A stretch of DNA of 64,000 nt from an uncultured bacterium (GCA_937863685.1 CALMGM010000005.1:1012217-1076216); one strand, 5' to 3'; positions 1 to 64,000 are shown, counted from the stretch's first letter. The notes: generated by a model from the letters alone, not told the origin. Numbers and translations are program-made.

Positions 1-2
1 GC

Positions 3-197
3 CGGTTCGACGGATTCTGGGAGATAAAACTCAAACCCTGGGATGCGGCTGCCGCCTCGCTGATGATCACCGAGGCCGGCGGGAGGATCACCGACTTTTC
101 CGGCCGCCGCTACAGCATCTATCGTCCGGAATGCCTGGCCTCCAACGGGAAGATACACCGGCAGATGCTCAAGGTTTTGGAGAACAGAAAAAAATAA
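3..197 (+). CDS. Inositol monophosphatase (SuhB/IMPase) family protein, C-terminal fragment; the gene starts upstream of the window
   Basis: Frame 3 reads RFDGFWEIKLKPWDAAAASLMITEAGGRITDFSG...NGKIHRQMLKVLENRKK* with TAA at 195-197. The WDxAA and EAGG..TD motifs are typical of IMPase C-termini. It is absent from the ORF track because it has no in-window start. Confidence 0.75.
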   Translation, partial: RFDGFWEIKLKPWDAAAASLMITEAGGRITDFSGRRYSIYRPECLASNGKIHRQMLKVLENRKK

Positions 198-262
198 TTC
201 TATATTAGCGAAACAAATTGTCCCGGGCTTCGTAGTTTTGTAAAAGGAATGAAGGAGGAAAC

Positions 263-1639
263 ATGTTTTTTAACATCAAATTCCTGGCAGGCGGAATTTT
301 GTCGGCAGTGATGGTGTGTTTTCAGGCCCAGGCTCTGGAGCTGCAGCGCGAAATGGAATTCGTCCCAGGGGACGTGCTTAAGATCGATATCAAGGCCGGA
401 AATGTCAAGATCACCGGTAACGATGGCGGTGCGGTAACCATCAACGCCCAGGGGGAAATCCTGCCGGAGGTGGAGAGGTCCGGCAATACGGTCGGGATCT
501 TTACCGACAAGCACCGGAACTGGAATCACAATAAACTGGACATAACCATAGAACTGCCTCGGGCGGCTGTGGTTGACATCTCCAGCGGAGCCGGCGATGT
601 GGCGGCCTACGACATCTCCGGAGGGGTGCTGATAGATATCGGGGCCGGCGACATCTACCTAAGAAACATAAACGGCAAGCTGGATGCCGAGACCGGTGCC
701 GGAAACATACATGCCTGGTGGCAGGCAAAAGCCTCTTTGCCTGGACACTGCCGGCTGACCACCGGAGTGGGCAATATCACTCTGGAATTGCCCGACAGCG
801 CCGGGATGGACATAGACGCCCAAACGGGACTGGGGAAGATATCGGGCAGGAACGGCCGGAACTACGGCCGTCAAGCAAATATCACACTGGGGTCTGGGGA
901 AGGCGTCTTCCGGCTGACAACCGGCATAGGTAATATCAGCATCGACCCGGACGGAATAGTGGTACGGAATTGGCCGGACGATGATATTTTGAACTGGAGA
1001 CACCGGCGCCACGAATACCAAACTGACTTTCAATTTAAAATGGGCGGCGGACCGATGGTCTTCTGGCCGGACCGCTCAGCCGGGAGGCTACAGCCATACC
1101 TGTCGCCGGCAGGGTTTCCCGAACTCAGGAGTGAGAGCTATTGCTGGGGCGGGGAAGGTTACATGCAATTTCAACGCTTCCGGATAGGTTTTACCGGCTG
1201 GGGACAGACGCTAAAGGCCAGCTCTTCGGTAAGCGACACTCAGAGGTATATCGATTATACCTATAATCTAAACGGAGTGACCCTGGAATATGTGCCGATC
1301 AGGGGCCGCCGGGCAGATATTAGCCTGGGGGCGCTGCTGGGCTGGGCCGATGCCGAGATCAATCTGGCCCGGAGCGCCAGCTCGGACCTGACTTGGGACC
1401 AAATCGTTCTGCTGGACTCTGAAAGAGAGCTGTCCCTGAAGTCGGACGGATTCGTGGGAATGCCTTTGGCCAGGGGTAATCTAAGATTATTCGGCATCGT
1501 CTGGCTGCAGGCCCAGGCCGGATACATCTACAGCCGGATGGGCGAATGGAATACCCATACCGAGAAGGAGGTATTCAATGCCCCCAAGGCCGACCACTCC
1601 GGGTGGGTATTTGCGGTCGGGCCGCATTTCGGATTTTAG
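263..1639 (+). CDS. Secreted DUF4097-like (putative adhesin, beta-helical) domain fused to a C-terminal beta-barrel-like domain
   Basis: Signal peptide MFFNIKFLAGGILSAVMVCFQAQA. Repeated GAGD(V/I)/TG(V/L)GNI(T/S) segments resemble DUF4097. The C-terminal roughly 200 aa show alternating hydrophobic strands and end in GPHFGF, with the aromatic terminal residue typical of outer-membrane barrels. Confidence 0.6.
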   Translation: MFFNIKFLAGGILSAVMVCFQAQALELQREMEFVPGDVLKIDIKAGNVKITGNDGGAVTINAQGEILPEVERSGNTVGIFTDKHRNWNHNKLDITIELPRAAVVDISSGAGDVAAYDISGGVLIDIGAGDIYLRNINGKLDAETGAGNIHAWWQAKASLPGHCRLTTGVGNITLELPDSAGMDIDAQTGLGKISGRNGRNYGRQANITLGSGEGVFRLTTGIGNISIDPDGIVVRNWPDDDILNWRHRRHEYQTDFQFKMGGGPMVFWPDRSAGRLQPYLSPAGFPELRSESYCWGGEGYMQFQRFRIGFTGWGQTLKASSSVSDTQRYIDYTYNLNGVTLEYVPIRGRRADISLGALLGWADAEINLARSASSDLTWDQIVLLDSERELSLKSDGFVGMPLARGNLRLFGIVWLQAQAGYIYSRMGEWNTHTEKEVFNAPKADHSGWVFAVGPHFGF

Positions 1640-1652
1640 ACTGAAAATAACG

Positions 1653-1681
1653 GAGGGCTGCTTGTATAGCAGCCCTCTTTT
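1653..1681. terminator. Bidirectional stem-loop terminator between convergent genes
   Basis: gagggctgc-ttgtata-gcagccctc followed by a T-run, lying between the stops at 1639 (+) and 1706 (-). Confidence 0.6.
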
Positions 1682-1705
1682 GGTTGACGAGAAGAAAACA
1701 TAGCC

Positions 1706-4700
1706 TCATGAAATATTTTCGTCTATCAGCTCCATGAAGCGATGATAATCGTATCCCGAAGATTCGGCCAGAGCAGCCATCTTCAGTGCTGTCCGGTATA
1801 TCAGGGCCAGCTTGCGGCGGTACCCGAAATTACCGGATACCCCCGGCGTAAAAATAAGACCAGCCATGGCAAGGCAGAGTGTCAGGTAAAGAAAATTCTC
1901 CCGGTTGAACCAAAAAACGTTCTGATGCCAGTTGCATCCCAGGTACTGGAGCACCTTCGGCCGCTCTAAAAAATTTCTCAATCCGGCGCTATCACTCAAT
2001 ATCTTCAGCCAATCCCAATTCCCCTCCGCCAGCACCTCAATCAACAGACGGATGCCATAGGCTTTGCCGCCGGGCAGCAGGCCGTTTCCCAGGGCTTCCT
2101 CCAGGCGGTTCCCCAGCAGTTCACGGGCTTGGGGCTGGGGGACCAGCCGGTCAATGTGCCGGAACAGCAGGAAGGCATACAAGACGGAAAAATCCAACTC
2201 ATCAAATCCGCTCTTTTCTGCACGGGAAAGCAATGCTGCCAGGCGTTTATTCAATGATCGTATTGCCCTTGCTGAGCAACGGTAGCTCTCAAAGATAGTT
2301 GCGGTCATATCTTCCGGATTGGGCAGAGTTGTCCCCGTCAGGTCGAATACCTTTGACGCTTCCGGGACCAGCCTCTGGAATGATTCCCTGGTCCGCCGGA
2401 ACAGGTCAAGCTTTGCCGGACTATTTTCCAGGGCCTCGGCCAAAACGACAGGGTTCTGCAGGGGGAGCAGCAGGGCCTGGAACGACCCCAACAGGCCCTC
2501 CATCCGCTGTTCCCACAGGGCCTGTTCGATGCTGGGTGCTCCCTGGCCTTTGAGGCCGGCAGCCAGTCTGGCATACTCGCCGGTCGGGTCGGCTTGGTGA
2601 TGGAAATTTGTGAAGACGTGGCATTCGAAGCCGTTCAATTGCACATAAAGCCCGCTGTCCCAAACCTGCCTGGCGGGGCGGATATATTCCAGTTCCGACA
2701 GCATGTCGCGGAAGACAATCCAGCCGTCGCCAGCCATGCCGAATTTATCGGCCAGCTTGGTCCGGACCAGATCATGCGTATCGGGTTTTTTATAAGGAAC
2801 GGACCAGTTTACCCAGCCCTCCGATCTCTGGTAGCGGTTGTTGTAGATGACCAAAGCCTGTTCCCCGCCGGCCGAGTTGGAATAGGCGAAGATATCATGC
2901 TGGTTATGCCCGCCGGATGAGTTCACGTCATAAAGCGCGAAATTGTCCACCTGGCTGAACAGGTAACGTTTCTTCAGCAGGGGGAATATCTGGCGCCGGT
3001 GGCGGTCCATCAGGTCCCGGTCCGGGTTCTCATCCCAGTAGGCCCGGCGGTATTCCATGCCGTATTTTTCGGCCAAGCCCTCGATCTGTCCGTGGCCGAA
3101 CATGGGCAGGCCCGGCAGGGTGGACATCATGGTGCAGACCCCGAAATATTTGTCGCCCTTTCCGAACTGGGCTGCGGCCGGCTCCTCGTCGGGATTGTTC
3201 ATGAAGTTGACGAAGCGCTTGAGGATCTGGGGATCGAACTCCAGTAGGTTCCTGATGACCGTGCGGTAGTTGGCGTTCTCCTCGCGCTTGAGCATGTTCA
3301 TGAAGGCGCTGTTGTAGACCCGGTGCATGCCCAAGGTGCGGACAAAATATCCCTCCATCAGCCAAAAAGCCTCGGCCAGCAGCAGGGTATCGGGGGCCTC
3401 CCGGGCCACCCGCTCCACCACCTCCCGCCAGAACTCCTCCGGAAAGGCATTATCAAATTCCTCCTTGCTCATCCCCTGCCAGGAGCGGGAAGGGATGTCT
3501 CCTCCGCTGCCGGGCTGGGGGAACCACAATCTCTGATAGTGCTTTTTGGCCAGGGTCATGGCGGCGTCGAAGCGTATCACTGAGGAATAACGGGCCACCC
3601 TCAAAATCTCGCCGATCACCGCCTCCCGGAGGTCGGGCAGCAGGAAATTCAATTGGGCGGTGTCGTTCCATGGCATGTGGGTGCCGTCGTTGCCGTGATA
3701 GATATAGCGCACCTGGCCGCTCCGGCGGTCCAGCCGCTTGAACACCACCGCGGCATCCCGCTTGCTGTAATAGCCGTCCTCGATATAGATGCCGATATCG
3801 GGATGGCCGGACAGGTCCGGTCCGTTGAAGGAATAGGCGGGATAGGGCGGATCATTCAGCTGGACGAACCATTCGGGATGCTCGACTACCCATTTCGAAA
3901 AAATACCGGTGTGGTTGGGCACCATGTCCACCGCCAGCCGGATGCCGCGTCCCATGATCCGGTCCTTTAAATTATAATAGGCGCCGTCGCCGCCCAGGTC
4001 TTCCGATATCCGGTAATCGTAAAGCGAGTAGGCCGATGAGGCCGCCTCGGGGTTGCCGCAGATCTGTTTGATCCTCTGCGAGGCCGGGCTTCGCTCCCAG
4101 ACCCCTATCAGCCACAGCCCGGTGAATCCGCTTTCAGCCAGCTGTTGCAGCTCCTGTTCAGGCACCTGGTCCAGGTGCCTGATATCGGTCCCGTATTTTT
4201 TGGACAACTGATCCAGCCAGACATAGGTATTCTTGGCCACCATCACCAGGTTGGGCATCCAGTCCAGATCGGGCGAGTATTTTTCCAGCTCGTAATCGGA
4301 AGAACCGCCGGAGAATATCTTTTTATAATCCGGCAACGGTTCCATTCCCGGGGCAAAGCCGCGGAACCTTTCGGCTTCCTTAAGCACATCCAGGGCCTGA
4401 AGGATCCTGGCGGCAAGCTTTTCAAATATTTCGTCCGGGAGAATATCTTTCCAATTTTCCCTGATGTATTCCAGCTGTCCGGCCAGCGAATAAGGGCTGG
4501 CCAGGGACGGTGCCTTCAAAAGCTGGAACAGGTCCAGATTTTGCGGCCCGTATTTGGGCTGGGTCTTGAAAAAATCTTTCAGGCGGGATATGCCGTCCAA
4601 ATATCTGGTGCTTTGGCGCAGGGGGGCGTCATCGAACAGCTCCGAATAGCGGCGGTAGGCGGGATTATCATTGGCCAGGAACAAGAACAGCAGTTCCTCC

Positions 4701-5152
4701 AGGGCCACCGCCCGGTGGGGATAACCGTCGCTGCTGCCCTTAAGGTATTCGGCGGAGGTCAACTGATTGTTCATGACCTTAAGCGGAGGGAAGGATGCGG
4801 TGAATTTTTCAAGGCATTTGTCCGTTTCGGCCGGCTCCAGGGCGGCAGAAATATTTACCAAGGCCGATTCAAATACCTTGGGATTCCTCTCCCGTCGATA
4901 ATTGGCAGCCACCAGGTGAAGGATCTCCTCGATCAGGGCGATGATGTTTATCTCGGCGGCCTTGACTGCCAGGTGGGGATTGTTGCCGGCGTCCCGCACT
5001 AGGTTCATCCGGTCGGCCAGACGCTGTATCGCCGGGAAATCGGTCAGTATGACATTGCCGTGCAGGCCGTAGATGGCCTCATCGAAGCCGTATCTTTTCC
5101 GGCACCGGCTTGAGATATGAAATTCGAATATGGGAAGATCCTTTGCAATCAT
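1706..5152 (-). CDS. Large alpha-amylase family (GH13) glycoside hydrolase, 1148 aa
   Basis: GH13 conserved regions are visible: AVDMVPNHTG (region I), VIRFDAAMTL (region II), LLAEAFW (region III) and NFMNNPDE (region IV-like). Long N- and C-terminal extensions have no motif I recognise. Confidence 0.8.
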   Translation of the reverse strand: MIAKDLPIFEFHISSRCRKRYGFDEAIYGLHGNVILTDFPAIQRLADRMNLVRDAGNNPHLAVKAAEINIIALIEEILHLVAANYRRERNPKVFESALVNISAALEPAETDKCLEKFTASFPPLKVMNNQLTSAEYLKGSSDGYPHRAVALEELLFLFLANDNPAYRRYSELFDDAPLRQSTRYLDGISRLKDFFKTQPKYGPQNLDLFQLLKAPSLASPYSLAGQLEYIRENWKDILPDEIFEKLAARILQALDVLKEAERFRGFAPGMEPLPDYKKIFSGGSSDYELEKYSPDLDWMPNLVMVAKNTYVWLDQLSKKYGTDIRHLDQVPEQELQQLAESGFTGLWLIGVWERSPASQRIKQICGNPEAASSAYSLYDYRISEDLGGDGAYYNLKDRIMGRGIRLAVDMVPNHTGIFSKWVVEHPEWFVQLNDPPYPAYSFNGPDLSGHPDIGIYIEDGYYSKRDAAVVFKRLDRRSGQVRYIYHGNDGTHMPWNDTAQLNFLLPDLREAVIGEILRVARYSSVIRFDAAMTLAKKHYQRLWFPQPGSGGDIPSRSWQGMSKEEFDNAFPEEFWREVVERVAREAPDTLLLAEAFWLMEGYFVRTLGMHRVYNSAFMNMLKREENANYRTVIRNLLEFDPQILKRFVNFMNNPDEEPAAAQFGKGDKYFGVCTMMSTLPGLPMFGHGQIEGLAEKYGMEYRRAYWDENPDRDLMDRHRRQIFPLLKKRYLFSQVDNFALYDVNSSGGHNQHDIFAYSNSAGGEQALVIYNNRYQRSEGWVNWSVPYKKPDTHDLVRTKLADKFGMAGDGWIVFRDMLSELEYIRPARQVWDSGLYVQLNGFECHVFTNFHHQADPTGEYARLAAGLKGQGAPSIEQALWEQRMEGLLGSFQALLLPLQNPVVLAEALENSPAKLDLFRRTRESFQRLVPEASKVFDLTGTTLPNPEDMTATIFESYRCSARAIRSLNKRLAALLSRAEKSGFDELDFSVLYAFLLFRHIDRLVPQPQARELLGNRLEEALGNGLLPGGKAYGIRLLIEVLAEGNWDWLKILSDSAGLRNFLERPKVLQYLGCNWHQNVFWFNRENFLYLTLCLAMAGLIFTPGVSGNFGYRRKLALIYRTALKMAALAESSGYDYHRFMELIDENIS

Positions 5153-5307
5153 GCGATTATAATAGCACTTTGTCCGGGTTTTTTCAATTTATTATTTGAT
5201 TTTGTTCAAAGTCCAAAGAGCGGTTTCTTAACAAAATGAAACTTAAAAATGCGCATCCCGTAATATTCAAAGGATATCAACCTCAAATACATATAAGGAG
5301 CGGTACA

Positions 5308-6027
5308 ATGAAGGGGTTAAATTTCAAACCGTTTGCCGGGCTACTTATCGCCAGCCTGGCCTTGATCTCGTCCCTGGCCTATGCCGGCGACCCCGTCGGC
5401 CAGAATAGGGATGTCTCCGGGTTCGATAAGATACAGGTCGATGGAGCCTATGACCTGTATATAACCCAGGGAAAGGAATTCAGCCTGCGGATAGAGGCCG
5501 AGCCGGAAGTCTTGGAGAAGGTCAAGACCGAAGTGAATGACGGCTGGTTGAAGGTAGGCGACAAAAAGCACAAGATCCAGATAGGCGTCTTCAAGAGCAA
5601 AGCCCGCAAGATATATGTCACCCTGCCGGAATTAAAGGAGCTGTGCCTCAACGGATCATCCGATGTCAGGTGCCAGAACAAGTTCAAGGCCGGGGATCTC
5701 CGTCTGGAGGTGAATGGCGCCGGGGATGTCGAGCTGGAGCTGGAGGCCCGTGATGTTGATGCCAATATCAGAGGGGCGGGGGATATCAAGCTCAAAGGCA
5801 GCGCCGATAAATTCGATATATCCATAGCCGGTTCGGGAGATGTTTCGGCCTACGATCTGGCCAGCCAGAAGACCACCATCAGCATCAGCGGGGCCGGCGA
5901 CTGCCGGGTGAACGCCGGGCAGGAACTGGAGGTCAATATTGCAGGCAGCGGAGATGTCAGCTACCGGGGAAGTCCCAAGGTGATGACGAAGAATGTAAGC
6001 GGGGTGGGCCGGGTGCATAAGGAATAA
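5308..6027 (+). CDS. DUF2807 / GIN-domain (autotransporter adhesin head-like) secreted protein
   Basis: I prefer the start at 5308 (MKGLNFKPFAGLLIASLALISSLAYA signal peptide, aaggag RBS at 5295-5300) over the ORF-track start at 5236. Repeated G(A/S)GD(V/I/C) strands and the ending SGDVSYRGSPK...GVGRV are typical of DUF2807. Confidence 0.65.
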   Translation: MKGLNFKPFAGLLIASLALISSLAYAGDPVGQNRDVSGFDKIQVDGAYDLYITQGKEFSLRIEAEPEVLEKVKTEVNDGWLKVGDKKHKIQIGVFKSKARKIYVTLPELKELCLNGSSDVRCQNKFKAGDLRLEVNGAGDVELELEARDVDANIRGAGDIKLKGSADKFDISIAGSGDVSAYDLASQKTTISISGAGDCRVNAGQELEVNIAGSGDVSYRGSPKVMTKNVSGVGRVHKE

Positions 6028-6100
6028 TAATACCTAGCACCCATTTAATTTGATAAGCAGATAACAATTCTCGGAATTACAGGATGTTTCTTGAAAAAAT

Positions 6101-6132
6101 AAAAGAGCAGGCGATCGTGCCTGCTCTTTTTT
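6101..6132. terminator. Bidirectional rho-independent terminator
   Basis: aaaa-gagcaggc-gatcgt-gcctgctc-tttttt between convergent genes ending at 6027 (+) and 6142 (-). Confidence 0.6.
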
Positions 6133-6141
6133 ATTGTTCTC

Positions 6142-6678
6142 TCAATCCGGCTGGGGTGTTTTGACAATTCCTGCCAGTTCATAGCCGTGGTTCCTTATTC
6201 TCTCCATCAGGTCGTTGTACAGGGGGTCGTCCATTTTCCGGTTGCGGGACAATATCCACAAATATTTCCGGCCGGGGTGGCCCACCACCGCATACTGGTA
6301 GTTGCTGTCCAGCTCGATGATCCAGTAATCCCCCGAGAAGGGCCAGAAGAACTGGACCTTGAGCCTGGCGTTGGATACCGTATCCACCACCCAGGCTTTG
6401 CCCTTGGCGGCCTTGTATCTTCCGTTGAGGGAATCCTTGCGGCATTCGTTGAGCACGCTGATCTTGCCGTCCTCTCTCAGGGCATAGGTGGCGGAGACGG
6501 CGGTGCAGCCCTTTTGGAAACGCTGGGGGATGGTGGCGATCTCGTACCAAGTGCCCAGGTAGCGGTTCAGGTCCACCTGGGGGACCGTCTGCAGGGGCGG
6601 CAACTCCTGCTTTTGGGCATAAATTTCATAAGCTGAAAGCATTAAACAAAAGGACATAACCAATTTAACCATGTTCAT
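6142..6678 (-). CDS. blc: Bacterial lipocalin (outer-membrane lipoprotein Blc family)
   Basis: The lipocalin signature YLGTWYEIA is present, together with FFWPFSGDYWIIELD..YQYAVVG.P.RKYLWILSR. An N-terminal signal sequence is present. Confidence 0.85.
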   Translation of the reverse strand: MNMVKLVMSFCLMLSAYEIYAQKQELPPLQTVPQVDLNRYLGTWYEIATIPQRFQKGCTAVSATYALREDGKISVLNECRKDSLNGRYKAAKGKAWVVDTVSNARLKVQFFWPFSGDYWIIELDSNYQYAVVGHPGRKYLWILSRNRKMDDPLYNDLMERIRNHGYELAGIVKTPQPD

Positions 6679-6686
6679 GTTTCACC

Positions 6687-7118
6687 TCACTTTGAAAATT
6701 TGGTTTTATCAATGGGTTTGCATCCGGCGAATTCGCCGATAATCTCATCCAAACAAGTCACTCTTTTTACAGCAGGGTGATAATAGAATACAGATTGATT
6801 GTTTTTTTTACCGAGAATATAAACCAAGGGCCGCCCCTTTTTAATAAATGACGCAATGGCGGCTCCCAACTCCACGTATTTGGCTCGCCCGTGTGCCGGG
6901 TCGGATAAAAGGATAAAAATATCGCAATCAAGTACCCCGTTCATGTCTCTGGTTGCAATAGCCTTTGTACTTTCCGATAGGCGGTCGCGGCTTTTTAATT
7001 TCGGGGCATCATTCTTTGTCCAATCGACGGTTATTTCGTGCCCCAGCCGTTTCAATTTCCGGTGAATCTCATTCACCCGTCTTTTTTCTCGGACATAGGC
7101 TGCAATATAAAATTTCAT
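6687..7118 (-). CDS. Hypothetical protein with a nucleoside 2-deoxyribosyltransferase-like fold pattern
   Basis: The pattern KFYIAA...D..GV..CDIFILL.D....G...ELGAA.A....P.VYILG resembles NDT/Rcl-like Rossmann proteins. This is a weak call made by eye. The gene abuts yjbQ with no gap (7118/7119). Confidence 0.4.
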   Translation of the reverse strand: MKFYIAAYVREKRRVNEIHRKLKRLGHEITVDWTKNDAPKLKSRDRLSESTKAIATRDMNGVLDCDIFILLSDPAHGRAKYVELGAAIASFIKKGRPLVYILGKKNNQSVFYYHPAVKRVTCLDEIIGEFAGCKPIDKTKFSK

Positions 7119-7544
7119 TTATTCCCCTATTATTTTCACCAACACACGCTTCCGCCTTCTTCCGTCGAACTCGCCGTAGAATATCTGCTCCCAGGGACCG
7201 AAATCCAGCTTTCCTTTTGTAACAGCCGCCACCACCTCCCGCCCCATGATCTGTCTTTTAAGGTGGGCGTCGCCGTTGTCCTCTCCGGTCCTATTATGCA
7301 GGTACTGCGAGGTCGGCTCATGCGGAGCCAGAGTCTCCAGCCATCTCTCGTAGTCCTGGTGCAGTCCGCCCTCGTCATCGTTGATGAACACGCTGGCGGT
7401 GATATGCATGGCGTTGACCAGGCACAAGCCTTCCTTGATGCCGCTTTCTTTTAGGCACTCATCCACCTGCCCGGTGATGTTGACGAATCCCCGGCGGGAG
7501 GGAACGTTAAACCAAAGTTCTTTCCGGTATGATAGCATAAACAA
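7119..7544 (-). CDS. yjbQ: YjbQ/UPF0047 family protein (secondary thiamine-phosphate synthase-like)
   Basis: The length (141 aa) and the motifs GL..V...HTTASV.INE(D).....D and [18 protein letters not shown]...[19 protein letters not shown] match the family. Confidence 0.85.
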
Positions 7545-7586
7545 ACTCCTTACGAAACAGTCCAGAATAAAAACTCATGATATGAG

Positions 7587-8489
7587 TTATCTTTCGTATT
7601 CTAAAAATAAAATACTTTTATTACCAGTTACTTTAATTATTATTTTATTGTTATATAAAACATAATCTATGCCGGAATCTTGAAAATTACCAGAAATTAT
7701 AAAATGTCTTTCATTTAAAAACCCCGCTATATCTTCAATTTTATCCAGGCTGCCGTTCGGATTAAATATAAATAACTTTTGACTATTGTAGAGTGAAGCA
7801 AAAATATAATTACCGTTTTCAGTTCTTCCCAAGTAGTATTCGATTTCGTTTGTAGGGTTGTTGGGGGTAATTTGAGTTACCAACTTATGTTGATATCCAC
7901 CAGTTGTGTCCTCTTTAGTGATTTTTATTGGTAATCTTGGAGATAGTTCTTTAGTTGTAACTTCGGTGCCTTTTAAATCAAATGTAATGAGTTTATGGCC
8001 ATCTTCCAATACATTTACTAAATTATTTTTAGTGTCGATATTCCAATAAGAAGGGCTATACAGTGTATTGTTTATTTCCTTTATTGTGTCATACCTCATT
8101 GCTATTTCAATTAATTTAGCGTATTTCTTTGTGCTCTTAAAATAGTCAATGAGATTTTCACAACATGATACTTGTATCGATTCGTCGGGCTTTAACCAAA
8201 TGGCGGTATCCCTTTGTTTATTAATAAAACCCAAGAAATTTCCCTGCCAGTCTATTTTGCAGATACGATCATTTCCATAATCAAATATATATAAAGCGCT
8301 GGTGTCTGCCGCAAAACCTTCAGGGTAAACAAATTCATCCGCTACTATGGTGCCCAAATTGTATGGCTCTTTTTGTAGGGGTATTTCACAAAGTACGTTT
8401 ACTTTGTTGTCATAAACCCTTTTTTTAAAAATTTTATTGCATCCAATTAATAGAAAACAAGCCAGAGTAAATATTATTTTCTTTTTCAT
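7587..8489 (-). CDS. AT-rich hypothetical lipoprotein, possibly a beta-propeller type
   Basis: Lipobox MKKKIIFTLACFLLIGC. Composition is very AT-rich (positions 7621-7680 contain 13 G+C of 60). The start overlaps the tex stop by 4 nt (ATGA at 8486-8489). I recognise no catalytic motif. Confidence 0.6.
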   Translation of the reverse strand: MKKKIIFTLACFLLIGCNKIFKKRVYDNKVNVLCEIPLQKEPYNLGTIVADEFVYPEGFAADTSALYIFDYGNDRICKIDWQGNFLGFINKQRDTAIWLKPDESIQVSCCENLIDYFKSTKKYAKLIEIAMRYDTIKEINNTLYSPSYWNIDTKNNLVNVLEDGHKLITFDLKGTEVTTKELSPRLPIKITKEDTTGGYQHKLVTQITPNNPTNEIEYYLGRTENGNYIFASLYNSQKLFIFNPNGSLDKIEDIAGFLNERHFIISGNFQDSGIDYVLYNNKIIIKVTGNKSILFLEYER

Positions 8490-10666
8490 ATTGCACCTTT
8501 TATGTTAGGTTCTTGTACTTCTTTCATGGACAGGGCAATGCGCTTGCGCTCCAGGTCCACCTCCAGCACCTTGACCTTGACCTTCTGCCCCACCTTGACC
8601 ACCTCCTTGGGGTCACGCACATACTTGTTGGCCAGCTGGGAGATGTGCACCAACCCGTCCTGGTGGACGCCGATGTCCACAAAGGCCCCGAAATTAGCCA
8701 CGTTGGTGACCACGCCCTCCATCACCATTCCGGTCTTCAGGTGGCGGATCTCAGTAACGCCCTCCATGAAATTGGCCAGCTCGAACTTTTCCCGTGGATC
8801 GCGTCCGGGTTTCTTGAGTTCCGCCAGGATATCGTTCAGGGTAGGGAGCCCCACGGTGTCGGTGACGTATTTTTTTGGGTCTATCTTATCGGCCAGCAAG
8901 GCATTGCCCACCAGCTGATCGGTCTTGGTCTTCAGATCCTTGGCCATCTGCTTGACTATGGCATAGCTTTCGGGATGAACCGCAGAGTTGTCCAGCGGAT
9001 CAGCGCCGTCCCTGATGCGCAGAAAACCGGCGGCCTGTTCGAAGGCCTTGGGTCCTAGCCGGGCAACCTTCAACAATTCCTTGCGGTTCTTAAAGGCGCC
9101 GTTCTCATCGCGATACATGACGATATTCTTGGCCATAGCCTCGCTTAAGCCCGAGACGTATGCCAGCAGGGAATAGGAGGCAGTATTCAGTTCCACCCCG
9201 ACAAAATTGACGCAGGATTCCACCGTCTCATGCAGGGCCTGCCTAAGCTTGGGCTGGTTGACGTCATGCTGGTATTGCCCCACCCCGATGGACTTGGGAT
9301 CGATCTTCACCAGCTCGGCCAGCGGGTCCTGCAATCTTCTGGCGATGGAGATGGCCCCACGCACCGAGACGTCCAGGTCGGGAAATTCCTCGCGGGCCAG
9401 GTCCGAGGCCGAATATACCGAGGCGCCGGACTCGCTGACCACCACCGGCTGGAGCTTGACCCCCCGGGTGTCTTTTATCACTTCCCGGACGAAGGCATCG
9501 GTCTCGCGGGAGGCGGTGCCGTTGCCAATAGCCGCCAGTTCCATTTTATGCTTTTTAGCCAGGGCGGCCAGGGTTGCTGCCGCCTCCTGTCTTTGGCGGT
9601 CGGAGCCGTGGGGAAAAACGGTGACGTATTCCAAAAATTTCCCGGTCTGGTCCACCACCGCGATCTTGCAGCCGGTGCGCAGACCGGGGTCTATGCCCAT
9701 TATGGCCTTGGATCCGGCCGGCGGAGCCAGCAAAAGATTCCTTAAGTTCTCGGCGAACACTTTTATGGCCTCGATGTCCGATCTCTCTTTGATCTCGGAA
9801 CGCAGCTCCACTTCTATGGAGCTGTTCAAATAGACCCTATAGGCGAAGCCGATGACCTCGGTCAGAAACCCCGCCTGGGCATAGGAGCCGTTCCGGATGA
9901 ATTTTTTCAGCAAATATTCATCTATCTCGGCGGCCGGAGCTTCCAGGCCGGCCGTCAGTACCTCCTCGTTCTCCCCGCGCATGATGGCCAGAAAACGGTG
10001 GGAGGGGATGCTTTTAAGAGGCTCCTTGAAATCGTAGTATTGGTTGAACTTGGTCTTCTGCTCCCGGAATCCCTCTTTTACCATCGAGGTCAGGATGCCC
10101 TTGTTCAGGGTGACCTCCCGGATGAACTTGCGGACCTCGGCATCGTCGGATATCAGCTCGGCGATGATATATTTGGCTCCCTCCAAAGCTTCCTTTATAT
10201 TGCTGATGCCCAATTCGGGATTGATATATTTCTCGGCCAGTTGTTCGGGAAGGATACTCTGTCCCTGCAGCCACAGCTCCATGGCCAGCGGCTCCAATCC
10301 TTTTTCCTTGGCCGCCATGCCCTTGGTCTTGCGCTTGGGCTTGTAGGGAAGATAGAGATCCTCTAATTCCTGTTTTACCAGGCAGGCTTCGATCTTTTCC
10401 TTAAGCTCGTCGGTGAGCTTGCCCTGTTCCTTGATGCTTTTAAGGATGGCGGCCCGGCGCTCCTCCAGTTCCGTGATATAATCGAAGCGGTCCCGGATAT
10501 TGCGGATCTGGACCTCGTCCAGCAGGCCGGTCCTTTCCTTGCGGTAGCGGGCAATGAAGGGGACGGTGGCCCCCTCGTTGAATAGGGCCAGGGTGTTGCT
10601 TACCTGGAAAGCCTGAAGCCCCAGTTCGCGGGTGATGACCTGGGTTATCTGAAGTTCGTTAAGCAT
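8486..10666 (-). CDS. tex: Transcription accessory protein Tex (S1 RNA-binding domain protein)
   Basis: Tex N-terminus LNELQITQVITRELGL...VPFIARYRKE, a YqgF-like segment GIDPGLRTGCK, an HhH region and a C-terminal S1 domain (GMVMEGVVTNVANFGAFVDIG..DGLVHISQL). I chose the start at M15 (10666) rather than 10708. Confidence 0.9.
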   Translation of the reverse strand: MLNELQITQVITRELGLQAFQVSNTLALFNEGATVPFIARYRKERTGLLDEVQIRNIRDRFDYITELEERRAAILKSIKEQGKLTDELKEKIEACLVKQELEDLYLPYKPKRKTKGMAAKEKGLEPLAMELWLQGQSILPEQLAEKYINPELGISNIKEALEGAKYIIAELISDDAEVRKFIREVTLNKGILTSMVKEGFREQKTKFNQYYDFKEPLKSIPSHRFLAIMRGENEEVLTAGLEAPAAEIDEYLLKKFIRNGSYAQAGFLTEVIGFAYRVYLNSSIEVELRSEIKERSDIEAIKVFAENLRNLLLAPPAGSKAIMGIDPGLRTGCKIAVVDQTGKFLEYVTVFPHGSDRQRQEAAATLAALAKKHKMELAAIGNGTASRETDAFVREVIKDTRGVKLQPVVVSESGASVYSASDLAREEFPDLDVSVRGAISIARRLQDPLAELVKIDPKSIGVGQYQHDVNQPKLRQALHETVESCVNFVGVELNTASYSLLAYVSGLSEAMAKNIVMYRDENGAFKNRKELLKVARLGPKAFEQAAGFLRIRDGADPLDNSAVHPESYAIVKQMAKDLKTKTDQLVGNALLADKIDPKKYVTDTVGLPTLNDILAELKKPGRDPREKFELANFMEGVTEIRHLKTGMVMEGVVTNVANFGAFVDIGVHQDGLVHISQLANKYVRDPKEVVKVGQKVKVKVLEVDLERKRIALSMKEVQEPNIKGAI

Positions 10667-10841
10667 GGCGCCTTTCTTAAATAGGTTTCCCTGCCAATTA
10701 TAAATCATTTTAACAAGAATTTCATCGGTGAATATTCAACCGGATGAAAATTCTTCTTGATAATTTCACGTTTTTGGGTTACATTTATAGCGTTATCCGC
10801 CTCCGGAGCCTTTGACAATAAATCATCCCGAAGAGGTGAAA

Positions 10842-11543
10842 ATGGAATTCGAAACCGAGCAACATTACAAAGCAGGCCTGGAACTGTTCTCCAAGGGACG
10901 TTATGGCGAGGCTATTCAGGAGCTTAAACGGGCGATCAAGCTGTCTCCCAAATTTCCGGACCTCCATAACCAACTGGGGATGTCCTACCATTTCAACGGG
11001 CAGTTCGAGGAGGCGGTCAAGTCCTTCCATGCCGCCATCGAGCTCAACCCCCGCTACGTGGAGGCCTACCTGAACCTGGCCATCAGTCTGAACGAGCTGG
11101 GGCGCTATGAAGAGGCGGTCAAGTATTTCAACAAGGCCTCCGAGGCCGAGGATATCAAGGACGGGCTGACCCTCAGCATCCGCAACCGGCTGGCCGAGAC
11201 CCACACCAAGCTGGGGATCACCTACAGCGACATCGGGTACCATTACGAGGCGGTGGAGGAGTTCAGCAAGGCCCTGAGCATAAATCCCCACTATCCCGAC
11301 ATCCGGCTCCGACTGGCCAAGAGCTACCTGAGCCTGAACAATTTTCACAAGACCATCGGCGAGATCGAGGTCATCCTGTCCTCCAACCCCAATTACATCG
11401 AGGCCATGATCCTGCTGGGAGTGGCTTATCTCAAGGACGACCGGAAGGACCTGGCCCGTGAGCAGTGGAATAAGTGCCTGGAGATCGACCCCAACAACAT
11501 AAGGGTGAAGACCTATCTGGCTTTGATGGACAAGGAAAAATGA
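10842..11543 (+). CDS. Tetratricopeptide (TPR) repeat protein
   Basis: Several 34-aa TPR units are present (YKAGLELFSKGRYGEAIQELKRAIKLSP..., EAYLNLAISLNELGRYEEAVKYF..., IEAMILLGVAYL...). I prefer the ATG at 10842, preceded by gaagaggtg, to the TTG at 10812. Confidence 0.75.
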   Translation: MEFETEQHYKAGLELFSKGRYGEAIQELKRAIKLSPKFPDLHNQLGMSYHFNGQFEEAVKSFHAAIELNPRYVEAYLNLAISLNELGRYEEAVKYFNKASEAEDIKDGLTLSIRNRLAETHTKLGITYSDIGYHYEAVEEFSKALSINPHYPDIRLRLAKSYLSLNNFHKTIGEIEVILSSNPNYIEAMILLGVAYLKDDRKDLAREQWNKCLEIDPNNIRVKTYLALMDKEK

Positions 11544-11554
11544 CCGGGGGATGA

Positions 11555-11590
11555 AAGAAGGGGGCCTGAAAGTTTTCAGGCCCCCTTCTT
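11555..11590. terminator. Long perfect hairpin at the convergent TPR / radical-SAM gene ends
   Basis: aagaagggggcctgaaa / tttcaggcccccttctt forms an approximately 17-bp stem. Its 3' arm overlaps the last codons and stop (11576-11578) of the radical-SAM gene. Confidence 0.55.
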
Positions 11591-12760
11591 GTTGGCCGCC
11601 GCGGCCAGCGACAACATCTCCCTAAGGGCATAGTGCCACTGGCTGCAGTCTTCGTCCGGAGATTTTGCCCGGCAGCCACCCAGACACCAGGGCAGAATGT
11701 TGCACATCCGACAGTGGGCCTCGTGAAAGGGGTCCCAGTCCAGCCAACGGAAATTCTGAGGGGCCAGGGGATATTCAATGTCCTCCGGCAGCATCTTCTC
11801 CGGGGATCCCAGATCATCCCAGCATTTGTATATGTTTCCGGAGGTGTCGAATATGAAACTCTGTGGGTCGACCGCCTGGCAGGCCACCAGCTTGGGGTGT
11901 GGCAGGTTCTCCACCGCAAAGCCCGATCCCAAAAGGCGGTTGATATTTGTCACTTCATCATCCTCTAGATTTGGCGCACTCTGGCACAGTTGGTTAACGT
12001 TCCGGCAGAGTTTTGGACCGGGGGTATTTTTCAGAAACCTGACCCGGGCCGCCGGGGGAAGCCGGCCGATATTCTTTGAAATGCCGGCGATGTCGCCCAG
12101 CAGGACGGTCGGGGCCGCCGGCAGGTCGTCCAGATCGACCGAGCCGATGTTCAGAAACAATTCATTCTCCCGGGACAGGGCGGTCAACCGGTTGGCCGGG
12201 CCGCCACCGCTGCCGATGGTGCGGTATGAATATTCGAAACCCGATTGCTGCGCCAGCAGGGCCAGCTTCTTATCGAACTCCAGAACCATTTTCCAGGCCA
12301 GGGCCGGCTGGCCTCCCCACCAGCCGATGACCAGATGCTTCAGGCCGGGAGTCCGACCTGAGATCAGCCGGAATATCTTGTCCAGGGCCAGGGATGACAG
12401 ATCGGTGCGGCTGCCCTGATAAGGGCAGCCGGAACAGTTCTGGTCGCAGCGGGTGGTGGGACAAATCCACAGGCTCAAGCGGCCGCGGTCGAAGCGGTGC
12501 AGGTGACTCAACACCTCGATCTGTCTGAGTTCGTCAATACTATCATCGATCATGAATTCCATCTTGGCCAGATCGGCCACCAACTTGGCTATCGACGGAT
12601 CCTTCTGATTGATCAGATTATAGGTCAGGGGCAGGGACAGCCCGCCGTAGACCGCCGACTGGGCGTTGTCCAGTTCCAGAAAACGGTGGTTCCAGGAATT
12701 GTACAGCAGCTGCGGCAGGTTGCGGCGCCAAATAATGTGGTTGTAGCGGGAAGACTTCAT
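11576..12760 (-). CDS. Radical SAM / SPASM-domain peptide-maturase-like protein
   Basis: CxxxCxxC at about residue 103 (CPTTRCDQNCSGCPY). A GGE-like IGWWGGQPAL follows. The Cys-rich C-terminus (KCWDDLG...HEAHCRMCNILPWCLGGCRA) fits a SPASM domain. About 100 aa precede the cluster, as in RRE-bearing sactisynthase-type enzymes. Confidence 0.8.
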   Translation of the reverse strand: MKSSRYNHIIWRRNLPQLLYNSWNHRFLELDNAQSAVYGGLSLPLTYNLINQKDPSIAKLVADLAKMEFMIDDSIDELRQIEVLSHLHRFDRGRLSLWICPTTRCDQNCSGCPYQGSRTDLSSLALDKIFRLISGRTPGLKHLVIGWWGGQPALAWKMVLEFDKKLALLAQQSGFEYSYRTIGSGGGPANRLTALSRENELFLNIGSVDLDDLPAAPTVLLGDIAGISKNIGRLPPAARVRFLKNTPGPKLCRNVNQLCQSAPNLEDDEVTNINRLLGSGFAVENLPHPKLVACQAVDPQSFIFDTSGNIYKCWDDLGSPEKMLPEDIEYPLAPQNFRWLDWDPFHEAHCRMCNILPWCLGGCRAKSPDEDCSQWHYALREMLSLAAAANKKGA

Positions 12761-12776
12761 TTTTATTTTTAAAGTT

Positions 12777-12810
12777 AAAACGCAAGGCTGATAGCATCAC
12801 CAGCCTTGCG
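12777..12810 (-). terminator. Rho-independent terminator after pilT
   Basis: On the minus strand: cgcaaggctg-gtgatgctat-cagccttgcg followed by tttt. The stem ends only about 20 nt upstream of the radical-SAM start codon at 12760. Confidence 0.6.
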
Positions 12811-12833
12811 AAAATATGAGTACCGTTCGGTTA

Positions 12834-13913
12834 TTACTTTATAGGAGCCGGCTGTACCGGCCTGGCCAGTATGGCCTTGAGATCCTCCTGATTGTCGGTA
12901 TGGCCGAGGGCCTCCTCGTGGGTGACCACCTTGCGGCGCACCAGGTCGGCCAGCGAATGGTTGAGGGTGGTCATTCCCTGCTTCATACCCATCTGGATGG
13001 CCGAGGGGATCTGGGAGGTCTTGGCCTCCCGGATCAGGTTCCGGATGGCGCTGTTGACCAGCATGATCTCATAGGCCATAACCCGTCCGTTGCCGTCGGC
13101 CCTCTTCAGCAGCACCTGGGAGATGATGCCCAGCAGATTGCCGGACAGCTGCATCCGGACCTGGGTCTGCTGGTGGGGCGGGAAGACATCCACTATGCGG
13201 TCGATGGTCTGCATGGCGTCGGTGGTGTGCAGGGTGGAAAGCACCAGGTGGCCGGTCTCGGCCGCGGTTATGGCCAGGGATATGGTCTCCAGGTCCCGCA
13301 TCTCTCCCACCACGATAACATCGGGATCCTGGCGCAGCACGCTTTTCAAGGCGTTGGTGAAGGAGAGGGTGTCCTTGCCCACTTCGCGCTGGTTGATCTC
13401 GGCCTTGACGTCCTGGTAGACGAACTCGATGGGATCCTCGACGGTGATGATATGGCATTCCTGGTTGCTGTTGCGAGTGTTGATCATCGAGGCGATGGTA
13501 GTGGACTTTCCGCAGCCGGCCGGCCCGGTGACCAGCACCAGGCCCCGGGGGCGCATGGCCAGGTTCTTGGAGATGATGGGCAGTCCCAACTCATCCATGG
13601 TGGGGATCTTGTTGGGGATCATCCGGAACACCAGCCCGAACTCCCCGCGCTGGATGAAGGCCGAGGCCCTGAAGCGGCAGAGGTTGGCGATGGAGCAGGA
13701 GAGGTCAAGCTCCTTGTCGCGCCGGAAGCGCTCCAGCTGCTCTTTGGTCATGATCTCCACCGCGAAGCGTTTGGTGTCCTCGGGATTGAGCGGCGGAAGC
13801 TCCAGCGGCACCAGGCTCCCCTGCAGACGCATCATGGGCTTGTTCCCCACCTTCAATATCAGGTCGGAAGCGCCCTTCTGGTATATCAAGTATAAAAGTT
13901 CGGGAAGCTGCAT
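12834..13913 (-). CDS. pilT: Type IV pilus twitching-motility ATPase PilT
   Basis: Walker A GPAGCGKST, an Asp box, the His box TGHLVLSTLHT and the PilT-specific AIRNLIRE motif (SAIRNLIREAK). Confidence 0.9.
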   Translation of the reverse strand: MQLPELLYLIYQKGASDLILKVGNKPMMRLQGSLVPLELPPLNPEDTKRFAVEIMTKEQLERFRRDKELDLSCSIANLCRFRASAFIQRGEFGLVFRMIPNKIPTMDELGLPIISKNLAMRPRGLVLVTGPAGCGKSTTIASMINTRNSNQECHIITVEDPIEFVYQDVKAEINQREVGKDTLSFTNALKSVLRQDPDVIVVGEMRDLETISLAITAAETGHLVLSTLHTTDAMQTIDRIVDVFPPHQQTQVRMQLSGNLLGIISQVLLKRADGNGRVMAYEIMLVNSAIRNLIREAKTSQIPSAIQMGMKQGMTTLNHSLADLVRRKVVTHEEALGHTDNQEDLKAILARPVQPAPIK

Positions 13914-13914
13914 A

Positions 13915-15000
13915 TCACCTGCCTATCGACTGTTCCAGTTCCTGGGGGTTGGACGACTTGGCCAGGGCGTCGTCCAGAGTGACGGTGCCGCTGCGCACCA
14001 GATCCTTGAGGGCCTGGTCCAGGCTCTGCATGCCGAACTTGGCGCCGGTCTGGATCAGGGAATATATCTGGGGGGTCTTTCCGTCCCGAATGACGCTTCG
14101 GACCGCCGGGGTGCACAGCATGATCTCGAAAGCCCCGGCCAGTTTGCTCTTGCCCACCGCCGGAAGCAGGGCCTGGGATATCACCGCTTGGAGCACGGTA
14201 GCCAGCTGGACCCGGGCCTGGGCCTGGGACTCCGGCGGATAGGTATTGATGATGCGGTCCACCGTCTGGGCGGCATCGGTGGTGTGCAGGGTGGCCAGCA
14301 CCAGGTGGCCGGTCTCGGCCGCGGCGATGGACAGCGACATGGTCTCGTAATTGCGCATCTCGCCCACCAATATAACGTCCGGGTTCTGGCGCATCACGTG
14401 GCTCAGGCCGGAGGCGAAACTGGGTGTATCGGACCCCACCTCCCGCTGTTCGATAACCGACTGGTTGTCCTTGTAAAGGAATTCGATGGGATCCTCCAGG
14501 GTGATCACATGAGCCTGGCGCCGCTGGTTGATGTGCTCAACCATGGCGGCCAGACTGGTGGACTTGCCCGATCCGGTGGGACCGGTGACCAGCACCAGAC
14601 CGCGGGGCATCAGGGCCAGATCCTTCATGATGACCGGCAGGCCCCACTCCTCGATGGTCTTTATCTTCAGGGGTATCACCCGCATCACCGCGCCGGCGTA
14701 GCCCCGCTGGCGGAAGGAATTCACCCGGAAGCGGGCCACCCCCGGCAGGCCGAAAGCGAAGTCCAGCTCCAGCTCCTGGTCGAATCGTTTCTGCTGTTCG
14801 ACATTCATGATGCTGAACAGCAGGGCCCGGGTGTCGTTCTCGCCCAGCACCGGAAATTCGCTGCGCACCAGCCTTCCGCCGATTCGGTAAATGGGGGGCT
14901 CCCCGACCCGGATATGCAGGTCGGAGGCCTCACGCAATACCAGCTCCTCCATGAGCTGGTCCATCTGCGGTAATTGGGGATTCTGTGCTTCCATAAACAA
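13915..15000 (-). CDS. PilT/PilU-family retraction ATPase paralog
   Basis: Walker A GPTGSGKST and TGHLVLATLHT. The AIRNLIRE position is divergent (PAVRSVIRDGK). There is a 1-nt gap to the downstream pilT. Confidence 0.85.
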   Translation of the reverse strand: MFMEAQNPQLPQMDQLMEELVLREASDLHIRVGEPPIYRIGGRLVRSEFPVLGENDTRALLFSIMNVEQQKRFDQELELDFAFGLPGVARFRVNSFRQRGYAGAVMRVIPLKIKTIEEWGLPVIMKDLALMPRGLVLVTGPTGSGKSTSLAAMVEHINQRRQAHVITLEDPIEFLYKDNQSVIEQREVGSDTPSFASGLSHVMRQNPDVILVGEMRNYETMSLSIAAAETGHLVLATLHTTDAAQTVDRIINTYPPESQAQARVQLATVLQAVISQALLPAVGKSKLAGAFEIMLCTPAVRSVIRDGKTPQIYSLIQTGAKFGMQSLDQALKDLVRSGTVTLDDALAKSSNPQELEQSIGR

Positions 15001-15051
15001 ATATACTTAAGGTATCAAAACTTACAAAGGTTCTTTATGCTGGTATCGTGA

Positions 15052-15138
15052 TGGTGCCGGTGGAGGGAATCGAACCCCCATGGTATTGCTACCGGTGGAT
15101 TTTGAGTCCACTGCGTCTACCAGTTTCACCACACCGGC
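15052..15138 (-). tRNA. tRNA-Leu (anticodon CAA), class II with long variable arm, CCA encoded
   Basis: The reverse complement reads GCCGGTG-TGGTGAAACTGGTAGACGC-AGTGGACTCAAAATCCACC-GGTAGCAATACCATG-GGGGTTCGATTCCCTC-CACCGGC-ACCA. It has a 7-bp acceptor stem, a CT-CAA-AA anticodon loop and a TPsiC GGTTCGATTCC. Confidence 0.9.
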
Positions 15139-15295
15139 CAAAAGGATGCCTAAGGATAGCAAAAGAGGCCGGTTTTGTCAATCAGTATTTGAGATATGGA
15201 AAACGTATATTATTGTGATAAGCCATCTCTTTGTAATTGACTGGTGTTAAAATGGAAGTTGCCTTCAGTTCCAGGGTGTGATATTATAATCCGAT

Positions 15296-16426
15296 ATGAA
15301 TAGCGTTTATATTCACATTCCGTTCTGCCTGGCCAAATGCGGATACTGCGGGTTCAACTCCCGACCGCTGGCATCCGATAATGAGGCCGGAGTTTATTGC
15401 TCGGCTCTGATGAAAGAGATTGCCAATTGTAAAATGAAAAATGACAATTTGGAGACAGTCTATTTTGGTGGGGGAACGCCCAGCCTGCTTTCGGCCAGAC
15501 AGCTCAAGGACATCCTGGTCAGGGTCAAGGATAATATCGGACCGGTCGGCGATGACTGCGAGACGACCATCGAGGCCAACCCCGGGACGGTGGATATCTA
15601 TAAACTATCCGATCTGCGCGAGGCCGGATTCAATCGCTTAAGCCTGGGAGTGCAGTCCTTCGATCCGGATCTTCTAAAACTGATGGGCCGCCGCCATACC
15701 GCCGGGCAGGCCCTGGCCGCCTTTAGCGATGCCCGGCAGGCGGGCTTCAGAAATATCAGCCTGGACCTGATCTTTGCTTTGCCGGGCCAATCTTTGGAGA
15801 GCTGGCAAACAAACCTGACCAAGGCCTTGGAACTGGGGCCTGAACACATCTCGCTTTATTCGCTGACTTACGAGCCGGAGACCGAGTTCACCCGCCAGAA
15901 GGAGCAGGGCCGTCTCACTCCGGCCTCCGAGGAACTGGAGGAGGAGATGTACCTGGCGGCCATCGAGACCATGGGCTCCGCCGGATATGCCCATTACGAG
16001 GTGTCCAACTTTGCCAGAAAGAATTTCCGGTCCCGGCATAATCTCAATTACTGGCAGGGCGGGGATTATCTGGGGTTCGGGGCCGGGGCCCATTCGCACC
16101 TGGACGGCAAACGCTGGTCCAACTTCAAGGATCCCGATAAATATATCGTTGCGCTGGAAAAAGGCGAAAGCCCGGTCGAGATGGAGGAGACCCTTACCCG
16201 AGATCAGCGAATATTCGAAGCCATATTTCTGGGGTTAAGGATGGTCGAGGGGATAGCTGTCGGGGAATTTGAGAAGAAGTGGGGGCTGGCGCCGACTAAA
16301 TATATGCCCAAGGTGTGGCGCAAGCTGGAGGAAAATTATTATCTGGAGAAGGAGGGGGGACGGGTGAGGCTGAACATCGAAGGGCTGCTGCTGTCGGATA
16401 CTATCCTGGCGGACTTCGCCCCGTAG
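15296..16426 (+). CDS. hemW: Radical SAM heme chaperone HemW (HemN-like, oxygen-independent coproporphyrinogen oxidase family)
   Basis: YIHIPFCLAKCGYCGF (CxxxCxxC), YFGGGTPS and the HemN C-terminal domain. Length of 376 aa is typical of HemW. Confidence 0.85.
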   Translation: MNSVYIHIPFCLAKCGYCGFNSRPLASDNEAGVYCSALMKEIANCKMKNDNLETVYFGGGTPSLLSARQLKDILVRVKDNIGPVGDDCETTIEANPGTVDIYKLSDLREAGFNRLSLGVQSFDPDLLKLMGRRHTAGQALAAFSDARQAGFRNISLDLIFALPGQSLESWQTNLTKALELGPEHISLYSLTYEPETEFTRQKEQGRLTPASEELEEEMYLAAIETMGSAGYAHYEVSNFARKNFRSRHNLNYWQGGDYLGFGAGAHSHLDGKRWSNFKDPDKYIVALEKGESPVEMEETLTRDQRIFEAIFLGLRMVEGIAVGEFEKKWGLAPTKYMPKVWRKLEENYYLEKEGGRVRLNIEGLLLSDTILADFAP

Positions 16427-16451
16427 GAGACCTTTCCCACGAAACCTTGTC

Positions 16452-16915
16452 CTGAGCCGAGTCGAAGGAACACGAAAAGGTCTAAAATATTTTAGTGAGG
16501 TTTGGTGTATTTAGTGGGGAATCTAGGGTTTTTTGCCACAGAGACACTGAGGCGCAGAGTTTTTTTACATGGTTGAATAGTCATTGCGAGGCGGCTATTT
16601 CGTTTGCAAACGAAGCAATCTCTTTGTCATTCCCGACCTGATCGGGAATCCAGGGTTTTCTCACACAAAGGCACTGAGGCACCAAGACTTTTATTCTTTT
16701 TACTTTGTACTTTCAACTTTGAACTGATGCGTCATTGCGAGAAGACATCTGTGCTCGACAAACGAAGCAATCCAGGGACCTGTTAACCACCAAGGCACAA
16801 AGGCACAAATGTATTTTGGCTATCGTGTCATTCCTGCACTTCATTGCATTCAGTATAAACTCCGGCAGGAATCCAGGTACTTTGAACCACTAAGACGCTA
16901 AGAACGCAAAGAGTT
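16452..16915. repeat. Cluster of at least five degenerate modular repeats (hairpin module plus purine-rich CAC-box module)
   Basis: Hairpin modules are gtcattgcgag..N..cgaagcaatc (16580-16620, 16731-16777) and gtcattcc..N..ggaatccagg (16626-16655, about 16823-16875). Each is followed by boxes such as ccacagagacactgaggcgcagag (16536-16559), cacacaaaggcactgaggcaccaag, ccaccaaggcacaaaggcacaaa and ccactaagacgctaagaacgcaaagag. Confidence 0.7.
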
Positions 16916-17067
16916 TTGACCTAACCCCTGCCCACTTCGTATGGCAAAATAAAATTCTTCTCAGTGCAGGCTCTTCCCGATACGGGAAGGGTTCTCTGTC
17001 ACCCTGAGAAGGCAAACTTGTCTGGCAGTTTGAACGGGTGACGATAGGTGTCCTGCCCCAAATACTA

Positions 17068-17097
17068 AAGCCCCGCCGATTGGCGGGGTTTCTTATT
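17068..17097. terminator. GC-rich stem-loop terminator
   Basis: aag-ccccgcc-gatt-ggcgggg-tttcttatt. The good T-tract is on the plus strand, and the element also lies 11 nt past the stop of the minus-strand ORF ending at 17108. Confidence 0.55.
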
Positions 17098-17107
17098 CTA
17101 GCAACCT

Positions 17108-17476
17108 CTATTTTGGTATCTCAGACATTTTTTTATAACAATCTTCACATAGTACGATATAAGGACCAGTTTTCGTTACCCAGCAAAGTTTCATCGATTC
17201 AATGTCATTATTGCATCCTTTGCAATGTTCATGATCCCATGCGTCTTTCTCAAGTTGGATTTTATTGGTATCGTATTTTCCGCCTTCGTAAGGTATAAGA
17301 ACTTTGTGGCCGCCCTTGATCGGAAGCCAGCGACTTGATCCTTTGGAATTAGAAAAACTTAAAACATCCGGATTCTTCTCATGTCCTTTTGCAACAAACA
17401 TACTTAATGCATCCACGGCGGGTATCCGACTTGGAAGGAATGTCAGGTTATTAAAAGAATCGGTCTTTTCTTCCAT
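17108..17476 (-). CDS. AT-rich hypothetical protein with a C-terminal 4-Cys zinc-ribbon-like motif
   Basis: HEHCKGCNND...(19 aa)...CEDCYKK. It lies 9 nt downstream of the helicase stop. Composition is much more AT-rich than the neighbouring genes, and I recognise no family. Confidence 0.5.
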   Translation of the reverse strand: MEEKTDSFNNLTFLPSRIPAVDALSMFVAKGHEKNPDVLSFSNSKGSSRWLPIKGGHKVLIPYEGGKYDTNKIQLEKDAWDHEHCKGCNNDIESMKLCWVTKTGPYIVLCEDCYKKMSEIPK

Positions 17477-17485
17477 AATGTAATT

Positions 17486-19177
17486 TTATCCTCTCCGGCC
17501 CGGCCTTCCGCTGCCGGGTTTGTGGCTGGCGTGGGTGGTCTTGGGGGCGGTCGGCGGGCCCTGCCTGGGCTTCTGCCCGGCCTGCGCTGCCCGCGGCGGA
17601 CGCTGCCCGGAGCGCCCCTGCTGGGGCTTCCGTCCGGTGCGGCGGCGGTGTTCGCTAAGGGCCTCATGCACCGGCATCCGGGAATGGTAGGGATGATCCT
17701 CCACCACCGGGATGCTTTTGTCTAAAAGTTTCTCTATCTCCCGCACATCTTGGCGCTCCTCGGCGTCGCAGAAGGTGATGGCCGATCCCACCGCCCCGGC
17801 CCGTCCGGTCCGCCCGATACGGTGAACGTAGGACTCGGCCTGCTGGGGAACGTCAAAATTCACCACGTGGGAGATATTCTCGATATCGATCCCCCGGGAC
17901 ACGATGTCCGAGGCCACCAGAACTCTTATCGAGCCGTCCTTGAACCCGGCCAGCACCCGCTCCCGGGCTCCCTGCGACTTGTCCCCGTGGATGGCCGAGG
18001 CCGGAATGCCGTCGGCGGTCAGTTTGCGGGCCACCCGGTCGGCCCGGACCTTGGTGCGGGTGAATACCAGCGCCCGGGTGAAAAGTTCACCCGACAGCAG
18101 GTGCTTCAGCAGAGCGGGCTTGTCGTTCCGTTCCACAAAATACAGCGACTGCTCCACCGTTTCGGCGGCGGTGGTGTCGGGGGTCACCGAGACAGACACC
18201 GGGTTGTCCAGAATGCTTCCGGCCAGATGGCGGATCTCCGGGGGCATGGTGGCCGAGAAGAACAGGGTCTGCCGGCGGATGGGCACCTTGGCCACGATCC
18301 TCCGGATGTCGTTGATGAAGCCCATGTCCAGCATCCGGTCGGCCTCGTCCAGCACCAGGATCTCCACTTTGTGCAGCAGGATCAGCCTCTGGTTCATCAT
18401 GTCCAAAAGCCTGCCGGGAGTGGCCACCAGGATATCCACCCCGCCCTTCATGGCCTTCTGTTGGTGTCCCTGAAACACCCCGCCGTAGATCACGGCATAG
18501 CGCAGTCCGCTGTGGCGGCCGTAAGCGGCGAAGCTCTGGCCGATCTGGGCCGCCAGCTCCCGGGTGGGGGTGACGATCAGGGCCTTGATGTCCCGGAACT
18601 GCTGGTTCACCACCTCGGGGCGGGTCAGCTTCTGCAATATGGGCAGAGCGAAGGCGGCGGTCTTGCCGGTGCCGGTCTGGGCGCAGCCCAGAAGATCCTT
18701 TCCGGACAAGGCCAGCGGTATGGTCTGCTGCTGGATGGGAGTAGGATCGGTGTAGCCCTCCTCGTTGATGGCCTTCAGCAGGAAGGGGGCCAGCCCCAAC
18801 TGGTCGAACTTAAGCTGGGGCCCGGTGGGCGCGGCAGGTTTTTTATGAACCGGAGTTGGCCGGCTAACCGCTGCCGCCGGGTGGGGAGCAACCGTTCCTG
18901 GCCGGGCATGCGGCCTGGGATGTTCCGGTTTGCGATAGGTGGCTGTCCGGGGAGTTTCGGCCCTGGGCTGTTGATGCGGTTTGGGATGGTCGGGCCTGCG
19001 GGCTGCCGCCGGGCGGGGAAGCTGTTGGTGGAGCCGCCTGTTTTGCCCGTCGGTATGGCGGATGGTGGCCCGCTCCGGGGCATGGTGCCGGCCGGCCGGT
19101 TTATGATCGGTCTTCTCGGGCTCAGGCGTTTCTTTTTTCTTTCCCTTGAACAGGGACAAAAATTTTCTTAAGGGCAT
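17486..19177 (-). CDS. DEAD-box ATP-dependent RNA helicase (RhlE-like) with a long basic low-complexity N-terminal extension and an R/G/P-rich tail
   Basis: Q-motif region FDQLGL...PTPIQ, motif I AQTGTGKT, motif [10 protein letters not shown], motif III SAT and motif [12 protein letters not shown]. The first in-frame Met that does not overlap the upstream gene by more than 1 nt is MPLRKF at 19177. No other Met occurs before the helicase core. Confidence 0.9.
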
Positions 19178-20007
19178 TAAATTTCTTTCTTTGATAGTTT
19201 GATTGGTTTTTCCAGTTTTACTCCGGGGCATTTGGTGCACTGCAGGCAGCGGATGCAGTCGGCCGAGACCGGATCCTTGGTGATGTCCATATCCACCGGG
19301 CACAGCTTTTTGCAGTCCACCTTTTCCGACGTTTCGTACTGATCCACTTTTATCTGCAGCAGGGAGACCCGGCTGAACATTCCGAAGATGCCCCCCAGCG
19401 GACAGATATAGCGGCAGAACGGCCTTTTGATGTAAACGGCGGCGGCGATGGTCAGGGCCAAGAGGAAGATCTTCAGCCAGAACAGCCAGCCCAGCATCGA
19501 CAGTTCGGTGGCGAATCTGCCCAGTACCTTCACCTTGATCAAGGCGGTCAGGACAATCGGGATCCCGGCCTCAAGAGTTCCCACCGGGCAGAGCTTGGAG
19601 AACCAGGGTTCGTGGGTCAGCGCCGGGATGATGATGGCCACCCCGAACAGCGATACATAGCGCCCCCAGCCCAGCCAGGAGGGCGGATCGAATTTCTTCC
19701 GCCTGATCTTTGCCAGAATGTCCTGAAACAGCCCGAAGGGGCAGAGATATCCGCAGGCCCAGCGGCCCACCAGCGCCCCGATCAGGAATAGGATACCCAG
19801 CAGGAAGAAGGGGAAGATCCCGATGATCACGAAGTGCTGCAGGGTTCCGATGGGGCAGGCGAACACCGACAAGGGGCAGGCATAGCAGGTCAGGGTCGGG
19901 CAGGGCAGATATTTCAGGACCGGCGCCAGGAAATACGAAAAAGTGAAAATGGTGGCCGCTATCTGAACATAGAGCCGTTTGGTTCTGGTGGTGAGTTTGC
20001 TGAACAT
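19177..20007 (-). CDS. Integral-membrane 4Fe-4S binding protein (NapH/polyferredoxin-like)
   Basis: Repeated membrane-embedded CxxCP motifs ([40 protein letters not shown]) plus a C-terminal ferredoxin motif [13 protein letters not shown] chose the start at MFSKL (20007) because the longer ORF-track version translates an intergenic hairpin repeat. Confidence 0.75.
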
Positions 20008-20076
20008 AGTGTAATGATAAGGGATAGCGGCGATTTTGTCAATCAGCAAATAGGTCGGGTTGAGCGGGTCCGTTGA

Positions 20077-20125
20077 CCTCACCCTTCCCTCTCCTAATGC
20101 TTTAGGAGAGGGGTAGGGGAGAGGT
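20077..20125. repeat. CT-rich / GA-rich palindromic intergenic element
   Basis: cctcacccttccctctcctaa-tgc-ttaggagaggggtaggggagaggtc, with the perfect inner stem ccctctcctaa/ttaggagaggg. The architecture matches the copy at 43961-44008. Confidence 0.6.
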
Positions 20126-20165
20126 CGTATAAAAACCGATAACAGACACACGATTACAGCTTTTA

Positions 20166-20732
20166 TCAACCATTCCGGCCATACCTGTTATGAAAGGCGA
20201 ATTCCTCCGGAGGCTTCCGGGGAGGACGTTCCTTCTCTCCCTTGGCCTGGTCGGGGCTGAGCTTGGGACCTATCTTCTCCGAATGTTTTCCCACATTGAT
20301 CAGGGTGATCACGGTCATCTCGGCTGGTATCGCTAAAATCTCTTTAACCTTTTCCGGATCGAACCCGGCGACGGGATGGGCCACCAGCCCCAGCTCGGTG
20401 GCCCGCAGGATCAGATGGGCGGCGGCCATGCCGGTATCGAACAAAAAGTACTCCCGGCCGTCCTTCAGGACGCAGTCGTCCTCCCTTTTGGCGGCCACGG
20501 CCACGATCATCGAGGCATCATAAGCCCATTCGTTCCCTTTGGAAAGGGCGCTGTGCATCTTGTTTAACATCCCCGGTTCATAAACGAAGACCAAGCGCCA
20601 GGGCTGCTTGTTGAAGCAGGAGGCGGCCAGGCCGGCGGCATTGCTCAGTTCATTTATCAGCTCAGCGGTGATGGCCACCGGATCGAACGACCGGTAGGCC
20701 CGACGGGTTTGGATGGCGGTTTTTACGTCCAT
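20166..20732 (-). CDS. Nitroreductase family protein
   Basis: MDVKTAIQTRRAYRSFDP....EL...L.AA..A.S..N.QPWR..FV is the typical nitroreductase N-terminus. Start taken at M31 (20732). Confidence 0.85.
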   Translation of the reverse strand: MDVKTAIQTRRAYRSFDPVAITAELINELSNAAGLAASCFNKQPWRLVFVYEPGMLNKMHSALSKGNEWAYDASMIVAVAAKREDDCVLKDGREYFLFDTGMAAAHLILRATELGLVAHPVAGFDPEKVKEILAIPAEMTVITLINVGKHSEKIGPKLSPDQAKGEKERPPRKPPEEFAFHNRYGRNG

Positions 20733-20830
20733 GGTTAAGTTTCCTTTCCTTAAGGGTGTAAATCCACGATATTGATAGTCATAATATACCGCCGATAGGA
20801 TTGTTTTGCAAGACAGCAGCATGTTTTTTA

Positions 20831-20859
20831 TTGACAGGGCCCGGCGCTTGCTATAGAAT
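20831..20859 (+). promoter_or_regulatory. Sigma70-type promoter candidate for the permease gene
   Basis: TTGACA (20831-20836), a 17-nt spacer, then TAGAAT (20854-20859). Confidence 0.5.
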
Positions 20860-20934
20860 TACCAAAATCGGTCTGAGTTGCACACCATGAAAAGAGAGCT
20901 CGTCGAGCCTGTGAAATAACAATAGGAGTACAAA

Positions 20935-22530
20935 ATGTCCATCTGGCAACTGCTGCTGACCCTGCTGCCCATAGCCGTCATCCTGGTGATGCTGATAGCC
21001 TTCCGGCGCCCGGCCGACCAGAGCGGCCTGGCCGGCTGGCTGGCCATATCTCTGGCGGCCTTCTTCTTTTTTCACACTTCGGCCGAGGTCATCCTGCGCT
21101 CCACCGGAGCCGGCATAGTGCGCTCTCTCTCGGTCTCGCTGATAGTGGCCACCTCGCTGCTGCAGATGGCGGTGATGGAAAAGACCGGGGCTCTCAAGCG
21201 CATCATCATATTCATCAAAACCCTGGCCGGAGGCGATAGGGCGGTGCAGATCATGATGATCAACATCGGCTTCGGCACGCTGATGGTGGCGGTGGGGGCC
21301 ACCCCGGTATCCATCCTGCCGCCCATCTTGCTGGCCATGGGCTATTCATCGTACGTGGCCATCGCCCTGCCCTCCATCGGCTACGACTCCCTGTGCACCT
21401 ACGCCCTGCTGGGGGCGCCCATCGTGGTGTTTGTGGACATCGCCAACAGTTTTCTGGGCAAGGGCCACGAGATCGGGCTGAGGCAGGCCGGCCAGGTGTT
21501 CTACATGTTCCTGCCGCTGGTCTCCACCATGATCGGATTCTGCATGCTGTGGATTGTGGGCAAGTGGCAGGCGGTGCGGCAGGGCTGGCTGCCCTGCCTG
21601 ATTACCGGCGGAGTGATAGGGCTGGTGGCCTACTTCACCAACCGTTTCGAGAACCTGGTGGTACTGACAGGGGTGCTGTGCGGGCTGGCGGTGATCGCGG
21701 CCATGGCCCTGTACCTTAAAGCCTCCGGCAATAAGATCATCGACCGCAGCCTGCTCAATTCCGAGGAGCTGGATTTCGAAAAGACCTATCCCCTGTGGAA
21801 GGCCTTCTCTCCCTGGCTGATCCTGATCATCCTGATCCTGGCCCTGAACATCCCCAAGGACAGCTTCAATTTCCTGTACCGCACCCTCAGGCTGCCGATC
21901 AACGGTCTGGCCGCCGACGGCAAGCCCCTGGACACCCGGGCCCTGTGGCAAGCCTACACCTGGATATTGGCCAGCACCGTTCTGGCCCTGCCGTTCCTCA
22001 AACCGACCCGGTCGCAGTATCGGGAGACACTGGCCGTCTGGCTCAAGCGGGCTCCCCGGCCGGTGTTCGCCGCCGCCATCTTCTTTGCCATCGGCGAGAT
22101 CATGAACATGTCGGGCTATGATATGGCCCTGAAGCAGTTCGCCGTGCCCAGCATGATCCGGGTGCTGGCCGACTACTCCACTCAGATATTCGGCGGGGCC
22201 TACGGCGCGGTAGTTTCCTTTATCGGGCTGTTCGGCGGGTTCCTGACCGGCAGCGAGGCCTCGGCCATCGCCATGTTCGCCAAGTACACCATGACCACCG
22301 CCCAGAACCTGGGCCTGTCGCTGAAGGGGCTGATCATCATCACCGCCGGGCTGGCCTTCGGCGGCGGCCTGGCCAGCGTGGTGTCGCCGGCCAAACTGCA
22401 GAACGCGGCGGCTTCCATCGACAAGATAGGGGAAGAGACCAAGGTCATCAAGATAGCTTTCGTGTTTTCGCTGATACTGACCGCGGTCACCGCTGTGTTC
22501 GTGGTGGTGCTGTTGAGGTTCTACGGATAG
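20935..22530 (+). CDS. lctP: L-lactate permease (LctP) family transporter
   Basis: 531 aa and polytopic. The N-terminal pattern W..LL.LLPI..IL..L and the GFGT....VGATPV segment resemble the LctP/GlcA family. The call is made by eye. Confidence 0.7.
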   Translation: MSIWQLLLTLLPIAVILVMLIAFRRPADQSGLAGWLAISLAAFFFFHTSAEVILRSTGAGIVRSLSVSLIVATSLLQMAVMEKTGALKRIIIFIKTLAGGDRAVQIMMINIGFGTLMVAVGATPVSILPPILLAMGYSSYVAIALPSIGYDSLCTYALLGAPIVVFVDIANSFLGKGHEIGLRQAGQVFYMFLPLVSTMIGFCMLWIVGKWQAVRQGWLPCLITGGVIGLVAYFTNRFENLVVLTGVLCGLAVIAAMALYLKASGNKIIDRSLLNSEELDFEKTYPLWKAFSPWLILIILILALNIPKDSFNFLYRTLRLPINGLAADGKPLDTRALWQAYTWILASTVLALPFLKPTRSQYRETLAVWLKRAPRPVFAAAIFFAIGEIMNMSGYDMALKQFAVPSMIRVLADYSTQIFGGAYGAVVSFIGLFGGFLTGSEASAIAMFAKYTMTTAQNLGLSLKGLIIITAGLAFGGGLASVVSPAKLQNAAASIDKIGEETKVIKIAFVFSLILTAVTAVFVVVLLRFYG

Positions 22531-22569
22531 AACCACAGGATCCATAATTTAGCTGTATTTGGCAATAAT

Positions 22570-22599
22570 AAAAGCCCTCCCGTTTTCGGGAGGGCTTTT
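22570..22599. terminator. Bidirectional rho-independent terminator
   Basis: aaaagccctcccg-tttt-cgggagggctttt, a 13-bp stem between convergent genes. Confidence 0.7.
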
Positions 22600-22681
22600 A
22601 TTGTTTCCGTCTATCTTGATTATCCAATGCGATCAAAAGCATCAGCGGCAACCGACGGCGCAAAATGGAGGGTACGCAGAG

Positions 22682-23182
22682 TTATTTATTCAACACATAT
22701 TTAAGATTGCTGACCGAGATCACGTCGCTGATACACTCCACGAATCGGATATTCTCATGGCTGGGGCTGGCCAGGGCGTTCCGGATCATGATGGCGGCGA
22801 AACCTTCGTCCTGAGCCCCCCGGTAGGTCGACAGCACGCAGTACTCGGCCCGGAACCCGGCCAGGAAAATAGTGTCCACCCCAAGATCCTTGAGGACCTG
22901 GTACAGCTTGGTCTGATGGAACGAATTGCCGTGCTCCTTTTGGACGTGGATATCGGCGGGCAATATCTTCAGGCCCTCCGGTGTATCGTACCCCGGGTTC
23001 CCGGGCGCCAAGCCGTCCTTGGGCGAAAAATGCTGAACGCATACCACCGGCAGGTTCCGCTCCCGGAACAACTCTATGGCGCTGTTTATGTAGGCCTTGG
23101 TCTGTTCCAGCGACTGGACGGTCTGGGGGTCGCCGGAGAGGAACGCCTTCTGATAATCTATCACCAGCAGGGCCGGTTTCAT
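22682..23182 (-). CDS. Isochorismatase-family cysteine hydrolase
   Basis: MKPALLVIDYQKAF, a K-containing middle motif and the catalytic Cys context FLAGFRAEYCVLST. Confidence 0.8.
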   Translation of the reverse strand: MKPALLVIDYQKAFLSGDPQTVQSLEQTKAYINSAIELFRERNLPVVCVQHFSPKDGLAPGNPGYDTPEGLKILPADIHVQKEHGNSFHQTKLYQVLKDLGVDTIFLAGFRAEYCVLSTYRGAQDEGFAAIMIRNALASPSHENIRFVECISDVISVSNLKYVLNK

Positions 23183-23199
23183 CTTAAGTTCCTTTCTGC

Positions 23200-25362
23200 T
23201 TAAAAGTAGAGCAGGTATTTGGCCTTGACGGCGCTGATGGTGTACTGGGGCTGCATGAAGCCGTTAAGATCCTGGGCCTGGTAATCGTTGAGGGCGATAT
23301 AGATCCAGCTCTTGGGGGCGAAGTTCCAGGAGAACAGGGCTCCCATCCGGCTGGATAGGTGCTGGGACGAGGTCAATTCGGTCTGGGGGGCCATAAACAC
23401 CATCTCATTGAAAGCCGAAAGGGTCATGGTGGGTGTGATCCGGAAGTCCATTCTGGGGCGGATGACCGACCAGCTGGCCAGGATGCTGTTGGTGGTGTCC
23501 CATTCCATCCACAGGTTGGTAAGCAGGGTCATGCTCAGCGGCGAGATGAATGAATAACTGGCCACCATGTAGTTGGAGCCGTTGTAAGCCAGGTAGCCCC
23601 GGTTGTAATTATATTCGTAGGCATAGCGGCAGCCGGCGTTAAAATTATTGCCGAACAACAGGCTCCAGGCACTCAGATTGAGACTGCGGAACAGGTAGTT
23701 GGTTTCGGCCTCGTATCCCCGGCCGGCGTTCAGTTCCAGGCTTCCGCCCCAATTGCGGCGGAAGGCGGGGTTTATGATCAAAGACCCGATCTTAGACCAT
23801 TGGCTGCTGCCAGGCTGTTTCTCCAAGGTTCCTCCCAGATTGATTACCAAGTTGCGCAGAGCGCCCTGACGGTAGGTCCAGTATGGCCCGCTGCCCAGGC
23901 TCAGCTTGCGTCGGCCTGACCAAGGCACGAAGCCTATGTCCGAGACGTCGAAAGAATCGTCCACCATTTCGACGGCGGCCATGGTCAGCAGCGGTCCGGT
24001 GAATCCCCGGAATCCGGCGGTGCCGGCCCAGCCTCTTTTCCCGTTGCGGTCCGAGAAGGCACTCTGCATTATCATCTGGTTTGGCCCTTTTCGCAGCACT
24101 GCTTCCAAAGCGGCGGAATAGTTGTAATTGGTGCTGTTGACGGATGTCCCGCTGGCCAGCACCCCGATCTCGGAGTTGGCCAGTATCCGTCGCCTGGCCC
24201 GTAGGGCGCCGAAACGGCGCTGGGGCTCGGCGATACCCAAATGATCGTCGGAATACTCATCGGTCATGGCCGAAAGCACCCCCAGATTCCAATTCGAGGT
24301 CTTATGGGTCAGTTTGGCGCCGCCCATTATCTGGACCGCTTCGCCGCCGATAGAACGGCCCACCGTCCGGGAGTAAAAGATATTCAGCGGAGAGAACCAA
24401 TCCCCATCGCCGAAGCTGGAAAGCCGGAAGACATCCTGGCCGTCTACAAAGAACGGCCGCTGCTCCTGGAGATAGCGGGGGTAACGGGAGAGGTTCAAAG
24501 AGAACTGATCGGACTCGATCTGGGCAAAGTCGGGATAGGCGGTGGCGTTCAGGGTGGTCTGCGGGGTCATGTCCCATTTCATTGTCATGCTTCCGCTGGG
24601 TTTGGCCTCGTTCTTAAGGCCGGCGAACTTGTCGTTGCGCATAAATCCCTCGGGATAAATCTCAAAGTAATAGCCCGATGAGCGGGGCTCTATCCCGGCC
24701 AGCTTTCCCCAACTGGAGATCAGGTCATTGTTCCTCTGCGGCACCGGAACCCAATAATCATCCTCAAAATTGCCGGCAATGTGCCGCTTTAATTGCATAC
24801 CCCACTCCGAAAGGCCTTTTTTATAGCGGATGGTCTTGAACGGTATCTTGAACTCCACATCCATCCGGTCGGGGTGGACCTTTACTGCCTGGTACCAGAC
24901 TCCTTCCCAGGCCAGGTCCAAGTTGCGACCGTCGTCGGTGTACATCCCGTCCCAGAACAGACCGCTGGCATACTGCCAGAAGATATAACCGCCGGTCCGG
25001 CTGCCCATGGGATCTATCCCGATGGTCACATAATCTTCATCCTTAGTATAGCTTTTGGTGGGGGGATTTTTCTGCGAATAACAACGGAAGGCGACATACA
25101 GGTTCTCGTAGTCCTGCATCAAATAGACCACAGTCCGTTCGCTAGGCTGGGCGTTCTCATAGGGCTGGTTCTGGATGAAGTCACTGACAGAATCGGCTTG
25201 CTGCCAGATCTCCTCGATGAATCCGTCTATCTCGGGAGCAAATATCGTCCGCTTTACCGAGATGGATTTCTCCATAACCGTCTCTTGGGACAACAGGACG
25301 GAGGGGGCTGTCAGCAGAATGGAAATGGCAGCCAATACTCTCAAGTATAAAATTTGTTTCAT
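23200..25362 (-). CDS. CBM9-like domain / DUF5916 outer-membrane protein
   Basis: A signal peptide is followed by an N-terminal APEIDGFIEEIWQQAD...F.Q..P segment typical of CBM9-like modules. A long beta-rich body ends in KYLLYF (aromatic C-terminus). Confidence 0.65.
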   Translation of the reverse strand: MKQILYLRVLAAISILLTAPSVLLSQETVMEKSISVKRTIFAPEIDGFIEEIWQQADSVSDFIQNQPYENAQPSERTVVYLMQDYENLYVAFRCYSQKNPPTKSYTKDEDYVTIGIDPMGSRTGGYIFWQYASGLFWDGMYTDDGRNLDLAWEGVWYQAVKVHPDRMDVEFKIPFKTIRYKKGLSEWGMQLKRHIAGNFEDDYWVPVPQRNNDLISSWGKLAGIEPRSSGYYFEIYPEGFMRNDKFAGLKNEAKPSGSMTMKWDMTPQTTLNATAYPDFAQIESDQFSLNLSRYPRYLQEQRPFFVDGQDVFRLSSFGDGDWFSPLNIFYSRTVGRSIGGEAVQIMGGAKLTHKTSNWNLGVLSAMTDEYSDDHLGIAEPQRRFGALRARRRILANSEIGVLASGTSVNSTNYNYSAALEAVLRKGPNQMIMQSAFSDRNGKRGWAGTAGFRGFTGPLLTMAAVEMVDDSFDVSDIGFVPWSGRRKLSLGSGPYWTYRQGALRNLVINLGGTLEKQPGSSQWSKIGSLIINPAFRRNWGGSLELNAGRGYEAETNYLFRSLNLSAWSLLFGNNFNAGCRYAYEYNYNRGYLAYNGSNYMVASYSFISPLSMTLLTNLWMEWDTTNSILASWSVIRPRMDFRITPTMTLSAFNEMVFMAPQTELTSSQHLSSRMGALFSWNFAPKSWIYIALNDYQAQDLNGFMQPQYTISAVKAKYLLYF

Positions 25363-25426
25363 GGAGGTTCTCCTGAAGATAAATTTTGTTAGGATTTGTA
25401 TTTGCGGTTATTGGCATGAACGATAA

Positions 25427-25789
25427 TCAACGGACCAGGGCCGTGAGATTTGAGCGGGCCATGATCAGGGCATCAGAATTATTTTTTCCGGTATAGGATA
25501 TTTTAGGCTGGCTTATATTTTCAGCTTTGGCCAAACGGCAAAATTCTTTGACCAAAAAGCTGCTGACATTTTTAAGGGTTTTCAGCGCCAGGCGTTCGAC
25601 GCCTGTCATCTTTTTGTTGTCGTAAGACGTATTGTTGCATGGTATTGAGCAACCTCCCCTTTCGCTTATTAGCGCGATAGGGGTGGTTTCGGTTGTTTTG
25701 GAAAAAATTATTTGTTCGGTGATAGACATTGCATTGCAGGCAAGCACCAGCCCAATCAGGGCGGCGGTTGTTAACAGGATCTTTTTCAT
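25427..25789 (-). CDS. Small hypothetical lipoprotein/secreted protein
   Basis: MKKILLTTAALIGLVLAC lipobox-like N-terminus. No motifs are recognised. The gene lies downstream of the second copy of the TetR palindrome. Confidence 0.5.
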   Translation of the reverse strand: MKKILLTTAALIGLVLACNAMSITEQIIFSKTTETTPIALISERGGCSIPCNNTSYDNKKMTGVERLALKTLKNVSSFLVKEFCRLAKAENISQPKISYTGKNNSDALIMARSNLTALVR

Positions 25790-25831
25790 AGTAACCTCAC
25801 TTTTTAAGGGTTAATTTATTTTGACGAACGG

Positions 25832-25843
25832 ACAAACGTTTGT
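25832..25843. promoter_or_regulatory. Perfect 12-bp palindrome ACAAACGTTTGT (candidate TetR operator 2)
   Basis: Located 43 nt upstream of the start codon at 25789. It shares an 11-nt block, CAAACGTTTGT, with the site at 26662-26672. Confidence 0.5.
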
Positions 25844-25952
25844 TTAGCATGAGTTTAAAAAATATAGCCTTTTCAGGCAGGGGCTCAATATAAGTGTCGA
25901 TAATATTTTATTTCTAAGTATATATACGTGGAAGACGTTGGCTTTGTTTCAC

Positions 25953-26642
25953 CTATTTGGGTCCGTATTTCATTTTGTCCTTCTGGGTGGCATAAATAAC
26001 GCCGTGAAAATATTGGTGAACCAACAGATCTACGTATCTTTGATAAAAGAGATCGTCGAATTCAATATGTTTCAGTTCCTTTTTATCTCCTTCGACACAA
26101 GCTTCGGCTGTCTTTTTATTTTTTTCCAATTCATAACGATATTGAAAGTGGTTCTTGATCATGCCCCCCAGAAAACCGTTGTAGATACTGGCATGGACGG
26201 GATCCTTCAGTTCAACCCCCATTTGGAGGAACAACTCAAGCATCAGGTCACTGTACATTTTACTCCACTTTTCCTTGAGTCCTTTAAGTTCAGGGATATC
26301 CAGAACCGCGGAATTAAAAAAGATCAGGGCTTCGGTGGTATTCTCCCGGAAGAATTGCACCACATTGGCCACCAGATTGCGCACCCGCTCCTCGGGTGGG
26401 GTGCTGTTGTCGCCGGCCGAGGCCTGGGCGTGGTAATACTTGCCAAAGGCATCCTCCAGGATATCCTTTAAGATCCCGGATTTGCCACCGAAGTAATAGT
26501 TGATCATGGCAATGTTCACCCCGGCCTCCTTGGCTATCTCGCGGACCCCTATGGCAGAATATCCTTTATTTACGAACAGGGCGGCTGCGGCTTCAAAGAT
26601 GCGCCTCTTGGGATCGATCTGCCCGTTATTTTTGGTGGCCAT
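25953..26642 (-). CDS. TetR/AcrR family transcriptional regulator
   Basis: N-terminal HTH RIFEAAAALFVNKGYSAIGVREIAKEAGVNIAMINYYFGGK. Confidence 0.85.
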   Translation of the reverse strand: MATKNNGQIDPKRRIFEAAAALFVNKGYSAIGVREIAKEAGVNIAMINYYFGGKSGILKDILEDAFGKYYHAQASAGDNSTPPEERVRNLVANVVQFFRENTTEALIFFNSAVLDIPELKGLKEKWSKMYSDLMLELFLQMGVELKDPVHASIYNGFLGGMIKNHFQYRYELEKNKKTAEACVEGDKKELKHIEFDDLFYQRYVDLLVHQYFHGVIYATQKDKMKYGPK

Positions 26643-26661
26643 GATGTCTCCTTTAATTAAT

Positions 26662-26671
26662 CAAACGTTTG
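26662..26671. promoter_or_regulatory. Palindrome CAAACGTTTG (candidate TetR operator 1, overlapping the predicted transcription start)
   Basis: It lies immediately downstream of the -10 box of the tetR promoter candidate and 20 nt upstream of the tetR ATG. Confidence 0.55.
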
Positions 26672-26672
26672 T

Positions 26673-26701
26673 ATTATATCATTGAATTGTCATTTTGTCA
26701 A
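26673..26701 (-). promoter_or_regulatory. Sigma70-type promoter candidate of the TetR gene
   Basis: On the minus strand: TTGACA (26701-26696), a 17-nt spacer, then TATAAT (26678-26673). Confidence 0.55.
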
Positions 26702-26776
26702 GTCCTTTTTTATAAAAAAGAGAAAATATTTTTAATAATTATTGTATTTCCTTAATTATCAATAAGATAGAAAATC

Positions 26777-26804
26777 AAAAAACCGCCCCAAAAAGGCGGT
26801 TTTT
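26777..26804 (-). terminator. Rho-independent terminator closing the redox gene run
   Basis: aaaaaccgcc-ccaaaaa-ggcggttttt. On the minus strand the stem is followed by a T-run, 15 nt after the peroxiredoxin stop. Confidence 0.75.
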
Positions 26805-26818
26805 GAAATAGTTGTTTT

Positions 26819-27277
26819 CTAATTCGATAAAAATTTGATAATCTCTTTAATATCGGGCAGCTCCTTTAGGGGATAAACCTTTATCCAGATCACCTTGCCA
26901 AACTCATCGATGATGATATTGGCCCGCTCGGAGAAGCCTTCCTTTTCCCGGAAGATTCCACAGGTTTTGGCTGCCTTGCCATGAGGCCAGAAATCGGACA
27001 GCATCCTTAGATTTTTAACTTTCAGGGACCTGGCCCAGGCATGCTTGGCTGGCACAGTGTCTACACTCATTCCGATCGGCACCGTATTGAGTAGGTCAAA
27101 GGTCTTAAAATTCTTTTCCAGCGACTGCATCTGCCTGGCGCAGACCTTGGTCCAGGCCAGGGGATGGAAGGAGAGCAGCACCTTGCGTCCCTTGAAAGCG
27201 CTCAGCTTAAATTCGGCATTATGCTGGTCCTTCAAAATAATTTCCGGGGCCCTTTGGCCGATCTTGATGGCGGACAT
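26819..27277 (-). CDS. Peroxiredoxin (AhpC/TSA, Bcp-like, 1-Cys/atypical 2-Cys)
   Basis: KVLLSFHPLAWTKVCARQM contains the TxxC peroxidatic motif. The protein is 152 aa. Confidence 0.85.
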   Translation of the reverse strand: MSAIKIGQRAPEIILKDQHNAEFKLSAFKGRKVLLSFHPLAWTKVCARQMQSLEKNFKTFDLLNTVPIGMSVDTVPAKHAWARSLKVKNLRMLSDFWPHGKAAKTCGIFREKEGFSERANIIIDEFGKVIWIKVYPLKELPDIKEIIKFLSN

Positions 27278-27301
27278 GATAAACCCTCCCTTAATATGTG
27301 A

Positions 27302-27331
27302 CCCTGGATTCCGGATCAGGTCCGGAATGAC
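27302..27331 (-). repeat. Hairpin repeat of the gtcattcc...ggaatccaggg family
   Basis: The minus strand reads gtcattccggacctgatccggaatccaggg, against gtcattcccgacctgatcgggaatccaggg at 16626-16655. The two differences are the two partners of one stem base pair. Confidence 0.6.
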
Positions 27332-27343
27332 CCTTTGATTGTT

Positions 27344-27478
27344 CTACTGCAGGCCGATGCAGGAATAGCAGATGGCCACGGCGTTGATGTACAGGGGTTT
27401 CAGTTCTTTCCGAAATATTCCCGCCGCTATGGCGGCCAGGGAAAGAACCATGATAATTATTCCGATGGTCTTTTTCAT
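27344..27478 (-). CDS. 44-aa single-TM CxxC micro-protein (resembles the CD1871A-family CXXC motif proteins as I recall them)
   Basis: Hand translation gives MKKTIGIIIMVLSLAAIAAGIFRKELKPLYINAVAICYSCIGLQ*. The ATG lies 2 nt after the stop of the upstream thioredoxin-fold gene. The ORF is below the ORF-track size cutoff. Confidence 0.55.
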   Translation of the reverse strand: MKKTIGIIIMVLSLAAIAAGIFRKELKPLYINAVAICYSCIGLQ

Positions 27479-27480
27479 GG

Positions 27481-27999
27481 CTATTTTCCGGAAAGGTAAT
27501 CGTCCAGCTTTTTGGTCTTATAGGCCTGGGTGGACACATAGGACAGGATCTTCAAATACACCGGGGCCTCGATATATCCCGGCAGAATGCCGATCACCTT
27601 GCCTTCGCTGTCCATGAACAGGGTGGAGGGGAATCCGCTGACCTTCATGCCCATGGTGAATTCAGACTGGGCCATAACCTTTCCCAGGTAGGTGATCTTT
27701 TCCGAGCTCTCGCCGTTTATTTTAGCAATGACGAAATTCTCCTTCAGGGCCGCTGCCACCGAAGAATCGGCATAGGTTTTATCGTCCATCACCTTGCACC
27801 ATTTGCACCAGTCGGTATAGAAATCAACCACCACGTATTTTTGGTCGGCGGCGGCCTTTTCCATGGCCTGGTCGAAGGCCAGCCACTCGGCTTTGGACGA
27901 AACAGTTTTGGTATCCTTTTCGGCCTTCTTGTTGCCGGCACATGACACTCCGGTGGTCAGCGATAAGGCCAGGATCAGCAGGGGGAGGTATTTCTTCAT
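27481..27999 (-). CDS. Exported thioredoxin-fold lipoprotein (thioredoxin_7/DUF255-like)
   Basis: Lipobox LSLTTGVSC and the thioredoxin motif VVVDFYTDWCKWCKVMD. Confidence 0.8.
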   Translation of the reverse strand: MKKYLPLLILALSLTTGVSCAGNKKAEKDTKTVSSKAEWLAFDQAMEKAAADQKYVVVDFYTDWCKWCKVMDDKTYADSSVAAALKENFVIAKINGESSEKITYLGKVMAQSEFTMGMKVSGFPSTLFMDSEGKVIGILPGYIEAPVYLKILSYVSTQAYKTKKLDDYLSGK

Positions 28000-28028
28000 T
28001 GATGGCTCCTATGGTTTTTCTATTTGGG

Positions 28029-28205
28029 TTACTTGTTGAGACCGGACATCAGCAGTCCGCCGATGACAGCCCAAACTATAGTGCTGGCCCAAGGATTGGA
28101 TGCTATGGGGCAGGTGCCAGTCCGGCAGCCGATGAATTTGTAATAAAGAAAACCAATAGCGCCTCCGCCAGCCACTCCTAAAATTATCTTGAGAATCGGA
28201 TGCAT
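28029..28205 (-). CDS. 58-aa two-TM CxxGxC micro-protein (DUF6132-like by recollection)
   Basis: Hand translation gives MHPILKIILGVAGGGAIGFLYYKFIGCRTGTCPIASNPWASTIVWAVIGGLLMSGLNK*. Its ATG shares 1 nt with the OsmC stop (TGATG at 28203-28207). The ORF is below the ORF-track cutoff. Confidence 0.55.
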   Translation of the reverse strand: MHPILKIILGVAGGGAIGFLYYKFIGCRTGTCPIASNPWASTIVWAVIGGLLMSGLNK

Positions 28206-28609
28206 CAGCTTATCACCCGGCTTTCAATCTTCATATTTGTCCCATTCTGAATGGTGGCTGAGACCGAACAGTACTTTTCCTTCGACAACTTGATAGACTC
28301 ATCCAATGCTTCAGGCGGAACATTGCCATTGGCCTCAAAAATAAAGCTCATCTCGGTGTATCTTTTAGGATGTTCCTCGGCCCGGGTTCCGTCCATAAAC
28401 ACCCGGAAGCCGGTCAAATCAACTCGTTTCTTTTTCAGTATCGAGACCACATCCATGGCCATGCATCCGGCCTGGGCGATAAGCAGCAACTGCATGGGGG
28501 TGAAGCCCGACGGGGTTCCGTCTTTTTTAGATTCTACCACTATGCCGTGCCCGTTGTCGTCGCTGGCAGCGAACTGCAAGTCCTTGACCCAGTCCAATGT
28601 AATATTCAT
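28205..28609 (-). CDS. OsmC family peroxiredoxin-like protein
   Basis: 134 aa, with the two conserved Cys contexts LLIAQAGCMAMDV and EKYCSVSATI. Confidence 0.85.
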   Translation of the reverse strand: MNITLDWVKDLQFAASDDNGHGIVVESKKDGTPSGFTPMQLLLIAQAGCMAMDVVSILKKKRVDLTGFRVFMDGTRAEEHPKRYTEMSFIFEANGNVPPEALDESIKLSKEKYCSVSATIQNGTNMKIESRVIS

Positions 28610-28629
28610 TTTTCTATCGCAAAGTTAGA

Positions 28630-29205
28630 TTAATAATTCTCGGCCATCACTTCGTAATAGCTCTGGGGATGGGCGCAGGCCGGGCAGGCTTGGGGCGCTT
28701 CGGGGCCCTCATAAACATAGCCGCAGTTACGGCAGCGCCATTTGACAGGCTTGTCTTTTTTGAACACCCGCTTCTTCTCGATGTTGGCCAGAAGTTTCAG
28801 GTAACGAGCCTCGTGTTCCCGCTCTACTTCGGCGATGAACAGAAATATCTTGGCGATCTCCGAAAAACCCTCTTCATCGGCAATGGCGGCGAACTCCGGA
28901 TACAGCTTGGTGTGCTCCTCATTCTCACCCTCGGCGGACGCTTTCAGATTCTCGGCAGTGGTGCCGATCTTTCCGGCCGGATACATGGCGGTGATCTCAA
29001 CTCCGCCGCCTTCCAGGAATTTGAAGAACCGCTTGGCGTGTTCCTTTTCGTTTTCGGCTGTTTCGGTAAAAAACCAGGAGATCTGTTCATAGCCTTCCTT
29101 CTTGGCCGCCGAGGCAAAGTAGGTGTAGCGGTTGCGGGCCTGGGATTCCCCGGCAAAGGATTTGAGCAGGTTCTTTTCGGTGCGGGTTCCTTTTAAGCTT
29201 TTCAT
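28630..29205 (-). CDS. rbr: Rubrerythrin
   Basis: Diiron ExxH motifs (ENEKEHAKRF, EVEREHEARY) and a C-terminal rubredoxin-like CRNCGY...CPACAHP. Confidence 0.9.
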   Translation of the reverse strand: MKSLKGTRTEKNLLKSFAGESQARNRYTYFASAAKKEGYEQISWFFTETAENEKEHAKRFFKFLEGGGVEITAMYPAGKIGTTAENLKASAEGENEEHTKLYPEFAAIADEEGFSEIAKIFLFIAEVEREHEARYLKLLANIEKKRVFKKDKPVKWRCRNCGYVYEGPEAPQACPACAHPQSYYEVMAENY

Positions 29206-29241
29206 GTCATTTATCCTCTTTTTAGTATATATATATTTTCT

Positions 29242-29336
29242 GTCATCCTCAGCCTGACTTTTTATCTTGCTTGCGAAGGATCTGTCCTTGGTTGAGATTC
29301 TTCGAGGGCCAGACGAGTTACTGTTCTCAGAATGAC
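29242..29336. repeat. Two inverted copies of the gtcatYc.Sag...cgaagRatc repeat in the dfx-rbr spacer
   Basis: The plus-strand copy is gtcatcctcagc...gcgaaggatctg (29242-29284). The minus-strand copy is gtcattctgagaac...ctcgaagaatctc (29336-29294). Confidence 0.55.
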
Positions 29337-29346
29337 GACATTAAGG

Positions 29347-29727
29347 TTACGACTTAGCAGACCACAGGCCGTGCAGATTGCAGAATTCTTTGGCTGTCAC
29401 TTCCTTGGCCTGGCATAAAAATTCCGCTTCCGGGGCGTCGCCGGGCTTCAGGTATTTGCGATAGACCCGGCCGTCGGCATAAAGGGCTATCCATTCGATA
29501 TAATGCTTCTCCTCCATGGGATGGGCCGCCGAGCCGATCTTGACCTTGTATCCGTTGGCGGTCTTCTCGATCACCGGCACATGCTTTTCCTTGGCGGCGT
29601 CGACCGTGTTCTCGGCATAGAGCTTCATGGGCTTGCCGCAGCAGACCAGCTCGCCTTTGCCGCCGTGCAGCACCTCCACGATATTGCCGCAGATCTCGCA
29701 CTTGTAAATCTGGTTCCTTTCGGCCAT
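29347..29727 (-). CDS. dfx: Desulfoferrodoxin (2Fe superoxide reductase)
   Basis: N-terminal desulforedoxin motif [12 protein letters not shown]...CCG, HVPVIE, and the centre II ligand region HPMEE.HYIEWI...CNLHGLW. Confidence 0.9.
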
Positions 29728-29765
29728 GATGGTTCTCCTTGTTTTATGAATTTATCCGAATAATA

Positions 29766-30698
29766 TCAGGCATTGAGTTCCAGATACTGCTGGGCGGCGA
29801 TGGCCGCGGTGGCGGCGTCGCCCACCGCGCCGGAGATCTGCCGGACCAGCTTTTGGCGGACATCTCCGCAGGCGTAAATGCCCTGGAGCGAAGTGGCCAT
29901 TTTATCATCGGTGATGATATATCCTTGCTGGTCGGTATTGACGATACCCTTCACCAGTTCGCTGTTCGGCTGGTAACCCACGTAGATGAATGCGCCCGAA
30001 GCGGGTATCACTTCCTCTTTAAGCGTTTGCTTGTCCATCACCCGGACTCCGCTTACCCGGCTGGATCCTTCTATGGACAGAATGTCCTTGCTCCAGGCGA
30101 AAGCTATCTTTTTATTGGCAAAGGCGATTTTCTGGATGGAGTCGGCCGCCCTTAAGGCATTGCGGCGGTGAATCACCGTCACTTTTGAGACCAGGCCTGC
30201 CAGGTATATCGCCTCTTGCACGGCGGAGTCGCCCCCGCCCAAGACAGCTACCGGCTGGTTTTTAAAAAAGGCTCCGTCGCAGACTGCGCAGTAGGAAACG
30301 CCCTTGCCTAAAAGTTCCTTTTCGCCCGATACCCCCAATGTTTTTGGGAAGGCCCCGGTGGCGACTATCAGAGCCCGGGATTTCACGGTGCTTCCGTCTG
30401 AAAGTTTAACTAACTGATATTTTCCCTCAGAGATTATGTTTTCGGCTTGGGCGGAAATTATTTCTGCCCCGAATTTTCTGGTCTGCTGTTCCATCTTCTG
30501 GGCCAGTTCATAACCGGATATGCCTTCGGGAAAGCCGGGGTAGTTGTCTATTCTTTCGGTGTTGGCCACCAAGCCTCCGGGCATCATTTTTTCGATGATG
30601 GCCGCCTTAAGGCCGCCCCGACCGGCGTACAATCCGGCGGTCAGTCCGGCGGGACCGGCTCCCAGGATGGTTATATCGTAATTTCTGGTCTCGCTCAT
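29766..30698 (-). CDS. trxB: Thioredoxin-disulfide reductase
   Basis: GAGPAG FAD motif, redox CAVCDG, NADPH motifs GGGDSA and HRRNALRA, and the C-terminal GDV...RQ.. FAD motif. Confidence 0.9.
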   Translation of the reverse strand: MSETRNYDITILGAGPAGLTAGLYAGRGGLKAAIIEKMMPGGLVANTERIDNYPGFPEGISGYELAQKMEQQTRKFGAEIISAQAENIISEGKYQLVKLSDGSTVKSRALIVATGAFPKTLGVSGEKELLGKGVSYCAVCDGAFFKNQPVAVLGGGDSAVQEAIYLAGLVSKVTVIHRRNALRAADSIQKIAFANKKIAFAWSKDILSIEGSSRVSGVRVMDKQTLKEEVIPASGAFIYVGYQPNSELVKGIVNTDQQGYIITDDKMATSLQGIYACGDVRQKLVRQISGAVGDAATAAIAAQQYLELNA

Positions 30699-30907
30699 TT
30701 ATTTGCCGTCATTTTGTTTGATGTCACCGGTTCCGAGACCTGCTGGAACACCCGGCAGCTTAAAACACAGCGTCCGCAGTTGGTACATTTTTCCTGGTCA
30801 ATGTAAGGAGCTTTGAAGCCGTCCTGCTTGATGGCGCCTACCGGGCAAACTGCCAGCGAAGGGCAGTGGTGGTTTTGGGGGCAGTATTTAGTCTTGACTT
30901 CTATCAT
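30695..30907 (-). CDS. Small 4Fe-4S ferredoxin-domain protein
   Basis: A canonical CTNCGRCVLSC motif plus an atypical first Cys set, CPQNHHCPSLAVCP. It has 4-nt overlaps with both neighbours (30904-30907 and 30695-30698). Confidence 0.7.
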   Translation of the reverse strand: MIEVKTKYCPQNHHCPSLAVCPVGAIKQDGFKAPYIDQEKCTNCGRCVLSCRVFQQVSEPVTSNKMTANK

Positions 30908-31548
30908 TCGGCAGCCTTAAGTATGTGATTGATGAAAACCGGCTCGGGTTGGGCTCCCTCGAACTGGATGGTTTCGTTGATGATCACCTTGGGAACGCCC
31001 ATTACCCCGTATTTCTGGACCAAGTGCGGGAACTCCGCCGATTCCACCATGTGGGCGGTTACCATATCGCTCTCGATGGCGGCCTGATGGGCCATCCTGA
31101 CCGCAGCCGGACAGTAGGGGCAGGTGGGAGTGATGAACACCTGTATCTTGACAGGCTTGGCTATCTTCTTCAATTTTTCCCGGGAGTCGAGGGTCAGTCC
31201 GGTGGTGCCCCGGGAGACGTCAATGATATCTTCGATCAATGATGTGAACTCAAAACCGGAGGGGACGCCGAAGAACCGTACTCCGTAATCCCTGTCGCCT
31301 ATCAGGGCGATGCCCGGTATCTTGTCGATCCCGTACTGGTCGACCAGGGATTTATCCTCCAAAAGATCGTGTTTTTCCAGGATAAGCTTGTCCGAAAGGG
31401 AGGCGATCTCGGTCAAGATCTCCTCGGTGGGTTGGCAGTACATGCACTCCAGCTTTTGGGTGAAGAACACGATCTTGACCGGGTTAACCAGTTTCCCGGA
31501 GAATTCACGGCGCAGATGATTCTGATCCTCTTCCCTCAACATTCCCAT
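30904..31548 (-). CDS. Glutaredoxin-like protein disulfide oxidoreductase (two thioredoxin-fold units)
   Basis: Two CxxC sites, ECMYCQP and TPTCPYCP, are about 110 aa apart. This is the arrangement seen in archaeal/Thermotoga PDO-type partners of thioredoxin reductase. Confidence 0.75.
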   Translation of the reverse strand: MGMLREEDQNHLRREFSGKLVNPVKIVFFTQKLECMYCQPTEEILTEIASLSDKLILEKHDLLEDKSLVDQYGIDKIPGIALIGDRDYGVRFFGVPSGFEFTSLIEDIIDVSRGTTGLTLDSREKLKKIAKPVKIQVFITPTCPYCPAAVRMAHQAAIESDMVTAHMVESAEFPHLVQKYGVMGVPKVIINETIQFEGAQPEPVFINHILKAAE

Positions 31549-31579
31549 GATACAAAACCTCCTTGATTTACCACCATTC

Positions 31580-31714
31580 TCAGCGGCAGTTTCCGGAAAC
31601 GCTGCATTGCGATGCGGTTCCCGTTATTATCCCCCGGACCACCTGGGCCCCAAAGGCCAACAGGGCCAGCAGGGAAAATATTATTATCAGATAGCGGGCA
31701 GGGTTGCGCATCAT
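31580..31714 (-). CDS. Possible 44-aa membrane micro-protein
   Basis: Hand translation gives MMRNPARYLIIIFSLLALLAFGAQVVRGIITGTASQCSVSGNCR*. It has one TM helix and a C-terminal Cx5C and fits the 133-nt hole between fmdB and the PDO gene. There is no family recognition and no clear RBS. Confidence 0.3.
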   Translation of the reverse strand: MMRNPARYLIIIFSLLALLAFGAQVVRGIITGTASQCSVSGNCR

Positions 31715-31721
31715 TTAGAGG

Positions 31722-31952
31722 CTAAAGCCCGCAGGAGCCGGAGGAGCAGCCGCAGTTGCCGGAAGGGCATGATCCTCCTATATCGCTACCGGAGAAAGAA
31801 TCAGGTCCGCTGACGGAAGCGGCAAAGGTGGAAAGCATTTTTTCGGTCGTAGTTCCGCATTTTGAACATTTGGGAGCCGGGGTGGCGAACGAAACAACCA
31901 ATTCCTCAGTCTTTAGCCCGCATTTGGGGCACTGGTATTCGTAGATCGGCAT
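31722..31952 (-). CDS. FmdB-family zinc-ribbon protein with a Cys/Gly/Ser-rich tail
   Basis: MPIYEYQCPKCG...(17 aa)...CSKCG, followed by the C-terminal tail SCPSGNCGCSSGSCGL. Confidence 0.8.
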   Translation of the reverse strand: MPIYEYQCPKCGLKTEELVVSFATPAPKCSKCGTTTEKMLSTFAASVSGPDSFSGSDIGGSCPSGNCGCSSGSCGL

Positions 31953-31957
31953 TTAAA

Positions 31958-32161
31958 TTATTCCTTGGTTTTTTTATTGGTATTTATCCCGAAAAGTTTG
32001 TAAAGCAGACAAAAACCGGTGACGGCGGTTATCAGAGCCACAGCGGCCAGCACCAACAGCACCCATTTTATCGGGCCGGCTGTTAACAGGCCCGCGGCCA
32101 GAAGGGCGATGCCCAATACTGCCCGGATGATCCGGTCAACGGCGCTTTCGTTGGTTTTCAT
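31958..32161 (-). CDS. DUF2892 (YgaP-like transmembrane domain) protein, 67 aa
   Basis: MKTNESAVDRIIRAVLGIALL...VTGFCLLYKLFGINT matches the DUF2892 pattern (N..DR..R...G, then C..Y..FGI.T). It is hidden in the ORF track inside a 187-aa ORF that overlaps trxA out of frame. Confidence 0.7.
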   Translation of the reverse strand: MKTNESAVDRIIRAVLGIALLAAGLLTAGPIKWVLLVLAAVALITAVTGFCLLYKLFGINTNKKTKE

Positions 32162-32172
32162 GGGGGTTCTCC

Positions 32173-32499
32173 TTATTTGTTTATTGCGGCATCCAGCCGG
32201 GCGGCGATGGCCGGTTTGGGCATGGCTCCGATCAGGGTGTCGACAATCTGGCCATTCTTGAAGATCATCATGGTGGGTATGCTGCGAATTCCGAACTGAG
32301 CCGACTTTTGGGGATTGGCATCGACATCCAGCTTGGTCATCTTGATGCGGCCCTGGTAGTCGTTGGACAGCTCTTCTATGATCGGCCCCACCATCCGACA
32401 GGGACCGCACCAGGCCGCCCAAAAATCCACCAGAACCGGTATGTTGGACTTCAAAACCTCCTGATCGAAGCTTCCATCGCTCAAATGTTCTACCGGCAT
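32173..32499 (-). CDS. trxA: Thioredoxin
   Basis: VLVDFWAAWCGPCRM in a 108-aa protein. Confidence 0.9.
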   Translation of the reverse strand: MPVEHLSDGSFDQEVLKSNIPVLVDFWAAWCGPCRMVGPIIEELSNDYQGRIKMTKLDVDANPQKSAQFGIRSIPTMMIFKNGQIVDTLIGAMPKPAIAARLDAAINK

Positions 32500-32539
32500 G
32501 TTTTCTCCTTTGTATTATCAAAAATTTGTCTTACATTAA

Positions 32540-32569
32540 TTTAGATGCAGCAACTCGAAAAAGGATTCA
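32540..32569 (-). promoter_or_regulatory. ECF-type promoter candidate upstream of trxA
   Basis: The minus strand reads TGAATCC-N14-GCATCTAAA. Both boxes and the spacing are identical to the site at 33419-33448. It lies between the anti-sigma stop (32574) and the trxA start (32499). Confidence 0.6.
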
Positions 32570-32573
32570 TTTT

Positions 32574-32843
32574 TTAAGTCCGGTTTTTGCTTCTGGCCAA
32601 TTTGATGGTGGCGAACAGACGTTTTTCAGCGCCCTCCGGGAGCGGCTCCTGTTCCAGAGAACGGTACAAAGTGACGGTCATTTTCAGGGTGTCAAAATAC
32701 ATCTTGCAGTCTGGGCACTCGGCCAGGTGAACTTCCAGGCGCTGGCACAATTGCTTCTTCAAACGATTATCCAGATAATCGGAAAATGCCGATGTCATCC
32801 TTTTGCAATGGTGGTCGATATTCTTATTCATAATTTTGGACAT
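32574..32843 (-). CDS. Soluble zinc-binding anti-sigma factor (ZAS, zf-HC2; RsrA-like)
   Basis: The HxxxCxxC motif VHLAECPDC is present, with an additional upstream Cys (HHCKRM). The 89-aa protein has no hydrophobic segment. It lies 1 nt downstream of the ECF sigma gene. Confidence 0.75.
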   Translation of the reverse strand: MSKIMNKNIDHHCKRMTSAFSDYLDNRLKKQLCQRLEVHLAECPDCKMYFDTLKMTVTLYRSLEQEPLPEGAEKRLFATIKLARSKNRT

Positions 32844-32844
32844 G

Positions 32845-33402
32845 TCAATTTTCCTTCAAATAAACCGAAAGATTCTTTCTTAAGAATTCCCTTGAGCGGT
32901 GAAGCTTGGATTTCATGGCCGGCAGAGAAAGTCCCAGTATTTTTGCCACCTGGGCGCCATCCAGACCCTCAATGTCCCTTAAAACTATCACTGCCCGATC
33001 CTTGTCTGGAAGCTTCTGAAGATGCTGGTCCAGCAAGGCTCTAAATTCGCTGTTCAGGAGCGATTCCAGTGGGGTGACAGCGGTGTCCGGCAACTCTTCA
33101 ACCGCGCTAAGGGACAGGTGGGTGGAATCGTGCCCGCGGCGTTTGCTGCGGCGCAGCTTCATCAAGCTGAAATTGGTGGCCATCCTGAACAAATAGGTGG
33201 AAAGTTTGGATCCGCCCCGGAAATGATGCAGGTTTTTATAAAGGGCGATAAAAGTCTCTTGCAGGACATCCTCTGCCTCGCTGACAGTGCCCAACAATCT
33301 TAAGGCCACCGAATATACCCGAGATTGGTGGATCTTTACCAGCTGATTGAAAGAACGGTAATTGCCGGCCTGCGCCTGTTGCAGTAAAACGTCTTCGTTC
33401 AT
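32845..33402 (-). CDS. ECF-family RNA polymerase sigma factor
   Basis: Region 2 (F..LV..H...VY..A.R.LG....AEDVLQETFI.LY) and region 4 (R.V..L.DIEGL....A.ILG.S....KS.L.R.R..L) in a 185-aa protein. Confidence 0.9.
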   Translation of the reverse strand: MNEDVLLQQAQAGNYRSFNQLVKIHQSRVYSVALRLLGTVSEAEDVLQETFIALYKNLHHFRGGSKLSTYLFRMATNFSLMKLRRSKRRGHDSTHLSLSAVEELPDTAVTPLESLLNSEFRALLDQHLQKLPDKDRAVIVLRDIEGLDGAQVAKILGLSLPAMKSKLHRSREFLRKNLSVYLKEN

Positions 33403-33418
33403 TTGCTGCTTCTTTTAG

Positions 33419-33448
33419 TTTAGATGCCGAATATAATTACAGGATTCA
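33419..33448 (-). promoter_or_regulatory. ECF-type promoter candidate upstream of the sigma gene (autoregulation)
   Basis: The minus strand reads TGAATCC-N14-GCATCTAAA. Its downstream end is 17 nt from the sigma ATG at 33402. Confidence 0.6.
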
Positions 33449-33467
33449 AAAACAATAAAAAATGTTC

Positions 33468-33496
33468 TTGACAGGATAAAATAGTGGAGTTATTAT
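33468..33496 (+). promoter_or_regulatory. Sigma70-type promoter candidate
   Basis: TTGACA (33468-33473), a 17-nt spacer, then TATTAT (33491-33496). It would give a leader of about 180 nt before the ORF at 33685. Confidence 0.5.
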
Positions 33497-33684
33497 AAAT
33501 ATAACGATTTGCAGTATAGTAACAACTTCATACAATGGCTTATAAAGCAATCCAGATTGCTTTTTAATAGTAATTCAAAGATCGGTAAATGTCAATAGCA
33601 GGTTGATCGAATTATGGCACTGTGAAATGGTTCCCTTAAAGCGGGAAAGATTATGTCGGAACAGCAACTTCTTTAAAAGGAGAG

Positions 33685-33996
33685 ATGCCTATGTTTACCG
33701 GAAAAGAAGATCATAAGGTAAGCTTTAAGAAAGCGCGGGTTCTGGTCAGGGCCTATCAAAGAAACAAGGCTAAAAAAGAAGTGACGGCGCTTTATTACAG
33801 CAAAGATGCCATCGGTAAAATATTGAGGCAAAAGGGCTGCATCGGGCTGCGCATATATTATGCGAAAAAAACCACCGGGGCCAATACTCTGGTCATAACC
33901 GGGGTGGATGAAAAAGGCAATGATATCATCACCGGTTATATAGCCGATATTGGCTTTCCCTGCCCGCCGTTCTGTCCCCCGGATAAAAATCTGTAA
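33685..33996 (+). CDS. Hypothetical 103-aa protein ending in CPPFCPP
   Basis: aaaggagag RBS at 33676-33684, immediately upstream of the start codon. No recognised family. Two Cys lie in the C-terminal GFPCPPFCPPDKNL. Confidence 0.5.
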   Translation: MPMFTGKEDHKVSFKKARVLVRAYQRNKAKKEVTALYYSKDAIGKILRQKGCIGLRIYYAKKTTGANTLVITGVDEKGNDIITGYIADIGFPCPPFCPPDKNL

Positions 33997-34013
33997 CCAG
34001 TAGTATATTTGTC

Positions 34014-34703
34014 ATGACCAGAATAGATTACATATTGGGCGGCCTTTATTACCTATCCTTGTTATTTCCTGTAATTACAGGAGTTGTTTATATAAGGTAC
34101 CAAAGGAACGAGGTTCGGTTGTTTTTTATACTGATCATTACGGCCTTTCTGGCTGAAACGCTCGCCCTTATCATGGGCCTGTATAAAATCAACAACCATT
34201 TGATCTATCAAATATTCATTTTGGTGGAATTTTTGATATATATATTTGTTTTACGCAAATGGATCGGAAATAAAATAATCAAATTGGCGGTCTTTCCCGT
34301 TATGATTCTTTTCGTCATATTTTGGTCATACGCAAACATCGCAATGAGGGAAACCCAAAGCTTCAGCCACTATCCGCTGGTAATGGAAAGCATAATCCTT
34401 TTATTGTTTGGCGTTTATATTTATTTACATCGCATAACCAAGAATAGAGGGAATATTCCACATGACTATAGATTATGGATTTTATTGGCTCTATTGTTTA
34501 ATTTTGGGGGCAATATATTCATATATTCCGGAATGAAGTTTATAATAAACCAAGCTCTTTTTTTGTGGCGGCTTCATTGGGTAAACAATACCCTGGTAAA
34601 CATCCTGTATGCCATAAGTTTCAGCAGCCTGGCTTGGAAGGATGCTGATGGCGTTAATGATTTTAGGGCATCACAAGAAACGGTATGGGATACGGCCGAT
34701 TGA
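34014..34703 (+). CDS. AT-rich polytopic (about 7 TM) membrane protein, hypothetical
   Basis: Seven hydrophobic stretches are visible. There is no soluble domain. It ends 19 nt before the ATG of the PAS-GGDEF-HD-GYP gene. Confidence 0.55.
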   Translation: MTRIDYILGGLYYLSLLFPVITGVVYIRYQRNEVRLFFILIITAFLAETLALIMGLYKINNHLIYQIFILVEFLIYIFVLRKWIGNKIIKLAVFPVMILFVIFWSYANIAMRETQSFSHYPLVMESIILLLFGVYIYLHRITKNRGNIPHDYRLWILLALLFNFGGNIFIYSGMKFIINQALFLWRLHWVNNTLVNILYAISFSSLAWKDADGVNDFRASQETVWDTAD

Positions 34704-34722
34704 ACAATTATTTGATATTAAC

Positions 34723-36756
34723 ATGAACAATGGAAATTTATATTGGTTGATTTTGACCGGAAGCGGAACGGTGCTGCTCTTGCTGGGGGCAGCAGCAGGA
34801 GCTATTTTCCTCAGCAACAAAAAAATCGTCAACCTTTCGGCCGAACATCAAGAACAATTGGTAAAAAGCGAGGCCCGTTTCCAGCGGCTGATAGAGAACA
34901 GTCCGGTACCCATTGCCGTGACAAACCTGCAGGGGTTTTTGTACGCCAATCCGGCCTTTGCTAAAATGTTGGGTGTGGGAAATCCGGATCAACTGCTGGG
35001 GCGGAGCATAAACGACTTCATGCACCCGGATTACCGGCAGATAGAATTGAACCGGATCGAAAGAGTGGTCAACAACAGGATAAATGCCGGTCTTCTGGAG
35101 CAGAAGATAATCCGAAGCGACGGGGTGGAATTGGAGGTCAAAGCCATGGGGTCCCCGGTCATCTTTGCCGGCCAGCTGGCAGCCCAGATCACCTTTCAGG
35201 ATATCACCGCCAGCAAGCATATCCAGCATCTCCTGGAAAAAAGCCAGCGGAATATGGAAACCGAGATCAGGGAAGGGACCCGGGAGTTGTTTATATCCAA
35301 CCAGAATTTAAAGCACGAGATCAGCCAAAGGGTGCTGATCGAGGAGATTCTCAGCACCAGCGAGAAACATTTCCGTTCGTTGATAGAGAACAGCCTGGAT
35401 CTTATTGCCATAGTGAACAGGGAGGGCCGCCTGTCCTATGTCAATCCCATGGCAAAAATAATGTTGGGTTACGATGGGAAAGAGGTCATCGGTGCAGAGG
35501 TATATGATTATATCTCTTCCGATGATATGCCGGAAGTGAAGAGGATCTTCGGGGAAGTTGCCACCAGGGTGGGGGAAGTGCGGTGTGCAGATTTCAGGAT
35601 AAGGCATAAGAACGGCAGCTATTTGACCATCGAGGCCCTGGCCAGGAACATGCTTGATCTTCCGGCGGTCAACGGCATCATGATCACCGTCAAGGACGTG
35701 ACGGAGAAGCGAAAGGCCCAGAAGCAGATAGAGTACTTAAGTTTTTACGACCGGCTGACCGGGCTCCACAACCGGGCATTTTTCGAAGAGGAGATACTGA
35801 GAATAGATTCCAACCGCCACCTGCCGATCACGCTTTTCATCGCCGATATCAACGGCCTCAAACTGGTCAACGATGCTTTCGGACATTCCGAGGGGGATGA
35901 ACTGCTTAACCGGATGGCCCAGATATTAAAAATGTGCTGCCGGCGTGAGGATATCATCGCCCGGTGGGGCGGCGACGAGTTCGCCCTGCTGTTATTGAAC
36001 ACTCCGGGCTACAAAGCCGACGAGCTTTGCCGGAGGATCAGCCAGCTGTGTCGGGACAAATGCAAAGGCCCAATCCCTTTAAGTCTGGCCATGGGTCATG
36101 CCACCAAGAAAAAAATGGAGCACAATATCAGGGATGTACTCAGGGAAGCCGAGGAGAGCATGTACCGCAGCAAGATGATGGTCAGCAAAAAGGTCCGGAC
36201 CGAGATCATAGCCCAGCTGCTAGATACCTATTATCAAAAAGGCTACCGGACCAGGGAGCAGGTCAAGCTGTTGCAGGGCTTGGCCGGGCATATGGCATCA
36301 GCCCGGGGGCTGACCCCGCCCGAAATCTTAAAATTACATCAGGTGGTGGAATATTGCGATATCGGCAATATAGCCCTTGAGCAAAATCTGTTTAAAAAAA
36401 AGGACCGGCTGACCTCCGAAGAATGGAAGATGATCCATCGCCATCCGGAGATAGGATACCACATCGTCCAAAACACTCCGGAGACCGCCGAGATGGCCGA
36501 ACCCATCCTGGCCCATCACGAATGGTGGGACGGCAGCGGCTATCCCCGAAACCTCACGGGCGAGGATATCCCGCTGTATGCCCGGATAATTTCCATAATC
36601 AACGCATACGATGCCCTGACCCAGAAAAGGCCATACCGCAAAACGCTCAGACCGGAACAGGCCGTCAAGGAGATCAAAAGATGCGCCGGCACCCAGTTCG
36701 ATCCATTCCTGGTTGAGGTTTTGGAGGAGGTGATGGCCCAGCAGGAGCTGTTATAG
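34723..36756 (+). CDS. Membrane-anchored PAS-PAS-GGDEF-HD-GYP protein (c-di-GMP synthesis/hydrolysis)
   Basis: N-terminal TM (LYWLILTGSGTVLLLLGAAAGAIFL), two PAS-like blocks (FQRLIENSPVPIAV..., FRSLIENSLDLIAI...), GGDEF (RWGGDEFALLL) and HD-GYP (HHEWWDGSGYPRNL). I chose the start at 34723 rather than 34642. Confidence 0.85.
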   Translation: MNNGNLYWLILTGSGTVLLLLGAAAGAIFLSNKKIVNLSAEHQEQLVKSEARFQRLIENSPVPIAVTNLQGFLYANPAFAKMLGVGNPDQLLGRSINDFMHPDYRQIELNRIERVVNNRINAGLLEQKIIRSDGVELEVKAMGSPVIFAGQLAAQITFQDITASKHIQHLLEKSQRNMETEIREGTRELFISNQNLKHEISQRVLIEEILSTSEKHFRSLIENSLDLIAIVNREGRLSYVNPMAKIMLGYDGKEVIGAEVYDYISSDDMPEVKRIFGEVATRVGEVRCADFRIRHKNGSYLTIEALARNMLDLPAVNGIMITVKDVTEKRKAQKQIEYLSFYDRLTGLHNRAFFEEEILRIDSNRHLPITLFIADINGLKLVNDAFGHSEGDELLNRMAQILKMCCRREDIIARWGGDEFALLLLNTPGYKADELCRRISQLCRDKCKGPIPLSLAMGHATKKKMEHNIRDVLREAEESMYRSKMMVSKKVRTEIIAQLLDTYYQKGYRTREQVKLLQGLAGHMASARGLTPPEILKLHQVVEYCDIGNIALEQNLFKKKDRLTSEEWKMIHRHPEIGYHIVQNTPETAEMAEPILAHHEWWDGSGYPRNLTGEDIPLYARIISIINAYDALTQKRPYRKTLRPEQAVKEIKRCAGTQFDPFLVEVLEEVMAQQELL

Positions 36757-36795
36757 CAGTCTAAAAAAATATTAAAAATATTTAATTTTACCTTA

Positions 36796-36824
36796 TTGAC
36801 AGGATGACGATCCGGTGGTAAAGT
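36796..36824 (+). promoter_or_regulatory. Sigma70-type promoter candidate for the histidine kinase gene
   Basis: TTGACA (36796-36801), a 17-nt spacer, then TAAAGT (36819-36824). Confidence 0.45.
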
Positions 36825-36912
36825 AGACATGTCTCACTGGCGGCAGCTTAATTTTCAAGATCTGTTATGTGATTCCTGCATAACGGGTTTTGGGAAAAAT
36901 TAAGTGAGGTGA

Positions 36913-38934
36913 ATGATGAACACTGATAGGGGGAACCCCCACAGAATGCCATGGCTCCTGACCATGGCGTTTTTTATTCTGACCGCGGCAGTCTGCCGGG
37001 CGGCGGCACCCGCCGAGCCCGTCAGGGTGGGGATCTATCAAAACCCGCCTAAGGTCTTTTGGAACGGGAACGGAAAACCCCAGGGTATCTTCGTTGATAT
37101 AATGGACCAGATCGCCAGGAATGAGGGGTGGACGATCGAATATGTCCCCGGCACCTGGAGCGATAACCTGGAACGGTTGGAGAAGAGCCAGCTTGACCTG
37201 GTGCTGGATGTCACATATTCTCAGGAACGGGCAGAGAGGTTCTCTTTTAATAAGATTTCGGTGACCGAATCGTGGTTGCAGGCATTTGCCGGCAAGGATG
37301 TCAGGCTGGAAAGCGTAAAGGACCTTAACGGTAAAAGGATTGCCGTGCTCAAAGGGGCCATCCAGGAAGAATACCTGCCACTGGATATCAAAAAATTGTT
37401 CGATATCGATTTTACGCTATTATCCTATCCAGATTATGCCGGCACTGTGGAGGCTCTGCGGAAGGGCCAGGCCGATGTCATCATTGCCAGCCGGTTCTTT
37501 TATTTTTCGAAACTTCGGGGCAATGACATTCAGCCCAAAGCGCTGATGCTGCGTCCGTCCCTGGTTTATTTTGCCGCTCTCAAAGAGCGGAACCAGAATC
37601 TATTGAACGCCATCGACCAGAATCTTTCGGTCATGAAGAACGATCCAGGATCGGTGTATTATCGGGCGCTGAATCATTGGCTGGGAGAGCGACCCCAGGC
37701 GGTCATTCCCGGCTACATCAAATGGTTGCTGGTTATTGTCCTGATCTCGTTGTTCATGTTGGGTATATTCTCCTATTTTTTGAAGAAACAGGTACGCGTA
37801 AAAACCGCCAAACTTGGAAGGGCCAACGAGGAACTGGAATCTGTAAACCGGAAACTGCAGGCCGCCGACGAAGAACTGAAACAGCAGGTGGAGCATCTGA
37901 AGGTCACTCGGGATGAACTGCTGACCTCGGAACAAAGATATCGCAATATATTTGAAAACACCGGCACGGCCATGGCCATCATCGAAAGCGACATGACCAT
38001 ATCCCTGGCCAACCACGAATTCGAGAAGCTCTCGGGCTTTGACCGCAGGGAGATCGAAGGACGTAAGAAGTGGAGCGAATTCGTCTGGAAGCCCGACCTG
38101 GAACGGATGCAGGAATACCACAACCAGCGGCGTGATAATCTTCAGGCAGCACCCCGGAAATACGAGTTCCGGTTCATAGACCGGATCGGCAAGATAAAGG
38201 ACATATACCTTATCATCGACATGGTTCCCGGCAGTCAAAAAAGCGTGGCCTCGCTGCTGGACATAACCAAGAGGAAATCGGTCGAACTTCAGATCAAGGC
38301 CTCTCTCCGGGAAAAGGAGGTGCTGCTGCGGGAGATATACCACCGGGTGAAGAACAACCTGCAGGTGGTCTCCAGCCTGCTGAACCTGCAGTCGGGCTAT
38401 GTCCACGATCCCCGGGACAAGGAGATCTTTGTGGAGAGCCAGAACCGGATACGCTCCATGTCCCTGGTGCACGAGAACCTGTACAAATCGCCGGACCTGG
38501 CCAGGATCGATTTTAAATATTATGTCCGGAACCTGGTCAACGACCTGATAAGGTCCTACGGCGTTCCCAGCGACCAGATAGAGGTGATGTTGGACATCAA
38601 CGACATCGAACTGGGGGTGGATGTGGCCATACCATGCGGACTGATGATAAACGAGATAGTGTCCAACAGTCTTAAACACGCTTTTGCGGCCCCCTCCCCC
38701 TCGGGCAAGAAATGGGAGATAACCGTCCGGCTTAAGCTGGAGAACGATGTTCTGTACCGCCTGGAGGTGGCGGACAACGGGGTCGGTTTTGCCGGCAAAT
38801 CCGATCAGTTCACGGACCCGGCCACCTTGGGCCTGCAACTGATCAATATCCTGGCGGGACAGCTGAACGGTAAACTGTCGGTGGACCACGAGAATGGAAC
38901 CGGGTATGTGGTTGAGTTCCGTAAGGTTGCATAG
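36913..38934 (+). CDS. Sensor histidine kinase with a periplasmic solute-binding-protein-like domain, TM, coiled coil, PAS and a HisKA_2-type kinase core
   Basis: A signal/TM is followed by an SBP family 3-like segment (VRVGIYQNPPKVFW...GIFVDIMDQIA...), a second TM (WLLVIVLISLFMLGIF), PAS (YRNIFENTGTAMAII), the H-box EIYHRVKNNLQVVSSLLNLQS and the ATPase motifs NEIVSNSLKHAF and DNGVGF. Confidence 0.85.
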   Translation: MMNTDRGNPHRMPWLLTMAFFILTAAVCRAAAPAEPVRVGIYQNPPKVFWNGNGKPQGIFVDIMDQIARNEGWTIEYVPGTWSDNLERLEKSQLDLVLDVTYSQERAERFSFNKISVTESWLQAFAGKDVRLESVKDLNGKRIAVLKGAIQEEYLPLDIKKLFDIDFTLLSYPDYAGTVEALRKGQADVIIASRFFYFSKLRGNDIQPKALMLRPSLVYFAALKERNQNLLNAIDQNLSVMKNDPGSVYYRALNHWLGERPQAVIPGYIKWLLVIVLISLFMLGIFSYFLKKQVRVKTAKLGRANEELESVNRKLQAADEELKQQVEHLKVTRDELLTSEQRYRNIFENTGTAMAIIESDMTISLANHEFEKLSGFDRREIEGRKKWSEFVWKPDLERMQEYHNQRRDNLQAAPRKYEFRFIDRIGKIKDIYLIIDMVPGSQKSVASLLDITKRKSVELQIKASLREKEVLLREIYHRVKNNLQVVSSLLNLQSGYVHDPRDKEIFVESQNRIRSMSLVHENLYKSPDLARIDFKYYVRNLVNDLIRSYGVPSDQIEVMLDINDIELGVDVAIPCGLMINEIVSNSLKHAFAAPSPSGKKWEITVRLKLENDVLYRLEVADNGVGFAGKSDQFTDPATLGLQLINILAGQLNGKLSVDHENGTGYVVEFRKVA

Positions 38935-38950
38935 ATTTTTCGATAACCGG

Positions 38951-38979
38951 AAAGGGCCTGTTCTTCAGGGCCCTTTTTT
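38951..38979 (+). terminator. Stem-loop followed by a T-run after the kinase gene
   Basis: aagggcc...ggccctt followed by tttttc, 17 nt after the stop codon. Confidence 0.55.
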
Positions 38980-39059
38980 CATTTATTGTTTGCAAAATAA
39001 CCCGATAAATGGTATCATTAACGTTTATGTAAAAACTTATAAATTAAGATAGTAACAAG

Positions 39060-41066
39060 ATGACCAAGATCGATCCAACGCTGTCTAAAAAATGCGCCGA
39101 TACCCTGAGGATGCTGGCAGTGGATGCAGTGGAAAAAGCCAATTCCGGCCACCCCGGGCTGCCGATGGGCGCGGCCGATTTCAGCTTTGCCCTGTGGCAT
39201 AATTTTTTGTCCTTCAACCCTCAGGACACCCAATGGCCCAACCGGGACCGCTTCATTCTTTCGGCCGGGCACGGTTCGATGCTGCTTTACGGATTGCTGC
39301 ACTTGTTCGGTTACGATCTTTCAATCGACGAGATCAAAAGATTCCGCCAATTAGGCAGCAGGACGCCGGGCCATCCTGAACACGGCCACACTCCGGGAGT
39401 GGAAATGACCACCGGGCCCCTGGGCCAGGGCTTTGCCAGCGGAGTGGGGATGGCCATAGCCGTCAGGATGGCGGCCCAGAGGTTCAACGATGAAAAGTTC
39501 AGTGTCATTGACCATAAGATCTACGCCCTGGTCTCCGACGGTGACCTGATGGAGGGCATCTCCACCGAGGCGGCCTCGATCGCCGGGCATCTTAAGCTGG
39601 GCAACCTGATCTACCTCTACGATGACAACGGCATCACCATCGACGGCACAACGGGCCTTTCCTTCTCCGAGGATATCAAAGCTAAATTCAAGGCTCTGGG
39701 CTGGGGCGTCCAAGTCATAGACGGCCATGACCCGGCCCAGGCGATCAGAGCCCTAAAATCGGCAATCAGGGATACCATTCGCCCATCGCTGATCATCGCC
39801 AAGACCCATATAGCCCACGGCAGTCCCAACAAGCACGACAGCTCATCGGCCCACGGCTCTCCGCTGGGCGCCCAGGAAGCGCTGGCCACCAGGAAGAATC
39901 TTTCCTGGCCGGAGGAGATGTTTTACGTGCCGTCTGAGGTCCGTCGGGTTTGCGATATCAGGGTGAAAAAACTGAGAAGAAAATACACCAAATGGCAGAA
40001 GGAGTTCAAAGCCTGGAGAGGGCGCAATCCCCAAAAGGCCGAGTTGTGGGACGCCATGTGGACCAAACAACTGCCCGGGGACCTGGAAGATCAATTGATC
40101 AGATCATTGCCGGCCGAAGCGGCCGCCACCAGAAGCCATTCAGGCAAAATCATCCAGAAGGCGGCAGAGTTGGTGCCTTCGCTGATCGGCGGGTCGGCCG
40201 ACCTGTCGCCATCCACCAACACCGAGATAAAGGGATCAATCTTCATTTCGGCGGATGATTTCTCCGGGCGTAATTTTCATTTTGGCATCCGGGAACACGC
40301 CATGGCGGCGGTGATGAACGGGCTGGCGCTCTACGGCTGTTTCATCCCCATGGGCTCGACCTTTTTGGTCTTCTCTGATTACTGCCGTCCGTCCATCCGC
40401 CTCTCGGCTTTGATGAAAAAACAGGTGATCTATGTCTTCACTCACGATTCCATCTTCGTAGGGGAGGACGGGCCCACCCATCAACCGGTAGAACAGGTAT
40501 CGGCTTTAAGGCTGATACCCGATCTCAAGGTGATCCGTCCGGCCGACGGCCCGGAGACGGCCCTGGCCTGGGCAACAGCCCTGAAGAATACAGCCGGCCC
40601 CACCGCCCTGATCCTGACCCGGCAGAAGCTGCCGGTCCTGCCGCATCAGAACATCGATGCCGAACGATTCCGCCGGGGCGGGTATGTGCTTAAAGCCTCC
40701 GCGCGACCGCCGGAGGTCTGCATCATGGCCTCGGGCTCCGAGGTCTGGCTGGCCCTGGCCGCCGGCGAAGTCCTGCAAAAAGAGGGGCTACCCGCTGCCG
40801 TGGTGTCCATACCCTGCCTGGAGGATTTTTTAAAGCAGCCAGATGATTATCGTGATTCGGTGATCCCCTCCCAAGCGGTCAAGGTGGTCATCGAGGCCGG
40901 GCGGGGCGCCCTGTGGCAGGGCCTGCTGGGGCGGGACGGACTGTTCATCGGCATCGAAGGCTTCGGGGCCTCGGCCCCGGAAGCGGCGCTGGCCGAGAAG
41001 TACGGACTCACTCCGGACCAGGCGGCAAAAAGGATAGCAGACCACCTCAACCGGCTGGGGAAATAG
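39060..41066 (+). CDS. tkt: Transketolase
   Basis: [18 protein letters not shown], the ThDP motif [11 protein letters not shown] and [15 protein letters not shown] in a 668-aa protein. Confidence 0.95.
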
Positions 41067-41093
41067 GAATATGTTATTTTTAAGCTTTAATTA

Positions 41094-41122
41094 TTGACAA
41101 AGCCGGGTTTAATGATTATATT
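41094..41122 (+). promoter_or_regulatory. Sigma70-type promoter candidate for grpE-dnaK
   Basis: TTGACA (41094-41099), a 17-nt spacer, then TATATT (41117-41122). Confidence 0.5.
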
Positions 41123-41194
41123 TATTCGGCCCCAGAACCACAAGGGGGCAAGCCGGGCCGATTTTCTTCCAAAGCATTGTAAGGAGCCGGTTTA

Positions 41195-41794
41195 GTGGAG
41201 TCAAAGAAAAATAGCGGCCTGTACAGGAAATTGAAGGCACGGCTTAAGGAACTGATCACTCAGGGCAATTATCACAGGCAGTTGTCCGACGAGAATTTCG
41301 ATAAATATGTCAGGGCCATGGCCGATTTTGACAACTACCGCAAGAGGGTGGCCAAGGAATATCTGGAGAAGGAGGCCGAGGCCAACCGCAACCTGATAGC
41401 CAAACTGCTGCCGGTGCTGGACAACCTGGACCGGGCCATCGAAGCCTCCCGAAACGGGGCCGAGAGCGACGAAGCCTTAAGATCATTCCATCAGGGGATC
41501 CAGCTGATAGACCAGCAGATCCACAACATTCTGGAGAACGAAGGATTGAAGCCCTTCAGCAGCAAGGGGGAGGAATTCGATCCAGCCCGGCACGATGCGG
41601 TGCTGTCCATCGAGACCACCGAGCACGAGCCGAACATGGTGCTGGATGAGGTGGAGAAAGGTTTCGTCTTCAGGGGCAAGGTCTTAAGGCACGCCCGGGT
41701 GACGGTATCCAAGCGGCCGGGCGGGGAGCCCGCCCCGGCGGAGCCGGAGGATGAATATCCCGGGGAAGATGAGAACCAGGAAGACAGCGAATAG
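41195..41794 (+). CDS. grpE: Nucleotide exchange factor GrpE
   Basis: ADFDNYRKRV, LLPVLDNLDRA and the C-terminal F.GKVLR.A.V.V. The apparent start is GTG at 41195. The protein has an acidic C-terminal tail. Confidence 0.85.
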   Translation: MESKKNSGLYRKLKARLKELITQGNYHRQLSDENFDKYVRAMADFDNYRKRVAKEYLEKEAEANRNLIAKLLPVLDNLDRAIEASRNGAESDEALRSFHQGIQLIDQQIHNILENEGLKPFSSKGEEFDPARHDAVLSIETTEHEPNMVLDEVEKGFVFRGKVLRHARVTVSKRPGGEPAPAEPEDEYPGEDENQEDSE

Positions 41795-41832
41795 AATATT
41801 TTCAGAAATAATTGAAAATCAGGAGAAGATAA

Positions 41833-43749
<1,917 letters not shown>

Positions 43750-43768
43750 AAATTCGTGAACGGCAAAA

Positions 43769-43800
43769 GGGGAGAAGGTAAATACTTCTCCCCTATTTGT
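43769..43800 (+). terminator. Rho-independent terminator after dnaK
   Basis: ggggagaag-gtaaata-cttctcccc followed by tatttgtgctttt. Confidence 0.65.
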
Positions 43801-43814
43801 GCTTTTATAAGGGG

Positions 43815-44008
43815 GCAAGCAGGACGCTGATCTACGCAGATTTGCCTGATTTGATTTAACCACCGAGACACAAAGGCACGAATACCCTAAGGCTTTCTGT
43901 CATCGCGAGGAGACTGTGAAACACGGCAATCGAAGCGATCCAGGCCGTTACTGATATAACCACCCCTTTCGTCCCCTCCTTGATCAAGGAGGGGATGGCG
44001 GGGAGGTC
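43815..44008. repeat. Composite of the same intergenic repeat modules seen at 16.4-16.9 kb and 20.1 kb
   Basis: The CAC-box ccaccgagacacaaaggcacgaa (about 43859-43881), the hairpin module gtcatcgcgag...cgaagcgatccagg (43899-43944) and the CT/GA palindrome cccctccttgatcaaggagggg within 43961-44008. Confidence 0.6.
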
Positions 44009-44056
44009 TATATAAAATATAATAATGCTGTATAAATCATAATATAACAAATAGCT

Positions 44057-45238
44057 ATGCCTCCCACCAAACGCGACTATTACGAAATACTGGGCATTCC
44101 CAAGAGCGCCGACGAAAGCCAGATAAAATCGGCCTATCGCTCATTGGCCAAGAAGCACCATCCCGACATGAACCGGGAAAGCCCCAAGGAGGCCGAGGAG
44201 AAGTTCAAGGAGCTGTCCGAGGCCTACGAGGTGCTGATGGACAAGAAGAAACGGGCCAACTACGACCAGTTCGGCCATGCCGGGGTGGATCCCAGCTTCG
44301 GGGCCGGTGGCTTCGACTTCCGGCGCGACTTCACCCACAGCGAGGATATTCAGGACATCTTCGGCTCAATGTTCGGCGGGGGCGGGGGCGGGTCTATTTT
44401 CGACATGCTGTTCGGCGGCGGGATGGGCGGGGCAACCCGCACCCGGGGCGGACGGCAGGTGCGGCGGGGAGGCGATCTCAACGTTCACTTGGCCCTGACC
44501 TTGGAGGAGATCGCCACCGGGGTGGAGAAGACCCTTCAGCTGAAAAGATTCGAGAGCTGCTCCGAGTGCCACGGCGAGGGAGCCAAGTCCGGGGCCGACA
44601 TCAAGGAATGCCCCACCTGCAAGGGAGCTGGCGAGGTGCGGCAGGTGTCGCGCTCCATGTTCGGGCAGTTCATCAACGTGGGAGCCTGCCCGCAGTGCGG
44701 CGGGGAGGGCAAGATCATCAGCAATCCCTGTCCCTCCTGCAAGGGCGAGGGCCGGGTCAAGAAAGAGGCCACCATCAAGGTCAAGGTTCCGGCCGGGGTG
44801 GCCAACGGCAACTACATCCCCCTGCGCAGCCAGGGAAACATCGGCCCCAAGCTGGGTCCGGCCGGCGATATTCTGGTCTACATCGAAGAGAAGGAGCATC
44901 CGCTGTTCCACCGCCACGGCGACGATCTGGTGCTGGCCCTGCCCATCTCCTATTCCCAGGCCGCGCTGGGGGCCAAGGTGACGGTGCCAATGCTGTCCGG
45001 CAAGGCCGAACTATCCGTTCCCTCGGGCACCAGATCCGGCAAGATATTCCGGATGCGGGGCAAGGGCCTGCCGCGATTGAACTCCAGCGGCAGCGGCGAC
45101 CAGTTGATCCGGGTGGAGATATACATTCCGAATAAATTAAACGCCGAAGAAAAGAAAATATTGAAACAGCTGGGGGAGATTCAGAACGGCAAGGTGCCCA
45201 GCCCTCATAAACTGGATTTAGAGAACGAGAATCAGTAG
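44057..45238 (+). CDS. dnaJ: Co-chaperone DnaJ
   Basis: J-domain DYYEILG...HHPD, a G/F-rich linker and four CxxCxGxG zinc motifs ([32 protein letters not shown]). Confidence 0.95.
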
Positions 45239-45273
45239 GCAGGTTGGTAAAAACGAAAACGAAAAGGTAATGG

Positions 45274-46539
45274 ATGTGGAAAAATTATAAATCAAAAGAT
45301 ATCTATTTTTTAAATCTTTTGATAATAATTATTTATTGCATTGTTCTTGCAAATTTGAAAATCAATATTAGCGATCAAATAATGTTTTCAACACCTGATT
45401 CACAAGAGTATTTGAACGTTAGTAATGAAATTTTTAATTTCTCGGTAACTGAGTTATCTGATAAAAGACCATTTTTATATCCACTACTTATTATGCTTTC
45501 TTATAAACCAATGGGAGTATTTGGCCTTTGGGGGCTACAGTTTTTGTTTTGGCTTGTCTCCATTAACTTAATCTATCTGTCAGTTAAGAGAATAACAGGA
45601 AATAGAAAAATAAGCTTAACGGCAAGTTTAATAATCGCTTTGAATTTATCGTATTTAGCGTTGACGTTACACGGACTTACAGAAGTGACAACTATCTTCT
45701 TATTGTCTTTACTTATCTTCTTTATTTCATTTAATATTGATAAAAAACATACGCTTTTCTTTTTGCATGTTTGTCTACTACTGGTTAGTTTGCTAACGGT
45801 TGTTAAACCCCTTTTCTTTATCCCGGCAATTTTAGTATTATTTGTCATATTGCCGATATTTTATCTGAAACAATACATATCCCGACCGCAATACTTAACT
45901 TGGTTAGTTATCTCTATTGCCCCCTTGTTTTTTCAAATGACAATTATGAAAGCAAAGCATGGGTCTTTCTCTATTTCAAACATAGGTTCAACGACATTCC
46001 GTGCATATATACTCACTCAAGGTTTGTATAAAAACAATTATTCGGTTTTGAATAAACCCAGTTATTATGAGGTACAAAAAAAAGCGCTAAACTTGTCCAG
46101 CATGGAAGCCGCGTCTTATATTCTGAAAAATAAAACGATATTTTTGAATTTATATTTTAATAATATTAAAGAAAATATCAACGCCTCGCCAACCTTTTTA
46201 TTATTTCCAAAGGATTTCGGACATGAGTTGTTTGCTAGATATATGAAAAATGTGAATAGGATATACTATTACTTTCATATCCTTTTTTTTCTTCCAGTCG
46301 TACTGTCAATATTCAGCGTTTTGAGAAGAAAGGAAACGGAATGGCTTGTTCTTATGGTTTTTTCAAGTTTTTTAACCTATTATATTTTGCTTTCCAGCGG
46401 CATTTCTTTTTGGCAAGGAGACAGACTTGTAATATCTTCTTTGCCTATTTGGATATTTCTTTATAGTTTGGTTCTAAAATACATATTTGATAAGGAAAAA
46501 AAGTGCATAATGGCAGGCTACTGCAATTGTCGGAAATAA
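45274..46539 (+). CDS. AT-rich polytopic membrane protein, possibly a GT-C-type (ArnT/PMT-like) glycosyltransferase
   Basis: At least 10 hydrophobic segments. The first loop contains STPDSQEY, reminiscent of the D-x-x-Y / DE loop of GT-C enzymes. The functional call is weak. Confidence 0.4.
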   Translation: MWKNYKSKDIYFLNLLIIIIYCIVLANLKINISDQIMFSTPDSQEYLNVSNEIFNFSVTELSDKRPFLYPLLIMLSYKPMGVFGLWGLQFLFWLVSINLIYLSVKRITGNRKISLTASLIIALNLSYLALTLHGLTEVTTIFLLSLLIFFISFNIDKKHTLFFLHVCLLLVSLLTVVKPLFFIPAILVLFVILPIFYLKQYISRPQYLTWLVISIAPLFFQMTIMKAKHGSFSISNIGSTTFRAYILTQGLYKNNYSVLNKPSYYEVQKKALNLSSMEAASYILKNKTIFLNLYFNNIKENINASPTFLLFPKDFGHELFARYMKNVNRIYYYFHILFFLPVVLSIFSVLRRKETEWLVLMVFSSFLTYYILLSSGISFWQGDRLVISSLPIWIFLYSLVLKYIFDKEKKCIMAGYCNCRK

Positions 46540-46967
46540 GCAAAAATATATTTTGGTATATCGGTATAATGGTATGTATCAATAACGTAGATACAGCCAA
46601 TTAACAAACCGATAATCGTTGCGGCAAGGTGCCCAGCCCGCACAAGATTGATCTGAGCCGGTTTGAGGAATAAATTTTTTTTGCTTTCTGTTCTTTCTTG
46701 TCGCCAAGAAAGAACCAAAGAAGCGCCGGGGGCTTTGGAACTAACATCATCAAATTGCATTTTGGATTATATAATTTAGCAATATCAATATATGCGCTTA
46801 TTGTCCCTGGCGTCAAGCCGTCAAAGCCCCCGGACCCCAAGGGACCTAAACTTAAAAGTTATATAAAAAAGTGGATGAACTTCATCAAAAATAGATTGCC
46901 TCGTTAGAAATCCGTAATTATCGTCTAGCAATGACATTGGATAAACAAATCATGTTCGGTAAAATAT

Positions 46968-47756
46968 ATGTTTGAATTCTTCTACGTTCCGCCATCCTCC
47001 GTCGAAGCCCGGCAGATAGTGATCTCCGGCGAGGAGGCCCGGCATATCTCCAAGGCCCTGCGGCACAAGAAGGGCGACCAGATCACCGTGGTGGACGGCC
47101 AGGGCGGGGAATACGAATGCACCATTGCCGCCATCTCCGACGGGGCGGTGACTGCCAACATCTTCAACCGGCGGCGCAAGAGCAACGAGACCATCAAGCA
47201 GGTAAGCCTGGCCCAGGCGGTGCCCAAAGGGCAGAGGATGGATTTCGTCATCGAGAAGGGCACCGAGATCGGCCTGCACGCCATCATCCCGCTGATCACC
47301 GAGAACTCGGTGGTCAGGCCGGCCGACGACAAGCCGGGCTTCAACCTGCCGCCCTTAGACGACGACTCCGGGGGCAGCAAGGCCGCCCGCTGGCAGAGGA
47401 TCGCCATCGCCGCCATGAAGCAGTCCCTGCGCTCGGTATTGCCGGCCATCGCCGAGCCGACAGATTTTGCCAAACTATCAGAAAGTTTCAACAACTATGA
47501 CCTACTGTTGATGGCCGATGAGGCCGAAAAGAAGGTCAACCTGGCCGACGTCTTCGCCGGTCTGCCGGAGAACAGGGATATCCGCAAAGTACTGTGCCTG
47601 GTGGGGCCGGAGGGCGGGTTCTCTGCCAATGAAAAGGGGATCATTGCCGAAGCCCGGGGGCATATCATCTCGCTGGGGACCAGAAGGCTGCGCTCGGAGA
47701 CAGCCGGACTGGTGTTGTCCACAGTGGTGTTGGATAGGCTGGGGGAACTGGGATAA
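46968..47756 (+). CDS. rsmE: 16S rRNA (uracil1498-N3)-methyltransferase RsmE
   Basis: N-terminal PUA-like F.V......I.GEEA.H..KALR.K.GD.I.V.DG.G, the middle KG.RMDF.IEK.TE.G and the C-terminal GPEGGF...E......A......LG.R.LR.ETA. Confidence 0.85.
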   Translation: MFEFFYVPPSSVEARQIVISGEEARHISKALRHKKGDQITVVDGQGGEYECTIAAISDGAVTANIFNRRRKSNETIKQVSLAQAVPKGQRMDFVIEKGTEIGLHAIIPLITENSVVRPADDKPGFNLPPLDDDSGGSKAARWQRIAIAAMKQSLRSVLPAIAEPTDFAKLSESFNNYDLLLMADEAEKKVNLADVFAGLPENRDIRKVLCLVGPEGGFSANEKGIIAEARGHIISLGTRRLRSETAGLVLSTVVLDRLGELG

Positions 47757-47757
47757 A

Positions 47758-47796
47758 GACCCCTCCCTTGATCCCTCCCCGAAGCGGAGAGGGAAA
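47758..47796. repeat. CT/GA-rich repeat copy immediately after the rsmE stop
   Basis: gacccctcccttgatccctccccgaagcggagagggaaag. It shares the 13-nt block gacccctcccttg and the 11-nt block ggagagggaaa with the copy at 48384-48421. Confidence 0.6.
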
Positions 47797-47823
47797 GATA
47801 TTTATAATACTTATAAAGGAAGT

Positions 47824-48375
47824 ATGAACTGGATTGACATCATCATCATGATCCTGCTGGCGGTGGCGGTGGGGATCGGATTCAAGAAGGGCCTGGTGCA
47901 GGAGATCGTGGGCATTATCGCTTTGGTCATAGCCTTCTTTCTGGCCCTCAAACTGCATATGATCGCGGCCGCCATGCTGACCAAGATGATCTCCGGTCTG
48001 CCCAAACACATCGCACCGACGGTGGGGTTTGTGACGGTATTCCTGATCGTGTTCCTGGCCATCACCGTCGTGGGCTGGCTGTTGTCAAAAATAATCAAAG
48101 CCACTCCGCTGGACCTGGCCGACAAGATCGGCGGCATGGTCATCGGGCTGGTAAAGGGCGCGCTGATAATATCGGTGATATTGCTGCTGCTAGCGCTGGC
48201 GCCACTGCCCAGGGAATTCAATAGCAAGCTGGACCGCTCGGGCATGATCCGCTCCATCCGCAAGGTGGCCCCGCTGGTCTATGAGAAATCCAAAGGGCTG
48301 TGGCCCAAGGCCCAGAAATTATACCAGGAATTCGAGAAAGCACCAACGCCCAAGAAGGTGGAGGAAGTCATTTAA
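47824..48375 (+). CDS. cvpA: CvpA family membrane protein
   Basis: MNWIDIIIMILLAVAVGIGFKKGLVQEI.G..ALV.AF is the typical CvpA N-terminus, with four TM segments. The ORF-track version (47518) is an artefactual upstream extension. Confidence 0.8.
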   Translation: MNWIDIIIMILLAVAVGIGFKKGLVQEIVGIIALVIAFFLALKLHMIAAAMLTKMISGLPKHIAPTVGFVTVFLIVFLAITVVGWLLSKIIKATPLDLADKIGGMVIGLVKGALIISVILLLLALAPLPREFNSKLDRSGMIRSIRKVAPLVYEKSKGLWPKAQKLYQEFEKAPTPKKVEEVI

Positions 48376-48383
48376 AGCCAAAG

Positions 48384-48450
48384 GACCCCTCCCTTGCCCC
48401 TCCTCCAAAGGGAGAGGGAAATATTTGTAGGGGCATTTCATGAAATGCCC
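48384..48450. repeat. Second CT/GA repeat copy plus a 20-nt perfect palindrome after the cvpA stop
   Basis: gacccctcccttgcccctcctccaaagggagagggaaa (48384-48421), then gggcatttcatgaaatgccc (48431-50). Confidence 0.6.
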
Positions 48451-48472
48451 AAAGGATAATTGTATTAAATAA

Positions 48473-50812
48473 ATGAACGCTCATAGTTTAAAAATATTAG
48501 AATTCAATTTCGTCCTGAAGGCATTGGCCCGCAAGGCAGGCACGCCCTATGGCCGGGAGATGGCACAAAATATTCTGCCTTCCAATTCCCCGGCGGTGAT
48601 CGCCGAACAGCAGGCAATAACAGCCGAGGCCAGGAAAATGCTTGAGGCCGGGATTGGACTTGATTTCGGCAATGTCCAGGATATCCGGCCGGCCCTGGGG
48701 GCGCTGGCCGCCGAGGGCGCTATCATCGAGCCGCTGGATCTTTTGCAGCTGGGAAGGCATCTGGAGGTGGCCCGCCGGATAAAATCCACCATGAGCCTGC
48801 GCAAGGATGACTACCCGCTGTTGGACGGCCTGGCGTCCGATTTCCGGGCCTACAAGGAACTGGAGGACCGGATCGCCAAATCCATCGAGCCCGACGGGCG
48901 GGTGGCCGACCGGGCCAGCGACACCCTTTACCACCTGCGGCGCGACCAGGAGGCCCTGCGGGCAAGGATCTACGACAAGCTGGAAAGTATCATGAACGCC
49001 TCGTCCGGCTCCATCCAGGAATCGGTGGTGACCATGCGGGAGGGCCGCTACGTGATCCCGGTCAAGTCCGACGCCAAGTCGCAGGTCAAGGGCATCGTCC
49101 ATGACACCTCTTCTTCCGGGGCCACGGTATTCGTCGAGCCCTTGGTGTCCGTTGAGCTGAACAACAAGATGCGGCAGGTGATCCTGGCCGAGAAGCGCGA
49201 AGTTGAAAGGATCCTGCAGGAATTCTCCAAAGAAATACTGGATGAGATCGAGCCCATCCAACTAAATCTGGACCTGATCTCGCAGTTCGATCTGCTGGTG
49301 GCCAAGGCCCGTCTGGCCTCCGAATGGCATTGCTCCCAGGCCCTGCACACTCCGGGCAATTTCCTGAAGATGACCGCCGCCCGTCACCCGGCTTTGGAAA
49401 GTCCGGTGCCGCTGGACATGGAGCTGGGCGACGGCAAGCTGACCATGGTGATCACCGGGCCCAATACCGGAGGCAAGACGGTGGTGTTGAAGACCGTCGG
49501 CCTGCTGGTGCTGATGAACCAGTCGGGGATGCAGATCCCGGCCGGAGACGGCAGCTCCCTGCCCATATTCGACGAGGTGTTCGCCGACATCGGCGACGAG
49601 CAGTCCATCTCCCAGTCGCTGTCCACCTTCTCCTCGCACATGCGGCAGATAGGCAACATCGTCCGGGAGGCCGGAAAAAGATCGCTGGTGCTGCTGGATG
49701 AGATCGGGGCCGGCACCGAGCCCTCCGAGGGATCTTCGCTGGCCATCGCCATCCTGTCGAACCTGACCGACAAGGGATGTCTGACCCTCTCCACCACCCA
49801 CTATGGGGCGCTGAAGAGCTTTGTTCAGAGCCGGGAAGGGATGATCAACGCCGCCATGGAATTCGACCGCCAAGCATTAAAGCCCACCTACCGCCTGATG
49901 ATGGGCCTGCCCGGCGCCAGCTACGGGCTGGAGATAGCCTCACGGCTGGGCCTGCCGGAGAGCATCGTGGCCGAGGCCAGGACCAGGCTGGACTCCAAGT
50001 CCATCAAACTGGAGGAGCTGATCTCCGACATCGAGGACACCAAGCGAAGGATGGAGCAGCGGGAGCGGGAAGCCTCCGATCAGCTGGCCACGGCAAAAGA
50101 AATGTCCCAGGAATACGAATCCAAATTGCAGGGACTTAAGGAGGAGCTCAAGGAGCTGAAACAGCAGGCCAAGCAGGAGGCCAGGGACATACTGGCCCAG
50201 GCCCGCAGCGCCTCGGAGATGGCGGTGGCTGGCATCAAGAAGGAACAGGCCTCCAAGGACAGCATCAAACAGGCCCGGAATGTTCTGGCCGACACCGAGA
50301 CCAGGCTGGGCCTGGGTTCCTCCGAGGAGACCAGGGACCAGGACGACCATCTGGCCATAAAGGAGCCTTTGAAAATAGGCCAGACGGTATATGTGCCATC
50401 GGTCCAGAAAGAAGGCGAAATGGTGGCCCTGCCAGATTCGGGGGGGAAGGTCAAGGTCCAGGTGGGCGGCATCCGGATGACCCTGAAGAGTGGCCAGCTG
50501 AGGTCCTTGCAACGAGGCAAAGAAGATAAGGCCGGCCTGGCCCGAACCTCGCTGGAAGAGGAGAGGCATTTCAATTCCGAACTGCACCTGCTGGGAATGC
50601 GAGCCGAGGAATCGCTGGAGTTGTTGGACCGCTACCTGGACGAGGCGATGATGCTGGGAATAAATTCGGTCAGGATAGTGCACGGCAAGGGCGCCGGGGT
50701 GCTGCGCCAAGTGGTCAAGGAGGCGCTGACCAAGGATTCCCGGGTAAAATCATTCCGACTGGGGGAGTGGAACGAGGGACAGGACGGGGTGACGGTGGTG
50801 GAACTGAAATAA
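48473..50812 (+). CDS. mutS2: Endonuclease MutS2 (MutS domain V ATPase plus C-terminal Smr)
   Basis: Walker A ITGPNTGGKT, LLDEIGAGTEP, a long coiled-coil linker and the Smr domain LHLLGMR.EE....LD.YLD.A.......VRIVHGKGAGVLR. Confidence 0.92.
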   Translation: MNAHSLKILEFNFVLKALARKAGTPYGREMAQNILPSNSPAVIAEQQAITAEARKMLEAGIGLDFGNVQDIRPALGALAAEGAIIEPLDLLQLGRHLEVARRIKSTMSLRKDDYPLLDGLASDFRAYKELEDRIAKSIEPDGRVADRASDTLYHLRRDQEALRARIYDKLESIMNASSGSIQESVVTMREGRYVIPVKSDAKSQVKGIVHDTSSSGATVFVEPLVSVELNNKMRQVILAEKREVERILQEFSKEILDEIEPIQLNLDLISQFDLLVAKARLASEWHCSQALHTPGNFLKMTAARHPALESPVPLDMELGDGKLTMVITGPNTGGKTVVLKTVGLLVLMNQSGMQIPAGDGSSLPIFDEVFADIGDEQSISQSLSTFSSHMRQIGNIVREAGKRSLVLLDEIGAGTEPSEGSSLAIAILSNLTDKGCLTLSTTHYGALKSFVQSREGMINAAMEFDRQALKPTYRLMMGLPGASYGLEIASRLGLPESIVAEARTRLDSKSIKLEELISDIEDTKRRMEQREREASDQLATAKEMSQEYESKLQGLKEELKELKQQAKQEARDILAQARSASEMAVAGIKKEQASKDSIKQARNVLADTETRLGLGSSEETRDQDDHLAIKEPLKIGQTVYVPSVQKEGEMVALPDSGGKVKVQVGGIRMTLKSGQLRSLQRGKEDKAGLARTSLEEERHFNSELHLLGMRAEESLELLDRYLDEAMMLGINSVRIVHGKGAGVLRQVVKEALTKDSRVKSFRLGEWNEGQDGVTVVELK

Positions 50813-50973
50813 AAAACAGATGTTTGGATGTTAAGAAGATGAGAAGCTGAAATTCAGGGTGTAAAGCAAGAAGTTGTTTTAAATCCGTGTTTATCCGTGG
50901 CCAAAAATATTAAATCATCAGCATTTATCACGATATTTAAATTCCAAGATAGAAAACCTAATCGAAGGCAACC

Positions 50974-52098
50974 ATGCCAGTACAGATCAAAGAGGTGACA
51001 ACCAAGGCGGACCTGAAAAGGTTCGTGGAATTTCCCTTTTCCATCTACCGGGACAACCGGAATTGGATTCCGCCCCTGCTGATGGACGAGTATCACACCC
51101 TGCGCCAGGAGAAGAATCCCGCCTTCGAATATTGCGACGCCAAATACTGGCTGGCCTATAAGGACGGCCAACTGGCCGGACGAATCGCCGGGATCGTCAA
51201 CCAGCGCTACATCGAAAAATGGGGCAACAAATTCGCCCGCTTCGGCTGGGTGGATTTTATCGACGATGCCGAGGTGGTCAAGGCCCTGTTCGATACCGCC
51301 GAAGGCTGGGCTAAAGCTCAGGGAATGGCCGGTATTCACGGGCCGTTGGGCTTCACCGACATGGACCACGAGGGGATGCTGGTGGAGGGTTTCGACGAGC
51401 TGGGCACCTTGGCGGCCATCTACAACCATCCCTACTATCTCCGGCAGTTGGAAAAGCTGGGATATAAAAAGGACGTGGACTGGGTGGAGTTCGAGGTCAA
51501 GGTTCCCAAAGAGATCCCTGAGAAGGCCGACAGAATCGCCAAGATCGTGATGCAGAAGACGGGGGTCAAAGTACTGGAAGCCAAAAAAGCCAAGGACCTG
51601 CTGCCCTACGCCCACGAGATGTTCGAGGTGCTGAACAGCGCCTTTGCCCCCATTTACGCCTTTGTGCCGCTGAACGAAAAACAGATCGCCATGTACATCA
51701 AGCAGTACTTTTCGTTCATCATGCCGGATTACACCAAGATCCTGCTGGACTCCAACAATAAAGTGGCCGGGTTCGTGATCGGCATGCCCTCGCTGTCGCG
51801 CGCCCTGCAGAAGTCCAAAGGACGGTTATTCCCCTTCGGGTTCATTCATCTGTTGCAAGCCGTCAGCAAGAAGAACAAACAGATAGACCTGTATCTGGGG
51901 GCCATCCGGCCCGACCTGCAGGGCAAGGGGGCCGATGCCCTGCTGATGACCGAGATGTGCCGCTCGGCCATGAAGAACGGGGTGGTCTCGGCTGAGACCA
52001 ATATCGAATTGGAGGAGAACGTCAAGGTTCAGAGCCACTGGAAGTATTTCGAATCCCGCCAGCACAAGCGGAGAAGGTGTTATATAAAACAGCTGTAA
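50974..52098 (+). CDS. Hypothetical protein, probably a GNAT-related acyltransferase fold
   Basis: The N-terminal pattern K.F..FP..IY..N..W.PPL..D resembles proteins I recall being annotated as N-acetyltransferases. I could identify no clear acetyl-CoA motif by eye. Confidence 0.45.
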   Translation: MPVQIKEVTTKADLKRFVEFPFSIYRDNRNWIPPLLMDEYHTLRQEKNPAFEYCDAKYWLAYKDGQLAGRIAGIVNQRYIEKWGNKFARFGWVDFIDDAEVVKALFDTAEGWAKAQGMAGIHGPLGFTDMDHEGMLVEGFDELGTLAAIYNHPYYLRQLEKLGYKKDVDWVEFEVKVPKEIPEKADRIAKIVMQKTGVKVLEAKKAKDLLPYAHEMFEVLNSAFAPIYAFVPLNEKQIAMYIKQYFSFIMPDYTKILLDSNNKVAGFVIGMPSLSRALQKSKGRLFPFGFIHLLQAVSKKNKQIDLYLGAIRPDLQGKGADALLMTEMCRSAMKNGVVSAETNIELEENVKVQSHWKYFESRQHKRRRCYIKQL

Positions 52099-52129
52099 AT
52101 AACAATAACTGTTTTAAAAAGAGAAAATT

Positions 52130-52834
52130 ATGTTAACCAAAAAGTGGTCATGGGTAATATATTCGTTATTGTTATTCTTCTTATCATGTCAACCATATAT
52201 TAGGCCGAGTTATTGGTGCGAACTAAATGATATAAAAAATGATAGTTTTAAAATAAGTGTTAAGCGTAACATAAACAGTGATTCTGATTCTATTCTAATC
52301 GCTAAGGCTGAGGGGAATTATCCTGATATAACCACCATTACTACTTCTTGGTATAACAGAGACAGTTCAATTGGAACGTGGTGGTATGAAAAGTTCGATG
52401 ATGTAAATATACCTTGGGCAATAACAGACAGTTCTGTGAAATATTATGTAGATTTTGTTACAAACGCAATGCATCCAGTAATTTCCTTTGGCGGAAGATT
52501 AGAGCCAGTCGGGGCAAGTTTGGTATATGATGCAAAAGTGGCCTTTTACGAGGAATATGTTCAAACCATTTGGGTAACAAATAAAAAAGACACCCTGGTT
52601 GAACGTATTGATACAATATACTATTGGTATAATCCTGCAGATACGATATGGTGGGAAAAAATATCTACAAAATTTCATAATGTATCTGTTGTAACCATGA
52701 TACTTGATTTTGATGCTGGTTGGGGACCACTTGCTGCCGTAGGCTTTACAAAGCCAAGGATCACAATATTTGATGAAAATGGCAAGATACTTCGAGTTTA
52801 TGGTGATGGCAAGACGGGGTATTGGGTTAGCTGA
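52130..52834 (+). CDS. AT-rich hypothetical lipoprotein
   Basis: VIYSLLLFFLSC lipobox-like N-terminus, Trp/Tyr-rich sequence and no recognised motif. Confidence 0.5.
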   Translation: MLTKKWSWVIYSLLLFFLSCQPYIRPSYWCELNDIKNDSFKISVKRNINSDSDSILIAKAEGNYPDITTITTSWYNRDSSIGTWWYEKFDDVNIPWAITDSSVKYYVDFVTNAMHPVISFGGRLEPVGASLVYDAKVAFYEEYVQTIWVTNKKDTLVERIDTIYYWYNPADTIWWEKISTKFHNVSVVTMILDFDAGWGPLAAVGFTKPRITIFDENGKILRVYGDGKTGYWVS

Positions 52835-52848
52835 TAGTTGATGAACCA

Positions 52849-53148
52849 ATGATGAGCGGGATTGATAAAGATTTGATCAGGGAACTGCAAACCATCCCCG
52901 GAGTCGGGCCCAGCATCGCCCGGGACCTGCACCAGCTGGGGATCCGCAAAGTATCCGATCTCAAAGGCCGGGACCCGGAGAGGATGTACCTTCAGACTTG
53001 CAACAAGGCCGGAAAACAGATCGACCGCTGTCTGCTCTACGTATACCGCTGTGCGGTCTATTATGCTTCGAACAAAAAACACGATCCAAAACTTTTAAAA
53101 TGGTGGAATTGGAAGGATGGGATTGTCGGTAATCAAAAAAGGAAATGA
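52849..53148 (+). CDS. Helix-hairpin-helix protein (Cdd1 / pathogenicity-locus family-like)
   Basis: LQTIPGVGPSIARDLHQLGIRKVSDLKGRDPE.MY forms an HhH motif. The approximately 99-aa size fits the family as I recall it. Confidence 0.6.
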   Translation: MMSGIDKDLIRELQTIPGVGPSIARDLHQLGIRKVSDLKGRDPERMYLQTCNKAGKQIDRCLLYVYRCAVYYASNKKHDPKLLKWWNWKDGIVGNQKRK

Positions 53149-53560
53149 CCCGGTGGCCGTTCGCACCTCCGATCCCGACTGGCTGGACAAGGCTTTGAAA
53201 GCCTACCGCTGCCGGACGCCTTTCCATTTTACCGATGATGCCGGTTTGGGGGTCACCGAGAACGATCTGGTGTCGGCGGTGGCCCTGATCCGCCGGGCCA
53301 AGCAGTCCGGCAAGATGAGCTGGAAGGATATCTCCCAGATCATGACCGGGATGGGCCTGTCCGGCGTGGGGATCTGGCTGATAGCCGCCTCCATTGCCGA
53401 TCCCGAGCCCACCAGCAAGCTGTGGATCCTTTTGGCCGGCGGGGTGGTGCTGATAACCACCGGGGGCCTCAGCATTCTGAAAGCTTTGGGACAGAAATGG
53501 CAGGTGCACGCCAAATACGGGAAGCAGGAGATAATGGTCAAGCCGGGGGATGATAATTAA
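53117..53560 (+). CDS. Hypothetical protein with two C-terminal TM helices
   Basis: The ORF overlaps the preceding gene by 32 nt. It has the hydrophobic segments GLSGVGIWLIAASIA and LWILLAGGVVLITTGGLSIL. The start is uncertain. Confidence 0.4.
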   Translation: MGLSVIKKGNDPVAVRTSDPDWLDKALKAYRCRTPFHFTDDAGLGVTENDLVSAVALIRRAKQSGKMSWKDISQIMTGMGLSGVGIWLIAASIADPEPTSKLWILLAGGVVLITTGGLSILKALGQKWQVHAKYGKQEIMVKPGDDN

Positions 53561-53647
53561 AATATAACCAACAATAATCTATAAACTTAGCATTATGTCT
53601 TATGGGGATGTAAACCAATCACAATCATTATATATTGAGGAGAGACG

Positions 53648-53941
53648 ATGAATTTATTTGCAGGAAACCTGGCCAAGGAAATGACAGAAGCCGAACTTAA
53701 GGAGGTCTTTGAGAAGTTCGGCCAGGTGACCTCGGTGGCCATGGTGATGGACAGATACAGCGGCCAGCCCCGCGGTTTTGCCTTTGTGGAGATGCCGGTA
53801 AAATCGGAGGCCCTGGCGGCCATAGACAACCTGAACGGCCGGGTGGCCCTCAAGGGCAAGGCCATATTCGTCAAAGAGGCCCGCCCCCAGGAGAAGGGCC
53901 ACGGAGGGCATCGTCCTTCGAATCGCAATAAAAGAAGATAA
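53648..53941 (+). CDS. RRM-type RNA-binding protein
   Basis: RNP2 LFAGNL and RNP1 RGFAFVEM in a 97-aa protein with a basic tail. A gaggagag RBS lies upstream. Confidence 0.85.
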   Translation: MNLFAGNLAKEMTEAELKEVFEKFGQVTSVAMVMDRYSGQPRGFAFVEMPVKSEALAAIDNLNGRVALKGKAIFVKEARPQEKGHGGHRPSNRNKRR

Positions 53942-53969
53942 CCAAGTAATATAAATATTGCAGGTTGAT

Positions 53970-54440
53970 ATGAAAACCTTAGTGATCTATTATTCCCGCA
54001 CCGGGATAACCAAAAAGATCGGCCAGGCTATCGCCTCAAAGATCCAGGCGGACGCCGAGGAGATCGTAGACCTCAAAGACCGCAAGGGTCCCTGGGAATA
54101 CCTCAAGGCCGGGCGGGACGCCATGAAAAGGGTCCCGGCCCAGATCGCCGTCGTCAAGAACAATCCCGAATATTACGACCTGGTGGTCATCGGCACCCCG
54201 GTGTGGGCCGGCAACATGGCCTGCGCCATCCGCACCTATATAAGCCAGAACAAGGACAAGATCAAGAAGCTGGCCCTGTTCTGCACCATGGGCGGCTCGG
54301 GCGATCAGAACACCTACGCCGAGATGGAATCTCTTTCCGGAAAGACGGCGGTAGCCAAAATAACGATCAAGACCCGCGAGGCCGGTAAACCGGAGACCGA
54401 GGCCCGGCTTGACGAGTTCGTCAAGCAGCTTTCGCTGTAA
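53970..54440 (+). CDS. Flavodoxin-family protein
   Basis: MKTLVIYYSRTGITKK is an FMN phosphate-binding loop-like N-terminus, and ...LVVIGTPVWAG follows. I prefer the ATG at 53970 to the TTG at 53958. Confidence 0.75.
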   Translation: MKTLVIYYSRTGITKKIGQAIASKIQADAEEIVDLKDRKGPWEYLKAGRDAMKRVPAQIAVVKNNPEYYDLVVIGTPVWAGNMACAIRTYISQNKDKIKKLALFCTMGGSGDQNTYAEMESLSGKTAVAKITIKTREAGKPETEARLDEFVKQLSL

Positions 54441-54467
54441 ACCAATCGTTCATATTTTCAAATCATA

Positions 54468-56246
54468 ATGGCACGTATTCCCGAGGAAATAATTGACGAG
54501 GTCCGGCAGTCCAACGACGTGGTGGAGGTGCTGGGGCAGTACCTGTCCCTGAAGAAGACCGGCAGCACCTACAAGGCCCTGTGCCCCTTCCACCAGGAGC
54601 GGACCCCCTCCTTTGTGGTGACCCCGGTCAAGCAGATCTGGCATTGCTTCGGCTGCGGCAAGGGCGGCAACGTCATTTCCTTTCTGATGGAGCACGACAA
54701 GGTCTCCTTCATCGAAGCCTTAAGGACCTTGGCCAAGCGGGCCAACATCACTTTGCCTTCCTCCGACGGCTACAAGGAAGGTGCCCACGACCTTTTATAT
54801 CAGGCCAACGAGTTCGCCGCTAAATTTTTTCAGGAACGCTTAACATCGGGTATTGGCACGGGAGCCCGGGAATACCTCAAGAACCGCGGCGTCAGCGATC
54901 AATCAATAGAATTCTTTCGTTTGGGTTATGCGCCCAATGCCTGGGAGGATCTGCTCAAGGAGGCCGGCAAGCAGGGCCTGAGCCTGCCGCTGCTCAAGGA
55001 GGCCGGCCTGATAGTGGCCCGGGACGAGGGCACCGGATACTATGACCGGTTCCGGCACCGGATAATATTCCCCATATTCTCCCTGAGCGGCCGGGTGATC
55101 GGGTTCGGCGGGCGCAGCCTGGAGCAAAACCCCCAGGCCAAATACCTCAACTCGCCGGAGACCCCCATCTACCACAAGGGGCGCGGCTTTTACGGATTCT
55201 GCCAGGCCAAGAGCCCGGTGCAGGACGCCGGGAAGGCCATTCTGGTGGAGGGCAATTTCGACCTGATCATCCCCTACCAGCACGGGTTCAAGCACATCCT
55301 GGCCACCTCGGGGACCGCCCTGACCCCGGACCAGGCCCGGCTGCTGTCCCGCTACGCCAAGCAGGCAGTTGTCTGCTACGACCCCGATCCGGCCGGACAG
55401 AACGCCACCGACCGGGCCATCCCCCTGCTGCTGGAGGCCGGGATAGACGTCAAGGTGGCGGTGCTGCCCCCGGAGATGGACCCCGATCTGGCCATCCGCC
55501 GGGAGGGGGAGCAGGCCTTCGCCGCCATCATCGAATCGGCCATCACCTTCATCGAGTTCAAGGTGATGCGGGCCCGGCTGATGTCCGATCTTTCGCAGGT
55601 GGCCGACAAGAGCGCCCTGGTGAACAATCTTTTGAACCTGCTGGCTCTGGTGTCCGATCCGGTGAAACGGCGGCTATACATAAAAGAACTGGCCGAGGCG
55701 GCGGGCCTGGACGAATCCTTCATACTGGAACTGGCCCGGAAAAAGGAGGGGTTCAAGCCCGAGGGCAATGGCCAGGACGTCCCGCAGAACAATAAGCCGG
55801 ACTGGGAGGGCGAGATACTTTCCATTCTGCTGCGCCGACCGGAGAATATCAGCACCATCCTTCCGGAATTATCGGTCCAGGGTCTGGCCTCGTCCAGATT
55901 GATAGGTCTTTTAAAAAAACTGGGTGCCATCTATCAGGACACCGGACGGCTGGACGGAGCCGGGCTGATCATGAAATTTGAAGACCGGGAGGAACAGAGC
56001 CTGCTTTCCGGGTCACTGGTTCATAAGGAACTGCCGGACGATTCCCTGGACAGCGCCGACAACGATACCCAGCTGCTGTCGGATTACCTGATCAAATTGA
56101 GAAAACAGAACCTCAAGCCCCGTCTGAAAGATATCCAGCAGGAGCTCAAACTGGCCGAAAAGGCCGGCGACAGCATCCTGGTGGCCAAACTGCTCCGGCA
56201 GTATCAGGAATTGTCATCCGGCAATTCTGGGAACAAGACAGAATAA
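54468..56246 (+). CDS. dnaG: DNA primase DnaG
   Basis: Zinc finger CPFHQERTPSF....Q.WHCFGCG.GG and Toprim LVEGNFDLI. Confidence 0.92.
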   Translation: MARIPEEIIDEVRQSNDVVEVLGQYLSLKKTGSTYKALCPFHQERTPSFVVTPVKQIWHCFGCGKGGNVISFLMEHDKVSFIEALRTLAKRANITLPSSDGYKEGAHDLLYQANEFAAKFFQERLTSGIGTGAREYLKNRGVSDQSIEFFRLGYAPNAWEDLLKEAGKQGLSLPLLKEAGLIVARDEGTGYYDRFRHRIIFPIFSLSGRVIGFGGRSLEQNPQAKYLNSPETPIYHKGRGFYGFCQAKSPVQDAGKAILVEGNFDLIIPYQHGFKHILATSGTALTPDQARLLSRYAKQAVVCYDPDPAGQNATDRAIPLLLEAGIDVKVAVLPPEMDPDLAIRREGEQAFAAIIESAITFIEFKVMRARLMSDLSQVADKSALVNNLLNLLALVSDPVKRRLYIKELAEAAGLDESFILELARKKEGFKPEGNGQDVPQNNKPDWEGEILSILLRRPENISTILPELSVQGLASSRLIGLLKKLGAIYQDTGRLDGAGLIMKFEDREEQSLLSGSLVHKELPDDSLDSADNDTQLLSDYLIKLRKQNLKPRLKDIQQELKLAEKAGDSILVAKLLRQYQELSSGNSGNKTE

Positions 56247-56289
56247 AAAGAAAACAGATGTATAATATAACCAATTATTAGGAGAGGCC

Positions 56290-58014
56290 ATGGAGGACCG
56301 CAACATCAAGAAGAAGATCAAGCAGATAATCAATTTCGGGAAGGCCCAGGGGTTCATCACCTACCAGAAGCTCAACGAGATGCTGCCCGAGGATATCGTC
56401 TCTCCCGAGGATCTGGAGAATTTCATCATGATGCTGGCCCAGACCGGGGTGGAGGTGGTCAACTCCGAGGAGGAATGGAACCAGATCAAGGAGGCTCGGG
56501 AGAAGGCCAAGGGCAAGGAGACCGAGGAGGAGGTGCCGGTGGGGCTGCGCTTCGACGATCCGGTAAGGATGTACCTGCACGAGATCGGCCGGGTGCCACT
56601 GCTGGACCGGGAGAAGGAGATCGAGATCGCCAAGAAGATCGAGGAATGCCAGAAGCAGATCCTGAACCTGGCCTTTTCGGCCCCGGTCAACATGAAGGAG
56701 TTCATGCGTCTCTCCAAGCAGTTCGAGAAACACGAGCTGGCCATGGAGGAGCTGGTGCAGACCGACATCGACGGCTGGATGCCCCAGTATTCCTCCAGCC
56801 GAAAGAGGCAGAAGATCCTCCAGCTGCTGAAGAGGATTCAGCGGGATTACAAGGATATTGAGTACCTCTGCACCCTGAAGAACCAGGAGAAGGCCGGGCC
56901 CAAGATAAGCCAGCGCCGGGAGAAGATGATCACCAACCTCCAGGCCCTGAAACTGAGCACCGATGTTCTCAATTCCATGGTCCACCGGCTGCTGACCCTG
57001 TCCTTCCATATCAAGACCCACCAGAAGGAGAAGGACCGGGCCCTGGGGCATTGCAAGCTGAATGCCCAGGAGCTGGACAAGATGGCCAGGATCCTGAAGT
57101 CGGGCAAGAAGCTAAAAAAGGAGGAGAAGGCCAGACTGAAGGTGCCCAAGGACAAATTGCTCTGCTACTGGCAGGAGGTCCACACCGCCCAGAAGAAGAT
57201 GACAGCCCTGGCCAAGGACGCCAAGACCACCCCGGAGCAGGTGATGGACCTGGCCGACAGTGTCAGGAAGATGCAGTTTCAGCGGGACTATGCCAAAAAG
57301 GAGATGGTGGAGGCCAACGTCAGGCTGGTGATCTCCACCGCCAAGCGCTACATCAACCGGGGGCTGGAGTTTCTGGACCTGATCCAGGAGGGAAACTCCG
57401 GGCTGATGCGGGCGGTGGAGAAGTTCGACTACCACAAGGGATACAAGTTCTCCACCTACGCCACCTGGTGGATCCGGCAGGCCATCACCCGGGCCATCGC
57501 CGACCAGGCCCGCACCATCCGGGTCCCGGTGCACATGATCGAGGCCATCAACAAGGTGTCCAAGGCCTCCCGCAAGCTGGTCCAGGAGTACGGCCGGGAG
57601 CCCACCAGCCACGAGATCGCCGAGCACATGGAACTGCCCTTCGACAAGGTGCGCTCCATCATCAAGGTGGCCCAGGAGCCGATCTCCCTGGACAAACCGA
57701 TCGGGGACGACGAGGACACCGTCTTCGGGGATTTCATCGAGGACGCCTCGGCCAAATCACCGGCCCGCACCGCCAATTTTCTGATGCTGCGGGACCAGAT
57801 AGAAAAAGTGCTGGCCACACTTTCCAAAAGGGAGGAGTCGATCATCCGCCTGCGGTTCGGCCTCAACGACGGCTGCCCCCGGACCCTGGAGGAGGTGGGG
57901 GCCATCTTCAACGTCACCCGGGAGAGGGTGCGCCAGATAGAGGTCAAAGCCCTGCGCAAGCTGCGCCATCCATCGCGAAGCAAGCGACTGGAGGGGTTTT
58001 CCGACGTCATTTGA
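56290..58014 (+). CDS. rpoD: Primary RNA polymerase sigma factor RpoD
   Basis: Region 1.2 DPVRMYL.EIG, regions 2.x [64 protein letters not shown], and region 4.2 [24 protein letters not shown]. Confidence 0.95.
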
Positions 58015-58041
58015 CGGTTATAATATTTAACACAAACTTAA

Positions 58042-58070
58042 TTGACAGGGGCGGGTTTATATGTTATAAA
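58042..58070 (+). promoter_or_regulatory. Sigma70-type promoter candidate for the nuclease gene
   Basis: TTGACA (58042-58047), a 17-nt spacer, then TATAAA (58065-58070). Confidence 0.5.
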
Positions 58071-58127
58071 TAGACGATGGCCATATGAGGCAATCGTCTA
58101 TTTATCTGTAATAAACACAGGGTTAAA

Positions 58128-60596
58128 ATGAGAAGAATATTCATTGCCATATACGTTATTTTAACGGCCTTCCGCATCGTTTCGGCGGTCGAGCTTTTCC
58201 CCGGGGTGACCGGCCGTCCGCTGATAGACTCATTGCGGAAATATTACAAGACGGTAACGGTGCTGAGCTACGACGGCGCCCGGGACAAGATGTACGGCGA
58301 GATCGATATCCAGGGGGACAGCCTGACCTGCGTCTATTCGGGCTGGACCATCAGCGGCGGCCCCACCGCCGACCCCACCGCCTGGGCCACCGCCGGCGAC
58401 ATCAACTGCGAGCATACTTGGCCCCAGAGCCTGCTGGACTCCACCAAGACCGAGTCCGACATACACCAACTTTTTCCCACCAAGATGCTGGTCAATGCCG
58501 ACCGGGGGAATTCCCCCTTTGCCGAGATACCTGACGCCAGCACCCAGTACTGGTACTACAAGAGCCTGGAAAGAAGCACCTCCATCCCCTCATCAAACAT
58601 CGACGCCTATGCCGAGGTGATCCTGAACACCAGCTGCGAGCCCCGTGAGGTCCAGCAGGGCAACACTGCCCGGGCCATGTTCTACGTGCTGACCATGTAC
58701 CAGTTGGGCGACACCTCGGATTCCTGGTGGACCGGACAGAAGTACGACCTCCGCAACTGGCACACCGGCGATCCCTCGGATTCCACCGAGAAGAGCCGAA
58801 CCTGGAAGATCGCCGCCTACCAGCAGAACAAGCCCAATCCTTTTGTGATCGACAGTTCATTGGTGGACCGCTGCTATTTTCCGGAATACCTGAACACCAG
58901 GGTCTTTTTTGCCTCCAGTTCCGTCACCAAGACCGAGGGCGATGCCCCCTTCAACATAGCGGTTTCCATCTCCGCGCCCAGCGCCGTCAGCGCCACCTCG
59001 GTGCAAGTTGTCCTGACCGGCGGCATCGGCACCGCGGCCGACATCAACAATTACACCACCCAGACCCTGACCTTCCCGGCCGGCTCATCGGCCAACCAGA
59101 ATGCCTCCATCACCATCACCGATGACGGCCTGGAGGAGGGCACCGAGACCCTGATATTCAAGCTGCGCAACGTCTCCGGCGGCAGCAGCGCCGTTATCGG
59201 GGCCGACAGCATCTTCACCCTGACCCTGGGCGACAATGATGATATCACGGCGCCAGCCATCATCTCCGGACCCACTGTAAACGGTATCACGTCTTCCACG
59301 GCCACAGTTAATTGGACCACCGACGAGGCCTCCAATTCCTGGGTCTACTATGGCCTGACCACATCGTATAGCGATACTGCCAAGAACGAAAGCGGCGTCA
59401 CCAGCCATTCCATGGGCCTGTCCGGGCTGGCGGCCTCCACCACCTATCACTACAAGGTATCGTCCACCGATCCCATGAACAACGGGCCCACCTATTCCGG
59501 GGACAATACCTTTGCCACAACGGCAACCGGCGGATATACAGTAGTGATCAGCGAAGTTAACGAGCAGCGTTCATCTTTGCCTTTATATTACAATGAATAT
59601 GTTGAATTGTATAATAATACAGCCGCTCCGATAAGCCTGAACGGTTGGCAATTGAGGCAGGACAGCACTGCGTATGCGACTACCTTCGGTGTGGCAGACA
59701 CGATCAAGGCTGGGGGTTATTTTGTAATAGTCCGTTCCTCCACTGGAAGCTGGTCCAGTTTTTACAGCTTGCCATACAATGTCGTTGGATCTTTGGTGCT
59801 TAACGGCAGTGAAACATTCAGCCTACGGGATGCCGGAAATAACCTAGTAGATTCCACCGTCACTTTCAGCGCAGCCTACTATTGCCAGTACCGCGCCCGT
59901 CCATTTTCCAGCGGCACCTTGCCCGCCAGTTGGTATGGGGATGCAGCCAACGGCACCACCACCACTTACGGCACTCCCGGCGGGGCCAATCCCAACGATC
60001 CCCTGGGCGTGGAGCTGGCCTATTTTACTGCCTTGGGCGAGCCGGGCCGGATCACACTCAAATGGACCACCGCCAGCGAAATCGACAGCTACCAGTGGCA
60101 GGTATGGCGGTCGCAGGATTCCCTGAACTATTACCAATTGATGGTTTCCATGCCAACAGCCGGCAATAGCAACGAGATACACAATTACGGATGGATCGAT
60201 AAGAATGTATTGGCGGGGGTTGATTATTACTACCGTTTGCTGGAGAAAGATATCAACGGCGATACGGCTGCCTATGGTCCGGTGAAGGCCGCAGCAACCC
60301 CCGCCTTGATCGATGACGGCCCCAGCCTGTCGGTGAACTTCAGTCCCAATCCCTTCAGGAATGACATCACAGTTCGCTATATGCTGCCCCGGCCCGGTCC
60401 TGCCAGGCTGGAGATATATAATATATCCGGCCAATCGGTAAGATCATTCTCTGAAAACAATGGCCAGGCCGGGCAGAACTATTTCGATTGGAACGGCCGA
60501 GGAGATGACGGGAAGGCCTGTCCGGCGGGTATATATTTCTTCAGGCTGACCACGGAGAGCGCCTGTCGGCAGGGCAGGATCACATTGATCAGATAG
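58128..60596 (+). CDS. Secreted endonuclease I-family nuclease fused to Calx-beta-like, FN3 and lamin-tail (LTD) domains and a T9SS-type C-terminal sorting domain
   Basis: Signal peptide. Endonuclease I motifs NCEHTWPQS and DIHQLFP....N..RGN.PF. A Calx-beta-like segment (VTKTEGDAPFNIAV...ITITDDGLEEGTETLIFKL). FN3 (TATVNWTTDEASNSWVYYG...TTYHYKVSS). LTD (VVISEVNE...YVELYN.T..PISLNGWQL). C-terminal FSPNPFRNDITVRY....ARLEIYNISGQ.V......AGIYFFRL. Confidence 0.75.
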   Translation: MRRIFIAIYVILTAFRIVSAVELFPGVTGRPLIDSLRKYYKTVTVLSYDGARDKMYGEIDIQGDSLTCVYSGWTISGGPTADPTAWATAGDINCEHTWPQSLLDSTKTESDIHQLFPTKMLVNADRGNSPFAEIPDASTQYWYYKSLERSTSIPSSNIDAYAEVILNTSCEPREVQQGNTARAMFYVLTMYQLGDTSDSWWTGQKYDLRNWHTGDPSDSTEKSRTWKIAAYQQNKPNPFVIDSSLVDRCYFPEYLNTRVFFASSSVTKTEGDAPFNIAVSISAPSAVSATSVQVVLTGGIGTAADINNYTTQTLTFPAGSSANQNASITITDDGLEEGTETLIFKLRNVSGGSSAVIGADSIFTLTLGDNDDITAPAIISGPTVNGITSSTATVNWTTDEASNSWVYYGLTTSYSDTAKNESGVTSHSMGLSGLAASTTYHYKVSSTDPMNNGPTYSGDNTFATTATGGYTVVISEVNEQRSSLPLYYNEYVELYNNTAAPISLNGWQLRQDSTAYATTFGVADTIKAGGYFVIVRSSTGSWSSFYSLPYNVVGSLVLNGSETFSLRDAGNNLVDSTVTFSAAYYCQYRARPFSSGTLPASWYGDAANGTTTTYGTPGGANPNDPLGVELAYFTALGEPGRITLKWTTASEIDSYQWQVWRSQDSLNYYQLMVSMPTAGNSNEIHNYGWIDKNVLAGVDYYYRLLEKDINGDTAAYGPVKAAATPALIDDGPSLSVNFSPNPFRNDITVRYMLPRPGPARLEIYNISGQSVRSFSENNGQAGQNYFDWNGRGDDGKACPAGIYFFRLTTESACRQGRITLIR

Positions 60597-60618
60597 AACG
60601 CAAATCTATGGAGGACTT

Positions 60619-63600
60619 ATGAAATTGAAAGAGTTAACATTTATTACTGCTCTGGTATTGCTGATGGGAACAAGCGCCTGGTCTCAGCCCTGGACATATG
60701 ATTTTGGAACGGGAACAGGTGTTTATTCGACCGCGAGTGGCGTGAGCCTTACATTTTTACCACAACCTACCAGTGGGGAAGATAGAATACGCATGGGCAC
60801 TGGTGGTGGCTCATTTAACTTGGAGAATCCGGGTCTTTTTTCATTAGGCACTAATACCGAGTTACGAATTGTTGCGCCGACGGGCACTTCTTCGAACTTC
60901 TTTCAGGTTTATGATTACTCCGCAGCCAAAGTATCTTATATTAAATTTAAATTGCTACTTGGTGATGCCACAGGTAACAGCACAACGAGTGGTACGTGGT
61001 ACTTTTTCAACGGCGATGGTACATCTTTTTCTGGAAGTGGGGGGTTTACCGGGGCAGAATCTTTCACTGGTTTGAGATGGGTTTTTGGATCTTCAAGCGT
61101 AATAACCACTAGTTATAGGAATGCGGGCGTTTGGACAACAATAGACGCCACAACGTTCGCACAAGCGACTGTATACAATGTAGAAATATACTGCAACAAT
61201 ACCACATCGTCGCAAACTTATGATAGAGGCGGTTCACAAACAGTTGCCGCCAACACCTGGGATTTATGGCTTAACGGAACAAATGTTTGTAACGATATGG
61301 CGAAAGCACAACTTGCTAATGATACCAATATTGACTCGTGGATGTTTTACGGTGCTTCTTCGACAAGCAACGTGGCCAACATATTCCTTGATGATTTTGA
61401 ATATTCAAACACACTTCCGACGGCAATTGCTACAGGCTCCGATGTCAATATTGGAGCAGGCGCCGAGCCGGCCTCCATTTCCGCCCTTATGGACAGCGAT
61501 GCCGAGAAGGTGCTTAACTTCGATTTTCGGGTCAAGGACGATTCCACCGGGGATGATGGGTTGAACACCCTGATAGATAAGATCGTCATCGCCAAGGGCG
61601 TTGGCAACGACATCTCCGACTGGGCCGGCGCCATAGCCGGGGCCAAACTGTTCGACGGCTCGGCCGACTCGGCCTCGGGCACCGTCTATGCCGACAGCAT
61701 CGTTTTCTCGGGAATGGACCATTCATCAGGAAAGCTGGGCGAAGTAACAGACAACGGCAGCAAGACATATCAATTGAAGCTTTGGCTTAAGGGTGACCTG
61801 GGTTCCTTGAAAGCCACCATCGACAACAGCAACCTATCCTTCAAAGTGGACCGGACCAGCTTCACGGTGGATGCCGCCGGCACCCCCTTTGCCAGCGGAA
61901 CAGGCACGGCGGTGGAGTCGGGCGCTTCCAACAATGCTATCAATGTGTCTGCCACCAAACTCAATATTTCTTCAGAACCCCCAGCCTCGGTGGATGTCAG
62001 CGTCGACTTTGGTTTATCGGTGGAGGCCGCCGATGACAACGGCAACCGCGATCGGGACGCCGCCAACAGCGTCACTCTGACCCTGCTGGGAGGAACGGGC
62101 AACCTGACCTCGACCGCCGGTTTGACTCAGAATCTTTCAACCGGCCTGAGGGCCTGGAGCGATCTGCAGTATGACCTGGCCGAATCAGGGCTGACCATCG
62201 AGGCTTCGGCCACCGGCCTGGTTCCGGATACCACCATCAGCTTTGCCGCCATCGGCGGAGCGCCCAACGTTCAGGCCAGCAATATCGTCTTTAGCGAGGT
62301 CTCCGAGAACCAATTGATCATCAGCTGGACCAACGGCAACGGCAGCGCCCGGATCGTTCTGATCCAGCAGGGCAATCCGGTGGATGCCGACCCGGTGGAC
62401 GGAGTATCATACTACCCCAGTTCCACCTATCTGATGGGGCAGGAGGTCGGCACCGGGAACTATACCGTTTATTCCGCCTCCGGAAACACCGACACCATCA
62501 TGGGCCTGGCCCCCAACACCACTTATCATTTTGCGGTCTATGAATACAACGGATCGGTCGGCACCGAAAATTATCTTACCCTGAACCCGGCGGTCGATAG
62601 CCAGCTTACCACCGAGCATTTCGACGCCGGGGATTACAGATCATTAAAGACCGGGACTTGGACTGACCTTTCATCTTGGGAGACTTACAACGGAGTGACC
62701 TGGGAAGCCCCCAGCCAGTCGCCCTGCTCCACCAACAATATCATCATCCGGAGCAGCGACACCATCACCGTCGATGCCGATGGCTCCTGCAAAAACGCCA
62801 CTTTCCTGGGGGCCAATTACGGGACCAGGCTGGATATCGATAATTACACCTTGGCGGTCTATGGAGCGCTCAACGCCGACGGGGTGACCCTGAACGATTA
62901 TCTGATCCGCTGCAGCTCAGGCCGGCTTAAATTCGTAGGCGGCCAAAGATCGCTTTTTGGAGAGAACTGGGGAGCTTACGGGACCAGATGGCGGATGGAG
63001 GTGGCCCTAAACCCAGGGGATACCGGAAAATCATCAAAGAATATTAAAGCTTCGGATATTATAATATCCTCCGGTGTTTTTTGGGGCGGTGATGTCCGGC
63101 CCGATTCAGGAACTGCTTCCACCGGAACCCTAAGCATTGCTTCCGGGGCAACGCTAATTGCAAGAAACGTTTCCCGTACTTCAACGGCCACGGCGCCCTG
63201 CCATAAGATAACCGTCAATGGAATATTGGCTCTGACCGGGTCCAGCGTCTCGGGCGACAGCATTCTGATAAACAACGGAGCTTATCTGAGGAGCGTTTCG
63301 GTCTCGGGGCAAATCGTGACCGGAGTTCTGCAATATGATCCTGGATCAACCCTGGAATATGCCGCTACCGCGGCCCAGCATACCAGACAGGAACTTCTGC
63401 AAATCGTGCCCAATATCCTGATCAATAACAGTACCGGTGTCACCATGGACACCACCACTACCGTGACAGGTAATTTGACCATGATCAGTGGAAATCTGAA
63501 TACCGGGATAGATTCCCTGATACTGGGCGCCTCGGCAACGCTTACCGGAGAGCAGGCAGGTCGGTACGTGATTGGAAAACTTTTGACCTTCCGCGCCGTC

Positions 63601-64000
63601 GGCACCGGGAGCTCCAGTTTCGGCGGAGTAGGGGTATCGCTCAATTCGGGTGCTGATGATCTGGGGACCGTCAATTTGTCCCGTATCTCGGGAGCGGCTG
63701 GCCAGGCGGTGGCCAGCATCACCGGAGCCAACGCCGACACCAGCATCGCCCGCCGCTGGAACATCACCTCCGACAATCCGCCTTCCGGGGGCAGGGACCT
63801 GACACTGTCCTGGATATCCGATGACGACAACGGCCGGGATCTGACCACCGCACAGTTGTGGAAGAGCCTGGATGGAGGGAGCACCTGGACTGTAGTCTTC
63901 AGCCCCCAGGATGTCTCCTCCAGCCGCTCCATAACCGAAAGCGTAACCTCGTTCTCGGCTTGGACGGTCAGCGATGCCGCCAACCCCCTGCCGGTCCAGC
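60619..64000 (+). CDS. Very large secreted surface protein (over 1127 aa, continues past the window end)
   Basis: Frame 1 is open from the ATG at 60619 to the window end by hand translation. Signal peptide MKLKELTFITALVLLMGTSAWSQ. An FN3-like segment (NIVFSEVSENQLIISWTNGNGSARIVLIQQG...NTTYHFAVYEYNG). The sequence is Thr/Ser/Gly/Asn-rich and beta-type. It is not in the ORF track because no stop lies in the window. Confidence 0.7.
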   Translation, partial: MKLKELTFITALVLLMGTSAWSQPWTYDFGTGTGVYSTASGVSLTFLPQPTSGEDRIRMGTGGGSFNLENPGLFSLGTNTELRIVAPTGTSSNFFQVYDYSAAKVSYIKFKLLLGDATGNSTTSGTWYFFNGDGTSFSGSGGFTGAESFTGLRWVFGSSSVITTSYRNAGVWTTIDATTFAQATVYNVEIYCNNTTSSQTYDRGGSQTVAANTWDLWLNGTNVCNDMAKAQLANDTNIDSWMFYGASSTSNVANIFLDDFEYSNTLPTAIATGSDVNIGAGAEPASISALMDSDAEKVLNFDFRVKDDSTGDDGLNTLIDKIVIAKGVGNDISDWAGAIAGAKLFDGSADSASGTVYADSIVFSGMDHSSGKLGEVTDNGSKTYQLKLWLKGDLGSLKATIDNSNLSFKVDRTSFTVDAAGTPFASGTGTAVESGASNNAINVSATKLNISSEPPASVDVSVDFGLSVEAADDNGNRDRDAANSVTLTLLGGTGNLTSTAGLTQNLSTGLRAWSDLQYDLAESGLTIEASATGLVPDTTISFAAIGGAPNVQASNIVFSEVSENQLIISWTNGNGSARIVLIQQGNPVDADPVDGVSYYPSSTYLMGQEVGTGNYTVYSASGNTDTIMGLAPNTTYHFAVYEYNGSVGTENYLTLNPAVDSQLTTEHFDAGDYRSLKTGTWTDLSSWETYNGVTWEAPSQSPCSTNNIIIRSSDTITVDADGSCKNATFLGANYGTRLDIDNYTLAVYGALNADGVTLNDYLIRCSSGRLKFVGGQRSLFGENWGAYGTRWRMEVALNPGDTGKSSKNIKASDIIISSGVFWGGDVRPDSGTASTGTLSIASGATLIARNVSRTSTATAPCHKITVNGILALTGSSVSGDSILINNGAYLRSVSVSGQIVTGVLQYDPGSTLEYAATAAQHTRQELLQIVPNILINNSTGVTMDTTTTVTGNLTMISGNLNTGIDSLILGASATLTGEQAGRYVIGKLLTFRAVGTGSSSFGGVGVSLNSGADDLGTVNLSRISGAAGQAVASITGANADTSIARRWNITSDNPPSGGRDLTLSWISDDDNGRDLTTAQLWKSLDGGSTWTVVFSPQDVSSSRSITESVTSFSAWTVSDAANPLPVQ

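Follow-up and report, generated by a model that had tools for sequence, protein, structure and literature searches.

Is the run of redox genes that follows an ECF sigma factor gene at this locus a single regulatory unit, and could the small zinc-binding anti-sigma (ZAS) encoded next to the sigma factor act as its thiol switch? The locus was analyzed within a 64-kb stretch of DNA, referred to below as the window. The operon host was an uncultured Edwardsbacteria-like bacterium. An ORF check of the window re-found the 16 co-directional minus-strand ORFs of the initial annotation, with all their coordinates, overlaps, gaps and junctions. The earlier family assignments stood for 14 of the 16 by Pfam and NCBIfam; one 44-aa ORF had no family, and the CD1871A-like peptide scored below cutoff. 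The ORFs were, from first to last:

32845-33402, minus strand: ECF (group 4) sigma factor, 185 aa (Sigma70_r2, r4_2; TIGR02937, 106.5 bits)
32574-32843, minus strand: soluble ZAS, 89 aa, with C13, C33, H39, C43 and C46 (zf-HC2, 35 bits)
32173-32499, minus strand: thioredoxin TrxA, WCGPC (TIGR01068, 127.5 bits, above cutoff)
31958-32161, minus strand: YgaP-like two-TM micro-protein (DUF2892), 67 aa, Cys in TGFC (PF11127, 75.4 bits)
31722-31952, minus strand: FmdB-type zinc ribbon with Cys-rich C-terminal tail, 76 aa (TIGR02605, 49 bits)
31580-31714, minus strand: 44-aa single-TM micro-protein, C-terminal CSVSxxC (ORF; no known family)
30904-31548, minus strand: protein disulfide oxidoreductase (PDO), two CxxC (TIGR02187, 280.9 bits)
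30695-30907, minus strand: small ferredoxin, seven conserved Cys (Fer4 families, LdpA_Fe-S-bd)
29766-30698, minus strand: low-Mr thioredoxin reductase TrxB, CAVC, GGGDSA, HRRxxxR (TIGR01292, 360.2 bits, above cutoff)
29347-29727, minus strand: desulfoferrodoxin (Dfx), 2Fe superoxide reductase (TIGR00320, 214.1 bits)
28630-29205, minus strand: rubrerythrin (Rbr) (NF045767, 310.7 bits)
28205-28609, minus strand: OsmC-family thiol peroxidase-like protein (PF02566, 73.5 bits)
28029-28205, minus strand: DUF6132 two-TM micro-protein, GCRTGTCP loop (PF19628, 25.2 bits against a cutoff of 23.2)
27481-27999, minus strand: exported DsbH/DsbD-gamma-like thioredoxin-fold lipoprotein, WCKWC (Thioredox_DsbH, 55.8 bits)
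27344-27478, minus strand: CD1871A-like 44-aa membrane peptide ending in AICYSCIGLQ (NF040920, 26.4 bits, below the cutoff of 32)
26819-27277, minus strand: AhpE-like peroxiredoxin (Prx) (AhpC-TSA, 95.2 bits)

The same island was found in at least four genomic contexts, on Candidatus Edwardsbacteria and Zixibacteria-type metagenome contigs, with sigma identities of 50-85%. Loci L001 and L087-L089 carried the full island with the same flanks, and L002, L004 and L005 (sigma 57, 55 and 50% identical) carried it with different flanks. Synteny, on which the initial annotation had staked its claim, was retained. Since the whole order was conserved in relatives with unrelated flanking genes, the arrangement is not a chance one.

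Redox genes adjoined the ZAS gene in all nine loci at 49% sigma identity or above, in 14 of 16 at 40-49% and in 24 of 57 below 40%, among loci that had 1.5 kb or more of sequence 3' of that gene. Mostly, the redox genes of the latter two classes were PDO and OsmC. The wider family (Chloroflexota, Acidobacteriota and others) had its two promoters laid out in the same way, but around a smaller kernel, sigma-ZAS-PDO-OsmC. This kernel is probably the ancestral unit, which the Edwardsbacteria/Zixibacteria lineage would have enlarged by the micro-proteins and by Trx, Dfx, Rbr and Prx.

The sigma and anti-sigma genes were separated by a 1-nt spacer (position 32844). The PDO/ferredoxin and ferredoxin/TrxB pairs overlapped by 4 nt (30904-30907 and 30695-30698). 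The start of the DUF6132 gene overlapped the OsmC stop by 1 nt (position 28205), and this overlap was kept in five of five loci. Of the other gaps, the short ones measured 2-38 nt and three were longer: 32500-32573 (74 nt), 29206-29346 (141 nt) and 27278-27343 (66 nt). The following structures lay in or after the gaps:

29242-29336, no strand: MITE/REP-like hairpin-forming element, GTCATTCTGAG...CTGAGGATGAC, an inverted repeat in the 141-nt dfx-rbr gap
27308-27328, minus strand: intercistronic hairpin ATTCCGGA-N5-TCCGGAAT, 8 bp, no U tract, in the 66-nt gap before prx
26778-26804, minus strand: intrinsic terminator at the operon end, a 12-bp stem followed by a T run

The hairpin repeat and the closing terminator of the initial annotation were thereby recovered. 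The terminator was the sole strong one on the minus strand of the window, and a hairpin equivalent to it lay 3' of prx in L001, L002, L004 and L005. The description of the 141-nt gap as filled with repeats held as far as an inverted repeat was present. A regulatory array in this gap was considered and rejected; the repeat content was a single MITE/REP-like element. In L002 and L005, related elements were found in different gaps of this operon.

The long gaps might be taken as borders between several transcription units, with the sigma factor driving itself and perhaps trxA, and dfx, rbr and prx placed under a PerR/Fur-type repressor or under the TetR regulator encoded next to the operon. Consistent with this, the gaps before rbr and prx recurred at these junctions in relatives, and L001 had a terminator-like hairpin with a U tract upstream of prx. 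However, the long gaps shared no common regulatory motif and contained hairpin or MITE-like insertions that differed between lineages. No strong internal terminator was found within the operon in the window, and there was no PerR or Fur gene in the operon flanks.

The upstream regions contained the following candidate control sites:

33567-33595, minus strand: candidate housekeeping-type promoter P1, TTGACA-17-TACTAT, upstream of the sigma gene (consensus match only)
33419-33448, minus strand: putative ECF-type autoregulatory promoter P2, TGAATCC-N15-GCATCTAA, upstream of the sigma gene (motif match)
32540-32569, minus strand: putative ECF-type promoter P3, an exact copy of the P2 motif, upstream of trxA (motif match)
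32517-32529, minus strand: ACAAATTTTTGAT, resembling the palindromic site at the promoter of the TetR gene itself (26660-26672) (motif match)

The promoter motif annotated earlier in the 74-nt gap was P3, and its twin was P2. The 30-nt motif, TGAATCCT-N13-GCATCTAAA, occurred exactly twice in the window, at these two sites; with up to three mismatches allowed, 0.2 matches would be expected by chance in 64 kb. Nine of 11 loci with sigma identity of at least 49% kept it upstream of sigma, as did 20 of 82 loci overall (background, 0.005 per 131 nt). Downstream of the ZAS gene, before the effectors, it was present in 27 of 109 loci, also in distant Chloroflexota-type PDO-OsmC loci. In 20-kb loci with the full operon, the motif was confined to these positions. 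Motif and phylogenetic footprint together established the P2 and P3 sites, which are predicted to act as promoters.

A sequence comparable to P1, TTGACT-17-TACCAT, preceded the ECF -35 by about 25 nt in L004, L005, L091 and L092. In L004 and L005, the ZAS-trxA gap was only 16 nt and had no second promoter. The effector genes there would therefore have to be read from the sigma promoter.

The TetR-operator-like site adjoining P3 would also fit a division into several units. ACAAA-NN-TTTGAT had just two matches in the window, where 0.02 would be expected. However, the site was not conserved at trxA in L001, so the evidence for a TetR operator beside the trxA promoter is weak, and among the relatives tetR was found only in the closest clade. 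With the gene order kept down to 50% sigma identity beside unrelated flanks, we consider several separate units improbable. A single regulatory unit headed by the ECF sigma and soluble ZAS pair is supported. The larger gaps and hairpins inside it could still conceal internal promoters or processing sites.

The placement of an ECF sigma factor and a soluble ZAS at the head of the run was borne out by the TIGR02937 and zf-HC2 matches; the anti-sigma had no hydrophobic segment (maximum KD15, 0.33). The closest solved relative of the sigma factor was SigW (5wuq, 103 bits), with M. tuberculosis SigH at 59.6 bits, and the nearest anti-sigma profile was RsiW. The RsrA equivalog model gave 31.8 bits against a cutoff of 62.5. 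It was nonetheless the top NCBIfam score for the anti-sigma, aligned over the full model length. Orthology of the pair to SigR/RsrA was rejected on these three comparisons. The analogy drawn by the initial annotation was nevertheless apt, given the predicted autoregulation, a soluble CHCC-type ZAS, trxA and trxB in the predicted regulon, and the tandem of housekeeping-type and ECF promoters in relatives.

Residues C13, C33, H39, C43 and C46 aligned to C11, C31, H37, C41 and C44 of RsrA, and did not vary among the six closest orthologues; a few distant relatives had either the N-terminal Cys ligand or the Cys at the C33 position substituted. Of the 150 best relatives in a library of 1.84 billion proteins, 137 were 69-132 aa long. 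The protein thus belongs to a large family in which the soluble ZAS stands alone.

The pair may control the operon without a thiol switch, the zinc having a structural role such as has been reported for RsiW and ChrR. Release would then be cued by regulated proteolysis, by metal or electrophile binding, or by a partner protein. The kinship with SigW/RsiW and the low RsrA score agree with this. Of the residues reported to tune RsrA sensitivity (Jung 2011), the acidic one ahead of the first Cys was the sole one retained; in this family the second Cys was followed by K/R and a hydrophobic residue (CxxCR, as in RsiW) and not by L and E/R. Thiol oxidants (diamide) were reported to have no effect on RsiW (PMC3177212). 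Against a structural zinc, the 89-aa soluble domain has neither a TM nor a sensor domain through which a protease or ligand could act, thiol/ROS enzyme genes were adjacent in many lineages, and the N-terminal Cys and C33 were invariant in the closest orthologues. We regard a structural zinc as unlikely. Since the published redox-sensitivity determinants were only partly present, the thiol switch is one that we infer from the sequence.

Among the enzymes, PDO was closest to the Pyrococcus PDO structures 1J08 and 1A8L, TrxB matched canonical TrxRs in the PDB, and the peroxiredoxin was closest to M. tuberculosis AhpE. The AhpF-homologue model TIGR03143 was matched by PDO in one half and by TrxB in the other. 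This suggested a path from NAD(P)H through TrxB and PDO to a peroxidase. The Cys pattern of the ferredoxin was kept in relatives. The cluster itself encoded no rubredoxin, nor any other established electron donor that Dfx and Rbr could use.

The micro-ORFs kept their Cys motifs invariant, and their substitutions were biased to the third codon position. This was seen in the DUF2892 protein, whose Cys was retained, and in the 44-aa TM ORF, which had 10, 3 and 18 substitutions at codon positions 1, 2 and 3 relative to L001. The latter ORF had no Pfam or NCBIfam match and was present in L001, L002 and L087-L089. The FmdB zinc ribbon was retained in L001, L002, L004 and L005, and the DUF6132 loop motif was invariant. 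The CD1871A-like peptide aligned to NF040920 over its full length, though below cutoff; its CxxC was invariant, and its gene was coupled to or overlapped the upstream gene in L002 and L004. Judged by these patterns, the five Cys-bearing micro-ORFs are genuine genes under purifying selection.

The thioredoxin-fold lipoprotein had an N-terminal hydrophobic segment with GVSC at its end. The envelope-spanning thiol relay of the initial annotation was less well grounded than had been implied, its basis being co-occurrence, translational coupling and predicted topology. We treat it as speculation.

The many small proteins with Cys motifs also raise the possibility that oxygen is not the main signal but reactive sulfur, metal or electrophile stress is, with the micro-proteins and zinc ribbons as buffers or carriers. 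DUF2892 is by family name the membrane domain of the rhodanese YgaP, and the widespread kernel has only PDO and OsmC. However, superoxide and peroxide are the dedicated substrates of desulfoferrodoxin and rubrerythrin, and both enzymes were present in all full-length islands. Genes for a rhodanese, a persulfide dioxygenase or metal efflux were absent from the cluster. Such a signal appears highly unlikely.

The region is probably one sigma-dependent operon, forming the autoregulated thiol-switch core of an oxidative/thiol-stress regulon that is analogous but not orthologous to SigR-RsrA. In reduced cells, the anti-sigma would bind zinc through C13, H39, C43 and C46 and sequester the sigma factor. 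Oxidants (O2-derived peroxide or disulfide stress) would oxidize its thiols with loss of zinc, and a disulfide involving the N-terminal Cys would collapse the sigma-binding surface, as in RsrA. The freed sigma would direct RNA polymerase to the two predicted promoters. The one at its own gene would give positive feedback, and the second would drive trxA onward in a transcript of 14 tightly packed genes up to the single terminator.

The products could then act along several lines. Thiol reduction would run from NADPH through TrxB to TrxA and PDO, in effect a split AhpF possibly fed also by the ferredoxin, and would supply the peroxiredoxin and OsmC. Desulfoferrodoxin would convert superoxide to peroxide, which rubrerythrin would reduce. 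The lipoprotein and the five Cys-motif micro-proteins would carry protection to the membrane and periplasm. For shut-off, the induced thioredoxin system would re-reduce the anti-sigma, by analogy with SigR-RsrA.

Compared with known systems, the operon appears to be a variant of the established ECF sigma/ZAS switch type and not a new principle. In SigR-RsrA of Streptomyces coelicolor and SigH-RshA of mycobacteria (ECF12), which respond to thiol-oxidative stress, the anti-sigma is likewise soluble and has no part beyond the ASD. The spacing of the CHCC zinc ligands is identical (C-26-H-3-C-2-C), with the extra Cys at the RsrA C31 position, and autoregulation of the sigma gene, predicted for the present operon, is a further common trait. 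The housekeeping-type and ECF promoters in relatives of this operon form a tandem like sigRp1/sigRp2. The regulon of SigR and the predicted regulon of the present sigma both include trxA and trxB, which makes a reductive shut-off loop possible.

In contrast, the present sigma is not ECF12-like, and its promoter is TGAATCC/GAAAC...GCATCTAA, whereas the SigR consensus is GGAAT-N18-GTT. The hosts here are uncultured, probably anaerobic members of the FCB group and Chloroflexota, and mycothiol is not involved. The predicted targets lie in a single contiguous operon, with Dfx, Rbr and the micro-proteins among them.

For both partners, the sequence relative of known structure that came closest was SigW-RsiW of Bacillus subtilis (ECF30). 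The SigW consensus has a TGAAAC-type -35 and a C(G/A)T-type -10 about 16 nt apart, and the promoter architecture here is similar. RsiW also shares the zinc HxxxCxxC motif. However, RsiW is membrane-anchored and degraded by regulated intramembrane proteolysis on envelope stress, whereas the present anti-sigma lacks a membrane segment and the regulon consists of redox enzymes.

In Clostridium and Desulfovibrio, dfx, rbr and related genes are controlled by PerR. The coordinated induction of anaerobe-type superoxide reductase, rubrerythrin and peroxidase genes by oxygen or peroxide would be shared with the present operon. PerR is a metal-dependent repressor, whereas control here is predicted to lie with an ECF sigma and its ZAS anti-sigma, and the predicted transcript carries the Trx/PDO thiol system as well. 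The PDO is nearest to that of Pyrococcus among the PDO-thioredoxin reductase systems (Pyrococcus, Sulfolobus, Thermotoga) and AhpF. Unlike in those systems, the parts are here split into separate genes under predicted ECF control, with a small ferredoxin translationally coupled between PDO and TrxB.

The six-frame ORF list placed 16 ORFs, all on the minus strand, between 33402 and 26819 of the window, and this bore out the ORF run and the junctions described in the initial annotation. Their order is sigma, predicted zinc-binding anti-sigma (ZAS), trxA, YgaP-like (DUF2892), FmdB, a 44-aa TM ORF, protein disulfide oxidoreductase (PDO), ferredoxin, trxB, desulfoferrodoxin (dfx), rubrerythrin (rbr), osmC, DUF6132, DsbH-like lipoprotein, CD1871A-like and peroxiredoxin (prx). 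The sigma and anti-sigma genes are spaced by 1 nt. The PDO/ferredoxin and ferredoxin/TrxB genes overlap by 4 nt (ATGA type), and OsmC/DUF6132 by 1 nt. The other gaps are 2–38 nt, with three longer ones (74, 141 and 66 nt). The strong terminator said to close the operon was also found, at 26778–26804, and it is the sole strong one on this strand. A 187-aa ORF with a TTG start (31958–32521, minus strand), overlapping trxA in another frame, was discarded as an artefact of the ORF list; the real gene within it is the last 67 codons only, encoding the YgaP-like TM protein.

The flanking genes are unrelated, and encode a TetR regulator, a DUF5916 protein, a lactate permease and a divergent PAS-GGDEF-HD-GYP protein. 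TetR was rejected as a member of the unit, because it was found only in the closest clade. A near-consensus sigma-70 promoter (33468–33496, plus strand), kept in the close clade, faces the divergent genes (33685–36756). They comprise two ORFs that have no family, one of 103 aa and a membrane one of 229 aa, and the gene for the PAS-GGDEF-HD-GYP protein. The divergent set is syntenic in L001 (L numbers designate relative loci carrying sigma/ZAS homologues), and not in more distant relatives. Farther away in the window, GC dips to 0.35–0.44, versus about 0.55 elsewhere, at 45001–47000, 52001–53000 and 7001–9000, and these segments may have been horizontally acquired. At the gathering threshold, Rfam matched nothing in the window but a single tRNA gene (15055–15138, minus strand).

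Profile-HMM searches with Pfam and NCBIfam confirmed the named families. Equivalog-level NCBIfam matches were obtained for thioredoxin (TrxA, 127.5 bits, cutoff 96.8), PDO (280.9 bits, cutoff 185), thioredoxin reductase (TrxB, 360.2 bits, cutoff 343.45), desulfoferrodoxin (214.1 bits, cutoff 146.9) and rubrerythrin (310.7 bits, cutoff 200). Two of the labels held only in part. The CD1871A-like peptide scored below the cutoff of NF040920 (26.4 versus 32 bits), with an alignment of full length (1–37 of 38). The exported thioredoxin-fold lipoprotein was below the cutoff of NF043050 (DsbH; 61.2 versus 190 bits) and reached the threshold of Pfam Thioredox_DsbH (55.8 bits). Judged from these matches, it is DsbH-like only.

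The closest match to PDO was the Pyrococcus PDO. One half of an AhpF-homologue model was matched by PDO and the other half by TrxB. This pattern suggests that electrons reach the AhpE-like peroxiredoxin and OsmC by a split AhpF-like path. All relatives have the ferredoxin (70 aa, seven conserved Cys) in translational coupling with PDO on one side and TrxB on the other. TrxB keeps CAVC and the NADPH motifs GGGDSA and HRRxxxR, and matches canonical NADPH thioredoxin reductases. Because of these NADPH motifs and this match, a ferredoxin-dependent thioredoxin reductase was rejected as the primary reading of the ferredoxin–TrxB pair. As the unit is without a rubredoxin, the ferredoxin may serve as another source of electrons, possibly for Dfx and Rbr.

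The promoter candidates in and upstream of the operon were as follows.

33419–33448, minus strand: ECF-type motif P2, just upstream of the sigma gene
32540–32569, minus strand: ECF-type motif P3, inside the 74-nt gap upstream of trxA
33595–33567: consensus sigma-70-type promoter, further upstream of the sigma gene

The 30-nt pattern TGAATCCT-N13-GCATCTAAA occurred exactly twice in the 64 kb, even with three mismatches allowed (0.2 expected). The promoter motif previously claimed for the 74-nt gap is the second of these two copies. Upstream of sigma, the form TGAATCC-N15-GCATCTAA is kept in relatives; in the reading TGAATC-N16-CATC, its architecture is the one usual for ECF promoters. A footprint pattern, AA[ATC]C[CT]-N14–17-CATC[TCA]A, within 125 nt upstream of the sigma gene, was present in 20 of the 82 unique loci among those listed (background 0.005 per 131 nt), and in 9 of 11 loci of the close clade. 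The stretch from the ZAS gene to the effector genes carried the motif in 27 of 109 listed loci. These included distant PDO-OsmC loci, in which it reads GAAACCTTT-N12-TTTGCATCTA.

In 20-kb full-operon loci, the motif occurred at these one or two positions only. The ZAS–trxA gap is 16 nt in L004 and L005 and the second motif is absent, and therefore the whole island there must be read from the sigma promoter. TTGACT-17-TACCAT is kept about 25 nt upstream of the ECF -35 in L004, L005, L091 and L092; these tandem housekeeping/ECF promoters resemble sigRp1 and sigRp2 of the SigR–RsrA system.

In four relatives, the predicted -10 of the sigma promoter lies 4–7 nt from the ATG, without a Shine-Dalgarno sequence, at these sites.

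L001, 9968–10003: close -10/ATG site
L002, 9973–10003: close -10/ATG site
L004, 9970–10003: close -10/ATG site
L005, 3540–3574: close -10/ATG site

The spacing suggests a leaderless sigma mRNA in these loci. In the window the spacer is 19 nt, also without a clear Shine-Dalgarno sequence, and the downstream genes have strong ones.

The sequence ACAAA-NN-TTTGAT had only two copies in the 64 kb (26660–26672 and 32517–32529, minus strand; 0.02 expected). The TetR gene (25953–26642) has a perfect sigma-70 promoter, and the former copy, the palindromic CAAACGTTTG, lies a short way downstream of this promoter and is kept in L001. The latter sits between the ECF -10 and the ribosome-binding site of trxA, and is absent in L001. 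TetR may be an extra control layer in this strain.

The sigma factor matched Sigma70_r2 (65.9 bits), r4_2 (51.4 bits) and TIGR02937 (106.5 bits, cutoff 42.9). It consists of regions sigma-2 and sigma-4 only, in the about 180–200 aa of an ECF (group 4) factor, and has a co-transcribed, putatively cognate anti-sigma and a predicted autoregulatory promoter (AAC-type -35, CGT-type -10). Its bit score was 103 with SigW, about 73–84 with AlgU/RpoE and 59.6 with M. tuberculosis SigH. It scored 72 bits against the SigH_actino model, below the cutoff of 251, and fell outside the SigR/SigH clade (ECF12). On these scores, it groups by descent with SigW-like ECFs, not with SigH/SigR.

The anti-sigma is 89 aa long without a hydrophobic segment (maximal 15-residue hydropathy 0.33), and, like RsrA/RshA, is soluble with no transmembrane or extracytoplasmic domain. 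It matched zf-HC2 (35 bits, cutoff 22.2), and contains the H-x3-C-x2-C of a ZAS and a predicted fourth ligand upstream. Residues C13, C33, H39, C43 and C46 were invariant in the six closest orthologues, and aligned with C11, C31, H37, C41 and C44 of RsrA; the register was confirmed by HMMER alignment to PDB RsrA 5frf. In 13 more diverse sequences, H39, C43 and C46 were invariant, C13 was absent in L022 only, and C33 was replaced in two distant members.

Against PDB, the ZAS family profile found RsiW at 3e-7 (33.5 bits) and RsrA at 1e-4 (25.3 bits). The best NCBIfam match of the anti-sigma was the RsrA/RshA equivalog TIGR03988, aligned over positions 2–75 of 77, yet its 31.8 bits were below the cutoff of 62.5. 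A single-sequence phmmer (HMMER) search of 1.84 billion representative proteins gave 1261 relatives at E 1e-3 or better, and 137 of the best 150 were 69–132 aa long. By sequence, these stand-alone soluble ZAS proteins make up a large family.

A Cys as the N-terminal zinc ligand (CHCC) is required for the trigger disulfide of RsrA (PMC4960319). C13 supplies this Cys at the position of RsrA C11, with the same C-to-H spacing of 26. RsiW, which is insensitive to oxidants (PMC3177212), is also CHCC, and the CHCC set is therefore necessary but not sufficient for redox sensing. Redox tuning in RsrA involves acidic residues before C41, then L and E/R after C44, and its sensitivity is tuned by the flanking E39, E40, L45 and E46 (PMC3177212). 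The corresponding H-L-A-E-C-P-D-C-K-M of the anti-sigma was a partial match, with one acidic residue before the first Cys, and with K/R and a hydrophobic residue after the second, as in RsiW. The predicted regulon contains the thioredoxin system, as with RsrA/RshA, with trxA directly after the second motif and trxB in the same run. Since CHCC is present but the tuning residues are only partly matched, a thiol switch in the anti-sigma is what we infer, with good motivation.

The sigma orthologues were 50–85% identical. Cluster member names assign the closest named orthologue to Candidatus Edwardsbacteria GWF2_54_11 and a 50% relative to candidate division Zixibacteria. The survey of synteny suggested earlier was carried out, and the gene order was common to the contigs encoding these orthologues. 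L001 and L087–L089 have the same operon order and flanks as the window. L002 (without PDO), L004 and L005 (without the YgaP-like gene) have the same order with different flanks. In L006 (44% sigma), the set is sigma-ZAS-TrxB-ferredoxins alone, and a thioredoxin gene lies upstream of it. In L004, a 103-aa soluble Cys-rich ORF (11688–11999; CW...C...CCW...C...C..C), with no Pfam hit on record, replaces the 44-aa TM ORF.

A metagenome scan with the anti-sigma (a 7-sequence ZAS alignment as query) and a genome scan gave at least 82 loci in which 1.5 kb or more of sequence follows the ZAS gene. Among the matches listed, the genome scan with the sigma alignment found generic ECFs of 40% identity or less, and no close orthologue. 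Among the loci listed, thiol/ROS genes adjoined in 9 of 9 at a sigma identity of at least 49%, in 14 of 16 at 40–49%, and in 24 of 57 below 40%. Outside the close clade, the recurrent partners were PDO, then OsmC. It follows that the island enlarges on a sigma-ZAS-PDO-OsmC kernel that is widespread.

The named loci of Chloroflexota/Anaerolineae type have a small zinc-ribbon gene between the ZAS gene and PDO. This ribbon ends in ...LNLVCxxCGYxxGGCFT (L021, 2073–2324; L024, 10829–11023; L035, 6121–6333), and takes the position of TrxA, YgaP-like and FmdB in the window.

The 141-nt gap between dfx and rbr had been described as repeat-filled. It holds a hairpin element, and no conserved regulatory site.

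Window, 29242–29336: MITE/REP-like hairpin element in the 141-nt dfx–rbr gap, about 95 nt, termini GTCATTCTGAG/CTGAGGATGAC
L002, 13501–13655 and about 15780–15926: related elements
L005, 7078–7320: related element

The termini of all these elements have the form GTCATYCTGAG...CTCAGGATGAC. The element has one copy only in the window, with no U tract after it. L002 has its related elements in two gaps, dfx-rbr and CD1871A-prx, and that of L005 lies between trxB and dfx. Because different gaps are occupied in different lineages, a promoter or regulatory repeat array was rejected in favor of a hairpin insertion. The elements are independent insertions of a MITE/REP-like repeat.

Other short GC-rich hairpins occur between operon genes in the relatives, and not in the window.

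L001, 13637–13660: short GC-rich hairpin
L002, 13065–13088 and about 13680: short GC-rich hairpins
L004, 13960–13985 and about 13935: short GC-rich hairpins

One, GGACACGG-N4-CCGTGTCC, immediately follows trxB, and a second reads GGGCAATTCATGAATTGCCCC. Hairpins of a third family, GAAxCCxGGAA...TTCCxGGxTTCC, precede rbr or osmC. All these hairpins may act in RNA stability or processing.

The five small ORFs and the ferredoxin gene differ from their orthologues by third-position-biased substitutions. At codon positions 1/2/3, the 44-aa TM ORF (31580–31714, no family) had 10/3/18 changes versus L001, and DUF6132 had 9/2/33. Each of the five carries invariant Cys.

YgaP-like TM protein: TGFC
FmdB ribbon: CxxC...CxxC and a Cys-rich tail
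44-aa peptide: CSVSxxC
DUF6132: GCRxGxCP
CD1871A-like peptide: AICYSCIGL, with the C-terminal CxxC conserved

The homologues that searches found for DUF6132 and the CD1871A-like peptide were close relatives only. The five proteins and the DsbH-like lipoprotein could form a new membrane thiol/electron relay in place of DsbD/CcdA, a reading that we consider improbable. Such a relay would carry reducing power from induced cytoplasmic TrxB/TrxA/PDO to the envelope during oxygen exposure. The points for it are circumstantial. Cys motifs are predicted on both membrane faces: from hydropathy and charge, assessed in a simple way, that of DUF6132 is probably in a cytoplasmic loop and that of the 44-aa peptide outside the membrane. 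Translational coupling links DUF6132 to OsmC and the CD1871A-like peptide to the lipoprotein, with DUF6132 overlapping the OsmC stop in 5/5 loci and the CD1871A-like gene abutting or overlapping the lipoprotein gene. A CcdA/DsbD gene is absent from the unit.

The operon is a solid, well-conserved regulon prediction. In the searchable literature, neither an ECF-controlled dfx/rbr operon nor stress regulation in Zixibacteria or Edwardsbacteria was found described, and there was nothing relevant on the micro-protein families. The prediction offers a concrete model of oxygen/thiol stress sensing and response in these uncultured, probably anaerobic candidate phyla, down to its regulator, two promoter sites and 14 output genes. 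It also puts four little-understood small-protein families (DUF2892, DUF6132, CD1871A-like and the unnamed 44-aa peptide) in a defined stress regulon, a useful start for assigning their function. The set of sigma, anti-sigma and promoter is compact, and heterologous reuse is possible.

The likeness to SigR-RsrA drawn in the initial annotation stood as a parallel in function, with SigR-RsrA-trxBA as the counterpart, but not as one of descent: the tests placed the pair outside RsrA and ECF12. The top-scoring relative of the sigma factor is SigW, and the anti-sigma shares CHCC and the residues around CxxC with RsiW. This suggested that the ZAS thiol-switch logic of Actinobacteria is widely paralleled by a counterpart on another ECF lineage, one that is SigW-like, and that the kernel of this counterpart extends to Chloroflexota, Acidobacteriota and others.
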